Assembly: GCA_002316295.1 (NCBI GenBank)
Contig: DCDF01000240.1
Span: 1-62,492 of the forward strand
Source of the DNA: Syntrophaceae bacterium UBA1062
GTDB taxonomy: Bacteria; Desulfobacterota; Desulfomonilia; UBA1062
Reading direction: 5' to 3'
DNA length: 62,492 bases
In this document: positions 1-62,492 of the stretch, piece after piece
Position numbering within the stretch: position 1 is the first letter of the stretch
How the letters are laid out: each line of letters starts with the position of its first letter
Notes under the pieces: generated by a model
What the model was told of the DNA's origin: nothing
Database searches by the model: none
The model's input: the letters and a program-made list of their open reading frames with translations, nothing else
Program-made: the position numbers and the translations under genes

Positions 1-332
1 ATCCTGTCAAGGGGCATGTCGGGGAAATCCCCGAACCAGCAGATCCCGGCATTGTTCACCAGGATATCGATGTCTCCCGCCCGGGAGACGACCTCGTGGT
101 ATAGGCTTTCAGGGCCTTCCGCGTCGGTCAGATCCACGGTGAAGGTCCAGGTTCTGATGCCATAGCTCTTCGAAATGCGCCCCGCCCACTGCCTGAGATT
201 CGCTTCCTGAGACGGCAGATCCGCCAAGGCGAGGTCGGCGCCCTGTCTGGCAAGGCCTTCGGAAATTCCTCTGCCGATTCCCATGGCAGAGCCTGTGACC
301 AATGCCGTTTTTCCCTTGAAGTCCAGTGACAC
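1..332 (-). CDS. short-chain dehydrogenase/reductase (SDR), C-terminus cut by window edge
   Basis: Not in the ORF track because it runs off the window edge. The reverse frame from GTG at 332 (AGGGGG 6 nt upstream) reads MSLDFKGKTALVTGSAMGIGRGISEGLARQGADLALADL...GDIDILVNNAGI. This carries the SDR TGxxxGxG and NNAG motifs. Listed ORFs 109..354 and 128..358 are off-frame shadows. Confidence 0.75.
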   Translation of the reverse strand, partial: MSLDFKGKTALVTGSAMGIGRGISEGLARQGADLALADLPSQEANLRQWAGRISKSYGIRTWTFTVDLTDAEGPESLYHEVVSRAGDIDILVNNAGICWFGDFPDMPLDR

Positions 333-354
333 CGCCTACCCCCTCTGTTTTCAT

Positions 355-1305
355 TCAAGCCCGCTGCGAACGCACGTGCCGGGCGAAATCGTCAAAAGCC
401 TCTCTTGTCGTATACTTGAAGGTATAGTTCAGCTCCTTTTTTATCTTATCATTCCCCGCCGTCCAGCGGTACTGCATCAGATTCAGGCACGGGCTCGGAA
501 ACTCCGTGATCCATGACGCCCGCAACCTCCAGAACAGCGCATTCATGTGATAGAGAAGCCTGTTCGGTATTTTCAGCGGCACATTGCTAAGGGCGCGTAT
601 CATCTCCTCAAAGGTCATGGTACCGTCCGCCGCCAGGTTGAACACGCCCTGCCTGCCGGTCTTGAGCAGGAGATAGATGATCTCGGACAGATCGTCTTCG
701 TGGATGAACTGCATGGGAGTGGTGTTTCTGCCGATGATCACGACCTTTTTCCTCAGATGCCGGGCGAGCGGGTTGTCAAATCCCGGGCCCACGACAAAGC
801 ACGGCCTGATGACAGTCAGTCGGATCTCCGGGTTGCTCGCACGGAATTTCTCCATGATCCCCTCGATCTCCCGCTTGTTCTTTGCATAGGCGAAGTCCTC
901 GTTTCCCCTGAGCTCAGAGTCTTCGGTCAGAATTTCCGGGTTGTCGGGGTGAAAGCCGTAGGCGGTGGTGGACGAGCAGTCCAGGATATGTCTCACTCCC
1001 GCCTGCGCGCATGCACGAAGGACATTTTTCGTGCCGTTGATATTGACGTCTTCCATCAGCGCCGTGTCGTGGATGGGATCGAGAATGTAGGCGGCATGGA
1101 TCGCACAGTCGATGTCTCTGCCAAAAAGGATGCCGTCCAGGCTGTCCCGGACATCGTGCCTGATGAACACGAGTTTGCCGGACAACGACCTTGGGGGCCG
1201 AATATCTATGCCGATGATACGCTCCACCTCGGCCTTGCCGTCCAGGAGCGAGACGAGCTTGCTGCCGAAGTACCCTGAAACCCCGGTAATGAAAATATTC
1301 TTCAT
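355..1305 (-). CDS. NAD-dependent epimerase/dehydratase family protein (extended SDR, 3-beta-HSD-like)
   Basis: 316 aa. N-terminal Rossmann motif ITGVSGYFGS and YxxxK (YAKNK). 22-nt gap to the downstream SDR. Confidence 0.85.
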   Translation of the reverse strand: MKNIFITGVSGYFGSKLVSLLDGKAEVERIIGIDIRPPRSLSGKLVFIRHDVRDSLDGILFGRDIDCAIHAAYILDPIHDTALMEDVNINGTKNVLRACAQAGVRHILDCSSTTAYGFHPDNPEILTEDSELRGNEDFAYAKNKREIEGIMEKFRASNPEIRLTVIRPCFVVGPGFDNPLARHLRKKVVIIGRNTTPMQFIHEDDLSEIIYLLLKTGRQGVFNLAADGTMTFEEMIRALSNVPLKIPNRLLYHMNALFWRLRASWITEFPSPCLNLMQYRWTAGNDKIKKELNYTFKYTTREAFDDFARHVRSQRA

Positions 1306-1408
1306 CCCCCGTCCTCACGAGCCCTGACCCCAGCAGCGATTCCGTCTCCAGCCGGCTCCTCCCGAACGATCGTCATGGCGAGCCGGCCTCCTGCGCCAAC
1401 TGGGAGCC

Positions 1409-2647
1409 CTATACCTTTTCCAGGATGTGAATGGTCATAGAGGCCTCCTCCACCCCCAAGTTCCCTCCGCCGTTTTCCGTCAGACCGATCCTGGCTCCCT
1501 TCACCTGACGCTTTCCGGCTTCTCCTCTCAGCTGGCAGACCACCTCGTGAATCTGGGCCAGGCCCGATGCTCCAATGGGATGGCCCCTGCATTCGAGCCC
1601 GCCGCTCGTATTGACCGGAATCGCCCCTCCCAGCCTGGTGGCTCCCGACTCGGCGAAAGGCCCACCCTCACCGAGCGGGCAGAACCCCATGGCTTCGTAC
1701 TGATGGAGTTCGCCGTATGCTGTTGCGTCATGAAGCTCCGCCAGATCGATGCCGTCCGGGCCCAGGCCGGCGATCTCGTAGGCTTGCTTCGAGAGACGCT
1801 CGCCGATATCCACTCCGTCGAGATCCCTGTCTGTTCCCGAACCCAGCACAGAGGCCCGTATCCTGACCGGCCTGGCGCCGGAGAGCTTCTTCAGGTAGTT
1901 CTCGGAGCACAAAATGGCTGCGGCCGCACCGTCTCCCACCGGAGCACACATAGGCCTGGTCAGCGGATAGGTCACGGGTTTCGCTGCCAGAACATCTTCG
2001 ACGGTCATATTCTCCTGATACTGCGCCTTGGGGTTCATCGATCCGTGCCAGTGATTCTTGGCGCATATTGCAGCCAGCTGGCGCTGGGTGGTCCCGAAGG
2101 TTTTCATGTGCCATCTGGCTCCCATGGCATAGGCGTCCATGAAGATGCTCCTACCCTCGCCCGGAGGCGTCTCGCCGTCCGGGAGCCTGAAATCGAGCTT
2201 TTTGTTGAGCTCCATGAACATGTTGATGTGCGACTCGAAGTTCTCGACATCCATGCAGGTGGCGTACGCGCTCAGCGAGAGCGCCTTGTTCTCATGGGTG
2301 ATCTTTTCCGAGCCCAGCGCCATCACCACATCATACATCCCGGATCGAACAGCCATGTATCCGAGATGCAGCGCCGTCGATGCACCGGCACAGGCGTTTT
2401 CGCAGTTGACGATGGGAATGCCCTTGAGTCCCACATCCCAGAGCATGACCTCGCCCCGTATAGAGTGCTGGTTGGAGAACATGCCCCAGAAGGTATTCGA
2501 CACATAGGCGGCCTGGATGTCATCCTTCTCCAACCCGGCGTCATCCAGAACTAGCTGCACGGCTTCGTTTGCCATGCCTCTGACTGTCCCTTGAGGGTAC
2601 TTGCCGAATCGGATCATGCCCACACCGATGATGTACACGTTATCCAT
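1409..2647 (-). CDS. thiolase family protein (SCP-x / nonspecific lipid-transfer type acetyl-CoA C-acyltransferase)
   Basis: 412 aa. MDNVYIIGVGMIRFGK start, active-site Cys context NCENACAGAS, C-terminal GGLECRGHPIGASG and ENGGGNLG thiolase motifs. AAGGAG RBS. Confidence 0.9.
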   Translation of the reverse strand: MDNVYIIGVGMIRFGKYPQGTVRGMANEAVQLVLDDAGLEKDDIQAAYVSNTFWGMFSNQHSIRGEVMLWDVGLKGIPIVNCENACAGASTALHLGYMAVRSGMYDVVMALGSEKITHENKALSLSAYATCMDVENFESHINMFMELNKKLDFRLPDGETPPGEGRSIFMDAYAMGARWHMKTFGTTQRQLAAICAKNHWHGSMNPKAQYQENMTVEDVLAAKPVTYPLTRPMCAPVGDGAAAAILCSENYLKKLSGARPVRIRASVLGSGTDRDLDGVDIGERLSKQAYEIAGLGPDGIDLAELHDATAYGELHQYEAMGFCPLGEGGPFAESGATRLGGAIPVNTSGGLECRGHPIGASGLAQIHEVVCQLRGEAGKRQVKGARIGLTENGGGNLGVEEASMTIHILEKV

Positions 2648-2679
2648 AAGAGATGCTCCTTGTTATGTAATGACGTTCG

Positions 2680-3945
2680 CTAGTAGGGTTTTTCGCCGAA
2701 CAGGATGTCGTGGCCGATCGCGAGCGTCAGGCTTTCGTTCGAGCCATCCTCGATCCGCGTGGAGGTGATGTCGCGGAAGAGCTTTTCGATCAGGTATTCC
2801 TTGGAAAGTCCGTTCCCGCCGAATATCTGAACCGCCTGCTGGGCAACGTCGAAGGCCATGTTGGAGCAGAACACCTTGGAGGTCATCGAATAGCCTGTCA
2901 TGGGAGGGAAGTTGTAGAGGTTGAAGCTCATGACGTTCCGGGAGAGCTGCCTTCCGGCCTCGATCTTTATGAACATGTCCGCGAGCTTGCGCTGGACGTC
3001 CTGGTGCTCGCACAGGGCCTTTCCTCCCTGAATACGCTCCCTCGAGTATCGAAGCGTCTCCTCGAATGCCGCGCGCGCCCCGCCCAGGCACATGATCGCC
3101 ATGTGGGCGTTCGCTGCACCGAGAACGAGGTCGGTCATGTTCTCATATGCCTCATGGTCGCAGACAACCCGGTCTTTCGAGACACGGACGTCATCGAAGT
3201 AGATCTCTCCCTGCGGGAGGTCCCGCTGGCCGATCTTGTCCAGCGGCTTGCCGCGCGATACGCCCTTCTCCTCAAGATCCGCGATGGCGATGCCGCCTCC
3301 CGCCAGCCCCATGGATCTGTCCGTGCCGAAAAACAGCAGAGCCATGGTGGCGGTGGTGCCGTTGGAGACCCAGGCGGCCTTCTGACCGTTCAAGATCCAG
3401 TCGTCCCCGTCTCTCTTCCCGACGAGCTGGTGGCTGATCTTGGGGTTGTGGAAGTGGGCCTGGAAGGGGGTGAGAATATCCGATCCATGCTCGGGCTCGG
3501 TGATGGCCCAGCAGCCAAGCATGCTGCAGTCCTTGTCGGCGACGTACGGTCTGAGGATACTGTCTTCGAGCTCGGGGAACTCGGGCAGAATCATGGCGGC
3601 GAAGAAGGTGGGGAATACGTCCACTCCGCACGCCACTGCCAGGCCGATGCTTCCGAATGCCATCTCCTCGAAGAAAATGTGCAGGCCAAGGGCATCCAGC
3701 CCTATACCGCCGTATTCCTCCGGTATGAAGATAGTATGATAGCCCAGCTCGTGCATCTGCCTCATGCACTGCCAGTACGGCGAATCTTTCTTGACGACAT
3801 CGTCCGGGCTCATCTTGTCGAGCTCTATGGATGCCGGCCGTATGACCTCGGCCACGAATTTTCGGACCGATTTCTTGAGATCTTCGTGATCCTCGGTATA
3901 TGCTATCTGATCTCCCTGCTGCAGATCTGTGTAATCGTATGCCAC
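2680..3945 (-). CDS. acyl-CoA dehydrogenase
   Basis: 421 aa, GTG start with GAAAGGAG RBS. ACAD-type motifs (CWAITEPEHGSD, QIFGGNGLSKEY). Confidence 0.9.
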   Translation of the reverse strand: MAYDYTDLQQGDQIAYTEDHEDLKKSVRKFVAEVIRPASIELDKMSPDDVVKKDSPYWQCMRQMHELGYHTIFIPEEYGGIGLDALGLHIFFEEMAFGSIGLAVACGVDVFPTFFAAMILPEFPELEDSILRPYVADKDCSMLGCWAITEPEHGSDILTPFQAHFHNPKISHQLVGKRDGDDWILNGQKAAWVSNGTTATMALLFFGTDRSMGLAGGGIAIADLEEKGVSRGKPLDKIGQRDLPQGEIYFDDVRVSKDRVVCDHEAYENMTDLVLGAANAHMAIMCLGGARAAFEETLRYSRERIQGGKALCEHQDVQRKLADMFIKIEAGRQLSRNVMSFNLYNFPPMTGYSMTSKVFCSNMAFDVAQQAVQIFGGNGLSKEYLIEKLFRDITSTRIEDGSNESLTLAIGHDILFGEKPY

Positions 3946-4095
3946 TGGCGTTCTCCTTTCATTACATGATCATTTCTTACCGAGGCGTTTCCTGTGAGCA
4001 TGCGCGGGTGAACATGTATTGCCCCGATACGATTTCCTGTAGTGAAAATGCCCATCTTTCCGCACTTCACACCCCGGCGCGCCGGGCGACCGTCT

Positions 4096-5703
4096 TCAGC
4101 GGTAATCTCCCGAGCCGAAGACATTTTTCGCATCCTTGGCGAACTCGCCTCTGAGAATGCGGTCCAGGTTCTTTTCAGAGGCGCTCTTGGGGATCTCGTC
4201 CACCACCTGGAGGTAGGAGGGAACGGAGTTGTTGTCGAGGCTTGCGGAAAGACGCCTGAATATGCTCCCAGGATCGATGGTCTTTCCCACCGCAGGGACG
4301 ACGGCGGCCACGATGTCGCTCTCCCCCGGAGCCCCGGATTCAGCCGGGATGCCGTACACGCAGACGTCCGACACCTCGTCCATATCGGCCAGCACTTTTT
4401 CTATGTACTCCGGCTGGATGAAATCACCCTGCCTCCTCAAGCCTCCGCCTTTGCGGAAATTGAAATAGAACCAGCCGTTCTCGTCCCGGTGGCACATATC
4501 TCCCGAACGCAGGACGCCTCCCCGAGTCTTCTCCCTCGAAGCCTTCTTCTTTCCGACGTACTCGACCTCGGCCTTCCCCTCTTTGGGTATGAACACGAGC
4601 TCGCCGATCTCGTGCGGGGCGCACTCGGTATCGTCCTCGCGCACCACCTTCATCTCCATGACCCCCTCCAGAGTCTTGCCGAAGGACCCCACCGGGCCCG
4701 CGCCCGGAGGATTGTGGGCGAAGCCGCCTTCCACTGCCGCGTACCATTCGTGGATCTTGACATCGAAGCGCTTTTCGAAGTCCTCCCAGATCGCGATCGG
4801 GGTGCCCGCGCTGATGACCTTTTTCACCGGATTGTCCGCATCGTTCGGCCTTCTGGGCTCGCTGTATATCCCCATCATCATGCCGCCGAGCAGGGAGAAC
4901 GTCGTGCAGCCGTGTTTTCTGCAGATGTCCCAGAGCCTGCTCTTGGTGAACTTGCGGCTGATGACGGACGGGACGCCGAGCATGAGCGAGGGAACGAGTG
5001 TGACGGCCTGGGCGTTGCCGTGGGTGAGGGACAGACCGGTATAGAGCTTGTCGGCATCCGTGTAGCCCCAGACAAACTGGGCGAGCAGCTTGAACATGGG
5101 CATCCGGTTCCCCTTGATGAGGACTCCCTTGGGGTCGCCCGTGGTCCCGGATGTATAGATGATTTCGAGCGGCGCCTTGACGTCGTCGTTGCGTCCGTCC
5201 ACCGGAGGCACTTCAGGTCCGCTCAGGATCTCGTTGAAATCCCGATATTTCTCACGCGGGGGCGCGGCAAACCCATCCTTGTGAACAACTCCGAGCACCT
5301 TCACACCGTTGAGGGCTGCAAGCGATTTTTCCACCTCTTCCGTAAATTCGCTGGTGAAAATGACTCCCTTGGACGAGGAGTCCTTTATCTGATAGCTCAG
5401 CTTGCCTCCCTTGGACCTGGGATCGATGGGCACGACCACAGCCCCCAGCATGGAGGCGGCTCCCATGCAGTAGAGGAATTCAGGATGGTTTCTCATGACG
5501 AGGCTGAACGTGTCGCCTCTGCCGATGCCCGAATCTTTCAAACGCCTCGCGACCTTGCAGGTGTTCACGAAAAGGTCTCGGTACGTCAGCGGCTCGTCCC
5601 CATACTCGCCGTTTTCAAAGGTGACGATGGTGGTGTCGGGCGTTTTTTCACATTTTACCATCAGTTCGTCAAAGAACATGCCCTCTATGATCTTTTGCGA
5701 CAT
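4096..5703 (-). CDS. AMP-dependent acyl-CoA synthetase/ligase
   Basis: 535 aa. AMP-binding signature IIYTSGTTGDPKGV and a C-terminal ligase domain. Confidence 0.9.
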   Translation of the reverse strand: MSQKIIEGMFFDELMVKCEKTPDTTIVTFENGEYGDEPLTYRDLFVNTCKVARRLKDSGIGRGDTFSLVMRNHPEFLYCMGAASMLGAVVVPIDPRSKGGKLSYQIKDSSSKGVIFTSEFTEEVEKSLAALNGVKVLGVVHKDGFAAPPREKYRDFNEILSGPEVPPVDGRNDDVKAPLEIIYTSGTTGDPKGVLIKGNRMPMFKLLAQFVWGYTDADKLYTGLSLTHGNAQAVTLVPSLMLGVPSVISRKFTKSRLWDICRKHGCTTFSLLGGMMMGIYSEPRRPNDADNPVKKVISAGTPIAIWEDFEKRFDVKIHEWYAAVEGGFAHNPPGAGPVGSFGKTLEGVMEMKVVREDDTECAPHEIGELVFIPKEGKAEVEYVGKKKASREKTRGGVLRSGDMCHRDENGWFYFNFRKGGGLRRQGDFIQPEYIEKVLADMDEVSDVCVYGIPAESGAPGESDIVAAVVPAVGKTIDPGSIFRRLSASLDNNSVPSYLQVVDEIPKSASEKNLDRILRGEFAKDAKNVFGSGDYR

Positions 5704-5756
5704 ACAACCCCCTCAAAGAGATGTTGATCATTCACGAAAAAACGCGGTGTGCGGGG

Positions 5757-6140
5757 CTACAGCCCGTGCTTCGCCATGTACTGCGGGTAGAACTCGTAGG
5801 CGGGCTTCACCACGGGCAGGAGCTTCATGACCTTGGCGATATTGCCCTTGGAAACGATCTTCCTCTTGGCCAGTGCGACCGGCAGGCTGATATCCTTTTT
5901 CCAGTAGGCGTGGCAGGTGTCTGCCGAGAGCCTCATGGTGACATCGGCTTTTGCGCTCTTCTCCCCGAACTCGATCCCGTCGGGGCTCACCCAGATCACG
6001 GCCGCGGGGTCCGAGATCTCGAATTTGATGGTGAGATCCGCTTTTTTCAGCGCGCCGCTGAATGCATCGTTGTCATACAGGAACTTCCAGAACCCTCCCA
6101 ACGTCTCATACAGATGGTCCGTATCCTTGAATACTGCCAT
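5757..6140 (-). CDS. SCP2 sterol/lipid-carrier domain protein
   Basis: 127 aa. Its size and pattern (TIKFEISDP...VIWVSPDG...KADVTMRLSADT...GNIAKVMKL) are typical of stand-alone SCP2 domains. It is the first gene behind the sigma-54 promoter. Confidence 0.7.
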   Translation of the reverse strand: MAVFKDTDHLYETLGGFWKFLYDNDAFSGALKKADLTIKFEISDPAAVIWVSPDGIEFGEKSAKADVTMRLSADTCHAYWKKDISLPVALAKRKIVSKGNIAKVMKLLPVVKPAYEFYPQYMAKHGL

Positions 6141-6221
6141 GGGCCTCCTCCTTTGATCGAATGCAGTTCATATCCCATCATGATGCCGCCATCTGATGAT
6201 GGCGCGGTTACATCGCCATCC

Positions 6222-6237
6222 AGCAATGTGCATGCCA
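6222..6237 (-). promoter_or_regulatory. sigma-54 (RpoN) -24/-12 promoter
   Basis: The reverse strand reads TGGCATGCACATTGCT, matching TGGCAY-N5-TTGCW with correct GG/GC spacing. It lies about 80 nt upstream of the SCP2 start codon, and a sigma-54 EBP gene is adjacent. Confidence 0.7.
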
Positions 6238-6335
6238 TAACGGATTGAACGATTTGAAATGCATTTATAATTATTCACTTACATGAAAAGAGATGCGTAC
6301 TGCGACGAACCGGCTGCTGCAACGGTCCGATAAAT

Positions 6336-6350
6336 TTTTGCAGGAATGCA
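6336..6350. promoter_or_regulatory. candidate enhancer (UAS) site 1, TTTTGCAGGAATGCA
   Basis: 14/15 identical to the copy at 6416. Contains the dyad TGCA-N4-TGCA. About 100 nt upstream of the sigma-54 promoter. Confidence 0.4.
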
Positions 6351-6415
6351 AAACAAAAGGTCACGGAATATGCTTCCCGGCCTTGAACAGCCAGGCTTTC
6401 GCGCTTTGTCCACTG

Positions 6416-6430
6416 TTTTGCAGGAGTGCA
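6416..6430. promoter_or_regulatory. candidate enhancer (UAS) site 2, TTTTGCAGGAGTGCA
   Basis: Second copy, 80 bp from the first and about 180 nt upstream of the sigma-54 promoter, just after the regulator stop codon. Confidence 0.4.
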
Positions 6431-6436
6431 TAACCA

Positions 6437-7798
6437 TCAGTTAAATTTGTTTTTTTTGCGGTACAGGGTGGACAGATCGAGGCCCGAGATCCGGGAGGCC
6501 TTTTTCATATCGTGTCCGGAATATTCCATGAGGCTCCTCAGATAGCCTTTCTCAAAAAGGGCGCGCGCCTTCTCATAGCCCATGACCATATCGCCGGCAG
6601 GGGCTTCGGGTGCGGCATCCCGGTAATCCAGGGGCATGTCCCTGACATCGATTACCCGTCCCCTGGTCATCACGATAAGCCGCTCCACGAGGTTGCGCAT
6701 CTCCCGTACATTGCCCTCCCAGGGCAGGCTCCTCAGGTACGACAGGGCCTTGGGGGTAAACTCCTTGGCATGCAGGGCGTTTTTTTCGCATATCTCTTTC
6801 ATGAAGTGATCGAGGAGCAGGGGGATGTCTTCCTTGCGTTGCCGCAAGGGAGGCATGTCCACCTTGATCACGTTGATTCGGTAAAAGAGGTCCTTTCTGA
6901 ATCCGCCCTGCCTGACCGTACAAGCCAGGTCTCGGTTTGTGCTCGAGATAAGGCGGAAGTCGACCTTGATGGCCTTCGTGCCGCCCACCCGCATGATTTC
7001 GCTCTCCTGAAGCACTCGCAGGAGCTTCACCTGAAACGCGGGCGCCGTTTCTGTGATCTCGTCCAGGAATATCGTGCCCCCGCAGGCCGCCTCGAAGTAT
7101 CCCGGAGTCGTCCTGTCCGCACCGGTGAAGGCACCTTTCTCGTAGCCGAAGAGGGCCGGCTCCAGCAACGTATCGCTCAGCGCCCCGCAGTTCACGGCGA
7201 AAAAGGGGGCTTCACGTCGGCTGCTGTTCACATGGATATAGCGGGCGATGACCTCTTTGCCCGTCCCGGATTCACCTTGTATGAGGACCGGGCTGTCCAG
7301 CATCGAGGCCCGCGTGGCGAGATCCACTACGTCTCTCATGGCCTTGCTGGCATACACCATGTTCACCTGCCCCGAACTCTCGCGGACCTGGTTCTTCAGC
7401 CGGTAGTTCTCCCGGATGAGCCACTTGCGGTCCAGTGCATTTCTGATGTCGAGCTTGATCTTGTCGATACTGCCGAAGGGTTTGGTGAAAAAGTCGTTTG
7501 CGCCGAGCTTCATGGCATCGATCACGGAATCCATATCTCCGTAGGCGGATACCATGATGACCATGGTATCGCTGTCCGAAGACCGGATCTGCCTGAGCAC
7601 GTCCATCCCGTCCATTTTGGGCATTCGGATATCCATGATGATGAGATCGAAGTACTGAGTCGCCCATGCATCGAGGGCCTCCCGGCCGTTCTCCGCGAAG
7701 CTGACCCGGTAGTTTTCGTCCATGAGAATGTTGCGGAAGAATGTGCGGGTGTATTCCTCATCGTCGACGATGAGTATTCTGGGTTCCTGAGCATCCAT
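6437..7798 (-). CDS. sigma-54-dependent response regulator (NtrC/AtoC family enhancer-binding protein)
   Basis: 453 aa. REC domain (ILIVDDEE), AAA+ Walker A GESGTGKE, GAFTGA loop (EKGAFTGA), C-terminal HTH. Confidence 0.95.
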   Translation of the reverse strand: MDAQEPRILIVDDEEYTRTFFRNILMDENYRVSFAENGREALDAWATQYFDLIIMDIRMPKMDGMDVLRQIRSSDSDTMVIMVSAYGDMDSVIDAMKLGANDFFTKPFGSIDKIKLDIRNALDRKWLIRENYRLKNQVRESSGQVNMVYASKAMRDVVDLATRASMLDSPVLIQGESGTGKEVIARYIHVNSSRREAPFFAVNCGALSDTLLEPALFGYEKGAFTGADRTTPGYFEAACGGTIFLDEITETAPAFQVKLLRVLQESEIMRVGGTKAIKVDFRLISSTNRDLACTVRQGGFRKDLFYRINVIKVDMPPLRQRKEDIPLLLDHFMKEICEKNALHAKEFTPKALSYLRSLPWEGNVREMRNLVERLIVMTRGRVIDVRDMPLDYRDAAPEAPAGDMVMGYEKARALFEKGYLRSLMEYSGHDMKKASRISGLDLSTLYRKKNKFN

Positions 7799-7809
7799 AA
7801 CCGCCCCTT

Positions 7810-9579
7810 TCAGCTCACCTTGGCGGGCAGGGAGATGATGAATGTGGTCCCCTTCCCCGGCTCGCTCTCGACCTCGATCCTGCCCTTGTGGTCCTGGATG
7901 ATCCAGAAAACGAGGCTGAGCCCGATGCCGGTCCCCTTTCCGGCGCTTTTTGTAGTGAAGAAGGGCTCAAATATCCTGGATATGTCCTCCGGGGGTATCC
8001 CGTGACCGTTATCGGATATGGTTACCTCGACCTGCCTGCCCATCCCGTACACCCCTGAACAGCAGACCCGGATATCTCCCTGGCCTTCCACAGCCTGCGC
8101 GCTGTTGAAGAGGATGTTCATGAACGCCTGCTGAAGGAGAACCGGGTCCCCCCGGATCAGGGGGCTTGCATGAAAATCGCGCGAGAGCCGGATCTTCTGA
8201 AAGAGGGAATGCTTGCTCACCAGCTGGATGCTGGCATCGAGGACGTCGTGGACATCCACCTCGACCAGGGTGTTCTTGTCCGGCTTTCTCGAGAAGGCGA
8301 GCAACCGAGAGATAATTTCCTGGCAGGTGTCGCCCGCATCCCGTATCATCTTGATGAGGGCATAGTTCCGGTCGTCCCGGGTCATCCTTCTCAGGAGCAC
8401 GTCAGCGATGTTCACCACTCCTACCAGAGGATTGTTCAGCTGATGGGCAAGAGCGCTCACGAGCTCTCCGATAAAGTTCATCTTCTGCGACTGGATGAGG
8501 TTTTTCCTCAGCCTCTCCCGTTCCTCGATGTCGACGCCCAGAAGCAGCGTTGCGGTTTCTTTCCCTGATTCAGAGTCCTTGATCTTCGTTGCATAAAGCT
8601 CGATCTGAAAGGTCGTCTTGTCGTAGCGGTAGATGTTCGTGGTGCCGAACCAGAGCGTTGGAGAGGCGGCGGCGTCATGAAGCTTGGGCAGATCTTCAGG
8701 GGGGAAGAATCGGTCCACCGGGGTATTGAACACCTGAGAGGGCGAAAAGCCCAGAAGGCGCTCCGCGGTTTTGTTGAAGCTCACCACACGCCTGCGGTTG
8801 TCGATGGAGATCACCATGTTGGGAGATGCGTCCAGCACCTGGGCAAGGAACGTCTGCGACTGTCTGAGCTTCTGTCCGGTCTTTTCGGCCTTGCGCTTCT
8901 CCCGGTAGAGCGCATCTTCGATCTCCACGAAAAGAACGGTCCAGTCGATCTCTTCGAGCCGGTATCCGAGGAACTTGATGATCATGTCCTTGCGGTAGAA
9001 CTGGGGATAGTAGTGATCGACGAAGACGGAAAAGCGCTTTTGCCTGCCCTCGAACAGAACGCTGTACATCTCCTGGACCCCCGGATGCTCGAACGCCCGT
9101 GGATACACATCCCGGATGGATCGGTTGAGGATCTCATCACGTTTTTTCCGGGAGTTCTCTTCCTGCTTGCGGTTGATGTACGCGATCCTGCCGGATTCAT
9201 CGATAAACATGATGCCGATGGGAGCCTCTTCGATCACGCTCAGAAGATGCTTGTTGTTCTCTCTGAGCATCCGCAGCTCCTCAGGTTCCTCGCATGACTT
9301 CCCTTCGGCAGGGGACGGGATGAAGAAAAAACTGACGAGCCTGCCCGCCGGCAGGACATGGATATCGTTCAGGAGGCCGCCCAGGGACACTCTCTCAAGA
9401 ACCGTCTCCCGATGTCCGTTTTCGAGGGATATTCTCCCCTCAAGTGCAGGGAAGTGGTCGAACAGGTGATCGTTCTCGCTGATGCAGCCGCGGGCGGAAA
9501 GCGCGGACGCTCTTTCGTTGGAAGATACGACCCTCCAGTCAGTCCCCGTAATGACGAGCCCCTTCATCATTTTCGCCAT
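7810..9579 (-). CDS. PAS-domain sensor histidine kinase (cytoplasmic)
   Basis: 589 aa. PAS repeats, H-box ALAHQLNNPL, HATPase N/G boxes (ILFNSAQA, DNGHGI, GKGTGIGLS). No obvious TM helices. Confidence 0.9.
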   Translation of the reverse strand: MAKMMKGLVITGTDWRVVSSNERASALSARGCISENDHLFDHFPALEGRISLENGHRETVLERVSLGGLLNDIHVLPAGRLVSFFFIPSPAEGKSCEEPEELRMLRENNKHLLSVIEEAPIGIMFIDESGRIAYINRKQEENSRKKRDEILNRSIRDVYPRAFEHPGVQEMYSVLFEGRQKRFSVFVDHYYPQFYRKDMIIKFLGYRLEEIDWTVLFVEIEDALYREKRKAEKTGQKLRQSQTFLAQVLDASPNMVISIDNRRRVVSFNKTAERLLGFSPSQVFNTPVDRFFPPEDLPKLHDAAASPTLWFGTTNIYRYDKTTFQIELYATKIKDSESGKETATLLLGVDIEERERLRKNLIQSQKMNFIGELVSALAHQLNNPLVGVVNIADVLLRRMTRDDRNYALIKMIRDAGDTCQEIISRLLAFSRKPDKNTLVEVDVHDVLDASIQLVSKHSLFQKIRLSRDFHASPLIRGDPVLLQQAFMNILFNSAQAVEGQGDIRVCCSGVYGMGRQVEVTISDNGHGIPPEDISRIFEPFFTTKSAGKGTGIGLSLVFWIIQDHKGRIEVESEPGKGTTFIISLPAKVS

Positions 9580-9796
9580 AACCCCCCATTATACGACAAT
9601 CGATATGATTATTCTATTATATTACAACAGATAAGGGAACGGTGTCGTACAGGCTTTCCCGGACAGGGCGTTCGCCGGCCATGAATGCACCACAAATGAA
9701 TTCCTCGCATCATGATACCGGGAGACATTCATAAATTATTGACACACGCACCATGTCCATGCAATATCTTGCAAGACATCCCACTGGGGGCTTGAA

Positions 9797-10042
9797 ATGG
9801 GGTTTGGAGAAATAAAAAGTAATACAAAACTCATCGGCATCGCCGTCGGGGTGGTGCTCCTGATCATTTTCCTCCTCCAGAATTTCGAGATGACCTCGTT
9901 TCAATTCCTCGTTTTCACCCTGTTCGTGGCGCCCAAATGGCTGGTGGTCACGGTCACTTTCCTCCTGGGATTCATGCTCGGCTATCTCTATGCAAAGAAG
10001 AAGTCCTGGACCGGAGCGAAGAGAAGCGAGCCGCTCGTCTAG
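9797..10042 (+). CDS. small membrane protein, LapA/DUF1049-like
   Basis: 81 aa. Two hydrophobic helices followed by a basic tail (YAKKKSW). Confidence 0.55.
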   Translation: MGFGEIKSNTKLIGIAVGVVLLIIFLLQNFEMTSFQFLVFTLFVAPKWLVVTVTFLLGFMLGYLYAKKKSWTGAKRSEPLV

Positions 10043-10264
10043 CCTTCTCAGCAGCTCGTCTCGAATGAGACCATTCGCTCCTCACCCTTGAAGCGTCCCC
10101 GGGCCTTACCCGCCTGATCCTTGCAGACCTTCTTCGAACGATGCCGGTAAAGACCGGCGGTCTTCAAGCAGGTCTCGTTCGACAGAGGCGTATGGAGGGC
10201 GAAAAGACGGATGGGGAGGAGCGCGCAGACTCAGGAAGGAAGTATTGCTTGAGAAAAAGAGGTT

Positions 10265-10339
10265 TGGAGCGGGAAACGGGATTCGAACCCGCGACTTTAA
10301 CCTTGGCAAGGTTACACTCTACCACTGAGTTATTCCCGC
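10265..10339 (-). tRNA. tRNA-Gly (anticodon GCC)
   Basis: The reverse strand reads GCGGGAATAACTCAGTGGTAGAGTGTAACCTTGCCAAGGTTAAAGTCGCGGGTTCGAATCCCGTTTCCCGCTCCA. It folds into a full cloverleaf: 7-bp acceptor stem, anticodon loop TTGCCAA, TTCGAAT T-loop, encoded CCA. Confidence 0.95.
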
Positions 10340-10597
10340 CCAAAAACATCCCACCTTATAAGCAACAACTTTTCCTTTGTCAAGGTGCTTTTGCCTGCCT
10401 TCGGCCGGGCTTATACCCTGTGATCTCCTGTTTTCTCAGGTTCAGTTCTCTGAGGTGATTATCAAATTACCGCCCCCGATATCCATTGACAAATTCCCCT
10501 CCTCTCTTACCTTTCTCTTATGTAGGAAGCGTGATGTCTTGTTGATGGCAAGAGGAAGCATCCTACCTTGTGAACCGATACTGAGAAGAGGTGTCTC

Positions 10598-11482
10598 ATG
10601 AGTGGAAGCGAGAAGGCGAACCCCGATCTTCAGACAATCATCAGGCAATGGCTGAAGACAGGAAGCCCATCAGGGGCGGAGACTGAGCCTGGCAGCGGCG
10701 AACGTTCCTCCGAGCAAGGACAGAAAGCGCAGGCTGAACGGCTTTCGAAAGACGCCTACTTTTCCATGATGAGAACCTTCCAGGCGGTCTCATCGGCCAT
10801 GAGCGAGCCGCCGGTCCTCGACGCCCTCTTCCGCAGTGCGAACATTCTTCCGGATATCGTGTCCACCTTTGTCATCACAGGGTTGAAAGGATATTTCGCC
10901 CTCCATCAGCAGGTCATCGACAAGATGGGGAAAATTGGAAGCCATACAGACGCGTACAGCTTCGACAACATTGATCAGGAAGCCCTGCGCGTCTGGTCCG
11001 AGATTTACAAGAATGAGATCAGGCAGTACTTCAACGTGCCTCAGCTGGGCCTGAGCAGATTTTACCAGGAAAGAGTCAACCAGGCTCTCGACAAGTTCAA
11101 TATCTTCAGCTCTGCTCTGGCCGAATTTCTTCAGCTGCTCTCACTGCCTTTTGAAAAATCCTTTCGCGTTCTGCAGGAAAAGATCGAAGATCTCACCAGA
11201 ACCGGGAGCCTCCCGGAAGATTCCCGTGGGTATTATCAGATGTGGGTGAAAATCCTCGAAGGTCATTTCATGACCCTGTTCCAGTCGCCCGAGTACAACA
11301 AGTCTCTCGGCGAGACGATGACGGCGCTGGAGGACTACATCTCCGCCCGCAACAGGATTCTTCAGGACATGCTCCAGTCGATGCCTGTGCCGACGAGAAA
11401 GGAGATGGATGATCTTTATAAGGAAATATATCTCCTGAAAAAGAAGGTCCGCGATCTCGAAAAGGCGAACGGGAAGCAGTAG
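10598..11482 (+). CDS. phaE: class III PHA synthase subunit PhaE
   Basis: 294 aa. Conserved PhaE tail YQMWVKILEGHF...PEYNKSLGE...PVPTRKEMDDLYKEIYLLKKKVRDLEK. 16 nt upstream of phaC. Confidence 0.8.
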   Translation: MSGSEKANPDLQTIIRQWLKTGSPSGAETEPGSGERSSEQGQKAQAERLSKDAYFSMMRTFQAVSSAMSEPPVLDALFRSANILPDIVSTFVITGLKGYFALHQQVIDKMGKIGSHTDAYSFDNIDQEALRVWSEIYKNEIRQYFNVPQLGLSRFYQERVNQALDKFNIFSSALAEFLQLLSLPFEKSFRVLQEKIEDLTRTGSLPEDSRGYYQMWVKILEGHFMTLFQSPEYNKSLGETMTALEDYISARNRILQDMLQSMPVPTRKEMDDLYKEIYLLKKKVRDLEKANGKQ

Positions 11483-11498
11483 CAACAAAGGAGAAGCC

Positions 11499-12764
11499 AT
11501 GAACAAGCCGAAAATACCTGTGGATATCATTCTGAAACATCTTGCCGAGCAGGCGGAGGTGAGCCGGGAGCGGGTGCAGAAGGCGACCGATGTCCTGCTT
11601 GGCAACCTCGATACCGATATCGCAGCCACCCCGTACGAGGTGGTGTATGAGGAAGACCGTGTCAAACTCAAACACTATGCACGGTCTCCGAAGGCGGAAG
11701 ACGCCATGCAGACCCCTCTTCTGGTGGTCTACGCGCTCATCAACCGCGAGACTATGCTCGATCTCCAGCCGGAACGAAGCGTCGTGAAAAGCTTACTGGC
11801 AGACGGGGTCAATCTCTACATGGTGGACTGGGGATACCCCACCTATAAGGACAAGTTCCTCACCATAGACGATCATGTCAACGGCTATATGGACAATATC
11901 GTCGATTTCATCCTGAAGCGGGAAAAGGTCGAAAAGATCAACCTCATGGGAATCTGCATGGGGGGAACCTTCAGCGTCATGTATTCCGCCCTTCATCCCC
12001 ACAAGGTCAAAAACCTGGTGACCACGGTATGTCCTACGAACTTCGATACGAGGCAGGGGCTGCTGCACATCTGGATGAAGTGGATGGATGTGGACAAAAT
12101 GATCGACACCTTCGGCAACATGCCCGGGGACCTCATGAATTTCGGGTTTCTCCTGCTCAATCCGGCACGCCTCATGATAGACAAGTATATCGGATTCCTG
12201 GAAAATATGGACAACAAGGCCTTTGTCGAGAATTTCGTCAGGATGGAGAAATGGATTTTCGACAGCCCCGACGTGCCGGGTGAGACCTTCCGGCAGTTCA
12301 CCAAGGATCTCTACCAGAACAATCTCCTGATCGAGAACAGGCTTCACATCGGCGGCAGACATGTAGATCTCCGCAATATCACCATGCCGATGCTCAACAT
12401 ATACGCCCGGTACGACCATCTGGTGCCTCCGGAGGCGGCCGAAAAGATCACCAGTGTGGTAGGGAGCACCGACACCGAGAACGTGTGCCTCGAGACCGGA
12501 CATATCGGTATCTACGTCAGCTCCAAGACGCAGAAGGAGTTCGCTCCGAAAATCATCAGCTGGCTCAGGGAAAGAGAAGGCCGGCGTGAACCCGTGAACC
12601 AGGCCGGCCTGTACCGGAGAAAGTCCGTGCCGAAAAGGGCGCGTTCTTCCATAAGAAACTCATCTCTCAGCACCAAAAGAAAGAAGGAGTTGAGCCATGC
12701 CGGAAAGAAAAGACTTTTTTTCAACAATTTGCAAGGTGAGCAGGGCGTTCGGGACCACCCTTGA
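11499..12764 (+). CDS. phaC: class III PHA synthase catalytic subunit PhaC with basic C-terminal extension
   Basis: 421 aa. Lipase-box Cys GICMGG, Asp (ARYDHLVP), His (ETGHIGIY). The canonical end ...KIISWL is followed by 65 extra residues. Confidence 0.9.
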   Translation: MNKPKIPVDIILKHLAEQAEVSRERVQKATDVLLGNLDTDIAATPYEVVYEEDRVKLKHYARSPKAEDAMQTPLLVVYALINRETMLDLQPERSVVKSLLADGVNLYMVDWGYPTYKDKFLTIDDHVNGYMDNIVDFILKREKVEKINLMGICMGGTFSVMYSALHPHKVKNLVTTVCPTNFDTRQGLLHIWMKWMDVDKMIDTFGNMPGDLMNFGFLLLNPARLMIDKYIGFLENMDNKAFVENFVRMEKWIFDSPDVPGETFRQFTKDLYQNNLLIENRLHIGGRHVDLRNITMPMLNIYARYDHLVPPEAAEKITSVVGSTDTENVCLETGHIGIYVSSKTQKEFAPKIISWLREREGRREPVNQAGLYRRKSVPKRARSSIRNSSLSTKRKKELSHAGKKRLFFNNLQGEQGVRDHP

Positions 12765-13749
12765 GAAGGAGGACCTGCTGGACCTGATCGTCCAGAGCGC
12801 CATCGAAACCATGAATGGAAAGGCTGCAAGCCTTTTCATGCAGGATGAAGACCGGAAGAGCCCGTATTACTTCCCCATCGCGCAGAAAGGGCTCTCCAGC
12901 AACTATCTCCACATGGAGCCGAAAGAGGCGAAACGCGCCGCCGACGAGATTCTCAAGAAGGGATACATTGCCATACACGATGCAACCAAGGATACCCGGG
13001 TCCAGAACCACGCACTGAAAAAGGCCGAGGGAATAGCCTCCATTCTCGTCGTGCCGGTAATGGTCAGAAACACCGTGATCGGTGTTCTCGGACTGTACAC
13101 CGCAACACCCAGACGATTTACCGATGAGGAGATCGAGTTCCTCACCGCACTGGCCGAGCAGGGAGGAATGGCTATCGAGCATGCGAGGCTCGTGGAGCAG
13201 ATCCGCAGGAACACCGATCTCTTCCTCAACCTCTCGACGAATATCAACTCCAGCTTGGACATCAGAGACATCCTGGACATTCTCACCGTTGACGTTGCGA
13301 GGGCCTTCGGGGTAAAGGCCGTCTCCGTACGCCTCCTGGACAGGGAGAAGAAGATCCTTCAGCTGGTGAGCAGCTACGGTCTGAGCGAGAAATATCTCAA
13401 GAAGGGGCCGGTCTATGCGGAGAAGAGCATCGCCGAGGCACTCAAAGGAAATATCGTGGCGATCCGCGACGCCTCCACGGATGAGGGAGTGCAGTACAAG
13501 AACGAGAAAAAAGCGGAGGGGATCATGTCGATTCTCTGTGTGCCCATCAAGGCCATGAATGAGATTATCGGCGTGCTCAGGCTCTACAGCGGAGTCCCCC
13601 GGGTGTTTACCGAAGACGAGATCAAGCTGGCTACCGCCATAGCCAACCAGGGGGGTCTGGCGATTCATAATGCATCGCTGTATCTTATGCTCAAGGAGGA
13701 CATCAAGGATCTCAGGGATGATATCTGGAGCCACCGGTTGTGGTTCTGA
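12697..13749 (+). CDS. tandem GAF-domain protein (no output domain)
   Basis: 350 aa. Internal duplication: SILVVPVMVRNTVIGVLGLYTATPRRFTDEEIEFLTALAEQGGMAIEHARL versus SILCVPIKAMNEIIGVLRLYSGVPRVFTEDEIKLATAIANQGGLAIHNASL. AAGGAG RBS 7 nt upstream. Overlaps the phaC tail by 68 nt. Confidence 0.85.
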   Translation: MPERKDFFSTICKVSRAFGTTLEKEDLLDLIVQSAIETMNGKAASLFMQDEDRKSPYYFPIAQKGLSSNYLHMEPKEAKRAADEILKKGYIAIHDATKDTRVQNHALKKAEGIASILVVPVMVRNTVIGVLGLYTATPRRFTDEEIEFLTALAEQGGMAIEHARLVEQIRRNTDLFLNLSTNINSSLDIRDILDILTVDVARAFGVKAVSVRLLDREKKILQLVSSYGLSEKYLKKGPVYAEKSIAEALKGNIVAIRDASTDEGVQYKNEKKAEGIMSILCVPIKAMNEIIGVLRLYSGVPRVFTEDEIKLATAIANQGGLAIHNASLYLMLKEDIKDLRDDIWSHRLWF

Positions 13750-13849
13750 TGATTCCGGAATGCATTCTCTTCCCGCATGCGGCTTCTTCCTGTCCACCCG
13801 TTGCTCTTAAGGCCGGCGTGGACGGAAATTGTACAAAAGGAGTTTCCAT

Positions 13850-14278
13850 ATGCCAGGAAAAACCATATCCGAGATGAAGATTGGTGATTACGCGGAATTC
13901 GCCAAAACAATCGCCGAGGCCGATATCTATCTGTTTGCAGGTCTTACCGGAGATCTCAACCCGGCTCATGTCAACGAAGAATATGCCAGGGAAACCTTTT
14001 TCAAGACACGTATCGCCCACGGGATTCTCCAGGCCGGCTTCATTTCCGCAGCGATCGGGATGCAGCTGCCCGGCCCCGGAACCATCTACATCCGACAGGA
14101 GCTCAATTTCCTGGCTCCTGTCCGGATCGGTGATACCGTCACCGCCCGCGTGGAAGTCGCCGAGATAAACGCGGAGAAAAACCGTGTCGTGCTCAAGACC
14201 ACGTGCAGAAACCAGAACCAGGAGACGGTTCTGGACGGGCAAGCCCTGGTGAGCCCTCCCAAGTCGCCGAAAAAATAG
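13850..14278 (+). CDS. phaJ: (R)-specific enoyl-CoA hydratase, MaoC/hot-dog family
   Basis: Hydratase-2 motif LFAGLTGDLNPAHV. The ATG at 13850 with an AAAGGAG RBS is preferred over the TTG at 13829. Confidence 0.85.
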   Translation: MPGKTISEMKIGDYAEFAKTIAEADIYLFAGLTGDLNPAHVNEEYARETFFKTRIAHGILQAGFISAAIGMQLPGPGTIYIRQELNFLAPVRIGDTVTARVEVAEINAEKNRVVLKTTCRNQNQETVLDGQALVSPPKSPKK

Positions 14279-14384
14279 GCTTGGCGCACCCGCCCGCTAC
14301 ACTGCTGTCCGTCGGTCACCCATATGTGATGACAGAGATGCGCACCGCTGTTCAGCACACAAAGGGCGACATGCTCGAACCAGG

Positions 14385-14957
14385 CTATGACTTGCTTCTG
14401 GTCCGCGATCCCTTCTTGGTTGCCGCCTCCGCAGCCTTGTGCGTTTCTTCAGTGCCCGCGGTTTCCTGGAAGATCTTTGAAAAACTGATCATCATATCCT
14501 GAAACTGTTGCGTCTGCTTCTTCATCAGGTTCTGAAATGCACTGATGCCTTCTCCCTGCAGAGAGAGCCTCTCGTCAAGGACACTCCGGAGACGGCCGAT
14601 TTCTTCCTCCTGGCGCTGTGTCTTTTCCTTGAGCTCCTCGTAGTCCTTGAGCAGAGCCTGATATTCCGACTGAAGGGGGTAGTTCCAGGGGCAGCTCATA
14701 AGCGAGAGGAATCCACCCGTGAAAGATTTTTGAAAATCTTCTGCGGCCTTGATGGAGGCGCTGAAATATTCCGGGAGATCACGGAGGAAGAAATCCATGC
14801 CCCACCACTTGGCGTACATTTCGAAAAGATCCTGAAAACTTCCCAGGTCGCCTTTCATCATACGGGAAAAGTCTTCCATGAGCTTCTGGCCCCGCGCGGC
14901 GTTGAGGAACATGTTTCCCCAGAGCTCAAACGCCTGTGTCTGCGTCTGCATGATCAT
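14385..14957 (-). CDS. short PhaE-like coiled-coil partner of the second PHA synthase
   Basis: 190 aa. FEMYAKWWGMDFFLRDLPEYFSASIKAAEDF aligns by eye with PhaE YQMWVKILEGHFMTLFQSPEYNKSLGETMTALEDY and is followed by a coiled coil (EYQALLKDYEELKEKTQRQEEEIGRL). Overlaps or abuts the upstream gene stop. The alternative ATG at 14951 has better AGGAGG spacing. Confidence 0.5.
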   Translation of the reverse strand: MIMQTQTQAFELWGNMFLNAARGQKLMEDFSRMMKGDLGSFQDLFEMYAKWWGMDFFLRDLPEYFSASIKAAEDFQKSFTGGFLSLMSCPWNYPLQSEYQALLKDYEELKEKTQRQEEEIGRLRSVLDERLSLQGEGISAFQNLMKKQTQQFQDMMISFSKIFQETAGTEETHKAAEAATKKGSRTRSKS

Positions 14958-16531
14958 CCTCCTTTGTACGATGGATCGCTCTCCAGCTGGAAAAGAACCG
15001 GACCGCGGTAATTCTTCTCTCCGAACCGCTTGTCCAGTGCGAATTCAGATTTCGGATTGGACCAGGACGTGGCGATGGCAAGATGGCCCTTGGGGAATTC
15101 ACTCACTTCGACATCGATGAAGTCCCGGGGAGCAAGCGCCGTTTCCTTCTCCACCAAGTCATCCCTCTCACCGTAGCAGATGAGCCACTTCACTCCCTTC
15201 TGCGGCAGGCGGTGGAGATCCAGCTTCCTGCCGAAAAGGCGTACCGGCAGAACCCCTTCTGTGGTGATGGGGATGTTGTATGAACGGAAGCTCATCTTGG
15301 TGACCTCAAGAGGCAGGTCGGTCCGTTCATAGGAGAGCCAGTAGTTGATCGCCAGAGCGGTCTTGTTGAATCCATGCTTTGCCTTTCCGTCGGCTGAAAG
15401 CATGACCATGTCCCGATAGAAGCTGATGAGCGGAAACTCGTCGTCGATCGCCCTGAGCTTGTACACCCATCCCATCAGCTTCCCGTCGCCCACCCTGTTC
15501 CCGTTGGGCAAAGTCTTGGTGCCGTAGGCGAGATCGTTGAACCGCGGGGGGAGATTGTTCAGAAATGTGGCAAGCCCCGGGCTCCTGGTCCCGTCCATGG
15601 GGGAGACGCAGGTGATGAGCAAATCCACGAGATTGTCCAGCTCGCCCGAGAGAATCCCGCACAGAGAAGTAAATCCGCCCTGGCAGTATCCACACAGGGT
15701 TACCGGCTTTCCGTGCTCTTTTTTGACGATCTCGGAAAAGTAGGCGGTGTCTCGGACGTCGTCTTCGCCGGTCATGACCTGGAATGCGGGGGTCGTCCAG
15801 ATGTTCTTGGCGATCCGTATGTAGGTCGGTATCCCCCTGTTGGCGAAGGCGTGCACGAAACTCTTGTTGTCTCCGGGGAGAAAGGCGAGGATATTCGTGC
15901 CCAGCACAAACGGGGGGATAATGACGACCGGTTTGCCGTTTTTCCTGACCGATACGTCCGTACGGGAAGGAAGCACCTGGTAGAGCATGAACCTCTCGGT
16001 TTCCCCCGCTTTTCTGTAGCCTTCCTGATCGAAGTGAAATCCGTATTCGCTCCTGATGTTGCGGATGGCCTTGGGATACTCGTACACGACCTTTTCCATG
16101 AGGGCTTCGTGCTCGGAAAGCAGAGACTGAATGTCTTTGCCGTCCCTGGAAAAGACCGTATTGATCCACGCGTCTGTGATTTCTCCGTATCGAGGGAGGT
16201 AGTACTGACCGATAGTGGAGATGCTTGCTTTCAGGGCCCTCTGAGCAAGCTGCACATTCAGCAGGAGCAGCTTGGTGTAGTCCTGGATTGTCTGGGCGGG
16301 AGGGATTTCGAGGATTTTCTTTCTTTCGACAGCCTGGAAATAGCTCGATGAAATGACGAAGGCATCGATAAAGTCATGGAAGTAACGCAGCAGTCCGTTG
16401 AGGTAAACCTGCCCTTCCTTCCCTTGCGCCAGCGAGGCGAGCCACAGTTTCTCCACAGTATCGCTCAAACGCTCCAGGGGCTCCGTCTGAAACATCCGAT
16501 CGTACAGGTACTGGTTTTCGTCAGAAGCCAT
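14954..16531 (-). CDS. PHA synthase-like alpha/beta hydrolase with long N-terminal domain (PhaC2)
   Basis: Lipase-box Cys GYCQGG, Asp (YGERDDLV), His (FPKGHLAI), and PVVIIPPFVLGTNILAFLP resembling the PhaC N-domain. The ATG at 16531 follows AGGAGG+5 nt; the longest ORF starts at 16564. Confidence 0.8.
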   Translation of the reverse strand: MASDENQYLYDRMFQTEPLERLSDTVEKLWLASLAQGKEGQVYLNGLLRYFHDFIDAFVISSSYFQAVERKKILEIPPAQTIQDYTKLLLLNVQLAQRALKASISTIGQYYLPRYGEITDAWINTVFSRDGKDIQSLLSEHEALMEKVVYEYPKAIRNIRSEYGFHFDQEGYRKAGETERFMLYQVLPSRTDVSVRKNGKPVVIIPPFVLGTNILAFLPGDNKSFVHAFANRGIPTYIRIAKNIWTTPAFQVMTGEDDVRDTAYFSEIVKKEHGKPVTLCGYCQGGFTSLCGILSGELDNLVDLLITCVSPMDGTRSPGLATFLNNLPPRFNDLAYGTKTLPNGNRVGDGKLMGWVYKLRAIDDEFPLISFYRDMVMLSADGKAKHGFNKTALAINYWLSYERTDLPLEVTKMSFRSYNIPITTEGVLPVRLFGRKLDLHRLPQKGVKWLICYGERDDLVEKETALAPRDFIDVEVSEFPKGHLAIATSWSNPKSEFALDKRFGEKNYRGPVLFQLESDPSYKGG

Positions 16532-16564
16532 TGTCCCCTCCTGTGCGCGGCCGGGGCCGGTCAT

Positions 16565-16840
16565 TTATTTTTTCGATTTTTCCGCGGCGCTGAAATACTC
16601 GTCCACCTTTCGAAAATTCTCATCCACGGATTTCTTGAAATCATCTCTTCCCTTCTTGTAGGCGCCGATCCATTGATTCAGGACACTTTTGCCTTCTTCG
16701 GGGAGCCAGTTCGCCTGATCGAGGAAGGTCTTGGCCATCTTTTCCGTTTGCTCCTGAATCAACACCATTGCGTTGAAGCTGTTGTCGAAAGAGGCCTTCT
16801 GAAAATCAATCACCTGTCTTACCATCTGTTTCTGATCCAT
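16565..16840 (-). CDS. small phasin-like protein, paralog 1 (YKKGRDDFKK family)
   Basis: 91 aa, directly upstream of PhaC2. About half its residues are identical to the products of 17456..17836 and 17873..18151. Confidence 0.6.
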   Translation of the reverse strand: MDQKQMVRQVIDFQKASFDNSFNAMVLIQEQTEKMAKTFLDQANWLPEEGKSVLNQWIGAYKKGRDDFKKSVDENFRKVDEYFSAAEKSKK

Positions 16841-17214
16841 GCTGCTTCCTCCTTGGAATGGAATATCTCCCGCGGGGCATCTGTGTACCGCGCTTCACAG
16901 CCGGGACACAGCCGCCCCCGGGGCGTGAGCCGGATGGGGATTGGTCGGGATATCCATGAATCCGTCATCCGATGCATTCTTGAATAATACGATCCGTCTC
17001 GGTTCTTTCAAGATTCACCTGCTTTCAGCAGTTTTCCCGGCCGATATTCGAAGGCATGATTCGGCTGCTCGGTGATTGCGATCAACACCTCCGCAGGCGA
17101 TGCCTCTCCGATCCGCCCGTGCGGTATCACGATCCGGCTCCAGAGAGACGGCATGCCGGAGAGCCTGGGTAATTCTCCGATATTCCTTGACTTCAATCTC
17201 TTCCCTTGTCCCGA

Positions 17215-17380
17215 TCAGGTTATACTTCGAGTGAGCTTGCATGTCGTCGTCCTCTGTCGTCCCCGTACATCGGCGGCATGAAAACAGAGCGTCAAGCTCT
17301 TATTCGACCTCACTTCCTCCGGGATATCTGCAATTGCAAGAGCTTCAAGGCGATCCAGGAAAATATCAAAACAGTGATAT
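17215..17380 (-). pseudogene. possible decayed copy of the phasin-like family
   Basis: One reverse frame gives FDIFLDRLEALAIADIPEEVRSNKSLTL (compare FFLDRVPWMPEESKQLIL). A shifted frame gives MYGDDRGRR (compare MYKKGRDDLKR). No intact ORF or start codon. Confidence 0.25.
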
Positions 17381-17455
17381 TTTGGAGGATTTTCCGCGGC
17401 GCCGCCCGCCTGTGACCATTTTTCTTGAACGACCGGCAGACAGGCGGCTCTTCCC

Positions 17456-17836
17456 CTACTTTTCCGAACTCTTCTCCGCAGCTTTTCTCGATTCCGACGC
17501 AGCCCTGGAAGCCTGCTGAGCACTGCGTCTGGTTGTCTGCTGCGCCTGCTGGGCGGCACGCTCAGTAGCTTCGACTGTGGAAACCAGGTACGACTCCATT
17601 TTGTCATACCCGTCGTCCACGGCTCTCTTCAGATCGTCCCTGCCCTTTTTGTACATATTCCCCCACTCCAGGATTAACTGTTTGCTTTCCTCGGGCATCC
17701 ACGGGACCCTGTCAAGGAAGAAGCTGACGGACTTTTCCGCCTGGTCCTGGATAGTGACCATACTCCTGTACACGTTATCAAAGGCGCTTTTCTGAAAATC
17801 GAACGCCTGCTTGACCATGGTTTTCTGATCCATCAC
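17456..17836 (-). CDS. small phasin-like protein, paralog 2, with Ala/Gln/Ser-rich tail
   Basis: 126 aa. Shares DFQKSAFDN...IQDQAEK...FLD...WMPEESK...MYKKGRDDLKRAVDDGY with its paralogs. Confidence 0.6.
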   Translation of the reverse strand: MMDQKTMVKQAFDFQKSAFDNVYRSMVTIQDQAEKSVSFFLDRVPWMPEESKQLILEWGNMYKKGRDDLKRAVDDGYDKMESYLVSTVEATERAAQQAQQTTRRSAQQASRAASESRKAAEKSSEK

Positions 17837-17872
17837 CGGTCCCCCTTTCTCAAGTGCCCATCTATCGTCACA

Positions 17873-18151
17873 CTACCGTCCCACTCTGCCGAGCGAGGAA
17901 GTGAGATAGCCGCCGAGGTGATCAAATCCGTCATCTACGGCCTTCTTGAAGTCATCTCTGCCTTTTTTGTACATGCTCACCCATTCACTCAGAACGCCCT
18001 TGCTCTCCGATGGAAACCACCCTGTCTGATCCACGAAGGCATTGAAGACTTTCTCGGCCTGGTCCTGCATGGTAACGAGCGTCTCATAACCGTTGTCGAA
18101 GGCGGCTTTCTGCAAATCCACCATTTGTAAGGCCATGCTTTTCATGTCCAT
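17873..18151 (-). CDS. small phasin-like protein, paralog 3
   Basis: 92 aa. DLQKAAFDN...MQDQAEK...WFPSESK...MYKKGRDDFKKAVDDGF. AAGGGGGA RBS. 36 nt upstream of paralog 2. Confidence 0.6.
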   Translation of the reverse strand: MDMKSMALQMVDLQKAAFDNGYETLVTMQDQAEKVFNAFVDQTGWFPSESKGVLSEWVSMYKKGRDDFKKAVDDGFDHLGGYLTSSLGRVGR

Positions 18152-18192
18152 GATTCAATCCCCCTTTGCTTGAAAGCATTGATCTCAAACCA

Positions 18193-18220
18193 ATAATAGG
18201 GCTCCATGGTCAATTGTCAA
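18193..18220 (-). promoter_or_regulatory. candidate sigma-70 promoter of the phasin-like genes
   Basis: The reverse strand reads TTGACA-N16-TATTAT, about 40 nt upstream of the start codon at 18151. Confidence 0.45.
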
Positions 18221-18231
18221 GATAATTTTTG

Positions 18232-18241
18232 CATTGCAACA
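18232..18241. promoter_or_regulatory. CATTGCAACA motif, copy 1 (candidate PhaR operator)
   Basis: Lies just upstream of the -35 of the phasin promoter. An inverted copy is at 18353..18362. Confidence 0.3.
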
Positions 18242-18352
18242 TGCTGGATGAATCGCCTTTTTGCTGACAGAGATTGTATCTACCAGATTATATTAATATA
18301 TAATTATGTTCTTCCACCGTCTCAAATCGATTCCGTTGCCGAAGCAGAAAAT

Positions 18353-18362
18353 TGTTGCAATG
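18353..18362. promoter_or_regulatory. TGTTGCAATG motif, inverted copy 2 (candidate PhaR operator)
   Basis: Exact reverse complement of 18232..18241. About 135 nt upstream of phaR. Confidence 0.3.
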
Positions 18363-18495
18363 TAACATTCGTGTGGCGTTTGAGGTTTCCCTGTGATATA
18401 CAGACATGGACCGCCGGAGAAGAGAAGGCTTCTTGCCCGGCAACAACGCCGGGACAACCCTTTCCTTCGAGGGAAAGTTCTATCGGGGTGTATGA

Positions 18496-18966
18496 ATGGC
18501 TGACAGAGAAAAACTCAGGCTGAAAAAATACGGGAACCGGCGCCTGTATGATACGGCCCGGAGCACCTACGTCACGCTGAATCAGGTCGCGGATATCATC
18601 AAGCAGGGAACGGACGTGGAGGTCGTCGACGCGAAGACACAGGAAGATGTGACGGCATTTATTCTCACCCAGATCGTGCTGGAGCAGGCACGGAGAAAAA
18701 ACGCCCTTCTCCCCGTGGAGCTTCTCCATCTGATTATCCGCTATGGCGAAAACCTGCTGCAGGAATTTTTCCAGAAATATCTCGAGCAGACGATCAATGG
18801 GTATCTCCAGTTCAAGAGGTCCATGGACGAGCAGTTCAGCAAATGGATCGATATGCAGCTCAACTATTCGGATATGGCGCAGAAAACGTTTTCCGGACTG
18901 ACTCAATTGCAGAACATCTTCGGCCGGTCCCGGCAGACTCCGGGATCGAAAAACGACAAAGACTGA
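18496..18966 (+). CDS. phaR: PHA synthesis repressor PhaR
   Basis: 156 aa. N-terminal KKYGNRRLYDTARSTYVTLNQVADIIKQG matches the PHB/PHA accumulation regulator DNA-binding domain. Divergent from the phasin-like genes. Confidence 0.9.
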   Translation: MADREKLRLKKYGNRRLYDTARSTYVTLNQVADIIKQGTDVEVVDAKTQEDVTAFILTQIVLEQARRKNALLPVELLHLIIRYGENLLQEFFQKYLEQTINGYLQFKRSMDEQFSKWIDMQLNYSDMAQKTFSGLTQLQNIFGRSRQTPGSKNDKD

Positions 18967-19127
18967 TCCGCGAGCGGCCCCCGGAGCGCCGCCTCCGTTT
19001 ATCACGAGCGAAACCCGGTTCTTGCCTCGGGCCATCCTGAAGCCCGAACCGCCCGGGACACGCACCGACAACGGATCGCCCTCTCAACCATAAGGGCATC
19101 CGGGCCCGGTTTCCCCGTCACGGAGGC

Positions 19128-20204
19128 TCAGCCGGCGGCCGCCAACCCTGTCAAATCGGAAGCGGCTATCCTGCCCTTTATCGAGTACGCGGCCTCTTCG
19201 ACAAAGGCAAGGGCGGCGGGCCATTCGTGCTGCAGCGCTCTTCTGCCCATGAACACCGAGATGTGACCGGCCAGAGGAATCACCGCCTTGAAAATCTGGT
19301 CCCTGGGCGTTGAAGCATACAATTCGAGATTATGCACCTGGGGTATGAGGGTGATGTCGTCCCGCTCGCCGGCGAGCAGAGCCAGAGGGCACGATATATT
19401 CTGAAGGTCTACGTATTCACAGAGAACCTCCAGCGTGCCCTTGATGAGCCGGTTCTGCATGAAGAGCTTCTCCACTGCCTCGAGGTACCACCGTCCGGAG
19501 ATATCCTGGGTATACTCGTACCAGCGGCTGAATGTTTTTGTCCTCTTCAGATAATTCTCGTCCCTCACGTGTATCCAGAGGTTCAGATAGTCCCGGACGA
19601 ACCGGTCGTAGGCGTTCATCATCTTCCACCCCATGAGCATGAGGTCGCCGGACATGTTCCCCCCGCCGCAGTTTACGAGATACTGATAATACATGAGAGG
19701 AAGTGTATTCACGATATCCTGTATCTTCCCACCTCCGGCCGTGAAATCGATCGGAGCCGCGGCCAGCATGAGGGCACGGACATCTCCGGGAAACAGGGCG
19801 GCATAAATCGTGGCGAGCCATCCGCCCTGGCACAGGCCCGCGAGAACAACGGGCGCGCCCGCCTTTTTCACGCAGAGCATGACCTGCTGCACCAGATCGT
19901 CGATGGTCTCTTCTCTCCTGCTGAGCGTGCTCGATTTCCATTCGATTACATACACCGGACGGGCCGTATGCTTGAGGCATGTCTGAACCAGGCTCTGGCC
20001 GGGGGCATAGTCTGCAATGCTCGAATGGTGGCCAGCCTGGGGAGGGACGATCAGGATCGGGTCTCCTGTGCGGTCCTCATCGAATCTCCTCAAGACAACC
20101 GCCTTATCTTCGAAGATTTTCCTGTTCGGCGATATGAACTCCGGTTTTCCACGCGATGATGCGGTCTGAAAGAACTTCATGAGATCTGCATAAGGCGTAT
20201 TCAT
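19128..20204 (-). CDS. Cys-Asp-His alpha/beta hydrolase, PhaC class III-like or Cys-type intracellular PHA depolymerase (PhaZ-like)
   Basis: 358 aa. GLCQGG box, LAGERDDIT, PLAGHISVFMGRR. PPQAGHH and GHxxxFxGRR recall PhaZ-type depolymerases (from memory only). AAGGAG RBS. Confidence 0.75.
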   Translation of the reverse strand: MNTPYADLMKFFQTASSRGKPEFISPNRKIFEDKAVVLRRFDEDRTGDPILIVPPQAGHHSSIADYAPGQSLVQTCLKHTARPVYVIEWKSSTLSRREETIDDLVQQVMLCVKKAGAPVVLAGLCQGGWLATIYAALFPGDVRALMLAAAPIDFTAGGGKIQDIVNTLPLMYYQYLVNCGGGNMSGDLMLMGWKMMNAYDRFVRDYLNLWIHVRDENYLKRTKTFSRWYEYTQDISGRWYLEAVEKLFMQNRLIKGTLEVLCEYVDLQNISCPLALLAGERDDITLIPQVHNLELYASTPRDQIFKAVIPLAGHISVFMGRRALQHEWPAALAFVEEAAYSIKGRIAASDLTGLAAAG

Positions 20205-20524
20205 GGTGCATCTCCTTGGTGTATGAAATTGTGCCTTGCGGCTGGGGAGCGCTGATAAGAACCGATGATCCCGAGAGGGTACGCCGGTGCTGCCCTTGGT
20301 GCTGATACGGGTGCAAAAACAACTCGTTGATGCCCTTTCACGCCTTTCTTATACATCTTTTCCCAGTGCCAGTCCAGGAAGAAGTTAACACTGTAGAAAT
20401 CTTCGATTATCTGAGAATTTCTCGCAATAGGTTTGTGTTCCAACGTGTTGATATTTGTGAGAAATCGAATCCATCTCCATGAAGCGGTCGCCTTCCGGCC
20501 CACCGCCCGTTTTCTTAATTCCAT
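20201..20524 (-). CDS. hypothetical protein, divergent or truncated phasin-like paralog 4
   Basis: 107 aa from the ATG at 20524. SVNFFLDWHWEKMYKKG compares with SVSFFLD...WGNMYKKG in paralog 2. Its stop overlaps the start of the downstream hydrolase (ATGA). Weak RBS; the start is uncertain. Confidence 0.3.
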   Translation of the reverse strand: MELRKRAVGRKATASWRWIRFLTNINTLEHKPIARNSQIIEDFYSVNFFLDWHWEKMYKKGVKGHQRVVFAPVSAPRAAPAYPLGIIGSYQRSPAARHNFIHQGDAP

Positions 20525-20928
20525 CACGAAACAGCTTCCGGTGCGCTCCCTGTCAGGCCCCTGTGATAGATTCCGCAGCGATCTCGGCGATACCCGCTGT
20601 CCGTATCCGGCCTTGCAGTCCCACCGTCTTGACGGCATCGTCCGGCATGCGGCAGCACTGAGGGCGTGAGACCATCAGGGTGACGGCCCCGGTCACCAGC
20701 TCCTCCCTGACGCGGACGCGGCTGGAGAGGCGCATCCGGTCCCGAGCACATCGGTGAAGAATTTGCCTCAACCGCCGCAGCATAGGTTGTTCTGCATGGC
20801 ACAATCCATCTCACGGACCGAAGCCTCTGCATGAGGCCTCCTCTCACCGAGCAGGAATTCTGCCGCCTGATGATGCCTGTCCACGGCTCCGCTGCCTGCG
20901 GACGGGAATCGCTCGAATTTTCTGTTTC

Positions 20929-21846
20929 TTACTTTGCCTTCACGTCACCGGCGAGGAACCCCGGCTCGCCGTATGAGGGGTTCGGATACTTGTAGAAGCC
21001 TTCCTTGGTCTTGAACCCCAGGAGCCCTTTGTCCACATACCCTTTCAGAAAAGCCGCATTCGCCAGGGCCTGTGGATCGCCGGTCTTCCTGGCCCAGTAA
21101 TCGGTAATGGTATAGACCGTGGAGAGCCCGACCTGGTCCATGATGCCGAAGGGTCCGATCGGGGTGTGCATGACGCCCATCCACGAACGGTCGATGTCCT
21201 CGATAGAAGCCACCCCCTTCGATGCCAGAGAGAGCGAGGAGAAGAACAGGCTCGAAAGCATGGTGTTGAACACATAGCCGTTGTTTTCGCGGTTGAGCGT
21301 AATGACGATCTGCCCGATGCTCCTGGCAAACTCGCGGACGAGCTCGGTCACCTCCGGCGCGGTGCCCGGATGGGGCATGACGTCCACCACGCTGGAGGTC
21401 CGGACGTCATGGAAATGCAGGGCCGCGAACTTCTCCGGCCTGCCCGTCTTGTCCGCGATCATGGAGGGAACCAGCATCGATGTGTTGGTCGTGAAGATAG
21501 TCCTCTCCGGACAGAGCTCGTTGAACTGGTTGAATACCCGGGCTTTGACCGCCGGGTCCTCCGGCACGGACTCGCTGATGAAATCGGCGTCGCGGGCGGC
21601 AAGAGCCGGGTCCGAGGTGCCGGAGATGCGCGCCATGATCTCGCCGAGCTGCTCGGGGGCGATACGGCCTGTGGAGACAAACCACGACCCGAGCTTCTGC
21701 ATGCGGCTGATGGATTTGTCCAGGATCTCCTGGGAAATATCGTACATGACCACAGTGTATCCGTGCATTGCACAGGTGAACCCGATCTGCTGGCCCATCG
21801 TCCCTGCACCGAGGATGAGAACGCGCCTGATGTCGGAAAGTTTCAT
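20929..21846 (-). CDS. hbd: 3-hydroxyacyl-CoA (3-hydroxybutyryl-CoA) dehydrogenase
   Basis: 305 aa. Rossmann motif ILGAGTMGQQIG plus the HAD C-terminal domain. Confidence 0.9.
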   Translation of the reverse strand: MKLSDIRRVLILGAGTMGQQIGFTCAMHGYTVVMYDISQEILDKSISRMQKLGSWFVSTGRIAPEQLGEIMARISGTSDPALAARDADFISESVPEDPAVKARVFNQFNELCPERTIFTTNTSMLVPSMIADKTGRPEKFAALHFHDVRTSSVVDVMPHPGTAPEVTELVREFARSIGQIVITLNRENNGYVFNTMLSSLFFSSLSLASKGVASIEDIDRSWMGVMHTPIGPFGIMDQVGLSTVYTITDYWARKTGDPQALANAAFLKGYVDKGLLGFKTKEGFYKYPNPSYGEPGFLAGDVKAK

Positions 21847-21900
21847 GTCATTTCCTCCTTCAATAGTATGTATGCATCCGCCTTCTGCGGTGATCCGGGC

Positions 21901-22665
21901 TTACGCCAGCGCGCCTCCGTCCACCACGAACGATGCTCCGGTCGTGAAAGGCGCGGCGTCAGAAACCAGATAGAGCACCGCCCCGGCCATCTCCATGGGC
22001 TTCGCATGCCGCCCCATGGGGATCATCTTGACCGCGTAATCGTAGATCATGTCGTTTTCCATGATGGCCTTGGAGAAATGGGTGTCCACCAGGCCGGGTA
22101 GCAGGGCGTTGACCCGGATGTTCTTGGTTGCGAGCTCTTTGGCGAAGGCCTGTGTCATGGAGATGAGGCCGGCCTTGGTGATGGAGTAGATCCCCTGAAA
22201 CGGTGCGGGCTTGACGCCGTTGATGGAGGACACGTTCACGATGGAGCCACCGCCCGCCTCGATCATGAGCTTGGCCGCGTTCTGCACCAGGAAAAAGGGG
22301 CCCTTGAGATTCACGTCGAATGTCTTGTTCCACACCCCTTCGTCCGCGCCGAGCATCTCGCCGAAGTAGGGATTGGTGGCGGCGTTGTTGATGAGGATGT
22401 TGAGCGTGCCGTACTGCCGCCTGATCTTGCCGAAGAGCTCCTGGATCTGACCGAGATCGCCCACGTGGCAGGCCATCACCTCAGCCTTGCCTCCTCGGGA
22501 GGCGATCTTGCCGGCAACGCTTTGCAGGGCCTCCGCCTTTCTGCTCACCAGGATGCAGTGAGCCCCGTAATCGGCCAGAGTCACTGCGATGGCTTCCCCG
22601 ATACCCCTGCTCGCTCCGGTCACCAGGGCGATTTTTCCATCAAGCCGGAAATCTACCTTCTCCAT
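21901..22665 (-). CDS. SDR family oxidoreductase (FabG/LvaD-like)
   Basis: 254 aa. TGASRGIGEAIA, NNAA, and catalytic YSITKAG. Confidence 0.9.
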   Translation of the reverse strand: MEKVDFRLDGKIALVTGASRGIGEAIAVTLADYGAHCILVSRKAEALQSVAGKIASRGGKAEVMACHVGDLGQIQELFGKIRRQYGTLNILINNAATNPYFGEMLGADEGVWNKTFDVNLKGPFFLVQNAAKLMIEAGGGSIVNVSSINGVKPAPFQGIYSITKAGLISMTQAFAKELATKNIRVNALLPGLVDTHFSKAIMENDMIYDYAVKMIPMGRHAKPMEMAGAVLYLVSDAAPFTTGASFVVDGGALA

Positions 22666-22763
22666 ACATTCTCCTCCCGAATTCTCGGAAATTTCTGTTC
22701 GCTCCGCTCAAAGAGAAGACCTCTGCGCCGGGTGGATACTGATATCCCAACCCTTTCGTCTTC

Positions 22764-23831
22764 CTACAGGCCGCCGTTTTTGATGAAATTCAACGCGCTC
22801 TTCTCCAGGATATGAACGCCGAAGATGAGCACACTGAACCGCTCGTCCTTTGTCTGCCCGTGGTAAAACCGGTAGTAGATCTGCTGTGCGATGACCGCGA
22901 GACGGAAAATCCCGAAGCACAGGTAAAAATCGAAGTTGTCGACGGTGATGCCGGCGAGGGTTTCATACCTCCTCACCATCTCGGTGCGGGTCATGGCGCC
23001 GGGGAGTGTGGTTGGAAGCATCCGGGCCGCCTGTAATTCTTCCGGATCGTCGGCCTGGACCCAGTATCCAAGCGAACTGCCCAGGTCCATGAGAGGGTCG
23101 CCTATGGTCGCCATCTCCCAGTCGAGCACGCCGATGATCTCCTGCGGATTTTCGGGGTTCAGCACCACGTTGTCGAACTTGTAGTCGTTGTGGATCACAC
23201 CGGGCTTGGGAGAATCGGGCGGCATCTTCTCGAAAAGCCACTGCATGACGGTTTCGAAGTCCGGGGCGTCCGGAGTGCGCGCGGCCCGGTATCGATCAGA
23301 CCAACCTTCCACCTGCCGTTTCACATACCCTTCTGGCCTGCCGAACCCATCGAGACCGACGGCCTTGTAATCGATCGCATGAAGCTTGTACTGAACATCG
23401 AGGAGATTCTCGCACAGGGTGCGCATCTGCTTTGGAGTGAACTCGAGGCCCTTGGGCAGATTCTTCCTCAGGATGATGCCCGGGATGCGCTCCATCACAT
23501 AGAAGGGGCAGCCCATCACCGACTCGTCCTCGGTGTAGAGCAGCGGCCTGGGACAGTAGGGATACACGCCCTTGAGCGCGCTCAAGATCCGGTACTCCCT
23601 TCCCATGTCGTGGGCGGTCTTGGCCTTCCTGCCGAACGGCGGTCTCCTCAGGACGAGCTCGGTGGCGCCTACGCGTATCAGATAGGTGAGGTTGGAAAAA
23701 CCGCTCGGAAACTGCTCGACGATCATCTCACCCGAGAGCCCCGGTATGGAGCCTCTCAAAAACTCCCCCACCTTGCCGGTGTCGAGCTCTTCACCCTGCC
23801 TGATGTGCACTGCCTTATCGGAAAAATCCAT
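22764..23831 (-). CDS. phosphotransferase (APH/LvaA-like kinase family)
   Basis: 355 aa. Catalytic loop VIHNDYKFDN and DWEMATIGDP. Same architecture as the kinase domains that partner with ACADs. Confidence 0.9.
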   Translation of the reverse strand: MDFSDKAVHIRQGEELDTGKVGEFLRGSIPGLSGEMIVEQFPSGFSNLTYLIRVGATELVLRRPPFGRKAKTAHDMGREYRILSALKGVYPYCPRPLLYTEDESVMGCPFYVMERIPGIILRKNLPKGLEFTPKQMRTLCENLLDVQYKLHAIDYKAVGLDGFGRPEGYVKRQVEGWSDRYRAARTPDAPDFETVMQWLFEKMPPDSPKPGVIHNDYKFDNVVLNPENPQEIIGVLDWEMATIGDPLMDLGSSLGYWVQADDPEELQAARMLPTTLPGAMTRTEMVRRYETLAGITVDNFDFYLCFGIFRLAVIAQQIYYRFYHGQTKDERFSVLIFGVHILEKSALNFIKNGGL

Positions 23832-24531
23832 GGCCCTCCTCCTCTTTCTTCTTCACCAGGATATATGAAAGGATGATATCCATAAGGGACGCCGCATACT
23901 GCTCGACCGTGACCCTGCGCCGTTCGTACTTCCATCTCTTGAGGTACCAATCCTGGAGCATCGCCTTGATGAGAGCGGCGCTCAGCCGGGAGTCCACCTG
24001 CCTGAACGACCCTTCTCTCACGCCCGCCTCAATGATGTCGGCAAAGATCTGCTCGGTGAACAACTCCGCCTCGATGGCCTTCTTGTGGGCTTCTCTGGGC
24101 AGATTCTTGGTTTCCATGTAGGAGAAATAGAACCAGGGCTGAAGGACCTCGCTCAGGTAGAGATGTACCTGTACAGCCGTTTTCAACCTTTCCTGCGGAT
24201 CTTCGACGCCCTCGAGGTTTTCGGTCATCACCCTCAGTATCACGCTCCTGCCCTGCTGCTGGATCATATCCAGGAGCTCTTCCTTGCTTGAAATGTACGA
24301 ATACAGAGCCCCCATGCTCAGACCCGCTTCGCTGCTCAGGTCCCGCAGGCTCATGGAGGCAAAGCCCTTGACGTTGCTGATGGCGAGCGCGGCATCCATG
24401 ATCTTCACCAGATTCCTGACTGCAACTTTCTCTTTCTTGATCTTGATGCGGTCTCTGTTCTCGGCCAGCAGCTCCCGGGAGATGTCCTCCTTGGAAAGCT
24501 GGACCGATTTCCTGAATGTCTCGAATTTCAA
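23815..24531 (-). CDS. TetR family transcriptional regulator
   Basis: 238 aa. N-terminal HTH SMSLRDLSSEAGLSMGALYSYISSKEELL. Overlaps the kinase gene by 17 nt. Confidence 0.9.
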   Translation of the reverse strand: MKFETFRKSVQLSKEDISRELLAENRDRIKIKKEKVAVRNLVKIMDAALAISNVKGFASMSLRDLSSEAGLSMGALYSYISSKEELLDMIQQQGRSVILRVMTENLEGVEDPQERLKTAVQVHLYLSEVLQPWFYFSYMETKNLPREAHKKAIEAELFTEQIFADIIEAGVREGSFRQVDSRLSAALIKAMLQDWYLKRWKYERRRVTVEQYAASLMDIILSYILVKKKEEEGHGFFR

Positions 24532-24547
24532 TGCCGCTCCCCTGTCT

Positions 24548-25756
24548 TCAGCGCACTTCCCGGCCTTCGTATTCCTTCAGGATCCGCCTTGCCAGCGACA
24601 CTTTGTGCACCTCGTCGGCACCGTCGTAGATTCTTGCCGCCCGCTCGTGACGGTAAAAGAAGGGGATGATGATATCGTCGGTCATGCCGAGCCCCCCGTG
24701 GACCTGCAGGGCCTTGTCGATCACGCTCTGCATGACATTGGCGGTAAAGAACTTGATCATGGAGACATCCTGCCTGGCCGCCTTGTTCCCGTACTTCTCC
24801 ATCTTCCAGGCCGTATTGAGAATCATGAGCCGTGCGGCCTGAATATTGGCAGCGCACTCGGAGATCCACGCCTGGATGATCTGCCTGGTGGCGAGGGTCC
24901 TGCCGTCCGGGGTGATGGCTCGTTTGGACGCCCGGGAGCACATGAGATCGAAGCAGCGGTTGCAGATGCCGATCCATCTCATACAGTGGTGGATCCTGCC
25001 CGGGCCGAGGCGTTCCTGTGCGATGATGAACCCATTACCCTCGCCGCCCAGAAGGTTCTTCTGCGGCACGCGGCAGTTCTGGTAGAGGATCTCGCCGTGA
25101 CCCGTGTAATCCGTGCCCGCCTCCCCCATGACCGGGATGTTCCTCACCTGGTTGAAGCCCGGCGTGCTGCAGGGCACGATGATCATGCTCGCCTGGAGGT
25201 AGGTGGGGGCATCGGGATTGGTGACCGCCATGACGATGGCGAACTCGGCGCCGTCGGAGGAGGACGTATACCACTTCTGGCCGTTGATGACATAATCGTC
25301 GCCGTCCTTGACCGCCGTAGTCGCCATCATGACCGGGTTGGAGCCGGGCATCTCCACCTCTGTCATGGAGAAGCAGCTCCTGATCTTTCCTTCGACCAGC
25401 GGCCTCAGGTATTTCTCCTTCTGCTCCGGTGTCCCGTGGAGGTGCAGGATTTCGATGTTGCCGGCGTCGGGTGCCTGGCACCCGAACACATAGTGCCCGA
25501 TAGGTGTCCTGCCGAGCGATTCCGATACGAAGGCATGCTCCACAAGGTTCAATCCCATGCCGCCGTACTCCTTGGGATGGTTCGGCGCCCATAGCTCCAT
25601 CTTCTTGACCATATTGCGCTTTTCCTCGAGGACGGGAAGCATCTCCCTGAAGCTTTTGTTGAGGAATTCCCTCTCCATGGGGATGAGCTCCCTGTCCACG
25701 AACTCGTCGATCATCTCCGTGATCGCCTTGATCTTGTCCGGAACCTCGAAATCCAT
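24548..25756 (-). CDS. acyl-CoA dehydrogenase family protein
   Basis: 402 aa. ACAD fold motifs (CFSMTEVEMPGSN, QVHGGLGMTDD). Confidence 0.9.
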   Translation of the reverse strand: MDFEVPDKIKAITEMIDEFVDRELIPMEREFLNKSFREMLPVLEEKRNMVKKMELWAPNHPKEYGGMGLNLVEHAFVSESLGRTPIGHYVFGCQAPDAGNIEILHLHGTPEQKEKYLRPLVEGKIRSCFSMTEVEMPGSNPVMMATTAVKDGDDYVINGQKWYTSSSDGAEFAIVMAVTNPDAPTYLQASMIIVPCSTPGFNQVRNIPVMGEAGTDYTGHGEILYQNCRVPQKNLLGGEGNGFIIAQERLGPGRIHHCMRWIGICNRCFDLMCSRASKRAITPDGRTLATRQIIQAWISECAANIQAARLMILNTAWKMEKYGNKAARQDVSMIKFFTANVMQSVIDKALQVHGGLGMTDDIIIPFFYRHERAARIYDGADEVHKVSLARRILKEYEGREVR

Positions 25757-25783
25757 ATCCTTACCCTCCTTTTTGGGGTTTGT

Positions 25784-26497
25784 TCACCGGTAGCTCACGA
25801 GCGTGAGCCGGTCGGGGTGAAGATCGAGATGGGCGGAGCAGTTGAAGCACGCCAGGGTGATCCGCCTGCCGTTGTACATGAACTTGGTGTACGATGTATT
25901 GATCACCTGCCAGTTGAGCCGGATGGCCGCGTCCGGAGTCAGTGACAGCGCATACTGCACGGCCGCCGCGATGGGTCCTCCGGAGGTGAACGCAAAAACG
26001 GTCCTGCCCCTTCCCTGCTCCTCCATGATCCGATCGATGGAACCGGACACACGGGCGGAGAACTCCTTCCATGTCTCTACGCCGGGGCTGTCGGACCTGC
26101 CGGACACCCACCGGAGCATGGCGTCTTCAAAGACCCTCTTGAACGATTCCTTGCTCTTGTACATGAGCGGCAAATGATCCGCAAGCCGGGGGTCGTCCGC
26201 CTGCATTCCGGGGAGCTGGGAGAGGACGATGGAGGAGGAATCGAACTCGTCGAGGCCGCTCGAGACATTGACCTCGGGAAGAACGTTTCCGCGTCTCTCA
26301 TAGCATGCCCGAACCTCTTTCTCGGTATCCTTCTGTCGGGTCATTGTTCCGCAGTAGACGGCATCAGGCGTCACCCCGGCTTTACAGAGATGCTCTCCGA
26401 GAATGAATGCCTGCCGCCTGCCCATGGGAGAGAGCCTGTCATAATTTTCCGCACCGAACGATGCCTGCCCGTGACGGATGAGATACAATACGCTCAT
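25784..26497 (-). CDS. histidine phosphatase (phosphoglycerate mutase) family protein
   Basis: RHG motif LYLIRHGQASFG. The ATG at 26497 is preferred over the TTG at 26533, which coincides with a -35-like hexamer. Confidence 0.85.
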   Translation of the reverse strand: MSVLYLIRHGQASFGAENYDRLSPMGRRQAFILGEHLCKAGVTPDAVYCGTMTRQKDTEKEVRACYERRGNVLPEVNVSSGLDEFDSSSIVLSQLPGMQADDPRLADHLPLMYKSKESFKRVFEDAMLRWVSGRSDSPGVETWKEFSARVSGSIDRIMEEQGRGRTVFAFTSGGPIAAAVQYALSLTPDAAIRLNWQVINTSYTKFMYNGRRITLACFNCSAHLDLHPDRLTLVSYR

Positions 26498-26503
26498 GAA
26501 AAT

Positions 26504-26533
26504 ACTATACCAAGCCGGGACCGGGCGAGTCAA
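26504..26533 (-). promoter_or_regulatory. candidate sigma-70 promoter, TTGACT-N18-TATAGT
   Basis: The -10 element ends 6 nt before the ATG at 26497, implying a leaderless or near-leaderless transcript. Confidence 0.4.
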
Positions 26534-26566
26534 TAAAAAAAGAACGAACGTTCGATTTTTTTATTG
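26531..26566. promoter_or_regulatory. 36-bp imperfect palindrome (candidate TetR operator)
   Basis: CAATAAAAAAA-GAACGAACGTTCGA-TTTTTTTATTG. The 11-nt arms are perfectly complementary and the core holds the perfect 10-bp palindrome CGAACGTTCG. It lies in the divergent intergenic region and overlaps the -35. Confidence 0.5.
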
Positions 26567-26629
26567 CATAAGCAGACCTGCTCGGTTATAAAGATATGCA
26601 ATGGGTTTCAGGAGTGCGGAGAGAAGACC

Positions 26630-27406
26630 GTGAAGATCCTCGTCTGCGTAAAGCAGGTATATGACAGCCCTGATACACTTGTATTCAACGAGTCGTCCGG
26701 TCGGGTGGAGTTCGGCTCTCACACCGTTTTCCGTATGAACCGTTATGACGAATATGCGGTCGAAGAAGCGCTGCGCATCCGCGAGCGAATCACGGGCGTT
26801 GCTGTCGATGCGGTCTCCGTCGGTCCCGACCGGGTCAGGAAAACCATCCGCCGCGCACTGGAGATGGGAGCGGATCACGGCATTCACATACGGACCGGGT
26901 GCGAAACAGATCTCGATCCCCTTGAGCGCGCGCATCTCATCGCCTCTCTGGCACGAGGCAGGCGCTATGATCTCATCCTCACCGGCGTCATGGCGGAAGA
27001 CGACATGCAGTCTCAGGTGGGAGGGCTTCTGGCCGGTATACTTGGATTTACGTGTGCGACCGGCATCATTTCCCTGGAGATGCACGGGAACCCCCGGGAG
27101 ATTCTTCTCGAGCGGGAGATCGAGGGAGGCAGACGGGAATGTCTTACCCTCGGGTTTCCCTGCGTTCTCACCATTCAGTCCGGCATCAATACTCCCAGAT
27201 ATCCCTCGCTTTCGCACGTGCTCAGAGCGCGGTCGGAAGAGCTCGAGCTGATAGAGGCCCCTTCTCCGGCCCCATCGCCGCCTCTCCTGAGCGTCAAGCG
27301 CTTCCTTCTTCCGGAAGAGGGAGAAAAGGGGGAAATCATCACGGGCACGCCCGGCGAGAAGGCGGCGAGGCTCCTGAGCATTCTCCGCGAGCATTCCCTG
27401 CTATAG
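26630..27406 (+). CDS. etfB: electron transfer flavoprotein beta subunit
   Basis: The GTG at 26630 gives VKILVCVKQVYD... (typical EtfB N-terminus) with a GGAGAG RBS. Confidence 0.9.
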   Translation: MKILVCVKQVYDSPDTLVFNESSGRVEFGSHTVFRMNRYDEYAVEEALRIRERITGVAVDAVSVGPDRVRKTIRRALEMGADHGIHIRTGCETDLDPLERAHLIASLARGRRYDLILTGVMAEDDMQSQVGGLLAGILGFTCATGIISLEMHGNPREILLEREIEGGRRECLTLGFPCVLTIQSGINTPRYPSLSHVLRARSEELELIEAPSPAPSPPLLSVKRFLLPEEGEKGEIITGTPGEKAARLLSILREHSLL

Positions 27407-27420
27407 GAGGCCATAGCAAT

Positions 27421-28401
27421 ATGATCGAGACCCGGTGCTATGTCATAGCCCTGCACGACAACGGCAGAGTCGCCGAGGAGACGTATGAGACGGCGGCATT
27501 CGCCCGCAGGTACGTCGCCGCGGACCCCTGTGTGGTGGTGCTCTCGGGAGGCGGGGAAATCGAACCCCTCGCCGGGCGCCTGGCGGACAGGACCGGACTA
27601 ACGGTCATCGGCCTTGCCGGGGATATCGTCCGGGAATACTGTGCAGAGGCATACACCGCTTCTCTCATCTCGTTCCTTCGGAAGAAGGGAAACGCGTTCG
27701 TCTGCATTCCCCACACCGCGCGGGGGATCGATTTCGCCCCTCAGCTCTCGGTGGGTATAGGGGCCTGCTGCATAACCGCCGTAGAAGGTGCCGGAGAAGG
27801 CACATTCATCCGATCGGTCTACAGCGGCAGATTCCGCAGCGAGGTGCGGCCGGAGACCCCCTCGGCCGTCCTGACCGTCATGCCGGGGGCGTTCAAGCCT
27901 GAAAAGGGCGCCATGCAGGGCCCGGGAAGCGTGAAGATTGTTCCGCTCAGGGCTTTTGAACTCTCAACGAAAACCCGGGGCACCCGCGAGGCCGTCCATG
28001 CAAACATGACACTGTCCAGGGCCGAGGTCGTCGTATCCGCCGGAAGGGGGCTTGGTTCCGCGGAGAACCTCAGGCTCGTGGAAATGCTCTCGGGAATATT
28101 CCCGAAGTCGGCAATCGGCGCGACTCGGGGTGTGTGCGACTTGGGCTGGCTGGATTACTCTCATCAGATTGGAACCACAGGCAATACCGTCGCTCCCCGG
28201 CTCTATCTGGCCTGCGGCATCTCAGGGGCCGTCCAGCACGTCTCCGGGATGAAGAATTCGCAGCTTATCGTTGCAATCAACACTGACCCCGATGCCTCGA
28301 TTTTCCGCACAGCCCACTTCGGCATTGTGGAGGATCTGAAGGTGTTCATTCCCCTGCTGGTGGATATGTACCGGGAAAAACACGGAGACGGTGACGCATA
28401 A
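27421..28401 (+). CDS. etfA: electron transfer flavoprotein alpha subunit
   Basis: ATG at 27421 after AGGAGG. C-terminal FAD-binding motif PRLYLACGISGAVQHVSGM. Confidence 0.9.
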   Translation: MIETRCYVIALHDNGRVAEETYETAAFARRYVAADPCVVVLSGGGEIEPLAGRLADRTGLTVIGLAGDIVREYCAEAYTASLISFLRKKGNAFVCIPHTARGIDFAPQLSVGIGACCITAVEGAGEGTFIRSVYSGRFRSEVRPETPSAVLTVMPGAFKPEKGAMQGPGSVKIVPLRAFELSTKTRGTREAVHANMTLSRAEVVVSAGRGLGSAENLRLVEMLSGIFPKSAIGATRGVCDLGWLDYSHQIGTTGNTVAPRLYLACGISGAVQHVSGMKNSQLIVAINTDPDASIFRTAHFGIVEDLKVFIPLLVDMYREKHGDGDA

Positions 28402-28435
28402 GAAGTGTATCATACTATTTCATGGGAGGTTTCTT

Positions 28436-28966
28436 GTGATCTATTCATATAACGGCAAAACACCGGTCATAGGCGAGGGAACATGGATAGCCCCCAATGC
28501 ATACATCATCGGAGATGTGAGAATCGGCAGCCGGTGCTGGATCGGGCCGAGCGCGGTGATCAGAGGCGATTTCGGAGTCATATCCATCGGTGACGAGACT
28601 GCGGTGGAAGACGGGGTGGTGATTCACACTCCCTCTTCTGTGACCATCGGCCGTGCCGTCATCATCGGCCATCTGGCCCTGGTGCACGGGAGCAGGGTGG
28701 GGGATTGCTCGGTGATCGGGATGCATGCGACCCTGGGAGACAATTCCGTGGTGGGGAGCTGGGCGATCATTGCGGAGCACTCGCTGGTGAAGAAAAACCA
28801 GAACGTTCCGGACTACAAGCTCTACGCAGGCTCTCCCGCCGTGGAAAAGGGCGATGTGAGTGAGAGGTACCGCGAGATCATGGCCTTGGGCAAGCAGATG
28901 TATGTGGAGCTGGCCGAACGGTACCGGACCTCGCTCATTGCAGTGCAACCGCCCGACAGAGAGTGA
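28436..28966 (+). CDS. gamma-carbonic-anhydrase-like / hexapeptide-repeat (PaaY-like) protein
   Basis: GTG at 28436 after GGGAGG. Left-handed beta-helix repeats (IGDVRIGSRCWIGPSAVIRGD...). Confidence 0.85.
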   Translation: MIYSYNGKTPVIGEGTWIAPNAYIIGDVRIGSRCWIGPSAVIRGDFGVISIGDETAVEDGVVIHTPSSVTIGRAVIIGHLALVHGSRVGDCSVIGMHATLGDNSVVGSWAIIAEHSLVKKNQNVPDYKLYAGSPAVEKGDVSERYREIMALGKQMYVELAERYRTSLIAVQPPDRE

Positions 28967-29089
28967 CCGGCGGCGGCAGAAAGCCGTCCATCCAAATGAT
29001 GTACCTCAGGCCGATCAGCGGGCTGTCTTCCGAATGAAGCATGAAAACACATCAGGCGTGAATCCGGCCTCATCTCCCTCAGATGCTTC

Positions 29090-29698
29090 CTACCTGATTT
29101 TCTCCAGCTCGTGGATGATCTCTTCGAGAGGCGGTCTCTTGTTGATGTTGTGAAGGGCGATATAGCGGATCTTGCCCTTTTTGTCGACGATGATGATCGT
29201 GCGGTCCGCCATGCCGTCCGATCTGAGCACCCCGTATTTGGCCGCTGCTTCTCCGTGGGGCCAGAAATCGGAGAGGACCGGGAACCACAGCCCCCCCATC
29301 TGCGAGGTCCACGCGTGCAGTGTCGGGATGTTGTCGGTGCTGATGCCCAGGATTACGGCGTTGTGCTTTCTGAACACGTCCTGAGCGATATTGTACCCGG
29401 GCCACTGATCTGAGCAGGCAGGGGTCCATGCTGCCGGAATGAAAGAGACGACCACTGTGTTTTTCCCCCGATAGTCGGACAGGGACACCGTCTTTCCCGA
29501 CAGGGACTTCAGCGTGAAGTCCGGCGCCTGCTCCCCAACCCGCACCTTGAGCAGGCTGTCGGTCGCCTTGAGCGGCCCTGGATCGTAGATCAAGTCCTTC
29601 CTGGCCATCACCGTCGGGGCGACCGCCGCCCCCAGCAAAATAATCAACCCTCCCAGAAGAGCCGCCCTGAATGTCATTTTCATGGCTTTCCTCCTCAT
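29090..29698 (-). CDS. secreted peroxiredoxin (AhpC/TSA-redoxin family)
   Basis: 202 aa. Signal peptide ending VMA, peroxidatic Cys context AAWTPACSDQ. Confidence 0.85.
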   Translation of the reverse strand: MRRKAMKMTFRAALLGGLIILLGAAVAPTVMARKDLIYDPGPLKATDSLLKVRVGEQAPDFTLKSLSGKTVSLSDYRGKNTVVVSFIPAAWTPACSDQWPGYNIAQDVFRKHNAVILGISTDNIPTLHAWTSQMGGLWFPVLSDFWPHGEAAAKYGVLRSDGMADRTIIIVDKKGKIRYIALHNINKRPPLEEIIHELEKIR

Positions 29699-30270
29699 TT
29701 GATCCCCGATTCCTTCACGATCATGTCGAGAAACGCCTCTGCATCGGGAAAAGCACCCGATTTCGAGTACACTATTTCATGAATCGATCCCTCCCTGATC
29801 CGAAGCGCGAAGTAATGCGGGGTGTATATCCCGCTGATCGTGCTCAGTGCAACGGAATCCCTGTCATCGAACATGGGGAAGGGAGACGAGTATTTGTCTT
29901 TGAATATCCCCACCTCATAGCGCGAGTTCCCCACCCCGATGCCAATCATCTTCACTTTGTTCCTGATATCTTTTCTGCTGTCGAGAACGCGAAAGAGCTT
30001 GTTGGCGTCAGGGGCGTGCTTCTGGCAATGAGGGCAGTACATGCTGAAAATCTCTACGATGAGGATCTCTGCGTCGATCTGTCCGAGGGAAATCTTCTCT
30101 TCCTCATCATCAAGCCCGAGGTACTCCCGGTCTCCGGCGGCTTCAGGCGCGTACAGGGTGAGCGCATTCAACGCGCGCAGATGATCGTCCCGCGCCTCCA
30201 GAGTCGATGCCGCACTGAAAAGAACGAGAGCCGCCATTCCCATGCCCGCCATGATAGCAGGAATACGCAT
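29695..30270 (-). CDS. secreted thioredoxin-fold protein (TlpA-like), CPHC motif
   Basis: 191 aa. Signal peptide, then SMYCPHCQKH. 4-nt overlap with the peroxiredoxin gene. Confidence 0.75.
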   Translation of the reverse strand: MRIPAIMAGMGMAALVLFSAASTLEARDDHLRALNALTLYAPEAAGDREYLGLDDEEEKISLGQIDAEILIVEIFSMYCPHCQKHAPDANKLFRVLDSRKDIRNKVKMIGIGVGNSRYEVGIFKDKYSSPFPMFDDRDSVALSTISGIYTPHYFALRIREGSIHEIVYSKSGAFPDAEAFLDMIVKESGIK

Positions 30271-30357
30271 AATCCGGCTCCTAATGGTTCCGGCCCGTAT
30301 TCCCCGGAGAGCACTGTCCTTCCCGAAGAATGCGGACCGGCGGATAGTTGAGAGACC

Positions 30358-30933
30358 TTACCAGTTTTCACCCAGCAGCTCGAAGTGATCCCTCGGGTGA
30401 GCGCAGGCGGCACAGGCCGCAGGGGCTTCCGTTCCCGTGTGCAGATACCCGCAGTTGCGGCATCTCCACACCACCTCGGCATCCCGCTTGAAAACGCGCC
30501 CCTGGTCGATGTTTGCCGCGAGGTCTCTGTAGCGTTTCTCGTGCTGTTTTTCAGCCACGCTGACAGCTTCCCATACCCGGGCGATGGCTTCGAACCCCTC
30601 TTCACGCGCCGTCTTGGCAAAACCCGGATACATCACGGTGTGCTCGTGATTCTCTCCTGCGGCGGCAGCCTTGAGATTCTCCAGGGTCGTGCCGATGACC
30701 CCGGCCGGGAAGCTCGCCTTGATTTCCACCTCTCCTCCTTCGAGGAACTTGAAGAACCGCTTTGCATGCTCTTTTTCCTGATTGGCCGTTTCTTCGAATA
30801 TGTCCGCGATCTGGACATACCCTTCCTTGCGCGCCTGACTCGCAAAGTAGGTATAGCGGTTGCGAGCCTGGGCCTCCCCTGCAAACGACGCAAGGAGATT
30901 CTTTTCTGTCTGCGTCCCGGTCAGTTTTCCCAT
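30358..30933 (-). CDS. rbr: rubrerythrin
   Basis: 191 aa. Diiron ferritin-like E..EH motifs plus a C-terminal rubredoxin domain (CRNCGY...CAACAH). Confidence 0.95.
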
Positions 30934-30945
30934 AAATCCCCCTTT

Positions 30946-31401
30946 CTATTTTCGTAGGATATTGTTTTTCCTGCTGTCATCTCGTATGACTTTTTCTGTA
31001 TTCCCGCTGCGGCATCGGGGGCAGATTCCATAGAGATCCACGGAAAAGCCCTTCACCTCATACCCGGCAATCTTCTCCGCATCTCTCTTGATGGAGTCGA
31101 TACCTGCATTCGCACTCGGGCGGATATCGTCGACCCGATTGCAGACAAGGCACCTGATGTGATGGTGATCGTCCGTTACGGCATCGAACCTTCGCTGTCC
31201 CGAGCCCATATCAAGGCGGCTGATGAGCCCCTGTGATGAGAGGACCTCCAGATTCCGGTATACCGTGCCCAAGCTGATATGCGGAAGGCGCCTTCTGACC
31301 TTCTCGTAGACATCCGAGGCGCTCGGATGCCCGCGGGTTCTGCCGATCTCCTCGAGTATCATGCGTCTCTGCTCTGTCATCCTGTGTTTTTTCAAAGACA
31401 T
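30946..31401 (-). CDS. perR: Fur family regulator, PerR-like
   Basis: 151 aa. HHHIRCLVCNRV and CPRC metal sites. Immediately upstream of rbr. Confidence 0.85.
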   Translation of the reverse strand: MSLKKHRMTEQRRMILEEIGRTRGHPSASDVYEKVRRRLPHISLGTVYRNLEVLSSQGLISRLDMGSGQRRFDAVTDDHHHIRCLVCNRVDDIRPSANAGIDSIKRDAEKIAGYEVKGFSVDLYGICPRCRSGNTEKVIRDDSRKNNILRK

Positions 31402-31461
31402 TCCATTCCCGCCAGGCCGGAGAAAGCCTTCAACCCGGCGTTCCGACCTGGCTTTTACGGT

Positions 31462-31476
31462 TAATGATAATTATTA
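31462..31476. promoter_or_regulatory. Fur/PerR-type 7-1-7 box TAATGAT-A-ATTATTA
   Basis: One mismatched pair. 61-75 nt upstream of the perR start. Confidence 0.5.
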
Positions 31477-31693
31477 CTGTCAGTCAACGACAAATCAAGA
31501 CCTGCATTGGAAAAAATATATAAACAATCGGCATTCCTTTCAGGCTCTCTTCGGGTAAGCCTCTCCTCCCTTCGGATCAATCATTTTCCACAAAAACACG
31601 CATGCGCGAGGTGTTCAGGCCGAATATCCTTCTGCCGGCCATCCGGCGGCGGTTCTCAGCATGTACCGGACAAATCCGCCGGACAGGCAGAGG

Positions 31694-32209
31694 TCATTTC
31701 TTTGTGTATCCCTCAAAGCTCAGAGCCTTCTTTATGATGTTCTTGGCAAAAAACTGTGCATCATCGAGATCGGCCCTGTCCGGATGCGACTTGGCTGATT
31801 GGGCTTCCGCGGCCCACGCCCTGTGCTCCGGCCTGTTCATCAGCTCGTCGATGATTTCCTGCTCCACTCCCCCTCTGCAAGTGAACGAGCCGAGCACCTC
31901 GGCCTTGACCAGGCCGACGGCATTATTGATTGCCTCCTTGGGCATCTGCCCCTCTCTCTGGGAGCCGTGAGTGGAAAACAGGGCCACTTTTGCCTCAGGC
32001 TGAATCTTCTTCAGAAAACTCTGCGCAGCTACGGGAACACTGTGCGCGTGAACGGGAAACCCGCAGAATATGAGATCATATCCTTGGACATCTTCGATCT
32101 CTTTCATGGGCTTGAGAGTCTTGTCGTTTTTGTCCAGAGCCTCGTATATGGCTTCTGCGACCTTCTTGGTATTGCCGGTCTTCGTGTAATAGGCGACCAG
32201 TATCTTCAT
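31694..32209 (-). CDS. flavodoxin family protein
   Basis: MKILVAYYTKTGNTKKVAE N-terminus. The ATG at 32209 follows GGAGAGGAG. Confidence 0.8.
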   Translation of the reverse strand: MKILVAYYTKTGNTKKVAEAIYEALDKNDKTLKPMKEIEDVQGYDLIFCGFPVHAHSVPVAAQSFLKKIQPEAKVALFSTHGSQREGQMPKEAINNAVGLVKAEVLGSFTCRGGVEQEIIDELMNRPEHRAWAAEAQSAKSHPDRADLDDAQFFAKNIIKKALSFEGYTKK

Positions 32210-32440
32210 TCGATTCTCCTCTCCTGATATTTTTATTCTCACAATCTTGTTAAAAATCCCAATAACGGAAGTATAGAGTTAATATCAGAAAAATCAATAG
32301 CATATCTGCGCTCAAGGCATGAGAATCACCTCCCGCCCGCACAAGCAACAGGGTGATGGAGCCTCACGATCGGCTGGCTGCAATCGATCTGAGCTCGTCG
32401 AGTAAAGAAAAAGTGCATGCAAATTTCACCGGGATGCCCT

Positions 32441-32457
32441 ATTATACATTGTATTAT
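32441..32457. promoter_or_regulatory. Fur/PerR-type inverted repeat ATTATACA-T-TGTATTAT
   Basis: 8-1-8 dyad with one mismatched pair. 24 nt upstream of the thioredoxin start. Confidence 0.45.
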
Positions 32458-32480
32458 GAAAATTTGCGGCAGGCGGTGAG

Positions 32481-32792
32481 ATGTTGAAAGAGATCAACGA
32501 GGCGTGCCTTGATGGATTCCTCGTGCATCCGGTGGCCGTTCTGATCTTTTCTTCGCCGTGGTGCACATCGTGCAAAAAACTCGCGACATCCCTGGAAGGG
32601 CTTTGCAGGCGGCTTGAAAGCCGGGTTGCCTTCGGGATGTGCGATATCAGCGCAAACCCATCCATCCCGTCGAAAATGCAGGTATTCAGTGTGCCGGCCC
32701 TGATCGTCTTCAAGGAAGGCCGTGAGGTGAGACGGCTCCAGGGGCAGGCGTCCGAAGCGGAAATATCGAAGGCGCTGGAAGTATACCTATGA
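32481..32792 (+). CDS. thioredoxin family protein
   Basis: 103 aa. WCTSC active site. Confidence 0.85.
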   Translation: MLKEINEACLDGFLVHPVAVLIFSSPWCTSCKKLATSLEGLCRRLESRVAFGMCDISANPSIPSKMQVFSVPALIVFKEGREVRRLQGQASEAEISKALEVYL

Positions 32793-33496
32793 GTCTGGAT
32801 TTTCTGGCCGGTTTCGAGGCATACCTTTCCGGAACATCTCTGATGGCGTATGTCATGGCGTATTTCGCCGGGCTTATGGTGAGCTTCACCCCCTGCATCT
32901 ATCCGATGATTCCGGTGACGGTCGCCTATATCGCGTCCCAGAGCTCGGGCTCCAGGATCAGAGGGTTCATCCTGTCGCTGTTCTATGTGCTGGGAACATC
33001 TTTTACGTACACGGTCATGGGCTACGCGGCCGCTGTTTCCGGGCAGCTGTTCGGCCAGATACAGACCAGCCCGTGGACATATTTCTTCGTGGCGAATATC
33101 TGCATCCTCATGGGTCTTTCCATGCTCGGGGTGTTCACCCTGCCGCTGCCAAGGTTCCTAAGCGGCCGGCCGGCGCGGCCGGGGAGAGGGCTCCTCGGGG
33201 CCTTCGTTCTGGGGGCAAGCGTCGGTCTCATTCTGGGGCCGTGCTCGGCACCCGTCCTCGGAGTGCTCCTCGGCTACGTCGCGACCCAGCAGAATCCTCT
33301 GTTCGGCACGAGCCTGCTCTTTGTCTTCGCCTTTGGGATGGGAACCCTTCTCATCGCCCTGGGCACGTTCACGGGTCTTCTCACCAATCTTCCCAGGGCG
33401 GGAAAATGGATGGTCATCATCCAGAAGGCGTTCGGCTGGGCGCTCATTGCACTGGGTGAGTATTTTCTCATCTCTGCGGGGCAGTTCATGATCTAA
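32789..33496 (+). CDS. ccdA: CcdA/DsbD-family thiol-disulfide transmembrane electron transporter
   Basis: 235 aa. Multi-TM protein with conserved Cys in SFTPCIYPMIP and GPCSAPVL. Confidence 0.9.
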   Translation: MSLDFLAGFEAYLSGTSLMAYVMAYFAGLMVSFTPCIYPMIPVTVAYIASQSSGSRIRGFILSLFYVLGTSFTYTVMGYAAAVSGQLFGQIQTSPWTYFFVANICILMGLSMLGVFTLPLPRFLSGRPARPGRGLLGAFVLGASVGLILGPCSAPVLGVLLGYVATQQNPLFGTSLLFVFAFGMGTLLIALGTFTGLLTNLPRAGKWMVIIQKAFGWALIALGEYFLISAGQFMI

Positions 33497-33510
33497 ACGG
33501 GAGAATATCT

Positions 33511-34020
33511 ATGATACGAAGAATCGTCGTCTGTTCGATGCTGCTGTTCATCGCCGTGCTGCCCTTCGCTTCGTGCGATGAAGGCACACCCCAAAAGAAG
33601 GTCGGCACTCCTGCCGAAGCACTCGGCATGGCCCCCGGATTCAGTCTTCAGGACCTTTCGGGCAGGACCTTCAGCCTCGAGGAATACCGGGGCAAGGTGG
33701 TTCTGGTCTACTTCACCACCACCTGGTGTCCATACTGCAAGAGGGACATCCCCAATCTCAAAAAGATGTACGACCGCTACAGGGATCGGGATTTCGAGAT
33801 TCTCTCCATTTTCATCCAGGAGAGCCGTCAGAAAGTCTCTTCCTTTGCAGAGAGATACGAACTGCCCTACCCGGTGCTCCTGGATCCGGATGGCGCCGTC
33901 GCCGCGCGCTACGGGGTGAGGGGCGTGCCCACAAAAATCGTCGTCTCACCCGACGGGACCATGGTCTGCTGGATGTGCGGGGACCTGGAAGGGTCCCTGG
34001 AGAAGCTTCTCGGGAAATAA
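33511..34020 (+). CDS. TlpA/ResA-family thiol-disulfide oxidoreductase lipoprotein
   Basis: 169 aa. Lipobox FASC and WCPYC active site. Confidence 0.9.
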   Translation: MIRRIVVCSMLLFIAVLPFASCDEGTPQKKVGTPAEALGMAPGFSLQDLSGRTFSLEEYRGKVVLVYFTTTWCPYCKRDIPNLKKMYDRYRDRDFEILSIFIQESRQKVSSFAERYELPYPVLLDPDGAVAARYGVRGVPTKIVVSPDGTMVCWMCGDLEGSLEKLLGK

Positions 34021-34036
34021 TGATCCCCTCGTTCAC

Positions 34037-36460
34037 CTACTCCACGAGACTCTGTACGACCCTCACCGCATCCACGCCGTCCTTCGCGTAATGGGCGCCG
34101 ATTGAATCCGCGTAGGCTTTCGTAACCACGGCCCCGCCCACCAGGAAGGGGCATGAAATTCCGGCCTCGCGGGCCTGTCGGATGATGCTCTCCATACGCA
34201 CCATGGTGGTGGTCATGAGGGCGGAAAGCCCCACGACTTGAGGCTTGTGCAGCACGGCGGCATCGATGATCTCTCGGTCGGGGACATCCTTCCCAAGATC
34301 TATCACCTCAAACCCGTGGTTCTTCAGCATCAGCGAGACAATGTTTTTGCCGATGTCGTGGATATCGTCTTTGACCGTCGCCAGAACGATAGTCCCCTTT
34401 TTCTTCAGGCAGGTCCCAGCACTCTTGAGAAGAGGCTCCAGGCGCTCGAAGCCTTTTTTCATGGCCTCTGCGCTCGCAATGAGCTGCGGCAGGAAAAAAA
34501 CCCTGCTTTCATAGAGGCTTCCCACCTCCTGGATTGCGGGAACCATGGCGTTGTCCACCAGTTGCTGGGGTGTTATGTTTTCGGCTGTCGCCCTGTCGAT
34601 GAGATCAATGATCTCATCTCGAGAACCATCGATGACGGCGTCGTACACCCTCTCAAGCGCGGAGCGTTCCTTGCCTTTCACCCCGTCAGCACCCGACTGT
34701 TTCGCTGCATCGTCAGCGGGAGCGGAGCCCGCCAGATGAGCGATATAATCCCTTGCCTGGGGGTCCCGGTTCATGAGCACGTCGGATGCACGCTTGATCT
34801 GCATGAACTCGGCGTTCATAGGGTTGGCTATAGCCAGGGTAAGGTCGCACGATGACGCCATTGCCACAAACGCCGAGTTGATCCACTTGCGCTCAGGCAG
34901 ACCGAAAGAAACGTTGGACAGTCCGAGCACGGTTCGTACGCCGAACTCCGCAGAGCACCACCGGAGGGTGGCAAGGGTCTCCAGGGCGGCCCGGGGATCG
35001 GCCGATACCGCCATGGTCAGCGCATCCACCACGATATCGTCCTTCAAGAATCCGTAGCCGACTGCCCGCACATACATATCCTCGACGATTTTCTGCCGTT
35101 CCAGCGAGCTTCGAGGAAGCTTTTTCCCAGTCAGGGGGAGGAGTATGAACATGGCTCCGTAACGTTTTGCGGTTTCCAGCAGCTCTTCGAGCTTGTGCTC
35201 CTCTCCGGAGATGGAGTTGATGAGTGCGCGGCCGGGGTAGATTCTCAGAGCCTTTCCGATGGCATCGGGAATGGAGGAGTCGATGCAGAGCGGAGCATCG
35301 GACGTCGCCGACAGGGTCTTGACGACCTCTCTCAAGGTCAGCGCTTCGTCGATGCCGGGCATGCCCACGTTCACATCCAGCAGGGAGGCCCCGCTCATCG
35401 TCTGCTCATGTGCAAACTTCTTAACCAGGGCCGTTCGGCCCGAAAGCAGCTCCTCTTGGAGATCTTTCTTCCCTGTGGGGTTGATGCGTTCGCCGATAAT
35501 GACCAGCGGCCCCTCCCTGTCGAGCCGGATTGTCTTCCGGGCCGAGCTCAGGGCGGACGGAACGCTGCCAGTGTCCTGCACGGGGGTGATGTGCGCAGCC
35601 CTATCCTTCAGCGCCCGGATATGCTCCGGCGTCGTTCCGCAACAGCCGCCCAGGAAAACCGCGCCGGACGCCGCAAACTCACCCGCGAACCCTGAGAACT
35701 CCTCCGGGGCCATGGGAAACACGGCCTTTCCATCGCGCAACACCGGCAGCCCGGCGTTTGGTTTCGCTACAAGGGGCACCTTCGCATACGGCGCCATTGC
35801 CCTGACCAACGGGAGCATTCCCTCAGGCCCCATGGAGCAGTTGCATCCCACGGCATCGGCCCCGAGAGACTGAAGCGTGACCAGCGCAGAGACCGGATCC
35901 GTGCCATTCAAGGTGCGGCCGGCCGACTCATATGTCATGGTGACGATAGTGTATGCATCGGTGAGCTCCCGCACGGCGATCAGCGCAGCCCGCGCCTCCT
36001 GGATGTCGATCATGGTCTCGATCACCAGAAGATCGACACCTCCATCCAGAAGACCCTGTACCTGGTCCTTGAATGCAGACACGGCGTCCTCGAAACCCAG
36101 GTCGCCGAACGGCTCGATGAACCTCCCCGTTGGACCCACATCTCCTGCAATGAGGCAGGCATCCCCGACCGCCTGCCGGGCAAGCCGGGCCAGATCCCGG
36201 TTGATCTCCCGGACACCCGTCTCCCCGTACTGTGAGAGCTTGTATGCGTTTGCGCCGAAGGTCGACGTATAGACGATGTCAGCCCCGGCCGAATGGTAGC
36301 CCCGATGCACCGCCTTGAGGCTTTCCGGGTTCTTCAGGCACCACAGCTCCGGGCAGGCGCCTCCCGGCATGCCCCGTTCCTGCAGCTGGGTCCCGGTCGC
36401 TCCGTCGAGGATCACGAGCCTTTGCGCCTTCACGCGTTCGATTCTCTCTTTCGTCTTCAC
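34037..36460 (-). CDS. metH: methionine synthase MetH lacking the AdoMet activation domain
   Basis: 807 aa. Hcy S-methyltransferase, pterin-binding and B12-binding (DIHDIGKN) domains. Confidence 0.9.
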   Translation of the reverse strand: MKTKERIERVKAQRLVILDGATGTQLQERGMPGGACPELWCLKNPESLKAVHRGYHSAGADIVYTSTFGANAYKLSQYGETGVREINRDLARLARQAVGDACLIAGDVGPTGRFIEPFGDLGFEDAVSAFKDQVQGLLDGGVDLLVIETMIDIQEARAALIAVRELTDAYTIVTMTYESAGRTLNGTDPVSALVTLQSLGADAVGCNCSMGPEGMLPLVRAMAPYAKVPLVAKPNAGLPVLRDGKAVFPMAPEEFSGFAGEFAASGAVFLGGCCGTTPEHIRALKDRAAHITPVQDTGSVPSALSSARKTIRLDREGPLVIIGERINPTGKKDLQEELLSGRTALVKKFAHEQTMSGASLLDVNVGMPGIDEALTLREVVKTLSATSDAPLCIDSSIPDAIGKALRIYPGRALINSISGEEHKLEELLETAKRYGAMFILLPLTGKKLPRSSLERQKIVEDMYVRAVGYGFLKDDIVVDALTMAVSADPRAALETLATLRWCSAEFGVRTVLGLSNVSFGLPERKWINSAFVAMASSCDLTLAIANPMNAEFMQIKRASDVLMNRDPQARDYIAHLAGSAPADDAAKQSGADGVKGKERSALERVYDAVIDGSRDEIIDLIDRATAENITPQQLVDNAMVPAIQEVGSLYESRVFFLPQLIASAEAMKKGFERLEPLLKSAGTCLKKKGTIVLATVKDDIHDIGKNIVSLMLKNHGFEVIDLGKDVPDREIIDAAVLHKPQVVGLSALMTTTMVRMESIIRQAREAGISCPFLVGGAVVTKAYADSIGAHYAKDGVDAVRVVQSLVE

Positions 36461-36478
36461 AAGCCCCCCGTCTTTGCG

Positions 36479-37147
36479 TCAAGGATTCCCCGCCCTGATG
36501 CCTGCAACCGCGGTCACGGACTTTTCAGGAATCAGGATGCACGAATCCGTAATCTCCACACCAATCTCGCCGAGCCTCAGCCGTTCGTACATGATCCTCT
36601 GATTCTCCAGCTCGAAATCTCCATACCCTGCTGAAAAGCGCCGGGAGGTGATCGCCAGGCCCTCTCTTCTCACCTGCCGCCCGATATATGCAGATATCCA
36701 GTCCAAGGCGCAGTCGGTCATCTCGCTCGCCGCAGCGTCGAGCACCACCGCCCGGGAAAGATTTCCCTTCTCGGAGACCTTCCGGATCTCTTCCATGATC
36801 CTTCCGCCGGCCGTTGCGCCCATGACGAGCACCTTATGCGATCCGGAAAGCATCCGGGCGAGACCGGCGCTCCTGAGCGCTTCACCCGTGCCCAGCACAA
36901 CAGTGTCGCCGTGACGCACCTCAACAGGGAGTATCAAGGCGGAACCCTTGAGCTCGATGAAGCGGGCGGCATCCTGGAGCGCGGCCTCTACCTCCCGCCG
37001 CTGCTCCCGGCTGACCCGTGTGAGCGCCTTCCGGTATCCGAGCCGGCGGTAGACCGCGTCGACGGGCATATCCAGATGAATGGCATGAAAAAGAACCGGA
37101 TCCTTCACCATCTGCTCAGATCTAGTCATAAATCCGATAAGTTTCAA
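36479..37147 (-). CDS. stand-alone methionine synthase activation-domain protein
   Basis: 222 aa. RFSAGYGDFELENQ...GVEITDSCILIPEKSVTAVAGI is typical of the Met_synt_B12 domain. Confidence 0.75.
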   Translation of the reverse strand: MKLIGFMTRSEQMVKDPVLFHAIHLDMPVDAVYRRLGYRKALTRVSREQRREVEAALQDAARFIELKGSALILPVEVRHGDTVVLGTGEALRSAGLARMLSGSHKVLVMGATAGGRIMEEIRKVSEKGNLSRAVVLDAAASEMTDCALDWISAYIGRQVRREGLAITSRRFSAGYGDFELENQRIMYERLRLGEIGVEITDSCILIPEKSVTAVAGIRAGNP

Positions 37148-37339
37148 GCCATTCTTTGATCTGCACGTTCCAGGGCCGCGACACGAAAAAGTAATTGCCC
37201 TTTCACCGAGGATTCCTGTATCTATTATTGGCCTTCATCATACATGAATACCAGGAAAAACAAGGGAAATATCTTGGTAATTTGTTTGTCTTATGATAAC
37301 ATGATAACACATACTGTGTATTGACAACGAGGTGTTCGC

Positions 37340-38812
37340 ATGGATCTCACGAGACTTTTTTTCCCCCGCACGATTGCGGTAATCGGAGCATCTCCCCATC
37401 TGGGAGGAGGAAAGCTTCCCTACTATCAGGTTATTCAGCTCGCAGGATATCAAGGCAGGCTCTACCCGATAAACCCAAAGTACCAGGATATCAACGGGGC
37501 AAAGGTCTATGCCTCTCTGGACGATATTCCCGAGCCCATCGATCTGGCCATCGCTTCCGTCCCGGCCAAACTCGCGCTTGAAACCGTTGAATCCGCCGCG
37601 AGGAACAAGGTCGCATTCCTGCACTTCTTCACGTCGGGCTTCTCCGAGGTCGGCAACAGGAAGCTCGAAGAGGACATGCTCGAAGCCGCCCGGAAAGGCG
37701 GGACCAGGATTGTCGGCCCCAACTGCATCGGAATCCACTGCACCGAGTCCGGGGTCACCTGCGACCTTCCCAAGAGCCCGATGAAGGGAATCGGAAATGT
37801 GGCTTTTCTGGGGCAGTCGGGCGGCATGACCCATAACTTCATGCGCATGGCCCACTCGCGCTATCTGGAGCTGAACAAGGTGGTGTCCTACGGCAACCAG
37901 ATCGATCTCAAGGTCGAGGACTATCTCGACTACTTCGCGGATGACGATACCATCAAGGCGGTGGCCGCATACATCGAAGATATCAAAGACGTGAGGCGCT
38001 TTCTGAAGGTCCTCGAGAAAACCACGGCGATCAAGCCCGTGATCATCCTCAAGGGCGGCACCACCGAGCAGGGAGCCCGCGCAGCTGCATCACACACCGG
38101 AGCGATGGCGGCGCGCCATGATCTCTGGTCTTCTGTCATGCGGCAGTACGGCTGCATCGAGGCGCATAATTTCGAGCACATGGTGGATCTCGCCATGATG
38201 GCGGTCGCACAGAAGGTCCCCTGCGGAAACAGGCTCGGGTTCCTGGGCGCCGGGGGAGGAACATCGGTTTTGTTCACGGATTTCGCCTCCCATCACGGCC
38301 TCGTTCTCCCCGAACTCGGAAGCATTGCACAGGAGAAGATCGGCCGCAAGATCAGCAACGTGAACACGAGCACAACCAACCCGGTGGACCTGGGCTTCTA
38401 CGGGTTCGACTTTCACATCATGGCCCACACTATTCAGGCCATGGCCGAGGACGACAACATCGACGTCATCATCCCCTATTTTTCTCTCGACTTCATCACC
38501 TCCTTCCAGAGCGACCAGGTCGAAAGCGGGCCTCACGCCATTGTCGAGGCGTTTCAGACGACGGACAAGCCCGTTGTGCCCATCCTCTCCCGCTTCACGG
38601 AAAACATCCTGGAGATCGAGAAGGTGCGCATCCGGATCACCGAGCTGTTCAGGAAGGCGGGGCTCGCGGTGTTCAGCACCCCGCAAGACGCCATCGCCTC
38701 CATCAGCGGCATCCTCAGATGGAAAAGATATCACTCCGGCCTGAACGCCCCTTCCAATCCCGCCGCTATTGATGTAAGGATTCTGGAAGCTGAAAGGGAA
38801 TGCAAGAGATGA
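37340..38812 (+). CDS. CoA-binding acetyl-CoA synthetase (ADP-forming) alpha-like protein
   Basis: 490 aa. N-terminal CoA-binding motif IAVIGASP...YPINPKY and a succinyl-CoA-ligase-like flavodoxin domain. Confidence 0.8.
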   Translation: MDLTRLFFPRTIAVIGASPHLGGGKLPYYQVIQLAGYQGRLYPINPKYQDINGAKVYASLDDIPEPIDLAIASVPAKLALETVESAARNKVAFLHFFTSGFSEVGNRKLEEDMLEAARKGGTRIVGPNCIGIHCTESGVTCDLPKSPMKGIGNVAFLGQSGGMTHNFMRMAHSRYLELNKVVSYGNQIDLKVEDYLDYFADDDTIKAVAAYIEDIKDVRRFLKVLEKTTAIKPVIILKGGTTEQGARAAASHTGAMAARHDLWSSVMRQYGCIEAHNFEHMVDLAMMAVAQKVPCGNRLGFLGAGGGTSVLFTDFASHHGLVLPELGSIAQEKIGRKISNVNTSTTNPVDLGFYGFDFHIMAHTIQAMAEDDNIDVIIPYFSLDFITSFQSDQVESGPHAIVEAFQTTDKPVVPILSRFTENILEIEKVRIRITELFRKAGLAVFSTPQDAIASISGILRWKRYHSGLNAPSNPAAIDVRILEAERECKR

Positions 38813-39753
38813 GATATCTGGTCATGGGCGCCGGCGCCTTGGGAAGCGTCTTCGGCGGCCTGCTCGCAGAGAAGGGCCGACAGGTGACGTTCGTAGGGCT
38901 CGACGATCATCTGAAGGCCATGCAGGATCGTGGCCTCACCATCAGGGGCATCTGGGGGGATCACGTAATCCCGGAGGTCAGGGCCTTCTACGGCGTGCAG
39001 GGGCTCCAGGGGGCCTTCGATATCGTGCTCCTAAGCGTGAAGTCCTATAACACCTCCCGGGTGATCCAGCAGGCCCTGCCCTTCATGCATGACCGCACCC
39101 TGGTGTTCTCGATCCAGAACGGCCTGGGGAACTGGGAGGCGATCGCGCGGGTCGTGGGGTGGAACCGGACCGTAGGGGCCCGGGTGATCTTCGGGGCCGA
39201 AATCGAGGAGCCGGGTATTGCGCGCGTCACGGTCTATGCGGACAAGGTGCTGCTGGGAAGCCCCTCAGGCGACGTGCCCGAAGAGAGGATCCGGCAGGTT
39301 GCGGACGACTTCAACCAGGCCGGCATCCCGACTGCGTTGAGCGACCACATCGAATCGTCCCTGTGGGGCAAGGTCCTCTACAACTGCTCGCTGAACGCTC
39401 TGGGCGCCATACTGAACGTGCCGTACGGGCATCTCGAGACCGTACCCGAGCTGCGTGAAACCCTTCGGCGGATCATTTCCGAGATCTTCGCCGTGGCCAA
39501 GGCCAAGGGGGTCGCGCTTCCCTATGCGGGGCCGGAGGAATACTACCGGTTTCTCATGCAGGAGCAGCTCCCGCCCACTGCGGCCCACCGGTCGTCCATG
39601 CTCCAGGACTTGGACCGGGGGAATCTGACCGAGATCGATGCCTTAAACGGCGCCATCGTACGCTACGGAAAGGATCTCTCGGTACCCACGCCCGTAAACG
39701 AGGTTGTCACAGCCATCATCAAGGGCATAGAGGCGAGGGGTGCGGGGGCCTGA
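38809..39753 (+). CDS. panE: 2-dehydropantoate 2-reductase (ApbA/PanE family)
   Basis: MRYLVMGAGALGSVFGG Rossmann motif. ATGA overlap with the upstream stop. The alternative ATG is at 38800. Confidence 0.85.
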   Translation: MRYLVMGAGALGSVFGGLLAEKGRQVTFVGLDDHLKAMQDRGLTIRGIWGDHVIPEVRAFYGVQGLQGAFDIVLLSVKSYNTSRVIQQALPFMHDRTLVFSIQNGLGNWEAIARVVGWNRTVGARVIFGAEIEEPGIARVTVYADKVLLGSPSGDVPEERIRQVADDFNQAGIPTALSDHIESSLWGKVLYNCSLNALGAILNVPYGHLETVPELRETLRRIISEIFAVAKAKGVALPYAGPEEYYRFLMQEQLPPTAAHRSSMLQDLDRGNLTEIDALNGAIVRYGKDLSVPTPVNEVVTAIIKGIEARGAGA

Positions 39754-39912
39754 TCCCTGCCCGTGAAATCCCCGGGAAGCCCGGCATCCGGGAAGACGCG
39801 TGACTTCCGCCTCCTCCCGGCCGCGGCGCGTGTCCGCCTTCCGCTTATCGTCACGGCAGAGGAAATCCCTTGGGCCCGGAAGATCCCGGAAACCGCCTGA
39901 CCGGCCGCCAGA

Positions 39913-41313
39913 TCATTCCGCGCCGGTCCTCTCTCCCGCCTCCTGCGCAGAGGGCGCTTCGCTCCCGGCTGCGAGCCTGATCTCCCGGTACATGGACAGA
40001 TCGAGTCCCTCCCAGGCGCAGGGAAGCAGCGTGTTGTTGTGCAACAGGGGGTCCTCGTCCAGAGGGTATCTGCTCGTCCGTACGGCCTTCTCCCACATGC
40101 CGGTGCCGGGCAGGGGCGAATACTCGGCGATGACGGGTCTGGCGCCCGAGCTCCTGACGAACTCGACGGCATCGAGGACCTCCCGCGCATGCTGGCCCGG
40201 CAGGCCGCAGAGGATATACACTCCGATATCCGAGGGGTTGAATCCCGCGCGGGTGAGGTTTTCCAACGCCCTCAAGAACTCATCGTTGGAGACCTTTCCG
40301 CCGGTAGCTTCCTGCAGGGCGGGGTCCGAGGTCTCCAGGCCGAGCCGTATGGTGGCGAACCCGCTTTCCTTCATGGCTGAAGCCACCTCCCGGCTCAAGT
40401 ATCGGGCGTGAAGGGCATTGGGGCAGTGAAACCGGACGTCAAGCCGCCTCCGGGCGATCTCCTTCATGAACGGCAGGGCGAGCCTCCCGCTCCGGAAGAG
40501 AAAGGCGTCGTCATACAGGGCGAAATCAGCCACCCGGTTTCGCCGGTGCCAATGCTCGACCTCGTCGGCCACCTTGAGCGGATCTCTCGTTCGCAGGCCG
40601 GGCGCGAGCAGATGTGAGGCGCAGTAGGTGCAGCGAAACGGGCACCCCCGGGAGGTCTGGATGCAGACATACCTCAAGGGCTCAACGAGGTCGAACAGGG
40701 GATAGGGAAGGCTGTCGAGATTCTCCATGTCAGGATAATACTCCGGGCTTGTACCCCAGAGCCTGCCGAGCACCTGCAGTACCTCGAGCTCGCCCTCCCC
40801 GCACAGGACATGGTCGGCGCCTGAGTGTTCCCGGGCGTGGTTGCTGCACAGGGTCGCATAGATTCCCCCCAGCAGGATCACGGCCCCGGGAAAGGCCCCA
40901 CGCACGCACGTAATCGTCTCGTGCACTCCCGGATACCAGTAGGTCATCCCCGAGGTGATCAGGATCGCATCCGGCTCTTCTATCCGCTCGAGATCATGGA
41001 AAAACGCCTCCCGGCTGATGCCGTACCTGCCGTATCGCCTGGGAAACCCTTTCAGGGGAGCAGGAGAATCCACGATCCGGCGATAGAACTTGCCGCGCCC
41101 GCCCGGATGCACCTTGGGAGGCTTGTCGCTCATCTGTTCGTGGGGCGTCTTGAGGCAGTCCACAAAGGACACCTCGCACCCGTTGAGCTTGAGGAGCGCG
41201 CCCAGATAGAGGAGCCCCAGCGGCTTTGCCCACAGATCGTACGCTGCAAAGTCATAGATCCAGGGGTTGACCAGGAGAACCCGTTTTCCTTTCATGCCTT
41301 GCCGTCCCTTCAC
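39913..41313 (-). CDS. B12-binding-domain radical SAM protein
   Basis: 466 aa. RVLLVNPWIYDFAAYDLWAKPLGLLYL N-domain and CxxxCxxC (GCPFRCTYC). The alternative ATG is at 41295. Confidence 0.9.
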   Translation of the reverse strand: MKGRQGMKGKRVLLVNPWIYDFAAYDLWAKPLGLLYLGALLKLNGCEVSFVDCLKTPHEQMSDKPPKVHPGGRGKFYRRIVDSPAPLKGFPRRYGRYGISREAFFHDLERIEEPDAILITSGMTYWYPGVHETITCVRGAFPGAVILLGGIYATLCSNHAREHSGADHVLCGEGELEVLQVLGRLWGTSPEYYPDMENLDSLPYPLFDLVEPLRYVCIQTSRGCPFRCTYCASHLLAPGLRTRDPLKVADEVEHWHRRNRVADFALYDDAFLFRSGRLALPFMKEIARRRLDVRFHCPNALHARYLSREVASAMKESGFATIRLGLETSDPALQEATGGKVSNDEFLRALENLTRAGFNPSDIGVYILCGLPGQHAREVLDAVEFVRSSGARPVIAEYSPLPGTGMWEKAVRTSRYPLDEDPLLHNNTLLPCAWEGLDLSMYREIRLAAGSEAPSAQEAGERTGAE

Positions 41314-41424
41314 CCTCGCCTGTCATGGCCTCCCATACTTCCGGGCACGGCTATCCTACCTCTGTCGCTCCATGGATGGCAAGCCGCTGCAAAGGGTGTT
41401 GCCCCCCCATAATCGAGCCGGCCC

Positions 41425-42543
41425 TTACCGGAATGTGGCCTTGAACCGGTACATGGCCCCGATGAACAGCACCGTGCCGATGAGAGCCATGGCAACGAGT
41501 TGCGGCCATACTGTGCCGAGCCCGGCATCCTTGAACAGGACTCGCGCGCAGAACTCCAAGTAGTGGGTGGTCGGCGCGAACTGCATGATGTTCTGCAAAA
41601 GCGGCGGCATTGACTCTAAGGGTGTGGTCCCGCCGTGCAGTATTCCTATGGGAACAATGATGGGCATGCTCAAGAGCCCTGCCTGGGGCATGTTCTTGGC
41701 AATGGTCGCAAGGAACACCCCGAGCTCGGTGGCTGCATAGAGAAACACGACGGTGCCGAAGAGAAAGAGAACGGTGGAGCCGTGGATCGGCGCTCCGATG
41801 ACCCCCTTTATGGCAAAGAAGAGTGAGAACATGGCCCCTGTGGCAACGATGAAGCTGTTGGCCCAGACCTTTGCGATGGTGATCTCCACAGGGAGCAGCG
41901 GCATGACGAGCAGATGCTCCACGGTGCCGCGCTCCTTCTCCTTGATCAGGGCAGCGGTGGGCAGGACGATGGACAGCATGGTGATCATCTGGGTGAGGAA
42001 CACGACACTCATGTACCACGAGTTTTCCCGGTTCTGGTTGTAGAGCACACGGGTGACCAGCCGGATGGGCAGGTCGGCTTCGGTGCTCACGCCGGTCACG
42101 AAGGTATTGATCTCATCGTTGATGATCCTCATGAGGTAGCCTGCCCCGAGCCTGGCATGGCCGATGGCCGTGGCGTCGACATCTATGCGGACCCCTGGGT
42201 TCTTTCCCGCCAGCACGTCCCGCTGGAACCCGCGCGGGATATGGATGACGAAGATGCACTCGGCGTTGTCGAGGACCCGGTCGATCTCGGAATATGCAAT
42301 GGCGCGGGGTTTCTTGAAATGCGGCTCTTGTATGGCGTCTATGATCCGTGCAGACAGGGTGGAGCAATCCTCGTCAACATAGGCCACCGAGGAGTTGCGC
42401 ACCTGGAGGCCCGTGCCCTTGGAGGGGACGATGATCATGATCGTGAAGCAGTATATGACCAGGGCCACCAGCACAAAGTCGTAGCGGAAGCTGATGAGCT
42501 CCTTGAGCCCGAGCCGGTAGATGTGCCAGACCTTTCTTTTCAT
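41425..42543 (-). CDS. ABC-2 type transporter permease (YhhJ-like)
   Basis: 372 aa. N-terminal TM helix plus large loop plus C-terminal ABC-2 membrane domain. Confidence 0.9.
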   Translation of the reverse strand: MKRKVWHIYRLGLKELISFRYDFVLVALVIYCFTIMIIVPSKGTGLQVRNSSVAYVDEDCSTLSARIIDAIQEPHFKKPRAIAYSEIDRVLDNAECIFVIHIPRGFQRDVLAGKNPGVRIDVDATAIGHARLGAGYLMRIINDEINTFVTGVSTEADLPIRLVTRVLYNQNRENSWYMSVVFLTQMITMLSIVLPTAALIKEKERGTVEHLLVMPLLPVEITIAKVWANSFIVATGAMFSLFFAIKGVIGAPIHGSTVLFLFGTVVFLYAATELGVFLATIAKNMPQAGLLSMPIIVPIGILHGGTTPLESMPPLLQNIMQFAPTTHYLEFCARVLFKDAGLGTVWPQLVAMALIGTVLFIGAMYRFKATFR

Positions 42544-42544
42544 G

Positions 42545-45301
42545 TCACGGCTCCTGCTTCTTCAATAAATAGACCGTCAGGGCCTGTACGGCGATGCAGT
42601 ACCCGATGAGATAGGCAAAGTTCCAGGCGAGCTCCGCAAACCCTATGCCCTTGGTGAAGGTCCCGACACTGATACTCAGGAAATATCGTGCAGGAAAGAT
42701 CCACGACATGACCTGCGCACCGCCTGTAAGGGCGGATACCGGTGTGGTGAGGCCCGAAAACTCGAAGGAGGGGACAAGCGTAAGGGCAAAGGCAGCCACG
42801 AGCGCCGCTATCTGTGTCCGGGTGAAGGTGGAGATCAGAAGACCGATGCTGGTGCTCGTCATGATATACAGCAACGCGCCCAGCGCCAGTGCAGCGGCGC
42901 TTCCCTTGAAGGGGATCCGGAACAGGAACAGGATCACGGCCACCAGGATGAGAAAGCTGACGAAGTTCAGGACAACGTAGGGGATCTGCTTTCCCCAGAG
43001 GTACTCCAGGCGTGTCATGGGGCTCGAATAGAAGTTCGAGATGGACCCCAGCTCTTTCTCCCTCACCACGCCGATTGCCGTGAGCATGGAGGGGACGAGC
43101 AGGAGCACCACTGCCATGAGCCCGGGCACGACGGAAAAGCGGCTCATCACGCGGGGATTGTACCAGTAACGGGGCTCGACGTTTGCGTATGAGAACCCGG
43201 CCGGCACCGGGGACAGATCGGCCAGGTCGGTGAGATAAGACAGATGCACTGTCTCGACATAGTTTTTCGTTGTCTCGGCGCGAAACGGCATGGTCCCGTC
43301 GATCCAGACCCCCACCTCAGGGCTTCTGCCCCGCTTGATGTCCTTTTCAAATCCCGGCGGGATCTCGATCACAAAGGTGAACTCGCTCTCCTGGAACCCC
43401 TTTTCGATCTCCAGGTGGGAGCGTATGGCGGGCTGTTCGTTGAAGAGGCGTGACCCCGAGTAGTACTCCAGATAATCCCGTCCCCAGAGCTTCTGATCAT
43501 AATCCAGAATGTTGAAGTTGATGTTCTCAATGTCCGTCGAGATGCCGAAGCCGAACACGATGAGAAGAAAGGGAGTGATGATGAGAGAGGTGATGAGCCT
43601 CACCGGGTCGCGGAAGAGCTCCATGGTTTCTCTCCGGGCAAGGGCTGCAAGCCGGCCCGTGTCGAAGAGCCCCCCTTGCGCGCGTTTTCGTTCTGGCGCG
43701 ACCATGAAGGGGATGCTTCTGGGCTCGTCGTCGACCTCTGGGAGACCTGAGTGCATCTTGATGTCATCTTCCATGTACCTGATGAACGCCTCCTCGAGGG
43801 TTGTGCAGCCTCGCCTGGCGATGAGCTCGGCAGGGGATGCGCAGGCCAGGACCCGGCCCATGCTCATGAGCGCCACCCGGTCGCACCGGGCCGCCTCGTT
43901 CATGTAGTGGGTGGTCACGAAGATCGTCACCCCGTGCTCGCGGGAAAACCTGATGAGGATCTCCCAGAAGTGGTCCCGGGCCACCGGATCGACGCCCGAG
44001 GTAGGCTCGTCGAGGATGAGTATCTCCGGAGAATGAATGGCCGCCACCGCAAGCGAGAGGCGCTGACGCATGCCGAGAGGGAGACGATCGGTCCGGTCGT
44101 CCATGACCTCGGTGAGCCCGAACTGCTCGGCCATCTCTGCGACCCGGGCCGGCACCTCGTCCATGGGCAGATCGAAGAGGTGGGCGTGCATATCCAGGTT
44201 CTGCCGGACCGTCAGCTCGCCGTAGAGCGAGAATGTCTGCGACATGTACCCGATGCGTTTCTTGATTTCGATGCTCCCGGCCTCTACCGGGCGCCCGAAA
44301 AGGAAGGCCTCGCCCTCGGTCGGCCTCAGCAGCCCGGTGAGCATCTTCATAGTTGTGGTCTTTCCGCACCCGTTGGAGCCCACGAAGCCGAAAATCTCAC
44401 CCCTGGGGATGGAAAAGGAGACATTGTCCACGGCAGTGAAATCTCCAAAGCGTTTGGTGAGGCCGCTGGCCTCGATTGCAGAGCCACTATCGGAACATAT
44501 GGGCGGCGGGGCCGTGAAAACACGGTGGCCGTAGCGCATCTCTTCGGGCAGCAGGGCGATGTAGGCCTCCTCGATAGTGGCCGTGCCGGCCCTCGCCTTC
44601 AATTCCGCGGGCGTTCCGCTGGCAAGGACGCGCCCTCCCTCCATCATGACCAGCCAGTCGAGGTGTTCCGCCTCCTCCATGTATGCGGTTGCGATGAGAA
44701 TGCTCATTCCTCCGCAAGACGTGCTCATGTCCTTGACGAGCTCCCAAAACTGCCGTCGGGACAGCGGATCGACCCCGGTTGTAGGCTCATCCATGATGAG
44801 CAGCTCAGGATCGTGGATCAGGGCGCAGCACAGGCCCAGCTTCTGCTTCATGCCTCCGGAAAGCTGTCCCGCTGGCCTGTCTGCAAAGGGCAAGAGGTTC
44901 GTCGCCTCGAGGAGGCGCTGGATGCGCTCCAGCCGCTCCGCTGAGGTAAAACCGAAGAGGCGGCCGAAAAAATCGACGTTCTCGTTTACTGAAAGGGTTG
45001 CGTAGAGATTCTGGCCCAGACCCTGGGGGATGTAGGCGATGTCGGAGCAGACTCCTCGCCGGTGAATGCCGGAGCGCATGTCGCCGCCCAGGACCGAGAC
45101 CGATCCCTGCTGGATCTTCTTCTGGCCGGCGATGATGCCGAGCAGGGTGGATTTACCCACTCCGTCGGGGCCGATGAACCCGACCTGGCAGGCGCCTGGG
45201 ATGTCGAGATCGATCCCGTTCAGGGCAATCTTGCTGCCATAGCGGTGCGTGAGGCCCCTGATCCGCGCGATGGTGCGGCGGTCGGCGGCGGAACTGCTCA
45301 T
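42545..45301 (-). CDS. fused double-ATPase/permease ABC transporter (RbbA/YhiH-like)
   Basis: 918 aa. Two Walker A motifs (GPDGVGKST, GSNGCGKTT), two signature motifs (LSGGMKQK, LPLGMRQR), C-terminal ABC-2 permease. Confidence 0.9.
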   Translation of the reverse strand: MSSSAADRRTIARIRGLTHRYGSKIALNGIDLDIPGACQVGFIGPDGVGKSTLLGIIAGQKKIQQGSVSVLGGDMRSGIHRRGVCSDIAYIPQGLGQNLYATLSVNENVDFFGRLFGFTSAERLERIQRLLEATNLLPFADRPAGQLSGGMKQKLGLCCALIHDPELLIMDEPTTGVDPLSRRQFWELVKDMSTSCGGMSILIATAYMEEAEHLDWLVMMEGGRVLASGTPAELKARAGTATIEEAYIALLPEEMRYGHRVFTAPPPICSDSGSAIEASGLTKRFGDFTAVDNVSFSIPRGEIFGFVGSNGCGKTTTMKMLTGLLRPTEGEAFLFGRPVEAGSIEIKKRIGYMSQTFSLYGELTVRQNLDMHAHLFDLPMDEVPARVAEMAEQFGLTEVMDDRTDRLPLGMRQRLSLAVAAIHSPEILILDEPTSGVDPVARDHFWEILIRFSREHGVTIFVTTHYMNEAARCDRVALMSMGRVLACASPAELIARRGCTTLEEAFIRYMEDDIKMHSGLPEVDDEPRSIPFMVAPERKRAQGGLFDTGRLAALARRETMELFRDPVRLITSLIITPFLLIVFGFGISTDIENINFNILDYDQKLWGRDYLEYYSGSRLFNEQPAIRSHLEIEKGFQESEFTFVIEIPPGFEKDIKRGRSPEVGVWIDGTMPFRAETTKNYVETVHLSYLTDLADLSPVPAGFSYANVEPRYWYNPRVMSRFSVVPGLMAVVLLLVPSMLTAIGVVREKELGSISNFYSSPMTRLEYLWGKQIPYVVLNFVSFLILVAVILFLFRIPFKGSAAALALGALLYIMTSTSIGLLISTFTRTQIAALVAAFALTLVPSFEFSGLTTPVSALTGGAQVMSWIFPARYFLSISVGTFTKGIGFAELAWNFAYLIGYCIAVQALTVYLLKKQEP

Positions 45302-46287
45302 TTGAGCCTCTCCGGCCAGTCGACTGCAGGATCCATGCGTATATACGCGACACCGGGCATGCCGGGCTTCAGACGGGGATCGTCATACTCTGACAAGCTC
45401 ACGGTCACCCGGAAAACAAGCTTCTGACGCTCTTCGACAGCCTCCACCTCTTTCGGGGTGAACTGGGCCTTTTCCGAAACATAGGCCACCCTCGCCGCGA
45501 AGGACCTGTCAGGAATGGCGTCCAGAACGACCTTTGCGTCGGTGCCCAAGGGAACCATTCCCGCAAGCCGCTCTGAGAGAAAAACATTCATATAGATATC
45601 CTGAACATTCACAATGGTCAGGACCTTGCCGCCCACGGGCAGAACCTCGCCCGGCTCGGCAAGGCGGATCAGGACAGGTCCATTGATGGGACATTTCAAC
45701 ATGCAGTCGCTGATATCCGCCCTCAGGCGTTCGGTCTGCGCAACGGCGGATACGATCGCAGCCTCGATCTCTGCAACGGACGATTTCGCCGCCTCGTACT
45801 CCACTTTGAGTGTCTGCTGCGCCAACCGGTCGCGGTCATACTGCTGCTCGGGCATAACGCCCCGGTCATAGAGGCTTTTCGACCGCTTGAGCTCCTTGTC
45901 GGCCAACTCGAGCCTGAGCCTCGCCCCCTCTACGCGGGAGATGGCGGTCAGGCGCGCCTGTCTGAGCCGTGTCACCTCTGCCTCTGCCTGTCTGAGCTGT
46001 GCCTCGAGGGCCGTGGTGTCCATCCTGGCCACGATCCGGCCCTCTTCAATGAGGTCTCCCTCATCGGCAAGCACCTCTGCGAGCCGTCCGGGCGTTTTGG
46101 TGGCAATGTCGACCTCGGTCGCCTCCAGCCGACCGTTCCCGTATGCAATCCCTGCCGGCAGGGCGTCGCCGTCTCCCTTGAGGAATACGTGATATGCCAG
46201 CGCGCCCGCCAGAGGTACGGCGATACACGCCAGTGAAATTCTCTTCAGAAAACGTCTGTCTCTCAACATGATACCTCCTCGCACCAA
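45298..46287 (-). CDS. HlyD-family membrane fusion protein
   Basis: 329 aa. N-terminal TM, coiled-coil hairpin, beta-barrel. 4-nt overlap with the ABC gene. Confidence 0.9.
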   Translation of the reverse strand: MVRGGIMLRDRRFLKRISLACIAVPLAGALAYHVFLKGDGDALPAGIAYGNGRLEATEVDIATKTPGRLAEVLADEGDLIEEGRIVARMDTTALEAQLRQAEAEVTRLRQARLTAISRVEGARLRLELADKELKRSKSLYDRGVMPEQQYDRDRLAQQTLKVEYEAAKSSVAEIEAAIVSAVAQTERLRADISDCMLKCPINGPVLIRLAEPGEVLPVGGKVLTIVNVQDIYMNVFLSERLAGMVPLGTDAKVVLDAIPDRSFAARVAYVSEKAQFTPKEVEAVEERQKLVFRVTVSLSEYDDPRLKPGMPGVAYIRMDPAVDWPERLK

Positions 46288-46391
46288 AGCAGTCGGATAA
46301 ATAATATCCGTCCGGTAAAAAAACAGTCTCGGGCAGCAGCAGCCGTTCCCCTGGCAGGCTCCTCGGAGTCCTGCCGGGGATCTCCGCGTGA

Positions 46392-47039
46392 TTATCCTTC
46401 GTCCTTCCCGGTGTTCGGAGAACCCGCAGGCCGCTTTTGACTTTTCTTTTCCGGCAGGAGTCTGTTCATGACTCCGGACACGCTCCGGCAGATCTCTGCC
46501 AGATCGAGGTCCTTGCTCAGGACCTGCCGGACGATTATCCCCTCCATCATGGCGATCATGAGTGCGGCATAGATCTTCTTGTCCGGAACGACAAATTCGC
46601 CGGCACGTTCACCGTCATCGAGAAGCCCGGTCAAGATCCGGTCGTAGAGGCGATACTGTTCCAGCAGCATCTCCCGGATGGATTCATCCACAAACGAGCT
46701 TTCCCAGAACACGACCAGCGCGCTGTAGAGCTCGATGTCTTCCTGCAGAGACCGGGTCAAGTGCTCACCAATGGCAGTGATCCTGTCTCTTGCCGAGCGG
46801 ATGCTCCCGATTTCGGTGAGAATCCTGTTCAGGTTCTCTTCGACAAATACCCGGAACAAATCGATGAGCACCGCCTTCTTCGATGGATAGTACCAGTAGA
46901 TGCTGCCCTTGGACATGCCGTATTCGGCTGCGATCTCGTCAATCGTGGTCTGGGCATAGCCCTTGCGCTGGAAACAGCGCTTGGCCGCAGCGAGTATCTG
47001 CTGCTTTCTGATCCCGGAAGACACTCTGGGGCCTTTCAC
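46392..47039 (-). CDS. TetR family transcriptional regulator
   Basis: 215 aa, GTG start. HTH TTIDEIAAEYGMSKGSIYWYYPSKK. Confidence 0.9.
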   Translation of the reverse strand: MKGPRVSSGIRKQQILAAAKRCFQRKGYAQTTIDEIAAEYGMSKGSIYWYYPSKKAVLIDLFRVFVEENLNRILTEIGSIRSARDRITAIGEHLTRSLQEDIELYSALVVFWESSFVDESIREMLLEQYRLYDRILTGLLDDGERAGEFVVPDKKIYAALMIAMMEGIIVRQVLSKDLDLAEICRSVSGVMNRLLPEKKSQKRPAGSPNTGKDEG

Positions 47040-47061
47040 AATCCTCCCTCGTTCATAACAT

Positions 47062-47075
47062 ACTGACTAGTCAGT
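47062..47075. promoter_or_regulatory. perfect 14-bp palindrome ACTGACTAGTCAGT (candidate TetR operator)
   Basis: 23 nt upstream of the TetR start. Overlaps the candidate -10 of a reverse-strand TTGACC-N17-TAAACT promoter (47073..47101). Confidence 0.55.
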
Positions 47076-47223
47076 TTAGTTCATTTTCTCATATGGGTCA
47101 ACTGGGTAATAGACAGGGCAATGATCACCAGAGAGCTAAAAAGAGCAGAAGCTCCGGGTGGATTTCCGGGCCGCGCTTTATGCCGTACGACAGGGCGAAG
47201 CAGCCTCCCGAGAGAATCATGGC

Positions 47224-47253
47224 TTGACATATACTGTGTTTTCAAGGTAGTAT
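47224..47253 (+). promoter_or_regulatory. candidate sigma-70 promoter TTGACA-N18-TAGTAT
   Basis: Perfect -35. The -10 ends 6 nt before the ATG at 47260. Confidence 0.4.
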
Positions 47254-47259
47254 CGAAGA

Positions 47260-47616
47260 ATGCCCATCATGAAGGAAAAGCGCGCATTCGAGAGGATCGG
47301 CCTTGACAACATCCGCGGGTCTGTGGAGCTCATGGAAATCGTGAAACCCATCTCCATCGTCAATGCCTGCGAGGAAGGCGTTTGTGTGAATGGTGCCGAT
47401 TTTCCGGTAGGCTCCGTGGTTCGTCTTGCAATCGCCTCTCAGGAGGAACATCCGGATATATCCCTGTACTGCAAGGTCGTCTGGGCGTCACACAAGGAGG
47501 ACCCTGAGAGGAAATCCGGCCTCTTTTTCCTGAACACGAACAAGATCCTGTTCCGGAAGGACCTGCTCTCCTTCGCCAGGCTGATCGAATCGACCCGCAA
47601 GCAGTCTGCGCTCTAA
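47260..47616 (+). CDS. PilZ domain protein
   Basis: 118 aa. N-terminal KEKRAFERI (RxxxR-like) and a beta-barrel pattern. Confidence 0.65.
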   Translation: MPIMKEKRAFERIGLDNIRGSVELMEIVKPISIVNACEEGVCVNGADFPVGSVVRLAIASQEEHPDISLYCKVVWASHKEDPERKSGLFFLNTNKILFRKDLLSFARLIESTRKQSAL

Positions 47617-48620
47617 CCGCCCAGGGTATTCATCAGCGTGGAGCAACCCTGGCCGGCTGCCGAAGAAGTGCCTGCGCAGAGGCCGTGGTTCAGCTTCTTC
47701 ATCTTCACGCCCTCTTCGATCAGGGCTTCCAGCTCGCGGTCGGAAATGCCCTGCCTCATGGGCGTCAGGAGATCGATCTCCTCTCCCGAGAACAGGCACG
47801 GCCTGAGGTGGCCGTTCGCCGTTATCCTGATCCGATTGCATCTGCCGCAGAAGGCGTGCTCGCTCAAAGCCCCGATGAGGCCTATAGTTCCCTGCGCCCC
47901 GCGTATACGATAAACCTTCGCAGGCCCGTGATTATACTCCACCGGCTCAAGGGTCCCGAACCTCTCTTCGATCTTTTCCCGGATCTCGGGGGCACCGATG
48001 AGTTCGTATTCCCCATACCGTGTTGCGCACCCCATGGGCATGAGCTCGATAAATCTCACTTCTACCGGGGACCGTCGTGTCATTTCCGCGAAAGCTGGTA
48101 TCTCATCGTCGTTGAATCCCCTGATGGCCACGACATTGATCTTGATCGGAGACAGTCCGGCATCGAACGCGCGCCGTATCCCTGCAATGACCCTCTCGAA
48201 GGCATCCACCCGGGTGATGTGAGCGAATTTCTCCCTGTCGAGAGTGTCCAGACTGATATTGAGCCTGTTCAACCCCGCCTTCTTGAGGGAGCCCGCCATC
48301 GTGTCCAACATCACGCCATTGGTGGTGAGCGACAGGTCTCTGAGCCCCTGCATCTCCCGGATGCATCGGATGAACGGCACAACTCCTTTGCGTATCAGCG
48401 GCTCGCCGCCGGTGATGCGGACCTTGTCCACACCGCGCGCAATGCAGATGCGCAGTACGCGCAGAAACTCCTCATACCGCATGATATGCTCATGGGGGAT
48501 CCACTCGATCCCTGAAGAAGGCATGCAGTATCTGCACCGGAAGTTGCACCGGTCGGTTATCGATATGCGGACATAGTGAATCTGCCTGTTATATTCGTCA
48601 ATGAGCGGCTTCATGTTCAA
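47613..48620 (-). CDS. moaA: GTP 3',8-cyclase MoaA
   Basis: 335 aa. CNFRCRYC radical SAM cluster and C-terminal CGRCNRIRITANG. Confidence 0.95.
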   Translation of the reverse strand: MNMKPLIDEYNRQIHYVRISITDRCNFRCRYCMPSSGIEWIPHEHIMRYEEFLRVLRICIARGVDKVRITGGEPLIRKGVVPFIRCIREMQGLRDLSLTTNGVMLDTMAGSLKKAGLNRLNISLDTLDREKFAHITRVDAFERVIAGIRRAFDAGLSPIKINVVAIRGFNDDEIPAFAEMTRRSPVEVRFIELMPMGCATRYGEYELIGAPEIREKIEERFGTLEPVEYNHGPAKVYRIRGAQGTIGLIGALSEHAFCGRCNRIRITANGHLRPCLFSGEEIDLLTPMRQGISDRELEALIEEGVKMKKLNHGLCAGTSSAAGQGCSTLMNTLGG

Positions 48621-49396
48621 ATCTCCCTGATGATCTTCTTCATGGCTGCATTTTTATACAAAATCTGAGTTCCGCCGCCTTCCATGACGATATCCATGGC
48701 CCGCCGGGCATCGACGACCCTGCACCCGGCGATGAGGGTAATCGGCGTAGCGGAAAAGGCCTTTGGAAGCATGGGCGTGGACGGCCCCATGAGAATCACG
48801 GCCCTCGCCCTGGTCTTGAGTGCGAGGATATCCCGGATACTCCCGTTGACGATGGTGGTTGCAGTCAGGATGACGATATCGGCCCGGGACATGCTCTCTT
48901 CCATGGCGTCATGCGGACGGATACGCTCATCGCGAATATCGCGGTGCTCGAAAACATCGACGGTGCATCCCCCGGCCTTCAGCATGGCGGCCACCGGCGC
49001 GATAAATCCCACCATGGTCGCCCTGTCCGACTGGCGGACCCCGACCTTATCGAACACATCCCCTTCGTACCCGCTTCCTTCCTGATTGCTTACGGCATTG
49101 ACCGTTGCCAGAGCGATGGAGCGGCTCAGGAGATCGGTCTTTCGCCCGAGATCGAGGATGTCCGCAACCGTGGAGCCCTTCAACGAGCCGGCCCGGGCGA
49201 AGACCGTGCAGCTCGTCTTTTCTTCGGGCAGTATATTGGCGCACAACCCCACACCCGATCCCTCTACCTCTACCGCGATGTATCCGAGACCCAGCACCAC
49301 CTGGCGTATTTTCTGCTGATGGCTGATTTTCGGCACTTCTCTGATGATTTCTTCGATCACTCGGCCAGTGTATTCTTTTTGAGTATGCTTTGTCAA
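48617..49396 (-). CDS. DUF364/DUF4213 Rossmann-like (putative metal-chelation) protein
   Basis: 259 aa. The pattern VVLGLGYIAVE...ALATVNA...MVGFI...ILTATTIVNGS is typical of this family. Confidence 0.75.
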   Translation of the reverse strand: MTKHTQKEYTGRVIEEIIREVPKISHQQKIRQVVLGLGYIAVEVEGSGVGLCANILPEEKTSCTVFARAGSLKGSTVADILDLGRKTDLLSRSIALATVNAVSNQEGSGYEGDVFDKVGVRQSDRATMVGFIAPVAAMLKAGGCTVDVFEHRDIRDERIRPHDAMEESMSRADIVILTATTIVNGSIRDILALKTRARAVILMGPSTPMLPKAFSATPITLIAGCRVVDARRAMDIVMEGGGTQILYKNAAMKKIIREI

Positions 49397-49442
49397 ATAT
49401 ATGTTGGCTTGTATATAAAGGTGACTGGGGAGAAAAGGCTGA

Positions 49443-49943
49443 TCACGCCTGTGTTCCGGCCACAGGGATCCCCTCGAGCCTGAGCAGGATCTCCTTCCGG
49501 AAGAGTCCGGAGCTGAAGCCGCCCAGGGAATTATATGCCAACACCCGATGGCAAGGCACTATGATCGGGACCGGATTGCGTTTGCACGCCTGCCCGACGG
49601 CTCGCGCCAGGTGCGGGTTGCCGAGGGACCTGGCGATATCACCGTAGGTGCTCACCCTCCCGAAGGGGATATGCGAGACGGCCAGAAGTGCGCGGTCCGA
49701 CACTCGACGGGGAGGATGGGAGGCCTTTTCCCGGACCCATACCGGCCGCGTTTCCTCAAAAGAGAGCGTACCGGGAAACCGGGCTTCCCGGCCCGTAAAA
49801 TAGTCGCCGAGAGGGCCGAGTATCCAGTCGAGCTCGCCTGTGTGCGGAGGGCCTGGTATACTATCCCAGCTCACCTCGAAAACAGAATCCTGATTGCCGG
49901 ATATCCAGAGCCTACCGCAGGGGGTGTCGATCTTCGCGATCAT
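49443..49943 (-). CDS. ogt: methylated-DNA--protein-cysteine methyltransferase
   Basis: 166 aa. Active site IIVPCHRVL. Confidence 0.9.
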   Translation of the reverse strand: MIAKIDTPCGRLWISGNQDSVFEVSWDSIPGPPHTGELDWILGPLGDYFTGREARFPGTLSFEETRPVWVREKASHPPRRVSDRALLAVSHIPFGRVSTYGDIARSLGNPHLARAVGQACKRNPVPIIVPCHRVLAYNSLGGFSSGLFRKEILLRLEGIPVAGTQA

Positions 49944-50920
49944 GTGGACGGACCTGGCTTCGGCCTGATGCCTGATTCTTGCCGCTCAATTTTTTCAACC
50001 AGTCTCTCCAGCAGGATCCTGGTCCGGCGCTGCTCATCGAGCAGGTCGCGAATCATTCCTCTCAGGTCTCCGTTCTTCTGGACATCGGCGGGAGAGGGAG
50101 ACTTTGCGATCCTGGGCTTCGGAGACTTCAGAATCATGGTGATCAGGCGGGTCCAGAACCTTTCATGATCCACCTCCGCCGCACCCTGCCCCAGAAGCGT
50201 CGATGCAATGATCCGGTAGCACCGGGAGATGTCGGAGGTGGGATATCTGACCACGGCCGGGACCTGATCGGATACGGCCCTGGAGAGTTTCTCATCCTGG
50301 TATATGCTCCCCAGATATTCCACATGGGTGTCGAGAAACCGCTGGGATGCGGACGAAATCTTTTTGTAGAGGTTGTGCCCGGAGGAGCTGTTCTTCACCA
50401 TGCTTGAGAACATGGAGATTCTGCCCTGATACTCGTTTTTGCGGAGCACCTTGATCATCGCATAGGCGTCCGTAAGGCTGGTGGGCTCGGGGGTTACGCC
50501 GATGATCACCTCGGGAGCGGCCATGAGAAAGGAGATGACGCCTGTGGAGATGCCGGACGCCGTGTCGACGAGCAGGTAATCCGAAGATGCGGAAATGCTG
50601 GAAACCTGCTTCACCAGAGCCTCTATCCGCTCCCTGCTCAGGTCGGCAATGTCCTGTGTGCCGGAGCAGCCCGGGATCAGATCGACCCGGTAGTCGGTCC
50701 TGATGATGATGTCGCCGATGCCGGTTTCCCCGAGGATCACGTCCTCAAGCGTCCTTTGGGGCCGTATGCCCAGAAGCACATCGATATTGGCGAGCCCGAG
50801 ATCGGCGTCGAGGATGCATACCCGATGATCCATCATGGCGAGGCAGATGCCGACATTAAGCACAAAATTGCTCTTCCCTACGCCGCCTTTTCCGGATGTT
50901 ACCGCAATTATCCTCGCCAT
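49940..50920 (-). CDS. MinD/ParA/FlhG-family P-loop ATPase with C-terminal extension
   Basis: 326 aa. Deviant Walker A SGKGGVGKS and DADLGLANID. Confidence 0.85.
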   Translation of the reverse strand: MARIIAVTSGKGGVGKSNFVLNVGICLAMMDHRVCILDADLGLANIDVLLGIRPQRTLEDVILGETGIGDIIIRTDYRVDLIPGCSGTQDIADLSRERIEALVKQVSSISASSDYLLVDTASGISTGVISFLMAAPEVIIGVTPEPTSLTDAYAMIKVLRKNEYQGRISMFSSMVKNSSSGHNLYKKISSASQRFLDTHVEYLGSIYQDEKLSRAVSDQVPAVVRYPTSDISRCYRIIASTLLGQGAAEVDHERFWTRLITMILKSPKPRIAKSPSPADVQKNGDLRGMIRDLLDEQRRTRILLERLVEKIERQESGIRPKPGPST

Positions 50921-51039
50921 TGTTCTATCCTGGTCATTTGTGCTTGCAATATACGTGCAAAGATTCCATATGAAAAATAAACGGATTTTTCAAGGTTTTT
51001 GCGCTGGATGGAAAATTATTTCCTTGACAGGAGAATTAT

Positions 51040-54000
51040 TTATCCCTCAGCGTCTTTCAGCACCATGGATACCACTTTGCTGATTCCCGGAACATCGAAG
51101 GTCACGCCGTAGAGGATATCCGCCATTTCCATGGTGTGCCGGTTATGGGTGACGATGATGAACTGCGAGTCGCCGGCAAAGGTCCGTATCAGGCGGTTGA
51201 AACGCACCACGTTCGCATCGTCCAGGGGTGCGTCCACTTCGTCAAGGATGCAAAAGGGAGACGGCCTTACCTGGAACAGGGCGAATATGAAGCTCAACGC
51301 GCACAGCGTCTTCTCTCCTTCGGAAAGCAGGCTCATGGACTTCAGCCTCTTGAACGGCGGGCAGGCCAATATCTCCACCCCGGAATCCGAAGAATTGCCG
51401 TCCAAGAGAACGAGATCCGCATTGCCCCCTCCGAACATGGTGATGAAGAGCTCCTGGAAGTAGCGCCTTACCAGCTCGAACGTCTCGGTGAACGCCTTTA
51501 CGCTCTGTCTTTCGATGTTCGTGATGACCTCCTTCAGCCGTTCGCTCGCCTGAACGATGTCCTCGTACTGGCGGTGGAGATCATCCCATCTGGCCTGGGT
51601 ATGCTCGAACGCATCCAGTGATGCGAAATTGATCTGGCCCATCTTCTCGATTCTGGCCTCAAGGGCTTCCGCCTTCCGCTGAGCCTCTTCAGGAGAAAAA
51701 CCCTCGGGTATTTCCGGCAGCGGCTCGCCGGAAAACCGTGACTCGAACCGCTCCGTGCTCATGGAAAGGGCGATTTCCTGCTCCTTGCATTTCAGGAAAA
51801 TGTCGTTCTTTCTCTTTTCAAGAGCCGCCAGTGTGTCCCGGCACTCATCCCTGTTCTGGGAGAGAGAAGCCAGGGCATCCGCAAGCTCCTCGTGCTCGGG
51901 AGTGAGGTTCTCGATTTCCTCCTCGTAATGTGCAGACTCGCCCTGCTGCTGCCGAAGTCGTTCACGAACAGCCTCTGTTGACTCGAGCACGTGGCTGCGC
52001 GTCTTCTGAAGCTCGTCCCGCTTCTCCGTGTCCCGGGCGATCTGGCGGGCCAACCCCTGCATCTGCTCCCCCGTGCCCTCGAGTCTCTGCCGGGTTGATG
52101 CCGCTGAGACCCTAAGCTCTCCAAGCATCTGCATGTGGGCCCGAATCGCCTCCCGGGCCTTCTCGAGGCGCTGCTTCTCGGCGAGCCTCCTGCCGTCCAG
52201 ATCTTTGATCTCATCCTGGATAATTTCGATCTCTCTGTCGAGGTCTTCCTTCTGCGCAAGAACAGCGGCAAGATCTCCGGAAATCTTCGCCGCCATCTCT
52301 TCCCACATTTCTATGTCTCTGCCATACGACTGCTCACGCTCTGACAACCGTTCCACATCGCGCAATGCGGCGTTTCTCTTCTCGGCAATAAGCGCCATCT
52401 CTTCCCGGAGAGATTTTTCCTCCCTCCCGGCCTCTTCCTGCTCTTTCTTCAGTTGCTGTATTTCTTGTTTGAGATGTTCATTCAGCTCTTTAGCTGCGGC
52501 GATCTCCTGCTCCATGGATTCCTTCAGGCGCAGGAGCTCTTCCTTTTCCGCCTTTGCCTTGAGTCCCTCCGCATATTTGGCCATTTCCGCCGTGGTGCGG
52601 ACGACTCCTGTGGGCTCGAGCACCACGCCGTCCTGCGTGACAAAGGAACATGATCTCCATCCCTGTTTCCACAGTGAAAATGCGCAATGGATGTCTTCCA
52701 CCACCCACATGTCACGGGAGAGTGCATGAACCACGTCTTCATATCCTTCGTGGGCCTCCACGAGATCCTTCAGGCATGCGATGATCCCCTTCCCCTCAGG
52801 CGTGGTCTTCGTCTCCCGCCCGTTTACATGAGGCCTTCGGGGAATGTATCCGGGGCCTGCTTCGGCGATCGGACCCAGTTTCAGAATCTCCTCGTGATCC
52901 TGGATGATCAGATAGTCCAGAGACCTGCCCAGCGATCTCCCGACGGTTTCTTCGAACCCGCTTCTCACCCTTAGCGCATCCGCGACCCGCCTCGTGCCGT
53001 TGCTGTGGGAAAGGGACTCCGGCGGCGGTATGGTGCCCGAGCGGATGATCCGATCGAGCATGGATTCCTTGGCCAGGAGCTGGGCATAGGATTTTTCCAG
53101 GGAAGCCGCCATGTGCGCTGCTTTTTCAGCCTCTGCCTGAAGATCGTGAAGCTTCTCTCCAAGAGCTTGGAGGGCGGCGTCGACGGCTTCCGCCCGGGAT
53201 ATTTTCCGGGCATGCTCATCTTCGAGGCCGTCAAGTCCGGCTGCCAGCGCCTCTCTGTCGGCCTTGAGCCCGGACAGGTCGGCCCTGCGTTTTTTTGCGT
53301 TGGACATGGCCTCGTGATGCCTTGTTTCCAGAGACGAGATCCGTTGCTGAACCGCTCTGGAATGGCCGATGGCATCGAAGAGCCTTGTCCGCTTCTGGTT
53401 GTATTCTCCTTCGACGGCCCCGTGGTCCTTTTCTATCGTCTCGAGGTTGCCCTGCAGGGATTCCATCTCCTCTTCGAGACGGGTGATGTCCCGGGCGATT
53501 CTTTCCAGTTCGCGGCTGTCCTGTTCGCTCTTTCCGAGAAGCTCCGCGGTTTCGCGGTTCATCTGCTCGATGCGGTTGTGGAGCATGTCGAGGGTGGAAG
53601 AGATGTCCTGCTCTCTCCTGGTATTTGCCTCGATCTCGCCTTGAGAGAGCAGCTCTCGGGAGCGCGAATCGTTCAACCCACGCCGTGCTTCGTCCATCTT
53701 CCGGCGGACGACCGAAAGCTTGGCGCTGGTCGCCTCGACCACCCGGGAATACTCCTGAAGCTGTCTTTCGAAGGCCTCTCTCTGCTGCTGGAGCGCCGCT
53801 GCTTCTCCATCGAGCTTCTCTTTCCTGTCCATGATTTTTCTGATCTCGGACGCCCAGAGCAGCCTGGTGAGCTCGTTGATCTCCGAACGCAATGCCTGAT
53901 ATCTTCGCGCCTTGTTCGCCTGTGATTTCAGCTCGTCTTTCTGCCTGGATACCTCCGTCAGCAGGTCTCTCACCCTTTCGAGGTTCGCTGCAGCCGCTTC

Positions 54001-54552
54001 CAGACGCTTGATGGCATCGGCTCTCTTGAAGCGGAATTTCCCCACTTCGGCGGCCTCTTCGATAAGATAGCGGATATCCTCGGGCCGCGACTGGATGATG
54101 TCCTTGACCTTGCCCTGCTCGACGATTGCATAGCCGTTCCGGTCGAGCCCGGTGTCCAGAAAGAGATCGGTGATGTCTTTCAGTCTGCACCTCACACCGT
54201 TGAGAGAATAGATGCTCTCTCCGGTGCGGTAAAGTCTCCGGGCGATGGACACTTCGTCGAAGCCGTCAAGGGTCTTGGGGAAGTAGCCGTTATCCCGAAC
54301 GAACTCCAGGATCACCTCGGCCATGGACCCCGGCGGCGTGTCCTGGGTGCCGGAAAAGATGACCTCGCTCATGGACGCCGCCCTGAGCGAACGGTTTGAC
54401 TGTTCTCCCAGCGCCCACCGGACGGCGTCGATGATATTGCTTTTCCCGCATCCATTGGGACCCGCTATGCAGGTCACTCCATCGGCGATGGGCAGCGATG
54501 TTTTTTTGGCGATGGACTTGAAGCCCCTGATTTCAACTCTCTTCAATTTCAC
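51040..54552 (-). CDS. smc: chromosome segregation protein SMC
   Basis: 1170 aa. Walker A GPNGCGKSN, long coiled coils, hinge, signature LSEGEK, Walker B CILDEVDAPLD. Confidence 0.95.
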   Translation of the reverse strand: MKLKRVEIRGFKSIAKKTSLPIADGVTCIAGPNGCGKSNIIDAVRWALGEQSNRSLRAASMSEVIFSGTQDTPPGSMAEVILEFVRDNGYFPKTLDGFDEVSIARRLYRTGESIYSLNGVRCRLKDITDLFLDTGLDRNGYAIVEQGKVKDIIQSRPEDIRYLIEEAAEVGKFRFKRADAIKRLEAAAANLERVRDLLTEVSRQKDELKSQANKARRYQALRSEINELTRLLWASEIRKIMDRKEKLDGEAAALQQQREAFERQLQEYSRVVEATSAKLSVVRRKMDEARRGLNDSRSRELLSQGEIEANTRREQDISSTLDMLHNRIEQMNRETAELLGKSEQDSRELERIARDITRLEEEMESLQGNLETIEKDHGAVEGEYNQKRTRLFDAIGHSRAVQQRISSLETRHHEAMSNAKKRRADLSGLKADREALAAGLDGLEDEHARKISRAEAVDAALQALGEKLHDLQAEAEKAAHMAASLEKSYAQLLAKESMLDRIIRSGTIPPPESLSHSNGTRRVADALRVRSGFEETVGRSLGRSLDYLIIQDHEEILKLGPIAEAGPGYIPRRPHVNGRETKTTPEGKGIIACLKDLVEAHEGYEDVVHALSRDMWVVEDIHCAFSLWKQGWRSCSFVTQDGVVLEPTGVVRTTAEMAKYAEGLKAKAEKEELLRLKESMEQEIAAAKELNEHLKQEIQQLKKEQEEAGREEKSLREEMALIAEKRNAALRDVERLSEREQSYGRDIEMWEEMAAKISGDLAAVLAQKEDLDREIEIIQDEIKDLDGRRLAEKQRLEKAREAIRAHMQMLGELRVSAASTRQRLEGTGEQMQGLARQIARDTEKRDELQKTRSHVLESTEAVRERLRQQQGESAHYEEEIENLTPEHEELADALASLSQNRDECRDTLAALEKRKNDIFLKCKEQEIALSMSTERFESRFSGEPLPEIPEGFSPEEAQRKAEALEARIEKMGQINFASLDAFEHTQARWDDLHRQYEDIVQASERLKEVITNIERQSVKAFTETFELVRRYFQELFITMFGGGNADLVLLDGNSSDSGVEILACPPFKRLKSMSLLSEGEKTLCALSFIFALFQVRPSPFCILDEVDAPLDDANVVRFNRLIRTFAGDSQFIIVTHNRHTMEMADILYGVTFDVPGISKVVSMVLKDAEG

Positions 54553-54866
54553 AACTTTTTTGTATCAGAGCTTGGTGGTGATCGCAAGCACGGTTCTCTT
54601 CCCGCATGCTCGCGACCGCGCCCTTCCTTCACGTGAAATATGGATGATCGATATGTCCCCGGTGTGATGCACGGACAGCACGGTCGGGTATTGTTCGACA
54701 CGGAGCTGTGGGAGCCGCCCGCAGTCATTGACAGCCGGCTGCGGATCTTGTCTGCACATGCCCTCATGAACTCCTCTGGGATCGAAGGAGAAAAATCCTT
54801 GCAATATCTTTCGGAAAACGGCAAAAGAGGAAGGAATATTTCCCAAGGGTGTGCCGGGAGGGAATC

Positions 54867-55463
54867 ATGTATGATGTGAACAATCCCCTTGCGTTCGTCG
54901 GACAACTGCTCCACGTGGGACTCACCGTCTATCTGTGGATCATCATCATCGGCGCCCTGATATCCTGGGTTAACCCTGATCCCTATAACCCTGTCGTCCG
55001 CTTTCTCCGGCGGGCCACCGACCCGCTTTTCATCTGGCTCAGGCGCCATGTTCCCCTCATTTTCGGAGGAATCGACTTCTCACCCATCATTGCCATCGCG
55101 TTCATCATCTTTCTCGATGTCTCCCTCGTGCCCATCCTGAGAGAGCAGGGCAACATCCTCGCGAATATTCTCATCGGGCTCGGACAGTCTCTTTCCATGC
55201 TCCTGAACTTCTACCTCATCGTCGTGATCGTAGCCGCTGTCATCAGCTTCGTGAATCCGAGCCCCTATAACCCCATCGTCCGCATTCTTTCAGCGCTCAC
55301 GTATCCCGTGTTCTCCTGGTTCCGCAGGCGGCTGCCGCTGAGTTTCGGAGGTATCGATTTCACTCCGGTTCTGGTCATCGCCCTGATATTCCTTGTCAAT
55401 ACATACGGCGCACATACCCTCATACGGATGGGGTTGAACTTAAAATTGAAAGGGGGATTCTGA
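54867..55463 (+). CDS. yggT: YggT family membrane protein (two YGGT repeats)
   Basis: Repeated ISWVNPDPYNPVVRFL / ISFVNPSPYNPIVRIL. The ATG at 54867 follows GGGAGGGA. Confidence 0.8.
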   Translation: MYDVNNPLAFVGQLLHVGLTVYLWIIIIGALISWVNPDPYNPVVRFLRRATDPLFIWLRRHVPLIFGGIDFSPIIAIAFIIFLDVSLVPILREQGNILANILIGLGQSLSMLLNFYLIVVIVAAVISFVNPSPYNPIVRILSALTYPVFSWFRRRLPLSFGGIDFTPVLVIALIFLVNTYGAHTLIRMGLNLKLKGGF

Positions 55464-55993
55464 TGCAGCTGACACCGGAAATGATTCGGGAGCAGCGCTT
55501 CCGGACGAGGTTCTCGGGGTTCGACAAGGAGGAGGTCGCTGGTTTTCTGGTGGGAATCGCCGAGGACATGGACGAGTTACTGGAGGAGAACAATCTGCTG
55601 AGAAGCGAGCTGGGCTCTCTTAAGGAGAAGCAGAAAGATCTCGAAGACATCTTCCTCTCCGCGAAGCAGTTCTCGGACGAAAAGAAACGGCTGGCCGAAC
55701 AGGAGGCGCAGCTGAAGACAGCGGAAGCCCAGAGGAAGGCATCGGCGATCCTTTCAGAGGCCAATGAGAAGATCGAGGCCGCCGACCACAGGGCGCGGGA
55801 GATCGAGGAGCAGGCACATGCGAAGGCTCGCGAGATTCTCAAGGAGGCCCAGCAGATAAAGGCCTCACTCGAAAAAGAGCTCGCCGAGCTCAAGGCCAAG
55901 AGGGCGAATCTCTTCACAGAGCTCAAATCTGTCCTCGATTCCTACCAGAACTGGATCCGGGAGATGGGGAATGTGGATCCGGCCGGAAGGTGA
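55463..55993 (+). CDS. divIVA: DivIVA domain protein
   Basis: 176 aa. N-terminal LTPEMIREQRFRTRFSGFDKEEV followed by a coiled coil. Confidence 0.85.
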   Translation: MQLTPEMIREQRFRTRFSGFDKEEVAGFLVGIAEDMDELLEENNLLRSELGSLKEKQKDLEDIFLSAKQFSDEKKRLAEQEAQLKTAEAQRKASAILSEANEKIEAADHRAREIEEQAHAKAREILKEAQQIKASLEKELAELKAKRANLFTELKSVLDSYQNWIREMGNVDPAGR

Positions 55994-56291
55994 CGGCACG
56001 CTCCTCGTGTGCAGAATCCACCCCAACGCCAGGAAAGACTCGATCGACGGCCCTCGGCAAGACGCGCTGTCCATCCACCTGAACGCCCCTGCGGTGGAGG
56101 GAAAGGCCAATAAAGCACTGGTGCAACTTCTCGCCAAGAAGATGCGCATCGCGAAGTCGAAAATCGCCATCAGGACCGGGGAAAAGGGTAAAACAAAGGT
56201 CCTTGCCGTCAGCGGGCTTGCTCCCCGGGAAGTGGCGGAGAGCCTGGGGCTCAGTCTACCACCTTCACGCCGCGATACCCCAGCTGAATGA
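55971..56291 (+). CDS. yggU: DUF167 (YggU) family protein
   Basis: 106 aa. IHLNAPAVEGKANKALVQLLAKK is the family core. Confidence 0.8.
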   Translation: MWIRPEGDGTLLVCRIHPNARKDSIDGPRQDALSIHLNAPAVEGKANKALVQLLAKKMRIAKSKIAIRTGEKGKTKVLAVSGLAPREVAESLGLSLPPSRRDTPAE

Positions 56292-56850
56292 GCTCCTCGG
56301 CTATGGCCGCGGTATCCCCGCCGGAGATCCGGAAGTGGTGGGCGTCTTCATCACCGCTGATGGTCATCCCCGCGCTGATGATATACCCGCCGTTGCGCTC
56401 GATGACAGACACCACCTCATCGAACGATCCGTGGACGTTCTTGAGAATCACGTCGATCCGGGAGCCCGACTTGAGCACTCCCATGATCTCGATAAAGGCC
56501 TTCAGGATGTCCTTGATGGTGATGATCCCAACGATCTTTCCTTCCTCCACTACCGGCAGGCACCCGATATTCTTTTCGTAGATGATTCCCGCCGCTTTTT
56601 CCAGCGGGGTATCCCGGGTAATGGTATACGGATTCTGGAGCATGACGTCGCTGACTTTCAGAGTTTCCAACATGGAGGCGAGGATAGCCTGCTTGAGGTC
56701 TCCGGAGGTGACCAGGCCGATAAAGAGGCCGCTCTCCACCACCGGGAGGTGGCGCACGGAGTACTTTTTCATGACCGTCAGCGCGTCTCTGATTCCCGCT
56801 TCTTTCCCTATGGTGACGATGTCGGTGACCATCCATGATTCGACGTTCAT
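56251..56850 (-). CDS. CBS-pair domain protein with ACT-like C-terminus (AcuB-like)
   Basis: 199 aa. Two CBS motifs (HLPVVESG..., CLPVVEEGKIVGIIT). Confidence 0.85.
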   Translation of the reverse strand: MNVESWMVTDIVTIGKEAGIRDALTVMKKYSVRHLPVVESGLFIGLVTSGDLKQAILASMLETLKVSDVMLQNPYTITRDTPLEKAAGIIYEKNIGCLPVVEEGKIVGIITIKDILKAFIEIMGVLKSGSRIDVILKNVHGSFDEVVSVIERNGGYIISAGMTISGDEDAHHFRISGGDTAAIAEELIQLGYRGVKVVD

Positions 56851-56939
56851 GTCATTTGTATATCAGATTTAGTGCAAAATAGGAACCGTGAACACATGCA
56901 CTGCGGCCCGGGAAAAGGGTTTCCCCGGCGATCTGTGTC

Positions 56940-58310
56940 TTAACCGAAGAATCTGCGCAGGTATTCGATCGCCTCGCTTCGAGTCCGTATCGATCCCCGG
57001 GCCCGCGCTTCTTCGACAGCCTGCAACCATCTCCCCACCTCGGGCCCGGAAGCAACGCCGAAGAGCGTGATGACATCGCTTCCGGACACCAGCGGGTCTT
57101 CCTTGTACGCCCGGTAGACCGTGCGATAGTACTCCCATATTCGAGCGGCGGTCTGTCTGGGCAGTGCTTCATGCGTCTGCACTCGAGACAGAGACAGGAG
57201 CAGGGCCTCGGGAACATACTCACCGGCGTCCTCGCAGAATCGATGGATATCGACCGGTGAAGGATCCCCTTTCAAAAGCATCTCTTCCGTTCGTCCGTGG
57301 CTGCCCAGGAGGTCCCTGACCATTCCGACGGATCGGGAAGAGAAATGGAGTGAGGAACAGAAAGCGGCAGCTCTGTCCCGGGGCGAGTCACGGTAAGAGG
57401 GATCTTTTCCTCCCCGATTCAGACGAAGCTCATTTTCCAGGTTTTCCAGCCCCAGCAGGAAGCCGGCCAGTCTCAAAAGAACGGATCGCTTCACCCCCGC
57501 CTGGGTTTCCTGATCAAGCCGGACGGAGCAGCCGGGCATCAAGGCGTCACAGGCGTATATGATCCCGTCCAGCTCCTGGCATGCGGGGATGACCGTCAGA
57601 AAGAGGGCATTCGCGAGATCCTGAGGGGGGCCATGTTCTGAAGAGAAATAGGGAGCGAACAGAACAGGCACCAACATCTTCCAGGTGAGGAGCCGGAAGA
57701 ACTTGGACCCGTGCATGGAGCCCAGCGCCTGAACGAACTCCTGCATGATGCGTTCTGAGGAGACGTTCTTGATCCTCGAAGCGTTCCTTTTGATCATCTG
57801 ACAGGACCCTGCATCCATGGCGAAGTCCAGCGTGACCGAGAACCTGATGGCCCGCAACCCCCGCAAAGGATCGTCAATCAGATTTTCCTCGGAGATGAGT
57901 CTGATTATTCCTCGGGACAGATCTTTCGCGCCTGAAAGAGGGTCGATGAGAAGCCGGCGGGAAACATCGTATGCCATGGCATTGATCGTGAGATCACGCG
58001 ACCTGAGATCTTCTTCGATGTCCGCCCCCTTTGGCCTGGATATGTCGATGCTCACACCCTCTGGCTTCAGGACAACCCTCATGACCCCCCGCTTTTCATC
58101 CATCCAGAAGGGTCTGGATTTCAGCCTCTCGGCGATGCCCCGGGCGAGATCCTCTACCGGATCGAAGGTGACGAGATCGAGATCCGTCGGGACCCTGCCG
58201 AGCAGCATATCCCGGATACAACCGCCCACAAGGTAGGTCCGGCCGGGGAGGATGTCTTCTATCCTCTCGATAATATCATTATCTGATACGATTCTCGACA
58301 GATCGTGCAT
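56940..58310 (-). CDS. cca: CCA-adding enzyme / poly(A) polymerase-family tRNA nucleotidyltransferase
   Basis: Start at MHDLSRIV (58310). Head-domain motif LVGGCIRDMLLGRVPTDLDLV. The longer ORF to 58616 would run through hisD. Confidence 0.85.
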   Translation of the reverse strand: MHDLSRIVSDNDIIERIEDILPGRTYLVGGCIRDMLLGRVPTDLDLVTFDPVEDLARGIAERLKSRPFWMDEKRGVMRVVLKPEGVSIDISRPKGADIEEDLRSRDLTINAMAYDVSRRLLIDPLSGAKDLSRGIIRLISEENLIDDPLRGLRAIRFSVTLDFAMDAGSCQMIKRNASRIKNVSSERIMQEFVQALGSMHGSKFFRLLTWKMLVPVLFAPYFSSEHGPPQDLANALFLTVIPACQELDGIIYACDALMPGCSVRLDQETQAGVKRSVLLRLAGFLLGLENLENELRLNRGGKDPSYRDSPRDRAAAFCSSLHFSSRSVGMVRDLLGSHGRTEEMLLKGDPSPVDIHRFCEDAGEYVPEALLLSLSRVQTHEALPRQTAARIWEYYRTVYRAYKEDPLVSGSDVITLFGVASGPEVGRWLQAVEEARARGSIRTRSEAIEYLRRFFG

Positions 58311-59565
58311 GAGCCTCCAGTCCTTCCGCCCGTGCGATCTGAACTGCAAGCGTGCCCAGCTCCCTGACGGCAGGCTCAGTTGCATAGATGATCGATGATC
58401 TCTTGACAAAGTCGTACACGCCGAGAGGAGAGGAAAATCTTGCCGTCGACCCGGTGGGAAGGGTGTGGTTCGGCCCGGCGATATAGTCTCCGATAGCCTC
58501 CGGGGTATGGTACCCGAGGAATACGGCCCCGGCGTTCCTGACCTTGCCCAGATGCTCGAACGCGTTTTCCACCATGAGCTCAAGATGCTCGGGCGCCACC
58601 GTATTTGCAACGGCAAGGGCCTCTTCGAGATCCCTGGTGATGATGCACAGGCTGTGCTCGTTCAATGATCGCTCGAGCACGTCTCTTCTGGGCAGTGTCT
58701 GCGCATAGGCGGCGACCTTCGCGGTGACGTCACGGGCCAGGCTCTCATGGGGCGTCACCAAGATCGCCGATGCCGTGGGATCGTGCTCGGCCTGGGAGAG
58801 GAGATCCATGGCGACGATGTCCGGATCCGCTCCCGAGTCGGCGATGACGAGTATCTCCGAAGGCCCGGCAAAGGCGTCGATCCCCACCCGGTCTTGCACC
58901 AGCCGCTTGGCGTGGGCGACATAGATGTTTCCGGGGCCGACTATCTTGTCGACCTTCGGCACCGTAGCGGTCCCGAAGGTGAGCGCCGCTACGGCCTGGG
59001 CGCCGCCGATGCGGAAGATCCGGTCAACGCCTGCGATATGAGCGGCGGCAAGAAGGGCGTCGCTCACCATGCCTCCCGGCGTTGGCGACGCTACGACAAT
59101 TTCACCGACTCCCGCGATCTTCGCGGGGATGACGTTCATCAGAAGCGTCGACGGAAAGGCATTCCTTCCGCCGGGCACGTACACCCCGACACAGCTCAAG
59201 GGAGTCACCATCTGTCCGAGAATCATTCCGCTGTCTTCGGGAGCAATCCAGGACCGTTCCTTCTGCCGGGAGTGGAACGCCTCGATCCGGGATGCGGCCG
59301 CGGCCAGCGCCGAGCGGAGATCTGCATCGACCCTGGAGGCCGACTGTTCGATCATTTCCCGGGAGATGACAAATCCCTCTGCAATGGGATCGAAGCCGTC
59401 GAAGCGCCCCGTATACTCCGCCAGCGCGGCGTCGCCGCGCACCCGGACGTCCCGGATGATCATGCGAACGGTTTCATCCACTTCTTCAGGGATGGCCGTC
59501 ATCCGGTCCAGAATTTTTCCCAGGGCATCGCGCCATTCCGGCCTACCGGTCGAGAGTATCTCCAT
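58279..59565 (-). CDS. hisD: histidinol dehydrogenase
   Basis: 428 aa from MEILSTG. Conserved SQAEHDP and PNHTLPT. TGATG junction with murA. Confidence 0.95.
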   Translation of the reverse strand: MEILSTGRPEWRDALGKILDRMTAIPEEVDETVRMIIRDVRVRGDAALAEYTGRFDGFDPIAEGFVISREMIEQSASRVDADLRSALAAAASRIEAFHSRQKERSWIAPEDSGMILGQMVTPLSCVGVYVPGGRNAFPSTLLMNVIPAKIAGVGEIVVASPTPGGMVSDALLAAAHIAGVDRIFRIGGAQAVAALTFGTATVPKVDKIVGPGNIYVAHAKRLVQDRVGIDAFAGPSEILVIADSGADPDIVAMDLLSQAEHDPTASAILVTPHESLARDVTAKVAAYAQTLPRRDVLERSLNEHSLCIITRDLEEALAVANTVAPEHLELMVENAFEHLGKVRNAGAVFLGYHTPEAIGDYIAGPNHTLPTGSTARFSSPLGVYDFVKRSSIIYATEPAVRELGTLAVQIARAEGLEAHARSVENRIR

Positions 59566-60833
59566 CACAGCCCCCCCTTCTCCCTCGTCACCTGGGCTCC
59601 GAGCTTCGCCAGCTTCTTGTCCAGGCCCTCGTATCCCCGGTCCAGGTGGTAGATCCTCCGGATCTCTGTATATCCGTTGGCGTTGAGCGCGGCGATCACC
59701 AGGCTCGCTGAGGCCCTCAGGTCTGTGGCCATGACGGAAGCGCCCTGGAACCGGCTGACTCCTTGCACGATCACCGTGTTGCCGGCCTCCTGGAGATCGG
59801 CGCCCATGCGCACCAGCTCCGGAACGTGCATGAATCGGTTCTCGAAGATATTTTCGGTTATGCGGGAGACTCCTTTTGCCACGCACGCAAGCGCCATGAT
59901 CTGCGCCTGCATGTCAGTAGGAAACCCGGGATAGGGAACTGTCTCCACCTGGACGGGCTGCAGGTCTCCGGTGCCGTCCACTACGAGACCTCCATCCGGG
60001 AGCTCTTGGATGGAAACCCCCATCTCGACGAGCTTCTCTATGACCGCCACCATGTGGTCTGTCCGATGCCCTCTCAAGGTGACCCGCCCTTTGGTGATGG
60101 CGCCTGCAACCAGCAGGGTGCCGGCCTCTATCCGGTCCGGAATAATGCGGTAGTTCACCCCGTGAAGGGACTTCACGCCCTCTATGGTTACCGTGCTCTC
60201 CCCGGCTCCCTGGATGCGCGCCCCCATGGCGTTGAGGGCATTGGCGAGATCCACCACCTCGGGCTCCTTCGCCGCGCCCTGAATGACCGTCACGCCGTCT
60301 GCAAGCGCGGCCGCCATGAGAATGTTCTCGGTACCGCCCACCGTGGTGTTGTCGAACACGATTGTGGCGCCTTTAAGACGGCCGTTCACCCCGGCCATGA
60401 CATATCCATGAGAGAGATTGATCTCCGCTCCCATTTTCGCCAGGGCCTTGAGGTGCATGTCGATGGGCCTGACTCCGATGGCGCATCCGCCCGGGAGAGA
60501 CACCTTCGCCCGGCCGAACTTCGCGAGCAGCGGCCCGAGCACCAGGATGGATGCCCTCATGCTCTTGACAAGGTCGTACGGGGCTTCGAATGCATCGATA
60601 CCCGCCGGATCGATGTCGATGGCGTCCTCGCCGGTTCTGATGACATTCATTCCCAGGGTGGAGAGTACCTTCTCCATGGTGCTGATATCCTGCAATCTGG
60701 GCACGTTGGTATAGGAGCATGGCCCGTCGGCAAGAATGGAAGAGCACATGATCGGCAGAGAGGCATTCTTCGACCCGGATATTGCCACATCCCCTCTCAG
60801 TGGCTTTCCTCCGCTGATGATAAATTTATCCAT
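59565..60833 (-). CDS. murA: UDP-N-acetylglucosamine 1-carboxyvinyltransferase
   Basis: Start at MDKFIISGGKPLRG. Active-site context LPGGCAIG. Confidence 0.95.
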   Translation of the reverse strand: MDKFIISGGKPLRGDVAISGSKNASLPIMCSSILADGPCSYTNVPRLQDISTMEKVLSTLGMNVIRTGEDAIDIDPAGIDAFEAPYDLVKSMRASILVLGPLLAKFGRAKVSLPGGCAIGVRPIDMHLKALAKMGAEINLSHGYVMAGVNGRLKGATIVFDNTTVGGTENILMAAALADGVTVIQGAAKEPEVVDLANALNAMGARIQGAGESTVTIEGVKSLHGVNYRIIPDRIEAGTLLVAGAITKGRVTLRGHRTDHMVAVIEKLVEMGVSIQELPDGGLVVDGTGDLQPVQVETVPYPGFPTDMQAQIMALACVAKGVSRITENIFENRFMHVPELVRMGADLQEAGNTVIVQGVSRFQGASVMATDLRASASLVIAALNANGYTEIRRIYHLDRGYEGLDKKLAKLGAQVTREKGGL

Positions 60834-61677
60834 GCGCCTTCTCCACAACGACAGCCCGGTCGAAGCCGGCTAGGTCTTTGACCCACTGGATCATTTTCAA
60901 GCCCCTGTTCCTCTGTATTATCCGCTCCACCTCAAGCCGCTGACCATACCCTGTTTCCATGACGAGTTTCCCTCCCGGCACCAGATAGTTCCCAACATAG
61001 GCCAGGATCTTTCTTATTACATCAAGACCGTCATTTCCAGCAAAAAGGGCACCCGGCGGCTCGTAGCGAACGACCTCCTCCTGGAGCCCATCCGCCTCGG
61101 TTGCAGCGATATAGGGAGGATTCACAACGATGGTTGGATACTGCCGGGAGAGGGCATCGAACAGATCCCCCTGAAAGAGACGGAGCCTGTCGGAGACGTC
61201 GTGCAGCCGGGCATTCTCCCGGGCAACATTCAGGGCTCTCTTGCTGACGTCGTTCCCCAGGCCTTCGAGGTCCGGCCTGCTCAGGAGGATCGAGATGATC
61301 ACCGCCCCCGAGCCTGCGCCCATCTCGAAGACGGTGCTTCCCTGAGGCGCCAGCTCGGAGGCCTTTTCCACCAGGATCTCGGTCTCGCTGCGGGGAATGA
61401 GCACGTCGCGGTTCACGAGAAAGGTATGGGAAAAGAACTCCTTGCGTCCGAGAATATACGCGACAGGCTCTCTGTGTGAGCGCCTTTTGAGAAGGACCCG
61501 ATATCCGGCCAGCTCGTCGGCCGAAAGGGGTTTGTCCATATCGAGGTAGAGCTCGATACGCTCCTTGCCCAATGCATGGGACAGGAGAAGCTCAGCGTCA
61601 AGTCGTGGACTGTCGACGCCCTTGTCCTGAAGATACCCCTTTGCCCAGGCAAGAACCGACCGGATGGTCCATATCAC
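60826..61677 (-). CDS. prmC: release-factor glutamine N5-methyltransferase
   Basis: 283 aa. SAM motif EMGAGSG and NPPY (VVNPPYI). Confidence 0.95.
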   Translation of the reverse strand: MIWTIRSVLAWAKGYLQDKGVDSPRLDAELLLSHALGKERIELYLDMDKPLSADELAGYRVLLKRRSHREPVAYILGRKEFFSHTFLVNRDVLIPRSETEILVEKASELAPQGSTVFEMGAGSGAVIISILLSRPDLEGLGNDVSKRALNVARENARLHDVSDRLRLFQGDLFDALSRQYPTIVVNPPYIAATEADGLQEEVVRYEPPGALFAGNDGLDVIRKILAYVGNYLVPGGKLVMETGYGQRLEVERIIQRNRGLKMIQWVKDLAGFDRAVVVEKAHG

Positions 61678-61680
61678 GAA

Positions 61681-62492
61681 TCAACTCCCGGTGTGCTTGA
61701 GGGCCTCTGCCTGGTAGTGGGCGGTGAGCTCGTCAACGAGCTCGTCGATATTTCCTTCCAGGATCTGGGGAAGCTTGTGGAGGGTCAGGTTGATCCGGTG
61801 GTCGGTCACCCGCCCCTGGGGGTAATTGTAGGTGCGGATGCGCTCGCTCCTGTCTCCGGTGCCCACCTGCAGCCGCCTCTGGGAGGCGATCTCCTCTTCC
61901 TGATCCTCCTGATACTTTTGGAGAAGTCTTGATCTGAGCACTCGCATGGCCTTTGCCTTGTTCTTGTGCTGGGACTTCTCGTCCTGGCAAGAGACCACGA
62001 TGCCGGTGGGGATATGCGTAATGCGCACAGCGGATTCGGTTTTGTTCACATGCTGGCCGCCCGCACCTGACGACCGGTAGGTGTCGATGCGCAGGTCCTG
62101 GGGATCGATCTGGACGTCGACCTCCTCGGCCTCTGGCAGAACCGCCACGGTCACCGCCGAGGTGTGGATCCTGCCGCTCGCCTCGGTCACCGGAACCCGC
62201 TGAACCCGATGAACCCCGCTCTCGAACTTGAGGCGGGAGTAGGCTCCCCGGCCGCTGATCCCGGCGACGACCTCCTTGATCCCTCCGATTCCGGTTTCAT
62301 TGATGCTCAGGAGCTCGACTCTCCAGCCCCTCTCTTCCGCATACCGTGTATACATTCTGAAGAGATCGGCGGCGAACAGCCCCGCCTCCTCTCCTCCGGT
62401 GCCGGCCCGGATCTCCAGGATGACATCCTTCTCGTCGTTGGGGTCCTTCGGGGTCATGAGAAGCTTTAAGGTGTGCTCGAGCTCGTGCTTCT
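61681..62492 (-). CDS. prfA: peptide chain release factor 1, N-terminus beyond window
   Basis: PVT tripeptide (RVPVTE), GGQ ([10 protein letters not shown]). The frame stays open to the window edge. Confidence 0.95.

Follow-up and report, generated by a model that had tools for sequence, protein, structure and literature searches.

The six tightly packed genes that run along the minus strand from position 26497 to 20929 of the window (the whole 62,492-nucleotide stretch of DNA analysed) probably constitute one TetR-repressed catabolic operon, which channels 4-oxo and 4-hydroxy acyl-CoAs into β-oxidation by Lva/ACAD10-11 phosphorylation-elimination. The gene order is hisPhos-acad-tetR-aph-sdr-hbd, with successive gaps of 27, 16, -17, 98 and 54 nt, the negative value being an overlap of the TetR gene with the start of the APH kinase gene. 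The same proteins, identical and in the same order, are found on six independent metagenome or MAG contigs, and the arrangement is thus real and not an assembly accident. The original prediction had correctly placed the SDR, phosphotransferase, TetR, ACAD and histidine phosphatase genes on this strand, co-directional and partly overlapping, and all five products give strong family matches. It was also right about the divergent etfBA pair on the plus strand (etfB, 26630-27406; etfA, 27421-28401) and about the downstream order of Hbd followed by a PhaC/PhaZ-like α/β hydrolase (19128-20204), which lies past hbd and outside the operon. The host lineage is anaerobic, and if this reading is true the operon is a bacterial ACAD10/11-type route for burning 4-hydroxy fatty acids in anaerobic Desulfomonilia.

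In the proposed pathway, the NADPH-type SDR would reduce a 4-oxoacyl-CoA to the 4-hydroxyacyl-CoA, and the APH kinase would use ATP to phosphorylate the 4-hydroxyl group, as suggested by its homology and its conserved catalytic and CoA-binding residues. Judging from its signature residues, the ACAD would then eliminate the phosphate, using FAD, Asp378 and a phosphate pocket of R249, H257 and R260, to yield 2-enoyl-CoA and some 3-hydroxyacyl-CoA. Hbd, which has a firm family assignment, would convert 3-hydroxyacyl-CoA to 3-oxoacyl-CoA. Phosphate elimination from 4-phosphoacyl-CoA is effectively irreversible, so that operation in the reverse direction, which had been offered as an option, is unlikely. 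The six-gene operon contains no enoyl-CoA hydratase, acyl-CoA ligase or LvaB-like gene, which counts against the proposed pathway.

The ACAD (24548-25756, minus strand, 402 residues) matches three ACAD domain profiles with E values from 1e-15 to 6e-36. Among solved structures it is closest to ACAD11, which scores 270 bits, whereas ordinary ACADs do not exceed 167 bits; its top PDB matches are ACAD11 (2wbi, 3.5e-79; 8v3u) and 4hr3. It carries R249, H257-C-M-R260 and a catalytic Asp378 that replaces Glu; R249, H257, R260 and D378 correspond to R626, H634, R637 and D753 of mouse ACAD11 (PMC12440821). These residues are specific to ACAD10/11 and LvaC, and in ACAD11 they have been demonstrated or argued to be essential (Rashan et al., PMC12440821). 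They lead us to predict that the enzyme is a phosphate eliminase acting on 4-phosphoacyl-CoA. In a neighbor-joining tree it is monophyletic with ACAD11 with respect to generic ACADs, and the motifs APD.GN.E and QxRLGPG are common to it and to the published motif snippets of LvaC (C.APD.GN.E in the longer form) and of the Burkholderia enzyme. Within this group, the window enzyme falls in a subclade, c1, marked by APDAGNIE and RIYDG, which is sister to the subclade c2 (APD[T/S]GNME, RLADG) that holds ACAD10/11. LvaC (APDTGNME) and the Burkholderia enzyme are assigned to c2 from the published snippet only. The canonical Y-E-G motif reads Y-D-G in subclade c1, with its Tyr retained. All biochemically tested enzymes have the c2 signature, which counts against the main reading.

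The kinase (22764-23831, minus strand, 355 residues; Pfam APH, E 1e-53) contains the predicted HNDYKFDN and DWEM motifs at residues 214 and 237. Its PDB matches are the Caldalkalibacillus thermarum "ACAD10 kinase" homologue 9o56 (3.4e-101, 47% identity), the Cupriavidus kinase 3dxp (3e-50, 32% identity) and the kinase domain of ACAD11 (1e-46). All seven catalytic residues mutated in the C. thermarum enzyme, its closest solved relative, are kept (R62, E79, D216, K218, N221, D237 and E239), and R172 is the counterpart of R176, which contacts CoA in ACAD11. The core elements HxDxK..N, DWE and the β3 Arg also match those of ACAD10/11. By these sequence features it is a predicted 4-hydroxyacyl-CoA kinase. 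However, it groups with the 9o56 clade and not with the ACAD11 kinase and 3dxp (32-33% identity), and the sole activity reported for the former clade, in the accessible portion of a preprint, is acetyl-CoA-stimulated phosphorylation of 1-O-alkylglycerol (PMC13596139). This grouping also counts against the main reading.

Our survey covered 80 kinase-related loci spread over many phyla. In 51 of them the kinase has an ACAD with the signature residues within 6 kb, usually directly upstream and on the same strand; every APH-adjacent ACAD in these loci has these motifs, which are missing from generic ACADs in the vicinity. The ACAD and kinase signatures, together with this pairing, support the assignment of the operon to the already known Lva/ACAD10-11 kind of 4-hydroxy fatty acid route, as originally proposed for the kinase and the ACAD. 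Relatives of the kinase are also accompanied by fadB, thiolase, CoA-transferase and dienoyl-CoA-reductase-like genes. Against the main reading, 13 Pseudomonas loci combine the kinase, SDR and phosphatase without an ACAD within 10 kb. Pseudomonas clusters additionally hold an SCP2 lipid-binding protein.

The SDR of the proposed kinase/ACAD/SDR trio, and Hbd as well, recur with the kinase in other phyla. The SDR (21901-22665, minus strand, 254 residues) is a classical, DHRS4-like member of its family (E 1e-62; NCBIfam PRK07035, 398 bits for a cutoff of 373), with human and pig DHRS4 as its nearest structures and a glycine motif, TGASRGIG, of the NADP(H) type. Its orthologues (40-65% identity) adjoin the kinase gene in 23/80 loci, and we infer that it is a 4-oxoacyl-CoA reductase in the role of LvaD. 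The last gene of the operon encodes an NAD-dependent 3-hydroxyacyl-CoA dehydrogenase of the Hbd type (20929-21846, minus strand; NCBIfam PRK08293, 351 bits for a cutoff of 312). Hbd recurs with the kinase in 6/80 loci, Bacteroidota included, and its orthologues (43-65% identity) directly follow the kinase gene in Desulfobacteraceae and Bacteroidota loci that have no PHA genes, and likewise in L091 and L092.

The first gene (25784-26497, minus strand), with its ATG at 26497 giving MSVLYLIRHGQ, encodes a 237-residue protein of the histidine-phosphatase fold (Pfam His_Phos_1, E 3e-18). Its AF2 model has a pLDDT of 92.5, and the leading Foldseek matches, with identities of 17-23%, are to phosphoserine phosphatases, PhoE and PGAM. 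Of the catalytic-site residues, R8-H9-G, R54 and E84 are present, and the position of the second catalytic His is occupied by Ser172, where "tsGG" aligns with "SHG" or "gHGG" of canonical enzymes. This Ser is invariant among 147/147 family representatives. The lack of the canonical catalytic His counts against the main reading, and the protein most likely either hydrolyses stray 4-phospho intermediates at low turnover or acts with the kinase in an accessory or regulatory capacity. The original prediction had regarded it as an unexplained additional member. It adjoins the kinase gene in 41 of the 80 loci, and the levulinate cluster of Pseudomonas citronellolis is already known to contain a histidine phosphatase (PMC6692424); this subfamily is a regular partner of the kinase and not an odd extra. 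Reverse look-ups from two phosphatase homologues (L091 and L092) led to the same cluster, beside fadB-like, thiolase or acyl-CoA ligase genes.

The regulator (23815-24531, minus strand; TetR_N and TetR_C_24), whose best NCBIfam match is a weak one to Bacillus FadR, is the probable repressor of the six-gene operon; its orthologues occupy the same position in L007-L014 and L092. The divergent hisPhos and etfB genes are separated by 132 bp, within which lies an operator-like inverted repeat (26531-26566) with the core palindrome CGAACG-NN-CGTTCG at 26541-26554, the only good copy within the window. In 7/7 TetR-carrying lineages (L001, L007, L009, L011, L012, L013 and L014), this palindrome is found at the equivalent position, 7-10 nt upstream of a TTGAC box. 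A sigma-70-like promoter, TTGACT-18 nt-TG-TATAGT (26504-26533, minus strand), ends 7 nt before the hisPhos ATG. It matches at 10/12 positions with an extended -10, in a scan that gave 4 sites where 3.4 were expected and so, taken as a whole, did not exceed chance; it gains weight because the TTGAC box beside the palindrome is conserved in relatives. Such phylogenetic footprinting suggests that TetR would bind the palindrome over the -35 box and would probably respond to acyl-CoA. On the other side of the common operator region, etfB, etfA and a gene for a PaaY/CaiE-like hexapeptide protein (26630-28966, plus strand) are probably co-regulated with the operon. The etfBA pair is adjacent in L011-L014, L044, L091 and L092, and overall in only 5/80 loci. 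ACAD10/11 work without an external electron acceptor (PMC12440821, PMC11342911), so that a conserved divergent etfBA is not required by the known reaction and counts against the main reading.

The neighborhood offers an unlikely alternative, in which the same chemistry would turn 4-hydroxybutyryl- or 4-hydroxyvaleryl-CoA into enoyl- or 3-hydroxyacyl-CoA for the neighboring MaoC (PhaJ-like) and PhaC enzymes, the substrates being derived from depolymerised PHA or bound for PHA. A real PHA locus does adjoin the operon, with a class III PhaC (443 bits, cutoff 365), PhaE, a PhaR-like protein, a MaoC hydratase and two further Cys-box PhaC-like proteins. This neighborhood is retained in three Desulfomonilia lineages (kinase identity 75-83%), although shared descent by itself would leave close relatives with such synteny. 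PHA containing 4HV and 3HV was obtained in E. coli with engineered lva genes, according to the accessible part of PMC9628823. In our survey, however, no PhaC, PhaE, PhaR or PhaC-like gene was found within 10 kb of the kinase in any of the 80 loci. Among these loci are those of the four closest relatives outside Desulfomonilia, in which etfBA, ACAD, TetR and APH are all retained. A gap of 724 nt separates hbd from the PhaC-like gene, and no copy of the palindrome was found near the PHA genes or their promoters in the scanned window. Hbd-type enzymes make or use (S)-3-hydroxyacyl-CoA, whereas PHA synthases require the (R) form. The empty survey and the missing palindrome leave the predicted wiring of the module to PHA unsupported, as does the pairing of Hbd with the kinase elsewhere without PHA genes; the PHA genes look like a lineage-specific neighbor outside the operon, and their proximity like a lineage quirk.

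The affinity of the kinase for 9o56 raises the question of ether-lipid or glycerolipid salvage, with the phosphatase-like protein acting on a lipid phosphate and the kinase on a lipid alcohol (1-O-alkylglycerol or monoacylglycerol), an activity reported for ACAD10 and several prokaryotic homologues; we hold this reading to be very unlikely. Every residue mutated by Ye et al. is kept at 47% identity, the HAD domain of ACAD10 has a parallel in the phosphatase partner, and the Pseudomonas clusters include the SCP2 protein. The preprint, in its accessible portion, reports that prokaryotic homologues phosphorylate chimyl alcohol with CoA or acetyl-CoA as activator, yet its authors call the relation between both activities unclear (PMC13596139). 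The CoA requirement is explained equally well by a CoA thioester as the true substrate, and the links of the kinase to a phosphate-pocket ACAD, Hbd, an acyl-CoA-type TetR and the β-oxidation-type genes near its relatives have no role in alkylglycerol salvage. The least credible reading, and a very improbable one, is that the c1 ACAD performs an ETF-coupled net oxidation (ordinary α,β-dehydrogenation or 2,4-dienoyl-CoA release), the kinase and phosphatase serving regulation or an unrelated substrate. It draws on the retained Tyr of c1, on the regulatory region common to etfBA and the operon in all delta-lineage relatives that we examined, on a FadH-like 2,4-dienoyl-CoA reductase gene with the same palindrome in the SAR324 locus L014, and on a long-chain dehydrogenase activity once reported for ACAD11, as cited in PMC12440821. 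But Asp for the catalytic Glu and a conserved Arg/His/Arg phosphate cluster make no sense in a hydrophobic acyl pocket (PMC12440821), etfBA is rarely adjacent, and in L092 the ETF could instead serve a GlcD-like oxidase.

The phosphorylation-elimination reading has several known counterparts. Pseudomonas putida KT2440 lvaABCDE, as relayed by later papers (Rand et al. 2017 via PMC12440821, PMC11342911 and PMC6692424), likewise has a separate APH-type kinase, ACAD-fold eliminase and SDR in one operon, with the same logic from 4-oxoacyl-CoA through 4-hydroxyacyl-CoA and 4-phosphoacyl-CoA to enoyl- or 3-hydroxyacyl-CoA. In the same accounts, it differs from the window operon in its LvaB-like small protein, its LvaE ligase and its sigma-54 LvaR in place of TetR, and the window operon has the additional phosphatase-like gene and Hbd. 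Mammalian ACAD10/11 are fusion proteins (PMC12440821, PMC11342911), in ACAD10 with an HAD domain whose fold differs from that of the phosphatase partner, whereas the window genes are separate; the ACADs share 38-39% identity and the kinases 32-33%. For a bacterial version made of two proteins, the strongest precedent from experiment is the Burkholderia pseudomallei pair Q63VL0 (kinase, related to 3dxp) and Q63VL1 (ACAD), split as in the window, which can stand in for both the kinase part and the ACAD part of ACAD10 in vitro on 4-hydroxyhexanoyl-CoA. LvaA/C are less close to ACAD10 than this pair is, and the Q63VL1 snippet has the c2 signature (PMC11342911). Compared by gene content only, the levulinate cluster of P. 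citronellolis LA18T, an aerobic gammaproteobacterium, has the same content, with LvaA, LvaC and LvaD homologues and the histidine phosphatase, for which a role on 4-phosphovaleryl-CoA has already been proposed. Its genes are ordered differently (kinase, phosphatase, ACAD, SDR), its regulator is of the sigma-54 LvaR type, and a dedicated ligase, LvaE2, is present (PMC6692424).

The operon comprises six minus-strand genes, whose products all gave strong Pfam or NCBIfam matches. They encode a histidine-phosphatase-fold protein of 237 aa (25784-26497), an acyl-CoA dehydrogenase (ACAD) of 402 aa (24548-25756), a TetR regulator of 238 aa (23815-24531), an APH-fold kinase of 355 aa (22764-23831; Pfam APH, E 1e-53), a classical SDR of 254 aa (21901-22665; NCBIfam PRK07035) and an Hbd-type 3-hydroxyacyl-CoA dehydrogenase of 305 aa (20929-21846; PRK08293), with intergenic distances of 27, 16, -17, 98 and 54 nt along the string. 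Gene calls, family matches and a motif check thus bore out the gene set of the original prediction, including the kinase motifs it had quoted. Divergent from the operon lie etfB (26630-27406) and etfA (27421-28401), followed by a gene for a PaaY/CaiE-like (gamma-carbonic-anhydrase-like) hexapeptide protein (28436-28966). PaaY is a known CoA-thioester hydrolase, and the hexapeptide protein may have a proofreading function. Six independent contigs carry identical proteins in unchanged order, and the names on close homologues point to a host in the Desulfomonilia/Desulfobacterota. Beside etfBA, at approximately 28900-33900, is an oxidative-stress set (two AhpC/TSA-like genes, rubrerythrin, a Fur/PerR-like gene, flavodoxin, thioredoxin, DsbD and redoxin) that is kept there in Desulfomonilia relatives.

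The best solved relative of the kinase is 9o56 (E 3.4e-101, 47% identity), followed by the Cupriavidus kinase 3dxp and the kinase domain of ACAD11. Since its residue numbers agree with those of Ye et al., 9o56 was matched to the Caldalkalibacillus thermarum enzyme (PMC13596139). The APH-fold features HxDxK..N, DWE, the β3 Arg and the αC Glu are all present, and C. thermarum R61, E78, D214, K216, N219, D234 and E236 correspond to R62, E79, D216, K218, N221, D237 and E239 of the window kinase. R172, within KRQVEGW, is the counterpart of the CoA-contacting R176 of ACAD11. Both R172 and R78, which lies beside E79, are invariant in the window kinase, 9o56, 3dxp and ACAD11; R78 was equated with ACAD11 R86 by sequence context, the alignment numbering being off by two there. 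A scan of one genome per species yielded the 80 best-matching loci, with kinases 43-67% identical to that of the window, a sample biased towards the window's own kinase clade. These loci come from Desulfobacterota, SAR324, Gammaproteobacteria, Actinomycetota, Bacteroidota, Acidobacteriota, Myxococcota, Planctomycetota, Chloroflexota and other phyla. In a kinase tree, the window enzyme, all 80 loci and 9o56 fall together, with the ACAD11 kinase domain and 3dxp as their sister group. Judged by its conserved residues, the window kinase is of the ACAD10/11/Lva type. A related Desulfomonilia genome (L009/L010, ERZ27315036 k141_71804) has the kinase gene in two tandem copies in an otherwise identical operon.

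The ACAD is separated from the kinase by tetR alone. Its closest solved relatives are human and mouse ACAD11 (270 and 262 bits), then Mycobacterium abscessus 4hr3, and ordinary ACADs reach at most 167 bits in the same PDB ranking. The aligned segments of the window ACAD are ERLGPGRIHHCMRW and RIYDGADEVH. A catalytic Asp takes the place of the canonical Glu (D378 in RIYDGADEV, aligned with D753 in LRLADGPDEV of mouse ACAD11), and the phosphate-pocket motif R249-LGPGRIH-H257-C-M-R260 is present. Thus, R249, H257, R260 and D378 correspond to mouse ACAD11 R626, H634, R637 and D753, residues that are conserved only in ACAD10/11 and LvaC and are needed for 4-phosphoacyl-CoA handling (Rashan et al., PMC12440821). 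Both signature motifs occur in 51 of 51 APH-adjacent ACADs and are absent from the generic ACADs of those loci. A second ACAD of the window (2680-3945), considered as another enzyme of this type, lacks both.

In a rough neighbor-joining tree built on tblastn segments, the motif-bearing ACADs are monophyletic with respect to generic ACADs and divide into two subclades. Subclade c1 (RIYDG; APD[A/V/I]GN) contains the window enzyme and those of 22 loci, with 38-39% identity to ACAD11. Subclade c2 (RLADGPDEV; APD[T/S]GNME) contains ACAD11, 4hr3 and the enzymes of 28 loci, with 54-57% identity to ACAD11. ACAD10, Pseudomonas putida LvaC and the Burkholderia pseudomallei enzyme have the c2 form, as judged solely by the motif snippets (RLADG, APD[T/S]GNME) printed in the supplement of Paquay et al. 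(PMC11342911). The clustering of the ACAD with the Lva and ACAD10/11 clades, proposed as a check in the original prediction, therefore holds in part: the enzyme groups with ACAD11 against ordinary ACADs, but in a sister subclade and not in that of the tested enzymes. From its signature residues, the window ACAD is nonetheless of the ACAD10/11/Lva type. We know of no c1 enzyme that has been biochemically tested so far.

Partners of the kinase were sought in the 80 best-matching loci by tblastn with the window proteins. An ACAD with both signature motifs was found within 6 kb of the kinase in 51 of the 80, mostly directly upstream, and an SDR orthologue (at least 40% identity) in 23. Hbd (at least 40% identity) was found in 6 of these loci, etfBA in 5 and TetR in 4. 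A homologue of the phosphatase-like protein lies by the kinase in 41 of the 80, which does not fit its earlier description as an additional member of the cluster. The order SDR-ACAD-kinase-Hbd repeats in Bacteroidota without any PHA gene, and this distribution assigns Hbd to the kinase/ACAD module and not to the PHA locus. Reverse look-ups from two phosphatase homologues again returned clusters of etfAB divergent from phosphatase-ACAD-(TetR)-kinase-(SDR)-Hbd, one adjoining fadB-like, thiolase and MaoC genes, the other an acyl-CoA ligase gene. Some Pseudomonas clusters contain the kinase, SDR, phosphatase and an SCP2 protein, with no ACAD within 10 kb.

The histidine-phosphatase fold of the first operon product is predicted with confidence (pLDDT 92.5). 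A PDB sequence search gave no match at E 1e-3; relatives came from profile and fold searches, the nearest structures being metal-independent phosphoserine phosphatases, PhoE and PGAM at 17-23% identity. The branch-1 core, with the RHG nucleophile His, two Arg and an acid residue, is kept: R8, H9, R54 and E84 are invariant among 147 representatives, as is N200 in the kinase-associated subfamily. The other catalytic His, that of the SHG motif, is missing; Ser172 of TSGG stands at its position in the alignment with SHG/gHGG. Serine occupies this position in every one of the 147 representatives examined, and the 43 APH-adjacent homologues all share it. When 1.84 billion cluster representatives were searched with a profile, 1,111 matched at E 1e-30 or better; the kinase-associated Ser-variant proteins form a distinct subfamily of approximately 1,100 representatives at this threshold. 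In the levulinate cluster of Pseudomonas citronellolis, a histidine phosphatase family gene lies between the lvaA and lvaC homologues, in the place of P. putida lvaB, and its product was suggested to act on 4-phosphovaleryl-CoA (PMC6692424). The two likeliest roles for the protein are hydrolysis of stray intermediate and that of a partner or brake of the kinase. The latter would echo the HAD domain of ACAD10, which is catalytically incomplete and restrains the kinase (PMC11342911).

The SDR scores above the NCBIfam PRK07035 cutoff (398 bits versus 373), and human and pig DHRS4 are the structures closest to it. It carries TGASRGIG and VSRK motifs, of the kind typical of NADP(H)-preferring classical SDRs, which fits a reductive, LvaD-like role; we infer that this is its function. 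Hbd likewise exceeds its PRK08293 cutoff. In gene content, the operon differs from P. putida lva, which has the LvaB small protein, the LvaE ligase and the sigma-54 regulator LvaR. No small ORF or ligase was found within 20929-26497, where the regulator is of the TetR family. A functional link between DHRS4 and ACAD11 was also sought in the literature, with only co-listings in peroxisome inventories found.

Directly before the phosphatase start codon (ATG) is a promoter-like element (TTGACT, 18 nt, TG-TATAGT; 26533-26504), and an inverted repeat at 26531-26566, with the core CGAACG-NN-CGTTCG at 26541-26554, overlaps it. The palindrome recurs at the equivalent position, 7-10 nt upstream of the TTGAC box, in all seven TetR-carrying lineages examined. 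A SAR324 genome (L014) has four copies, at 4164, 7841, 11126 and 14360, preceding a second tetR with an amidohydrolase gene (amidohydrolase_2), the ACAD, an FGGY kinase and a DHRS4-like SDR, the last followed by genes for a FadH-like 2,4-dienoyl-CoA reductase and a family III CoA-transferase; the four copies place the amidohydrolase, the FGGY kinase, the reductase and the CoA-transferase in the same regulon. Further operator copies, sought across the window and near the etf and PHA genes, did not rise above chance. The conserved operator and the lack of a copy near the PHA genes argue, as footprinting rather than proof, for a single regulon made up of the operon and the divergently transcribed etf genes, with the PHA locus outside it.

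The PHA locus itself is real. PhaE (10598-11482) is followed by a class III PhaC of 421 aa (11499-12764; 443 bits versus a cutoff of 365), a PhaC-like protein of 536 aa (14954-16564), a PhaR-like gene (18496-18966) and a PhaC/PhaZ-like hydrolase of 358 aa (19128-20204) that lies 724 nt from hbd; a GAF protein, a MaoC hydratase and small phasin-like ORFs are also present. Within 9 kb, three alpha/beta hydrolases thus resemble PhaC and carry a G-x-C-x-G-G (Cys) box; of these, the 421-aa protein alone passes the class III cutoff, the 536-aa and 358-aa proteins being unclassified. A depolymerase label was weighed for the 358-aa protein, whose box is G-L-C-Q-G-G, as in synthases. The 724-nt stretch (20205-20928) has no called gene. 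An Rfam scan of the window, including this gap, matched only a tRNA (10268-10339), located between a histidine kinase gene and phaE; a terminator scan gave nothing convincing after hbd, the scan itself performing at chance level. Operon and PHA genes stay adjacent solely in close relatives from the Desulfomonilia, whose kinases are 75-83% identical and one of which has the tandem kinase duplication. The nearest relatives outside this group keep etfBA, ACAD, TetR and kinase and have no PHA genes. Moreover, Hbd-type enzymes handle (S)-3-hydroxyacyl-CoA and PHA synthases require the (R) form. With this mismatch and the outside relatives free of PHA genes, we regard a functional link as unsupported and improbable. 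The wiring to the PHA locus put forward in the original prediction also finds no support in the 80 best-matching loci, none of which has a PhaC, PhaE, PhaR or PhaC-like protein, or in the PHA promoters, which have no operator.

For ACAD10/11, LvaA/C and the B. pseudomallei pair, published work describes phosphorylation of 4-hydroxyacyl-CoA followed by loss of the phosphate, which yields 2-enoyl-CoA with no need for an external electron acceptor (PMC12440821, PMC11342911). In the proposed scheme, the window SDR would convert 4-oxoacyl-CoA to the 4-hydroxy substrate, the kinase and ACAD would carry 4-hydroxyacyl-CoA through 4-phosphoacyl-CoA to 2-enoyl-CoA as in ACAD10/11/Lva, Hbd would take the product onward, and TetR would sense an acyl-CoA. 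That the window enzymes perform phosphorylation-elimination is the reading we infer. The main rival concerns the kinase substrate, as alkylglycerol kinase activity was reported for ACAD10 and prokaryotic homologues including 9o56 (PMC13596139). We rate an alkylglycerol substrate as improbable here because the conserved neighbors of the kinase are all acyl-CoA enzymes; dependence on CoA, as reported, is equally compatible with a CoA-thioester substrate.

The phosphorylation-elimination scheme does not account for several features, namely the conserved etfBA, the phosphatase with its Ser substitution, an operon that includes neither ligase nor hydratase, and those Pseudomonas clusters that have no ACAD within 10 kb. 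The c1 ACAD, the Ser172 phosphatase-like partner and the co-regulated ETF might together mark a mechanistically distinct branch of the pathway, which we consider rather unlikely. The ACAD could pass electrons to ETF, releasing a dienoyl-CoA. The phosphatase-fold protein could fill the functional place of LvaB or of the HAD domain in ACAD10, acting as kinase partner or brake and not as a simple hydrolase. In Desulfomonilia, the route could also stand in for 4-hydroxybutyryl-CoA dehydratase in an oxygen-tolerant, ATP-driven form and tie 4-hydroxyalkanoates to PHA turnover. As it stands, the locus is probably a further case of the known pathway, with an unexpected anaerobic host and an ACAD of an untested subclade.

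Knowledge of how 4-hydroxy acids are processed by phosphorylation-elimination is recent and comes from few enzymes of aerobes and mammals, and the same machinery is now predicted in strictly anaerobic Desulfobacterota. The sister subclade c1 is large, spans at least seven phyla and, to our knowledge, has never been tested. A recurrent bacterial partner set is defined, consisting of the DHRS4-like SDR, the Ser-variant histidine-phosphatase-fold protein, Hbd and sometimes SCP2. This makes two mammalian questions testable, namely the purpose of the ACAD10 phosphatase-like domain and the reductase that gives 4-hydroxyacyl-CoA from 4-oxo acids, for which DHRS4 is a testable idea. It also bears on the dispute over the substrate of the kinase family, 4-hydroxyacyl-CoA versus alkylglycerol.

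A separate acyl-CoA cluster at 355-9579 comprises an epimerase/dehydratase, an SCPx-type thiolase, a generic ACAD that lacks the ACAD10/11 motifs, and an AMP-binding ligase (4096-5703); it is adjoined by a sigma-54 two-component pair (sigma-54 response regulator and PAS histidine kinase, 6437-9579). Ligase and two-component pair lie 15-20 kb from the operon. The Pseudomonas clusters have a 104-aa SCP2-domain protein between phosphatase and kinase (9429-9743 in locus L025). LvaB is of similar size, which is a lead only. The kinase partners mirror peroxisomal proteins, with a DHRS4-like SDR and, in Pseudomonas, the SCP2-domain protein; DHRS4 is peroxisomal, like ACAD11. In another related locus (L092, 10928-14500), a GlcD-like FAD oxidase flanked by CCG and Fe-S subunits takes the SDR place between kinase and Hbd, and the adjacent ETF could there be explained as the partner of a hydroxy-acid dehydrogenase.
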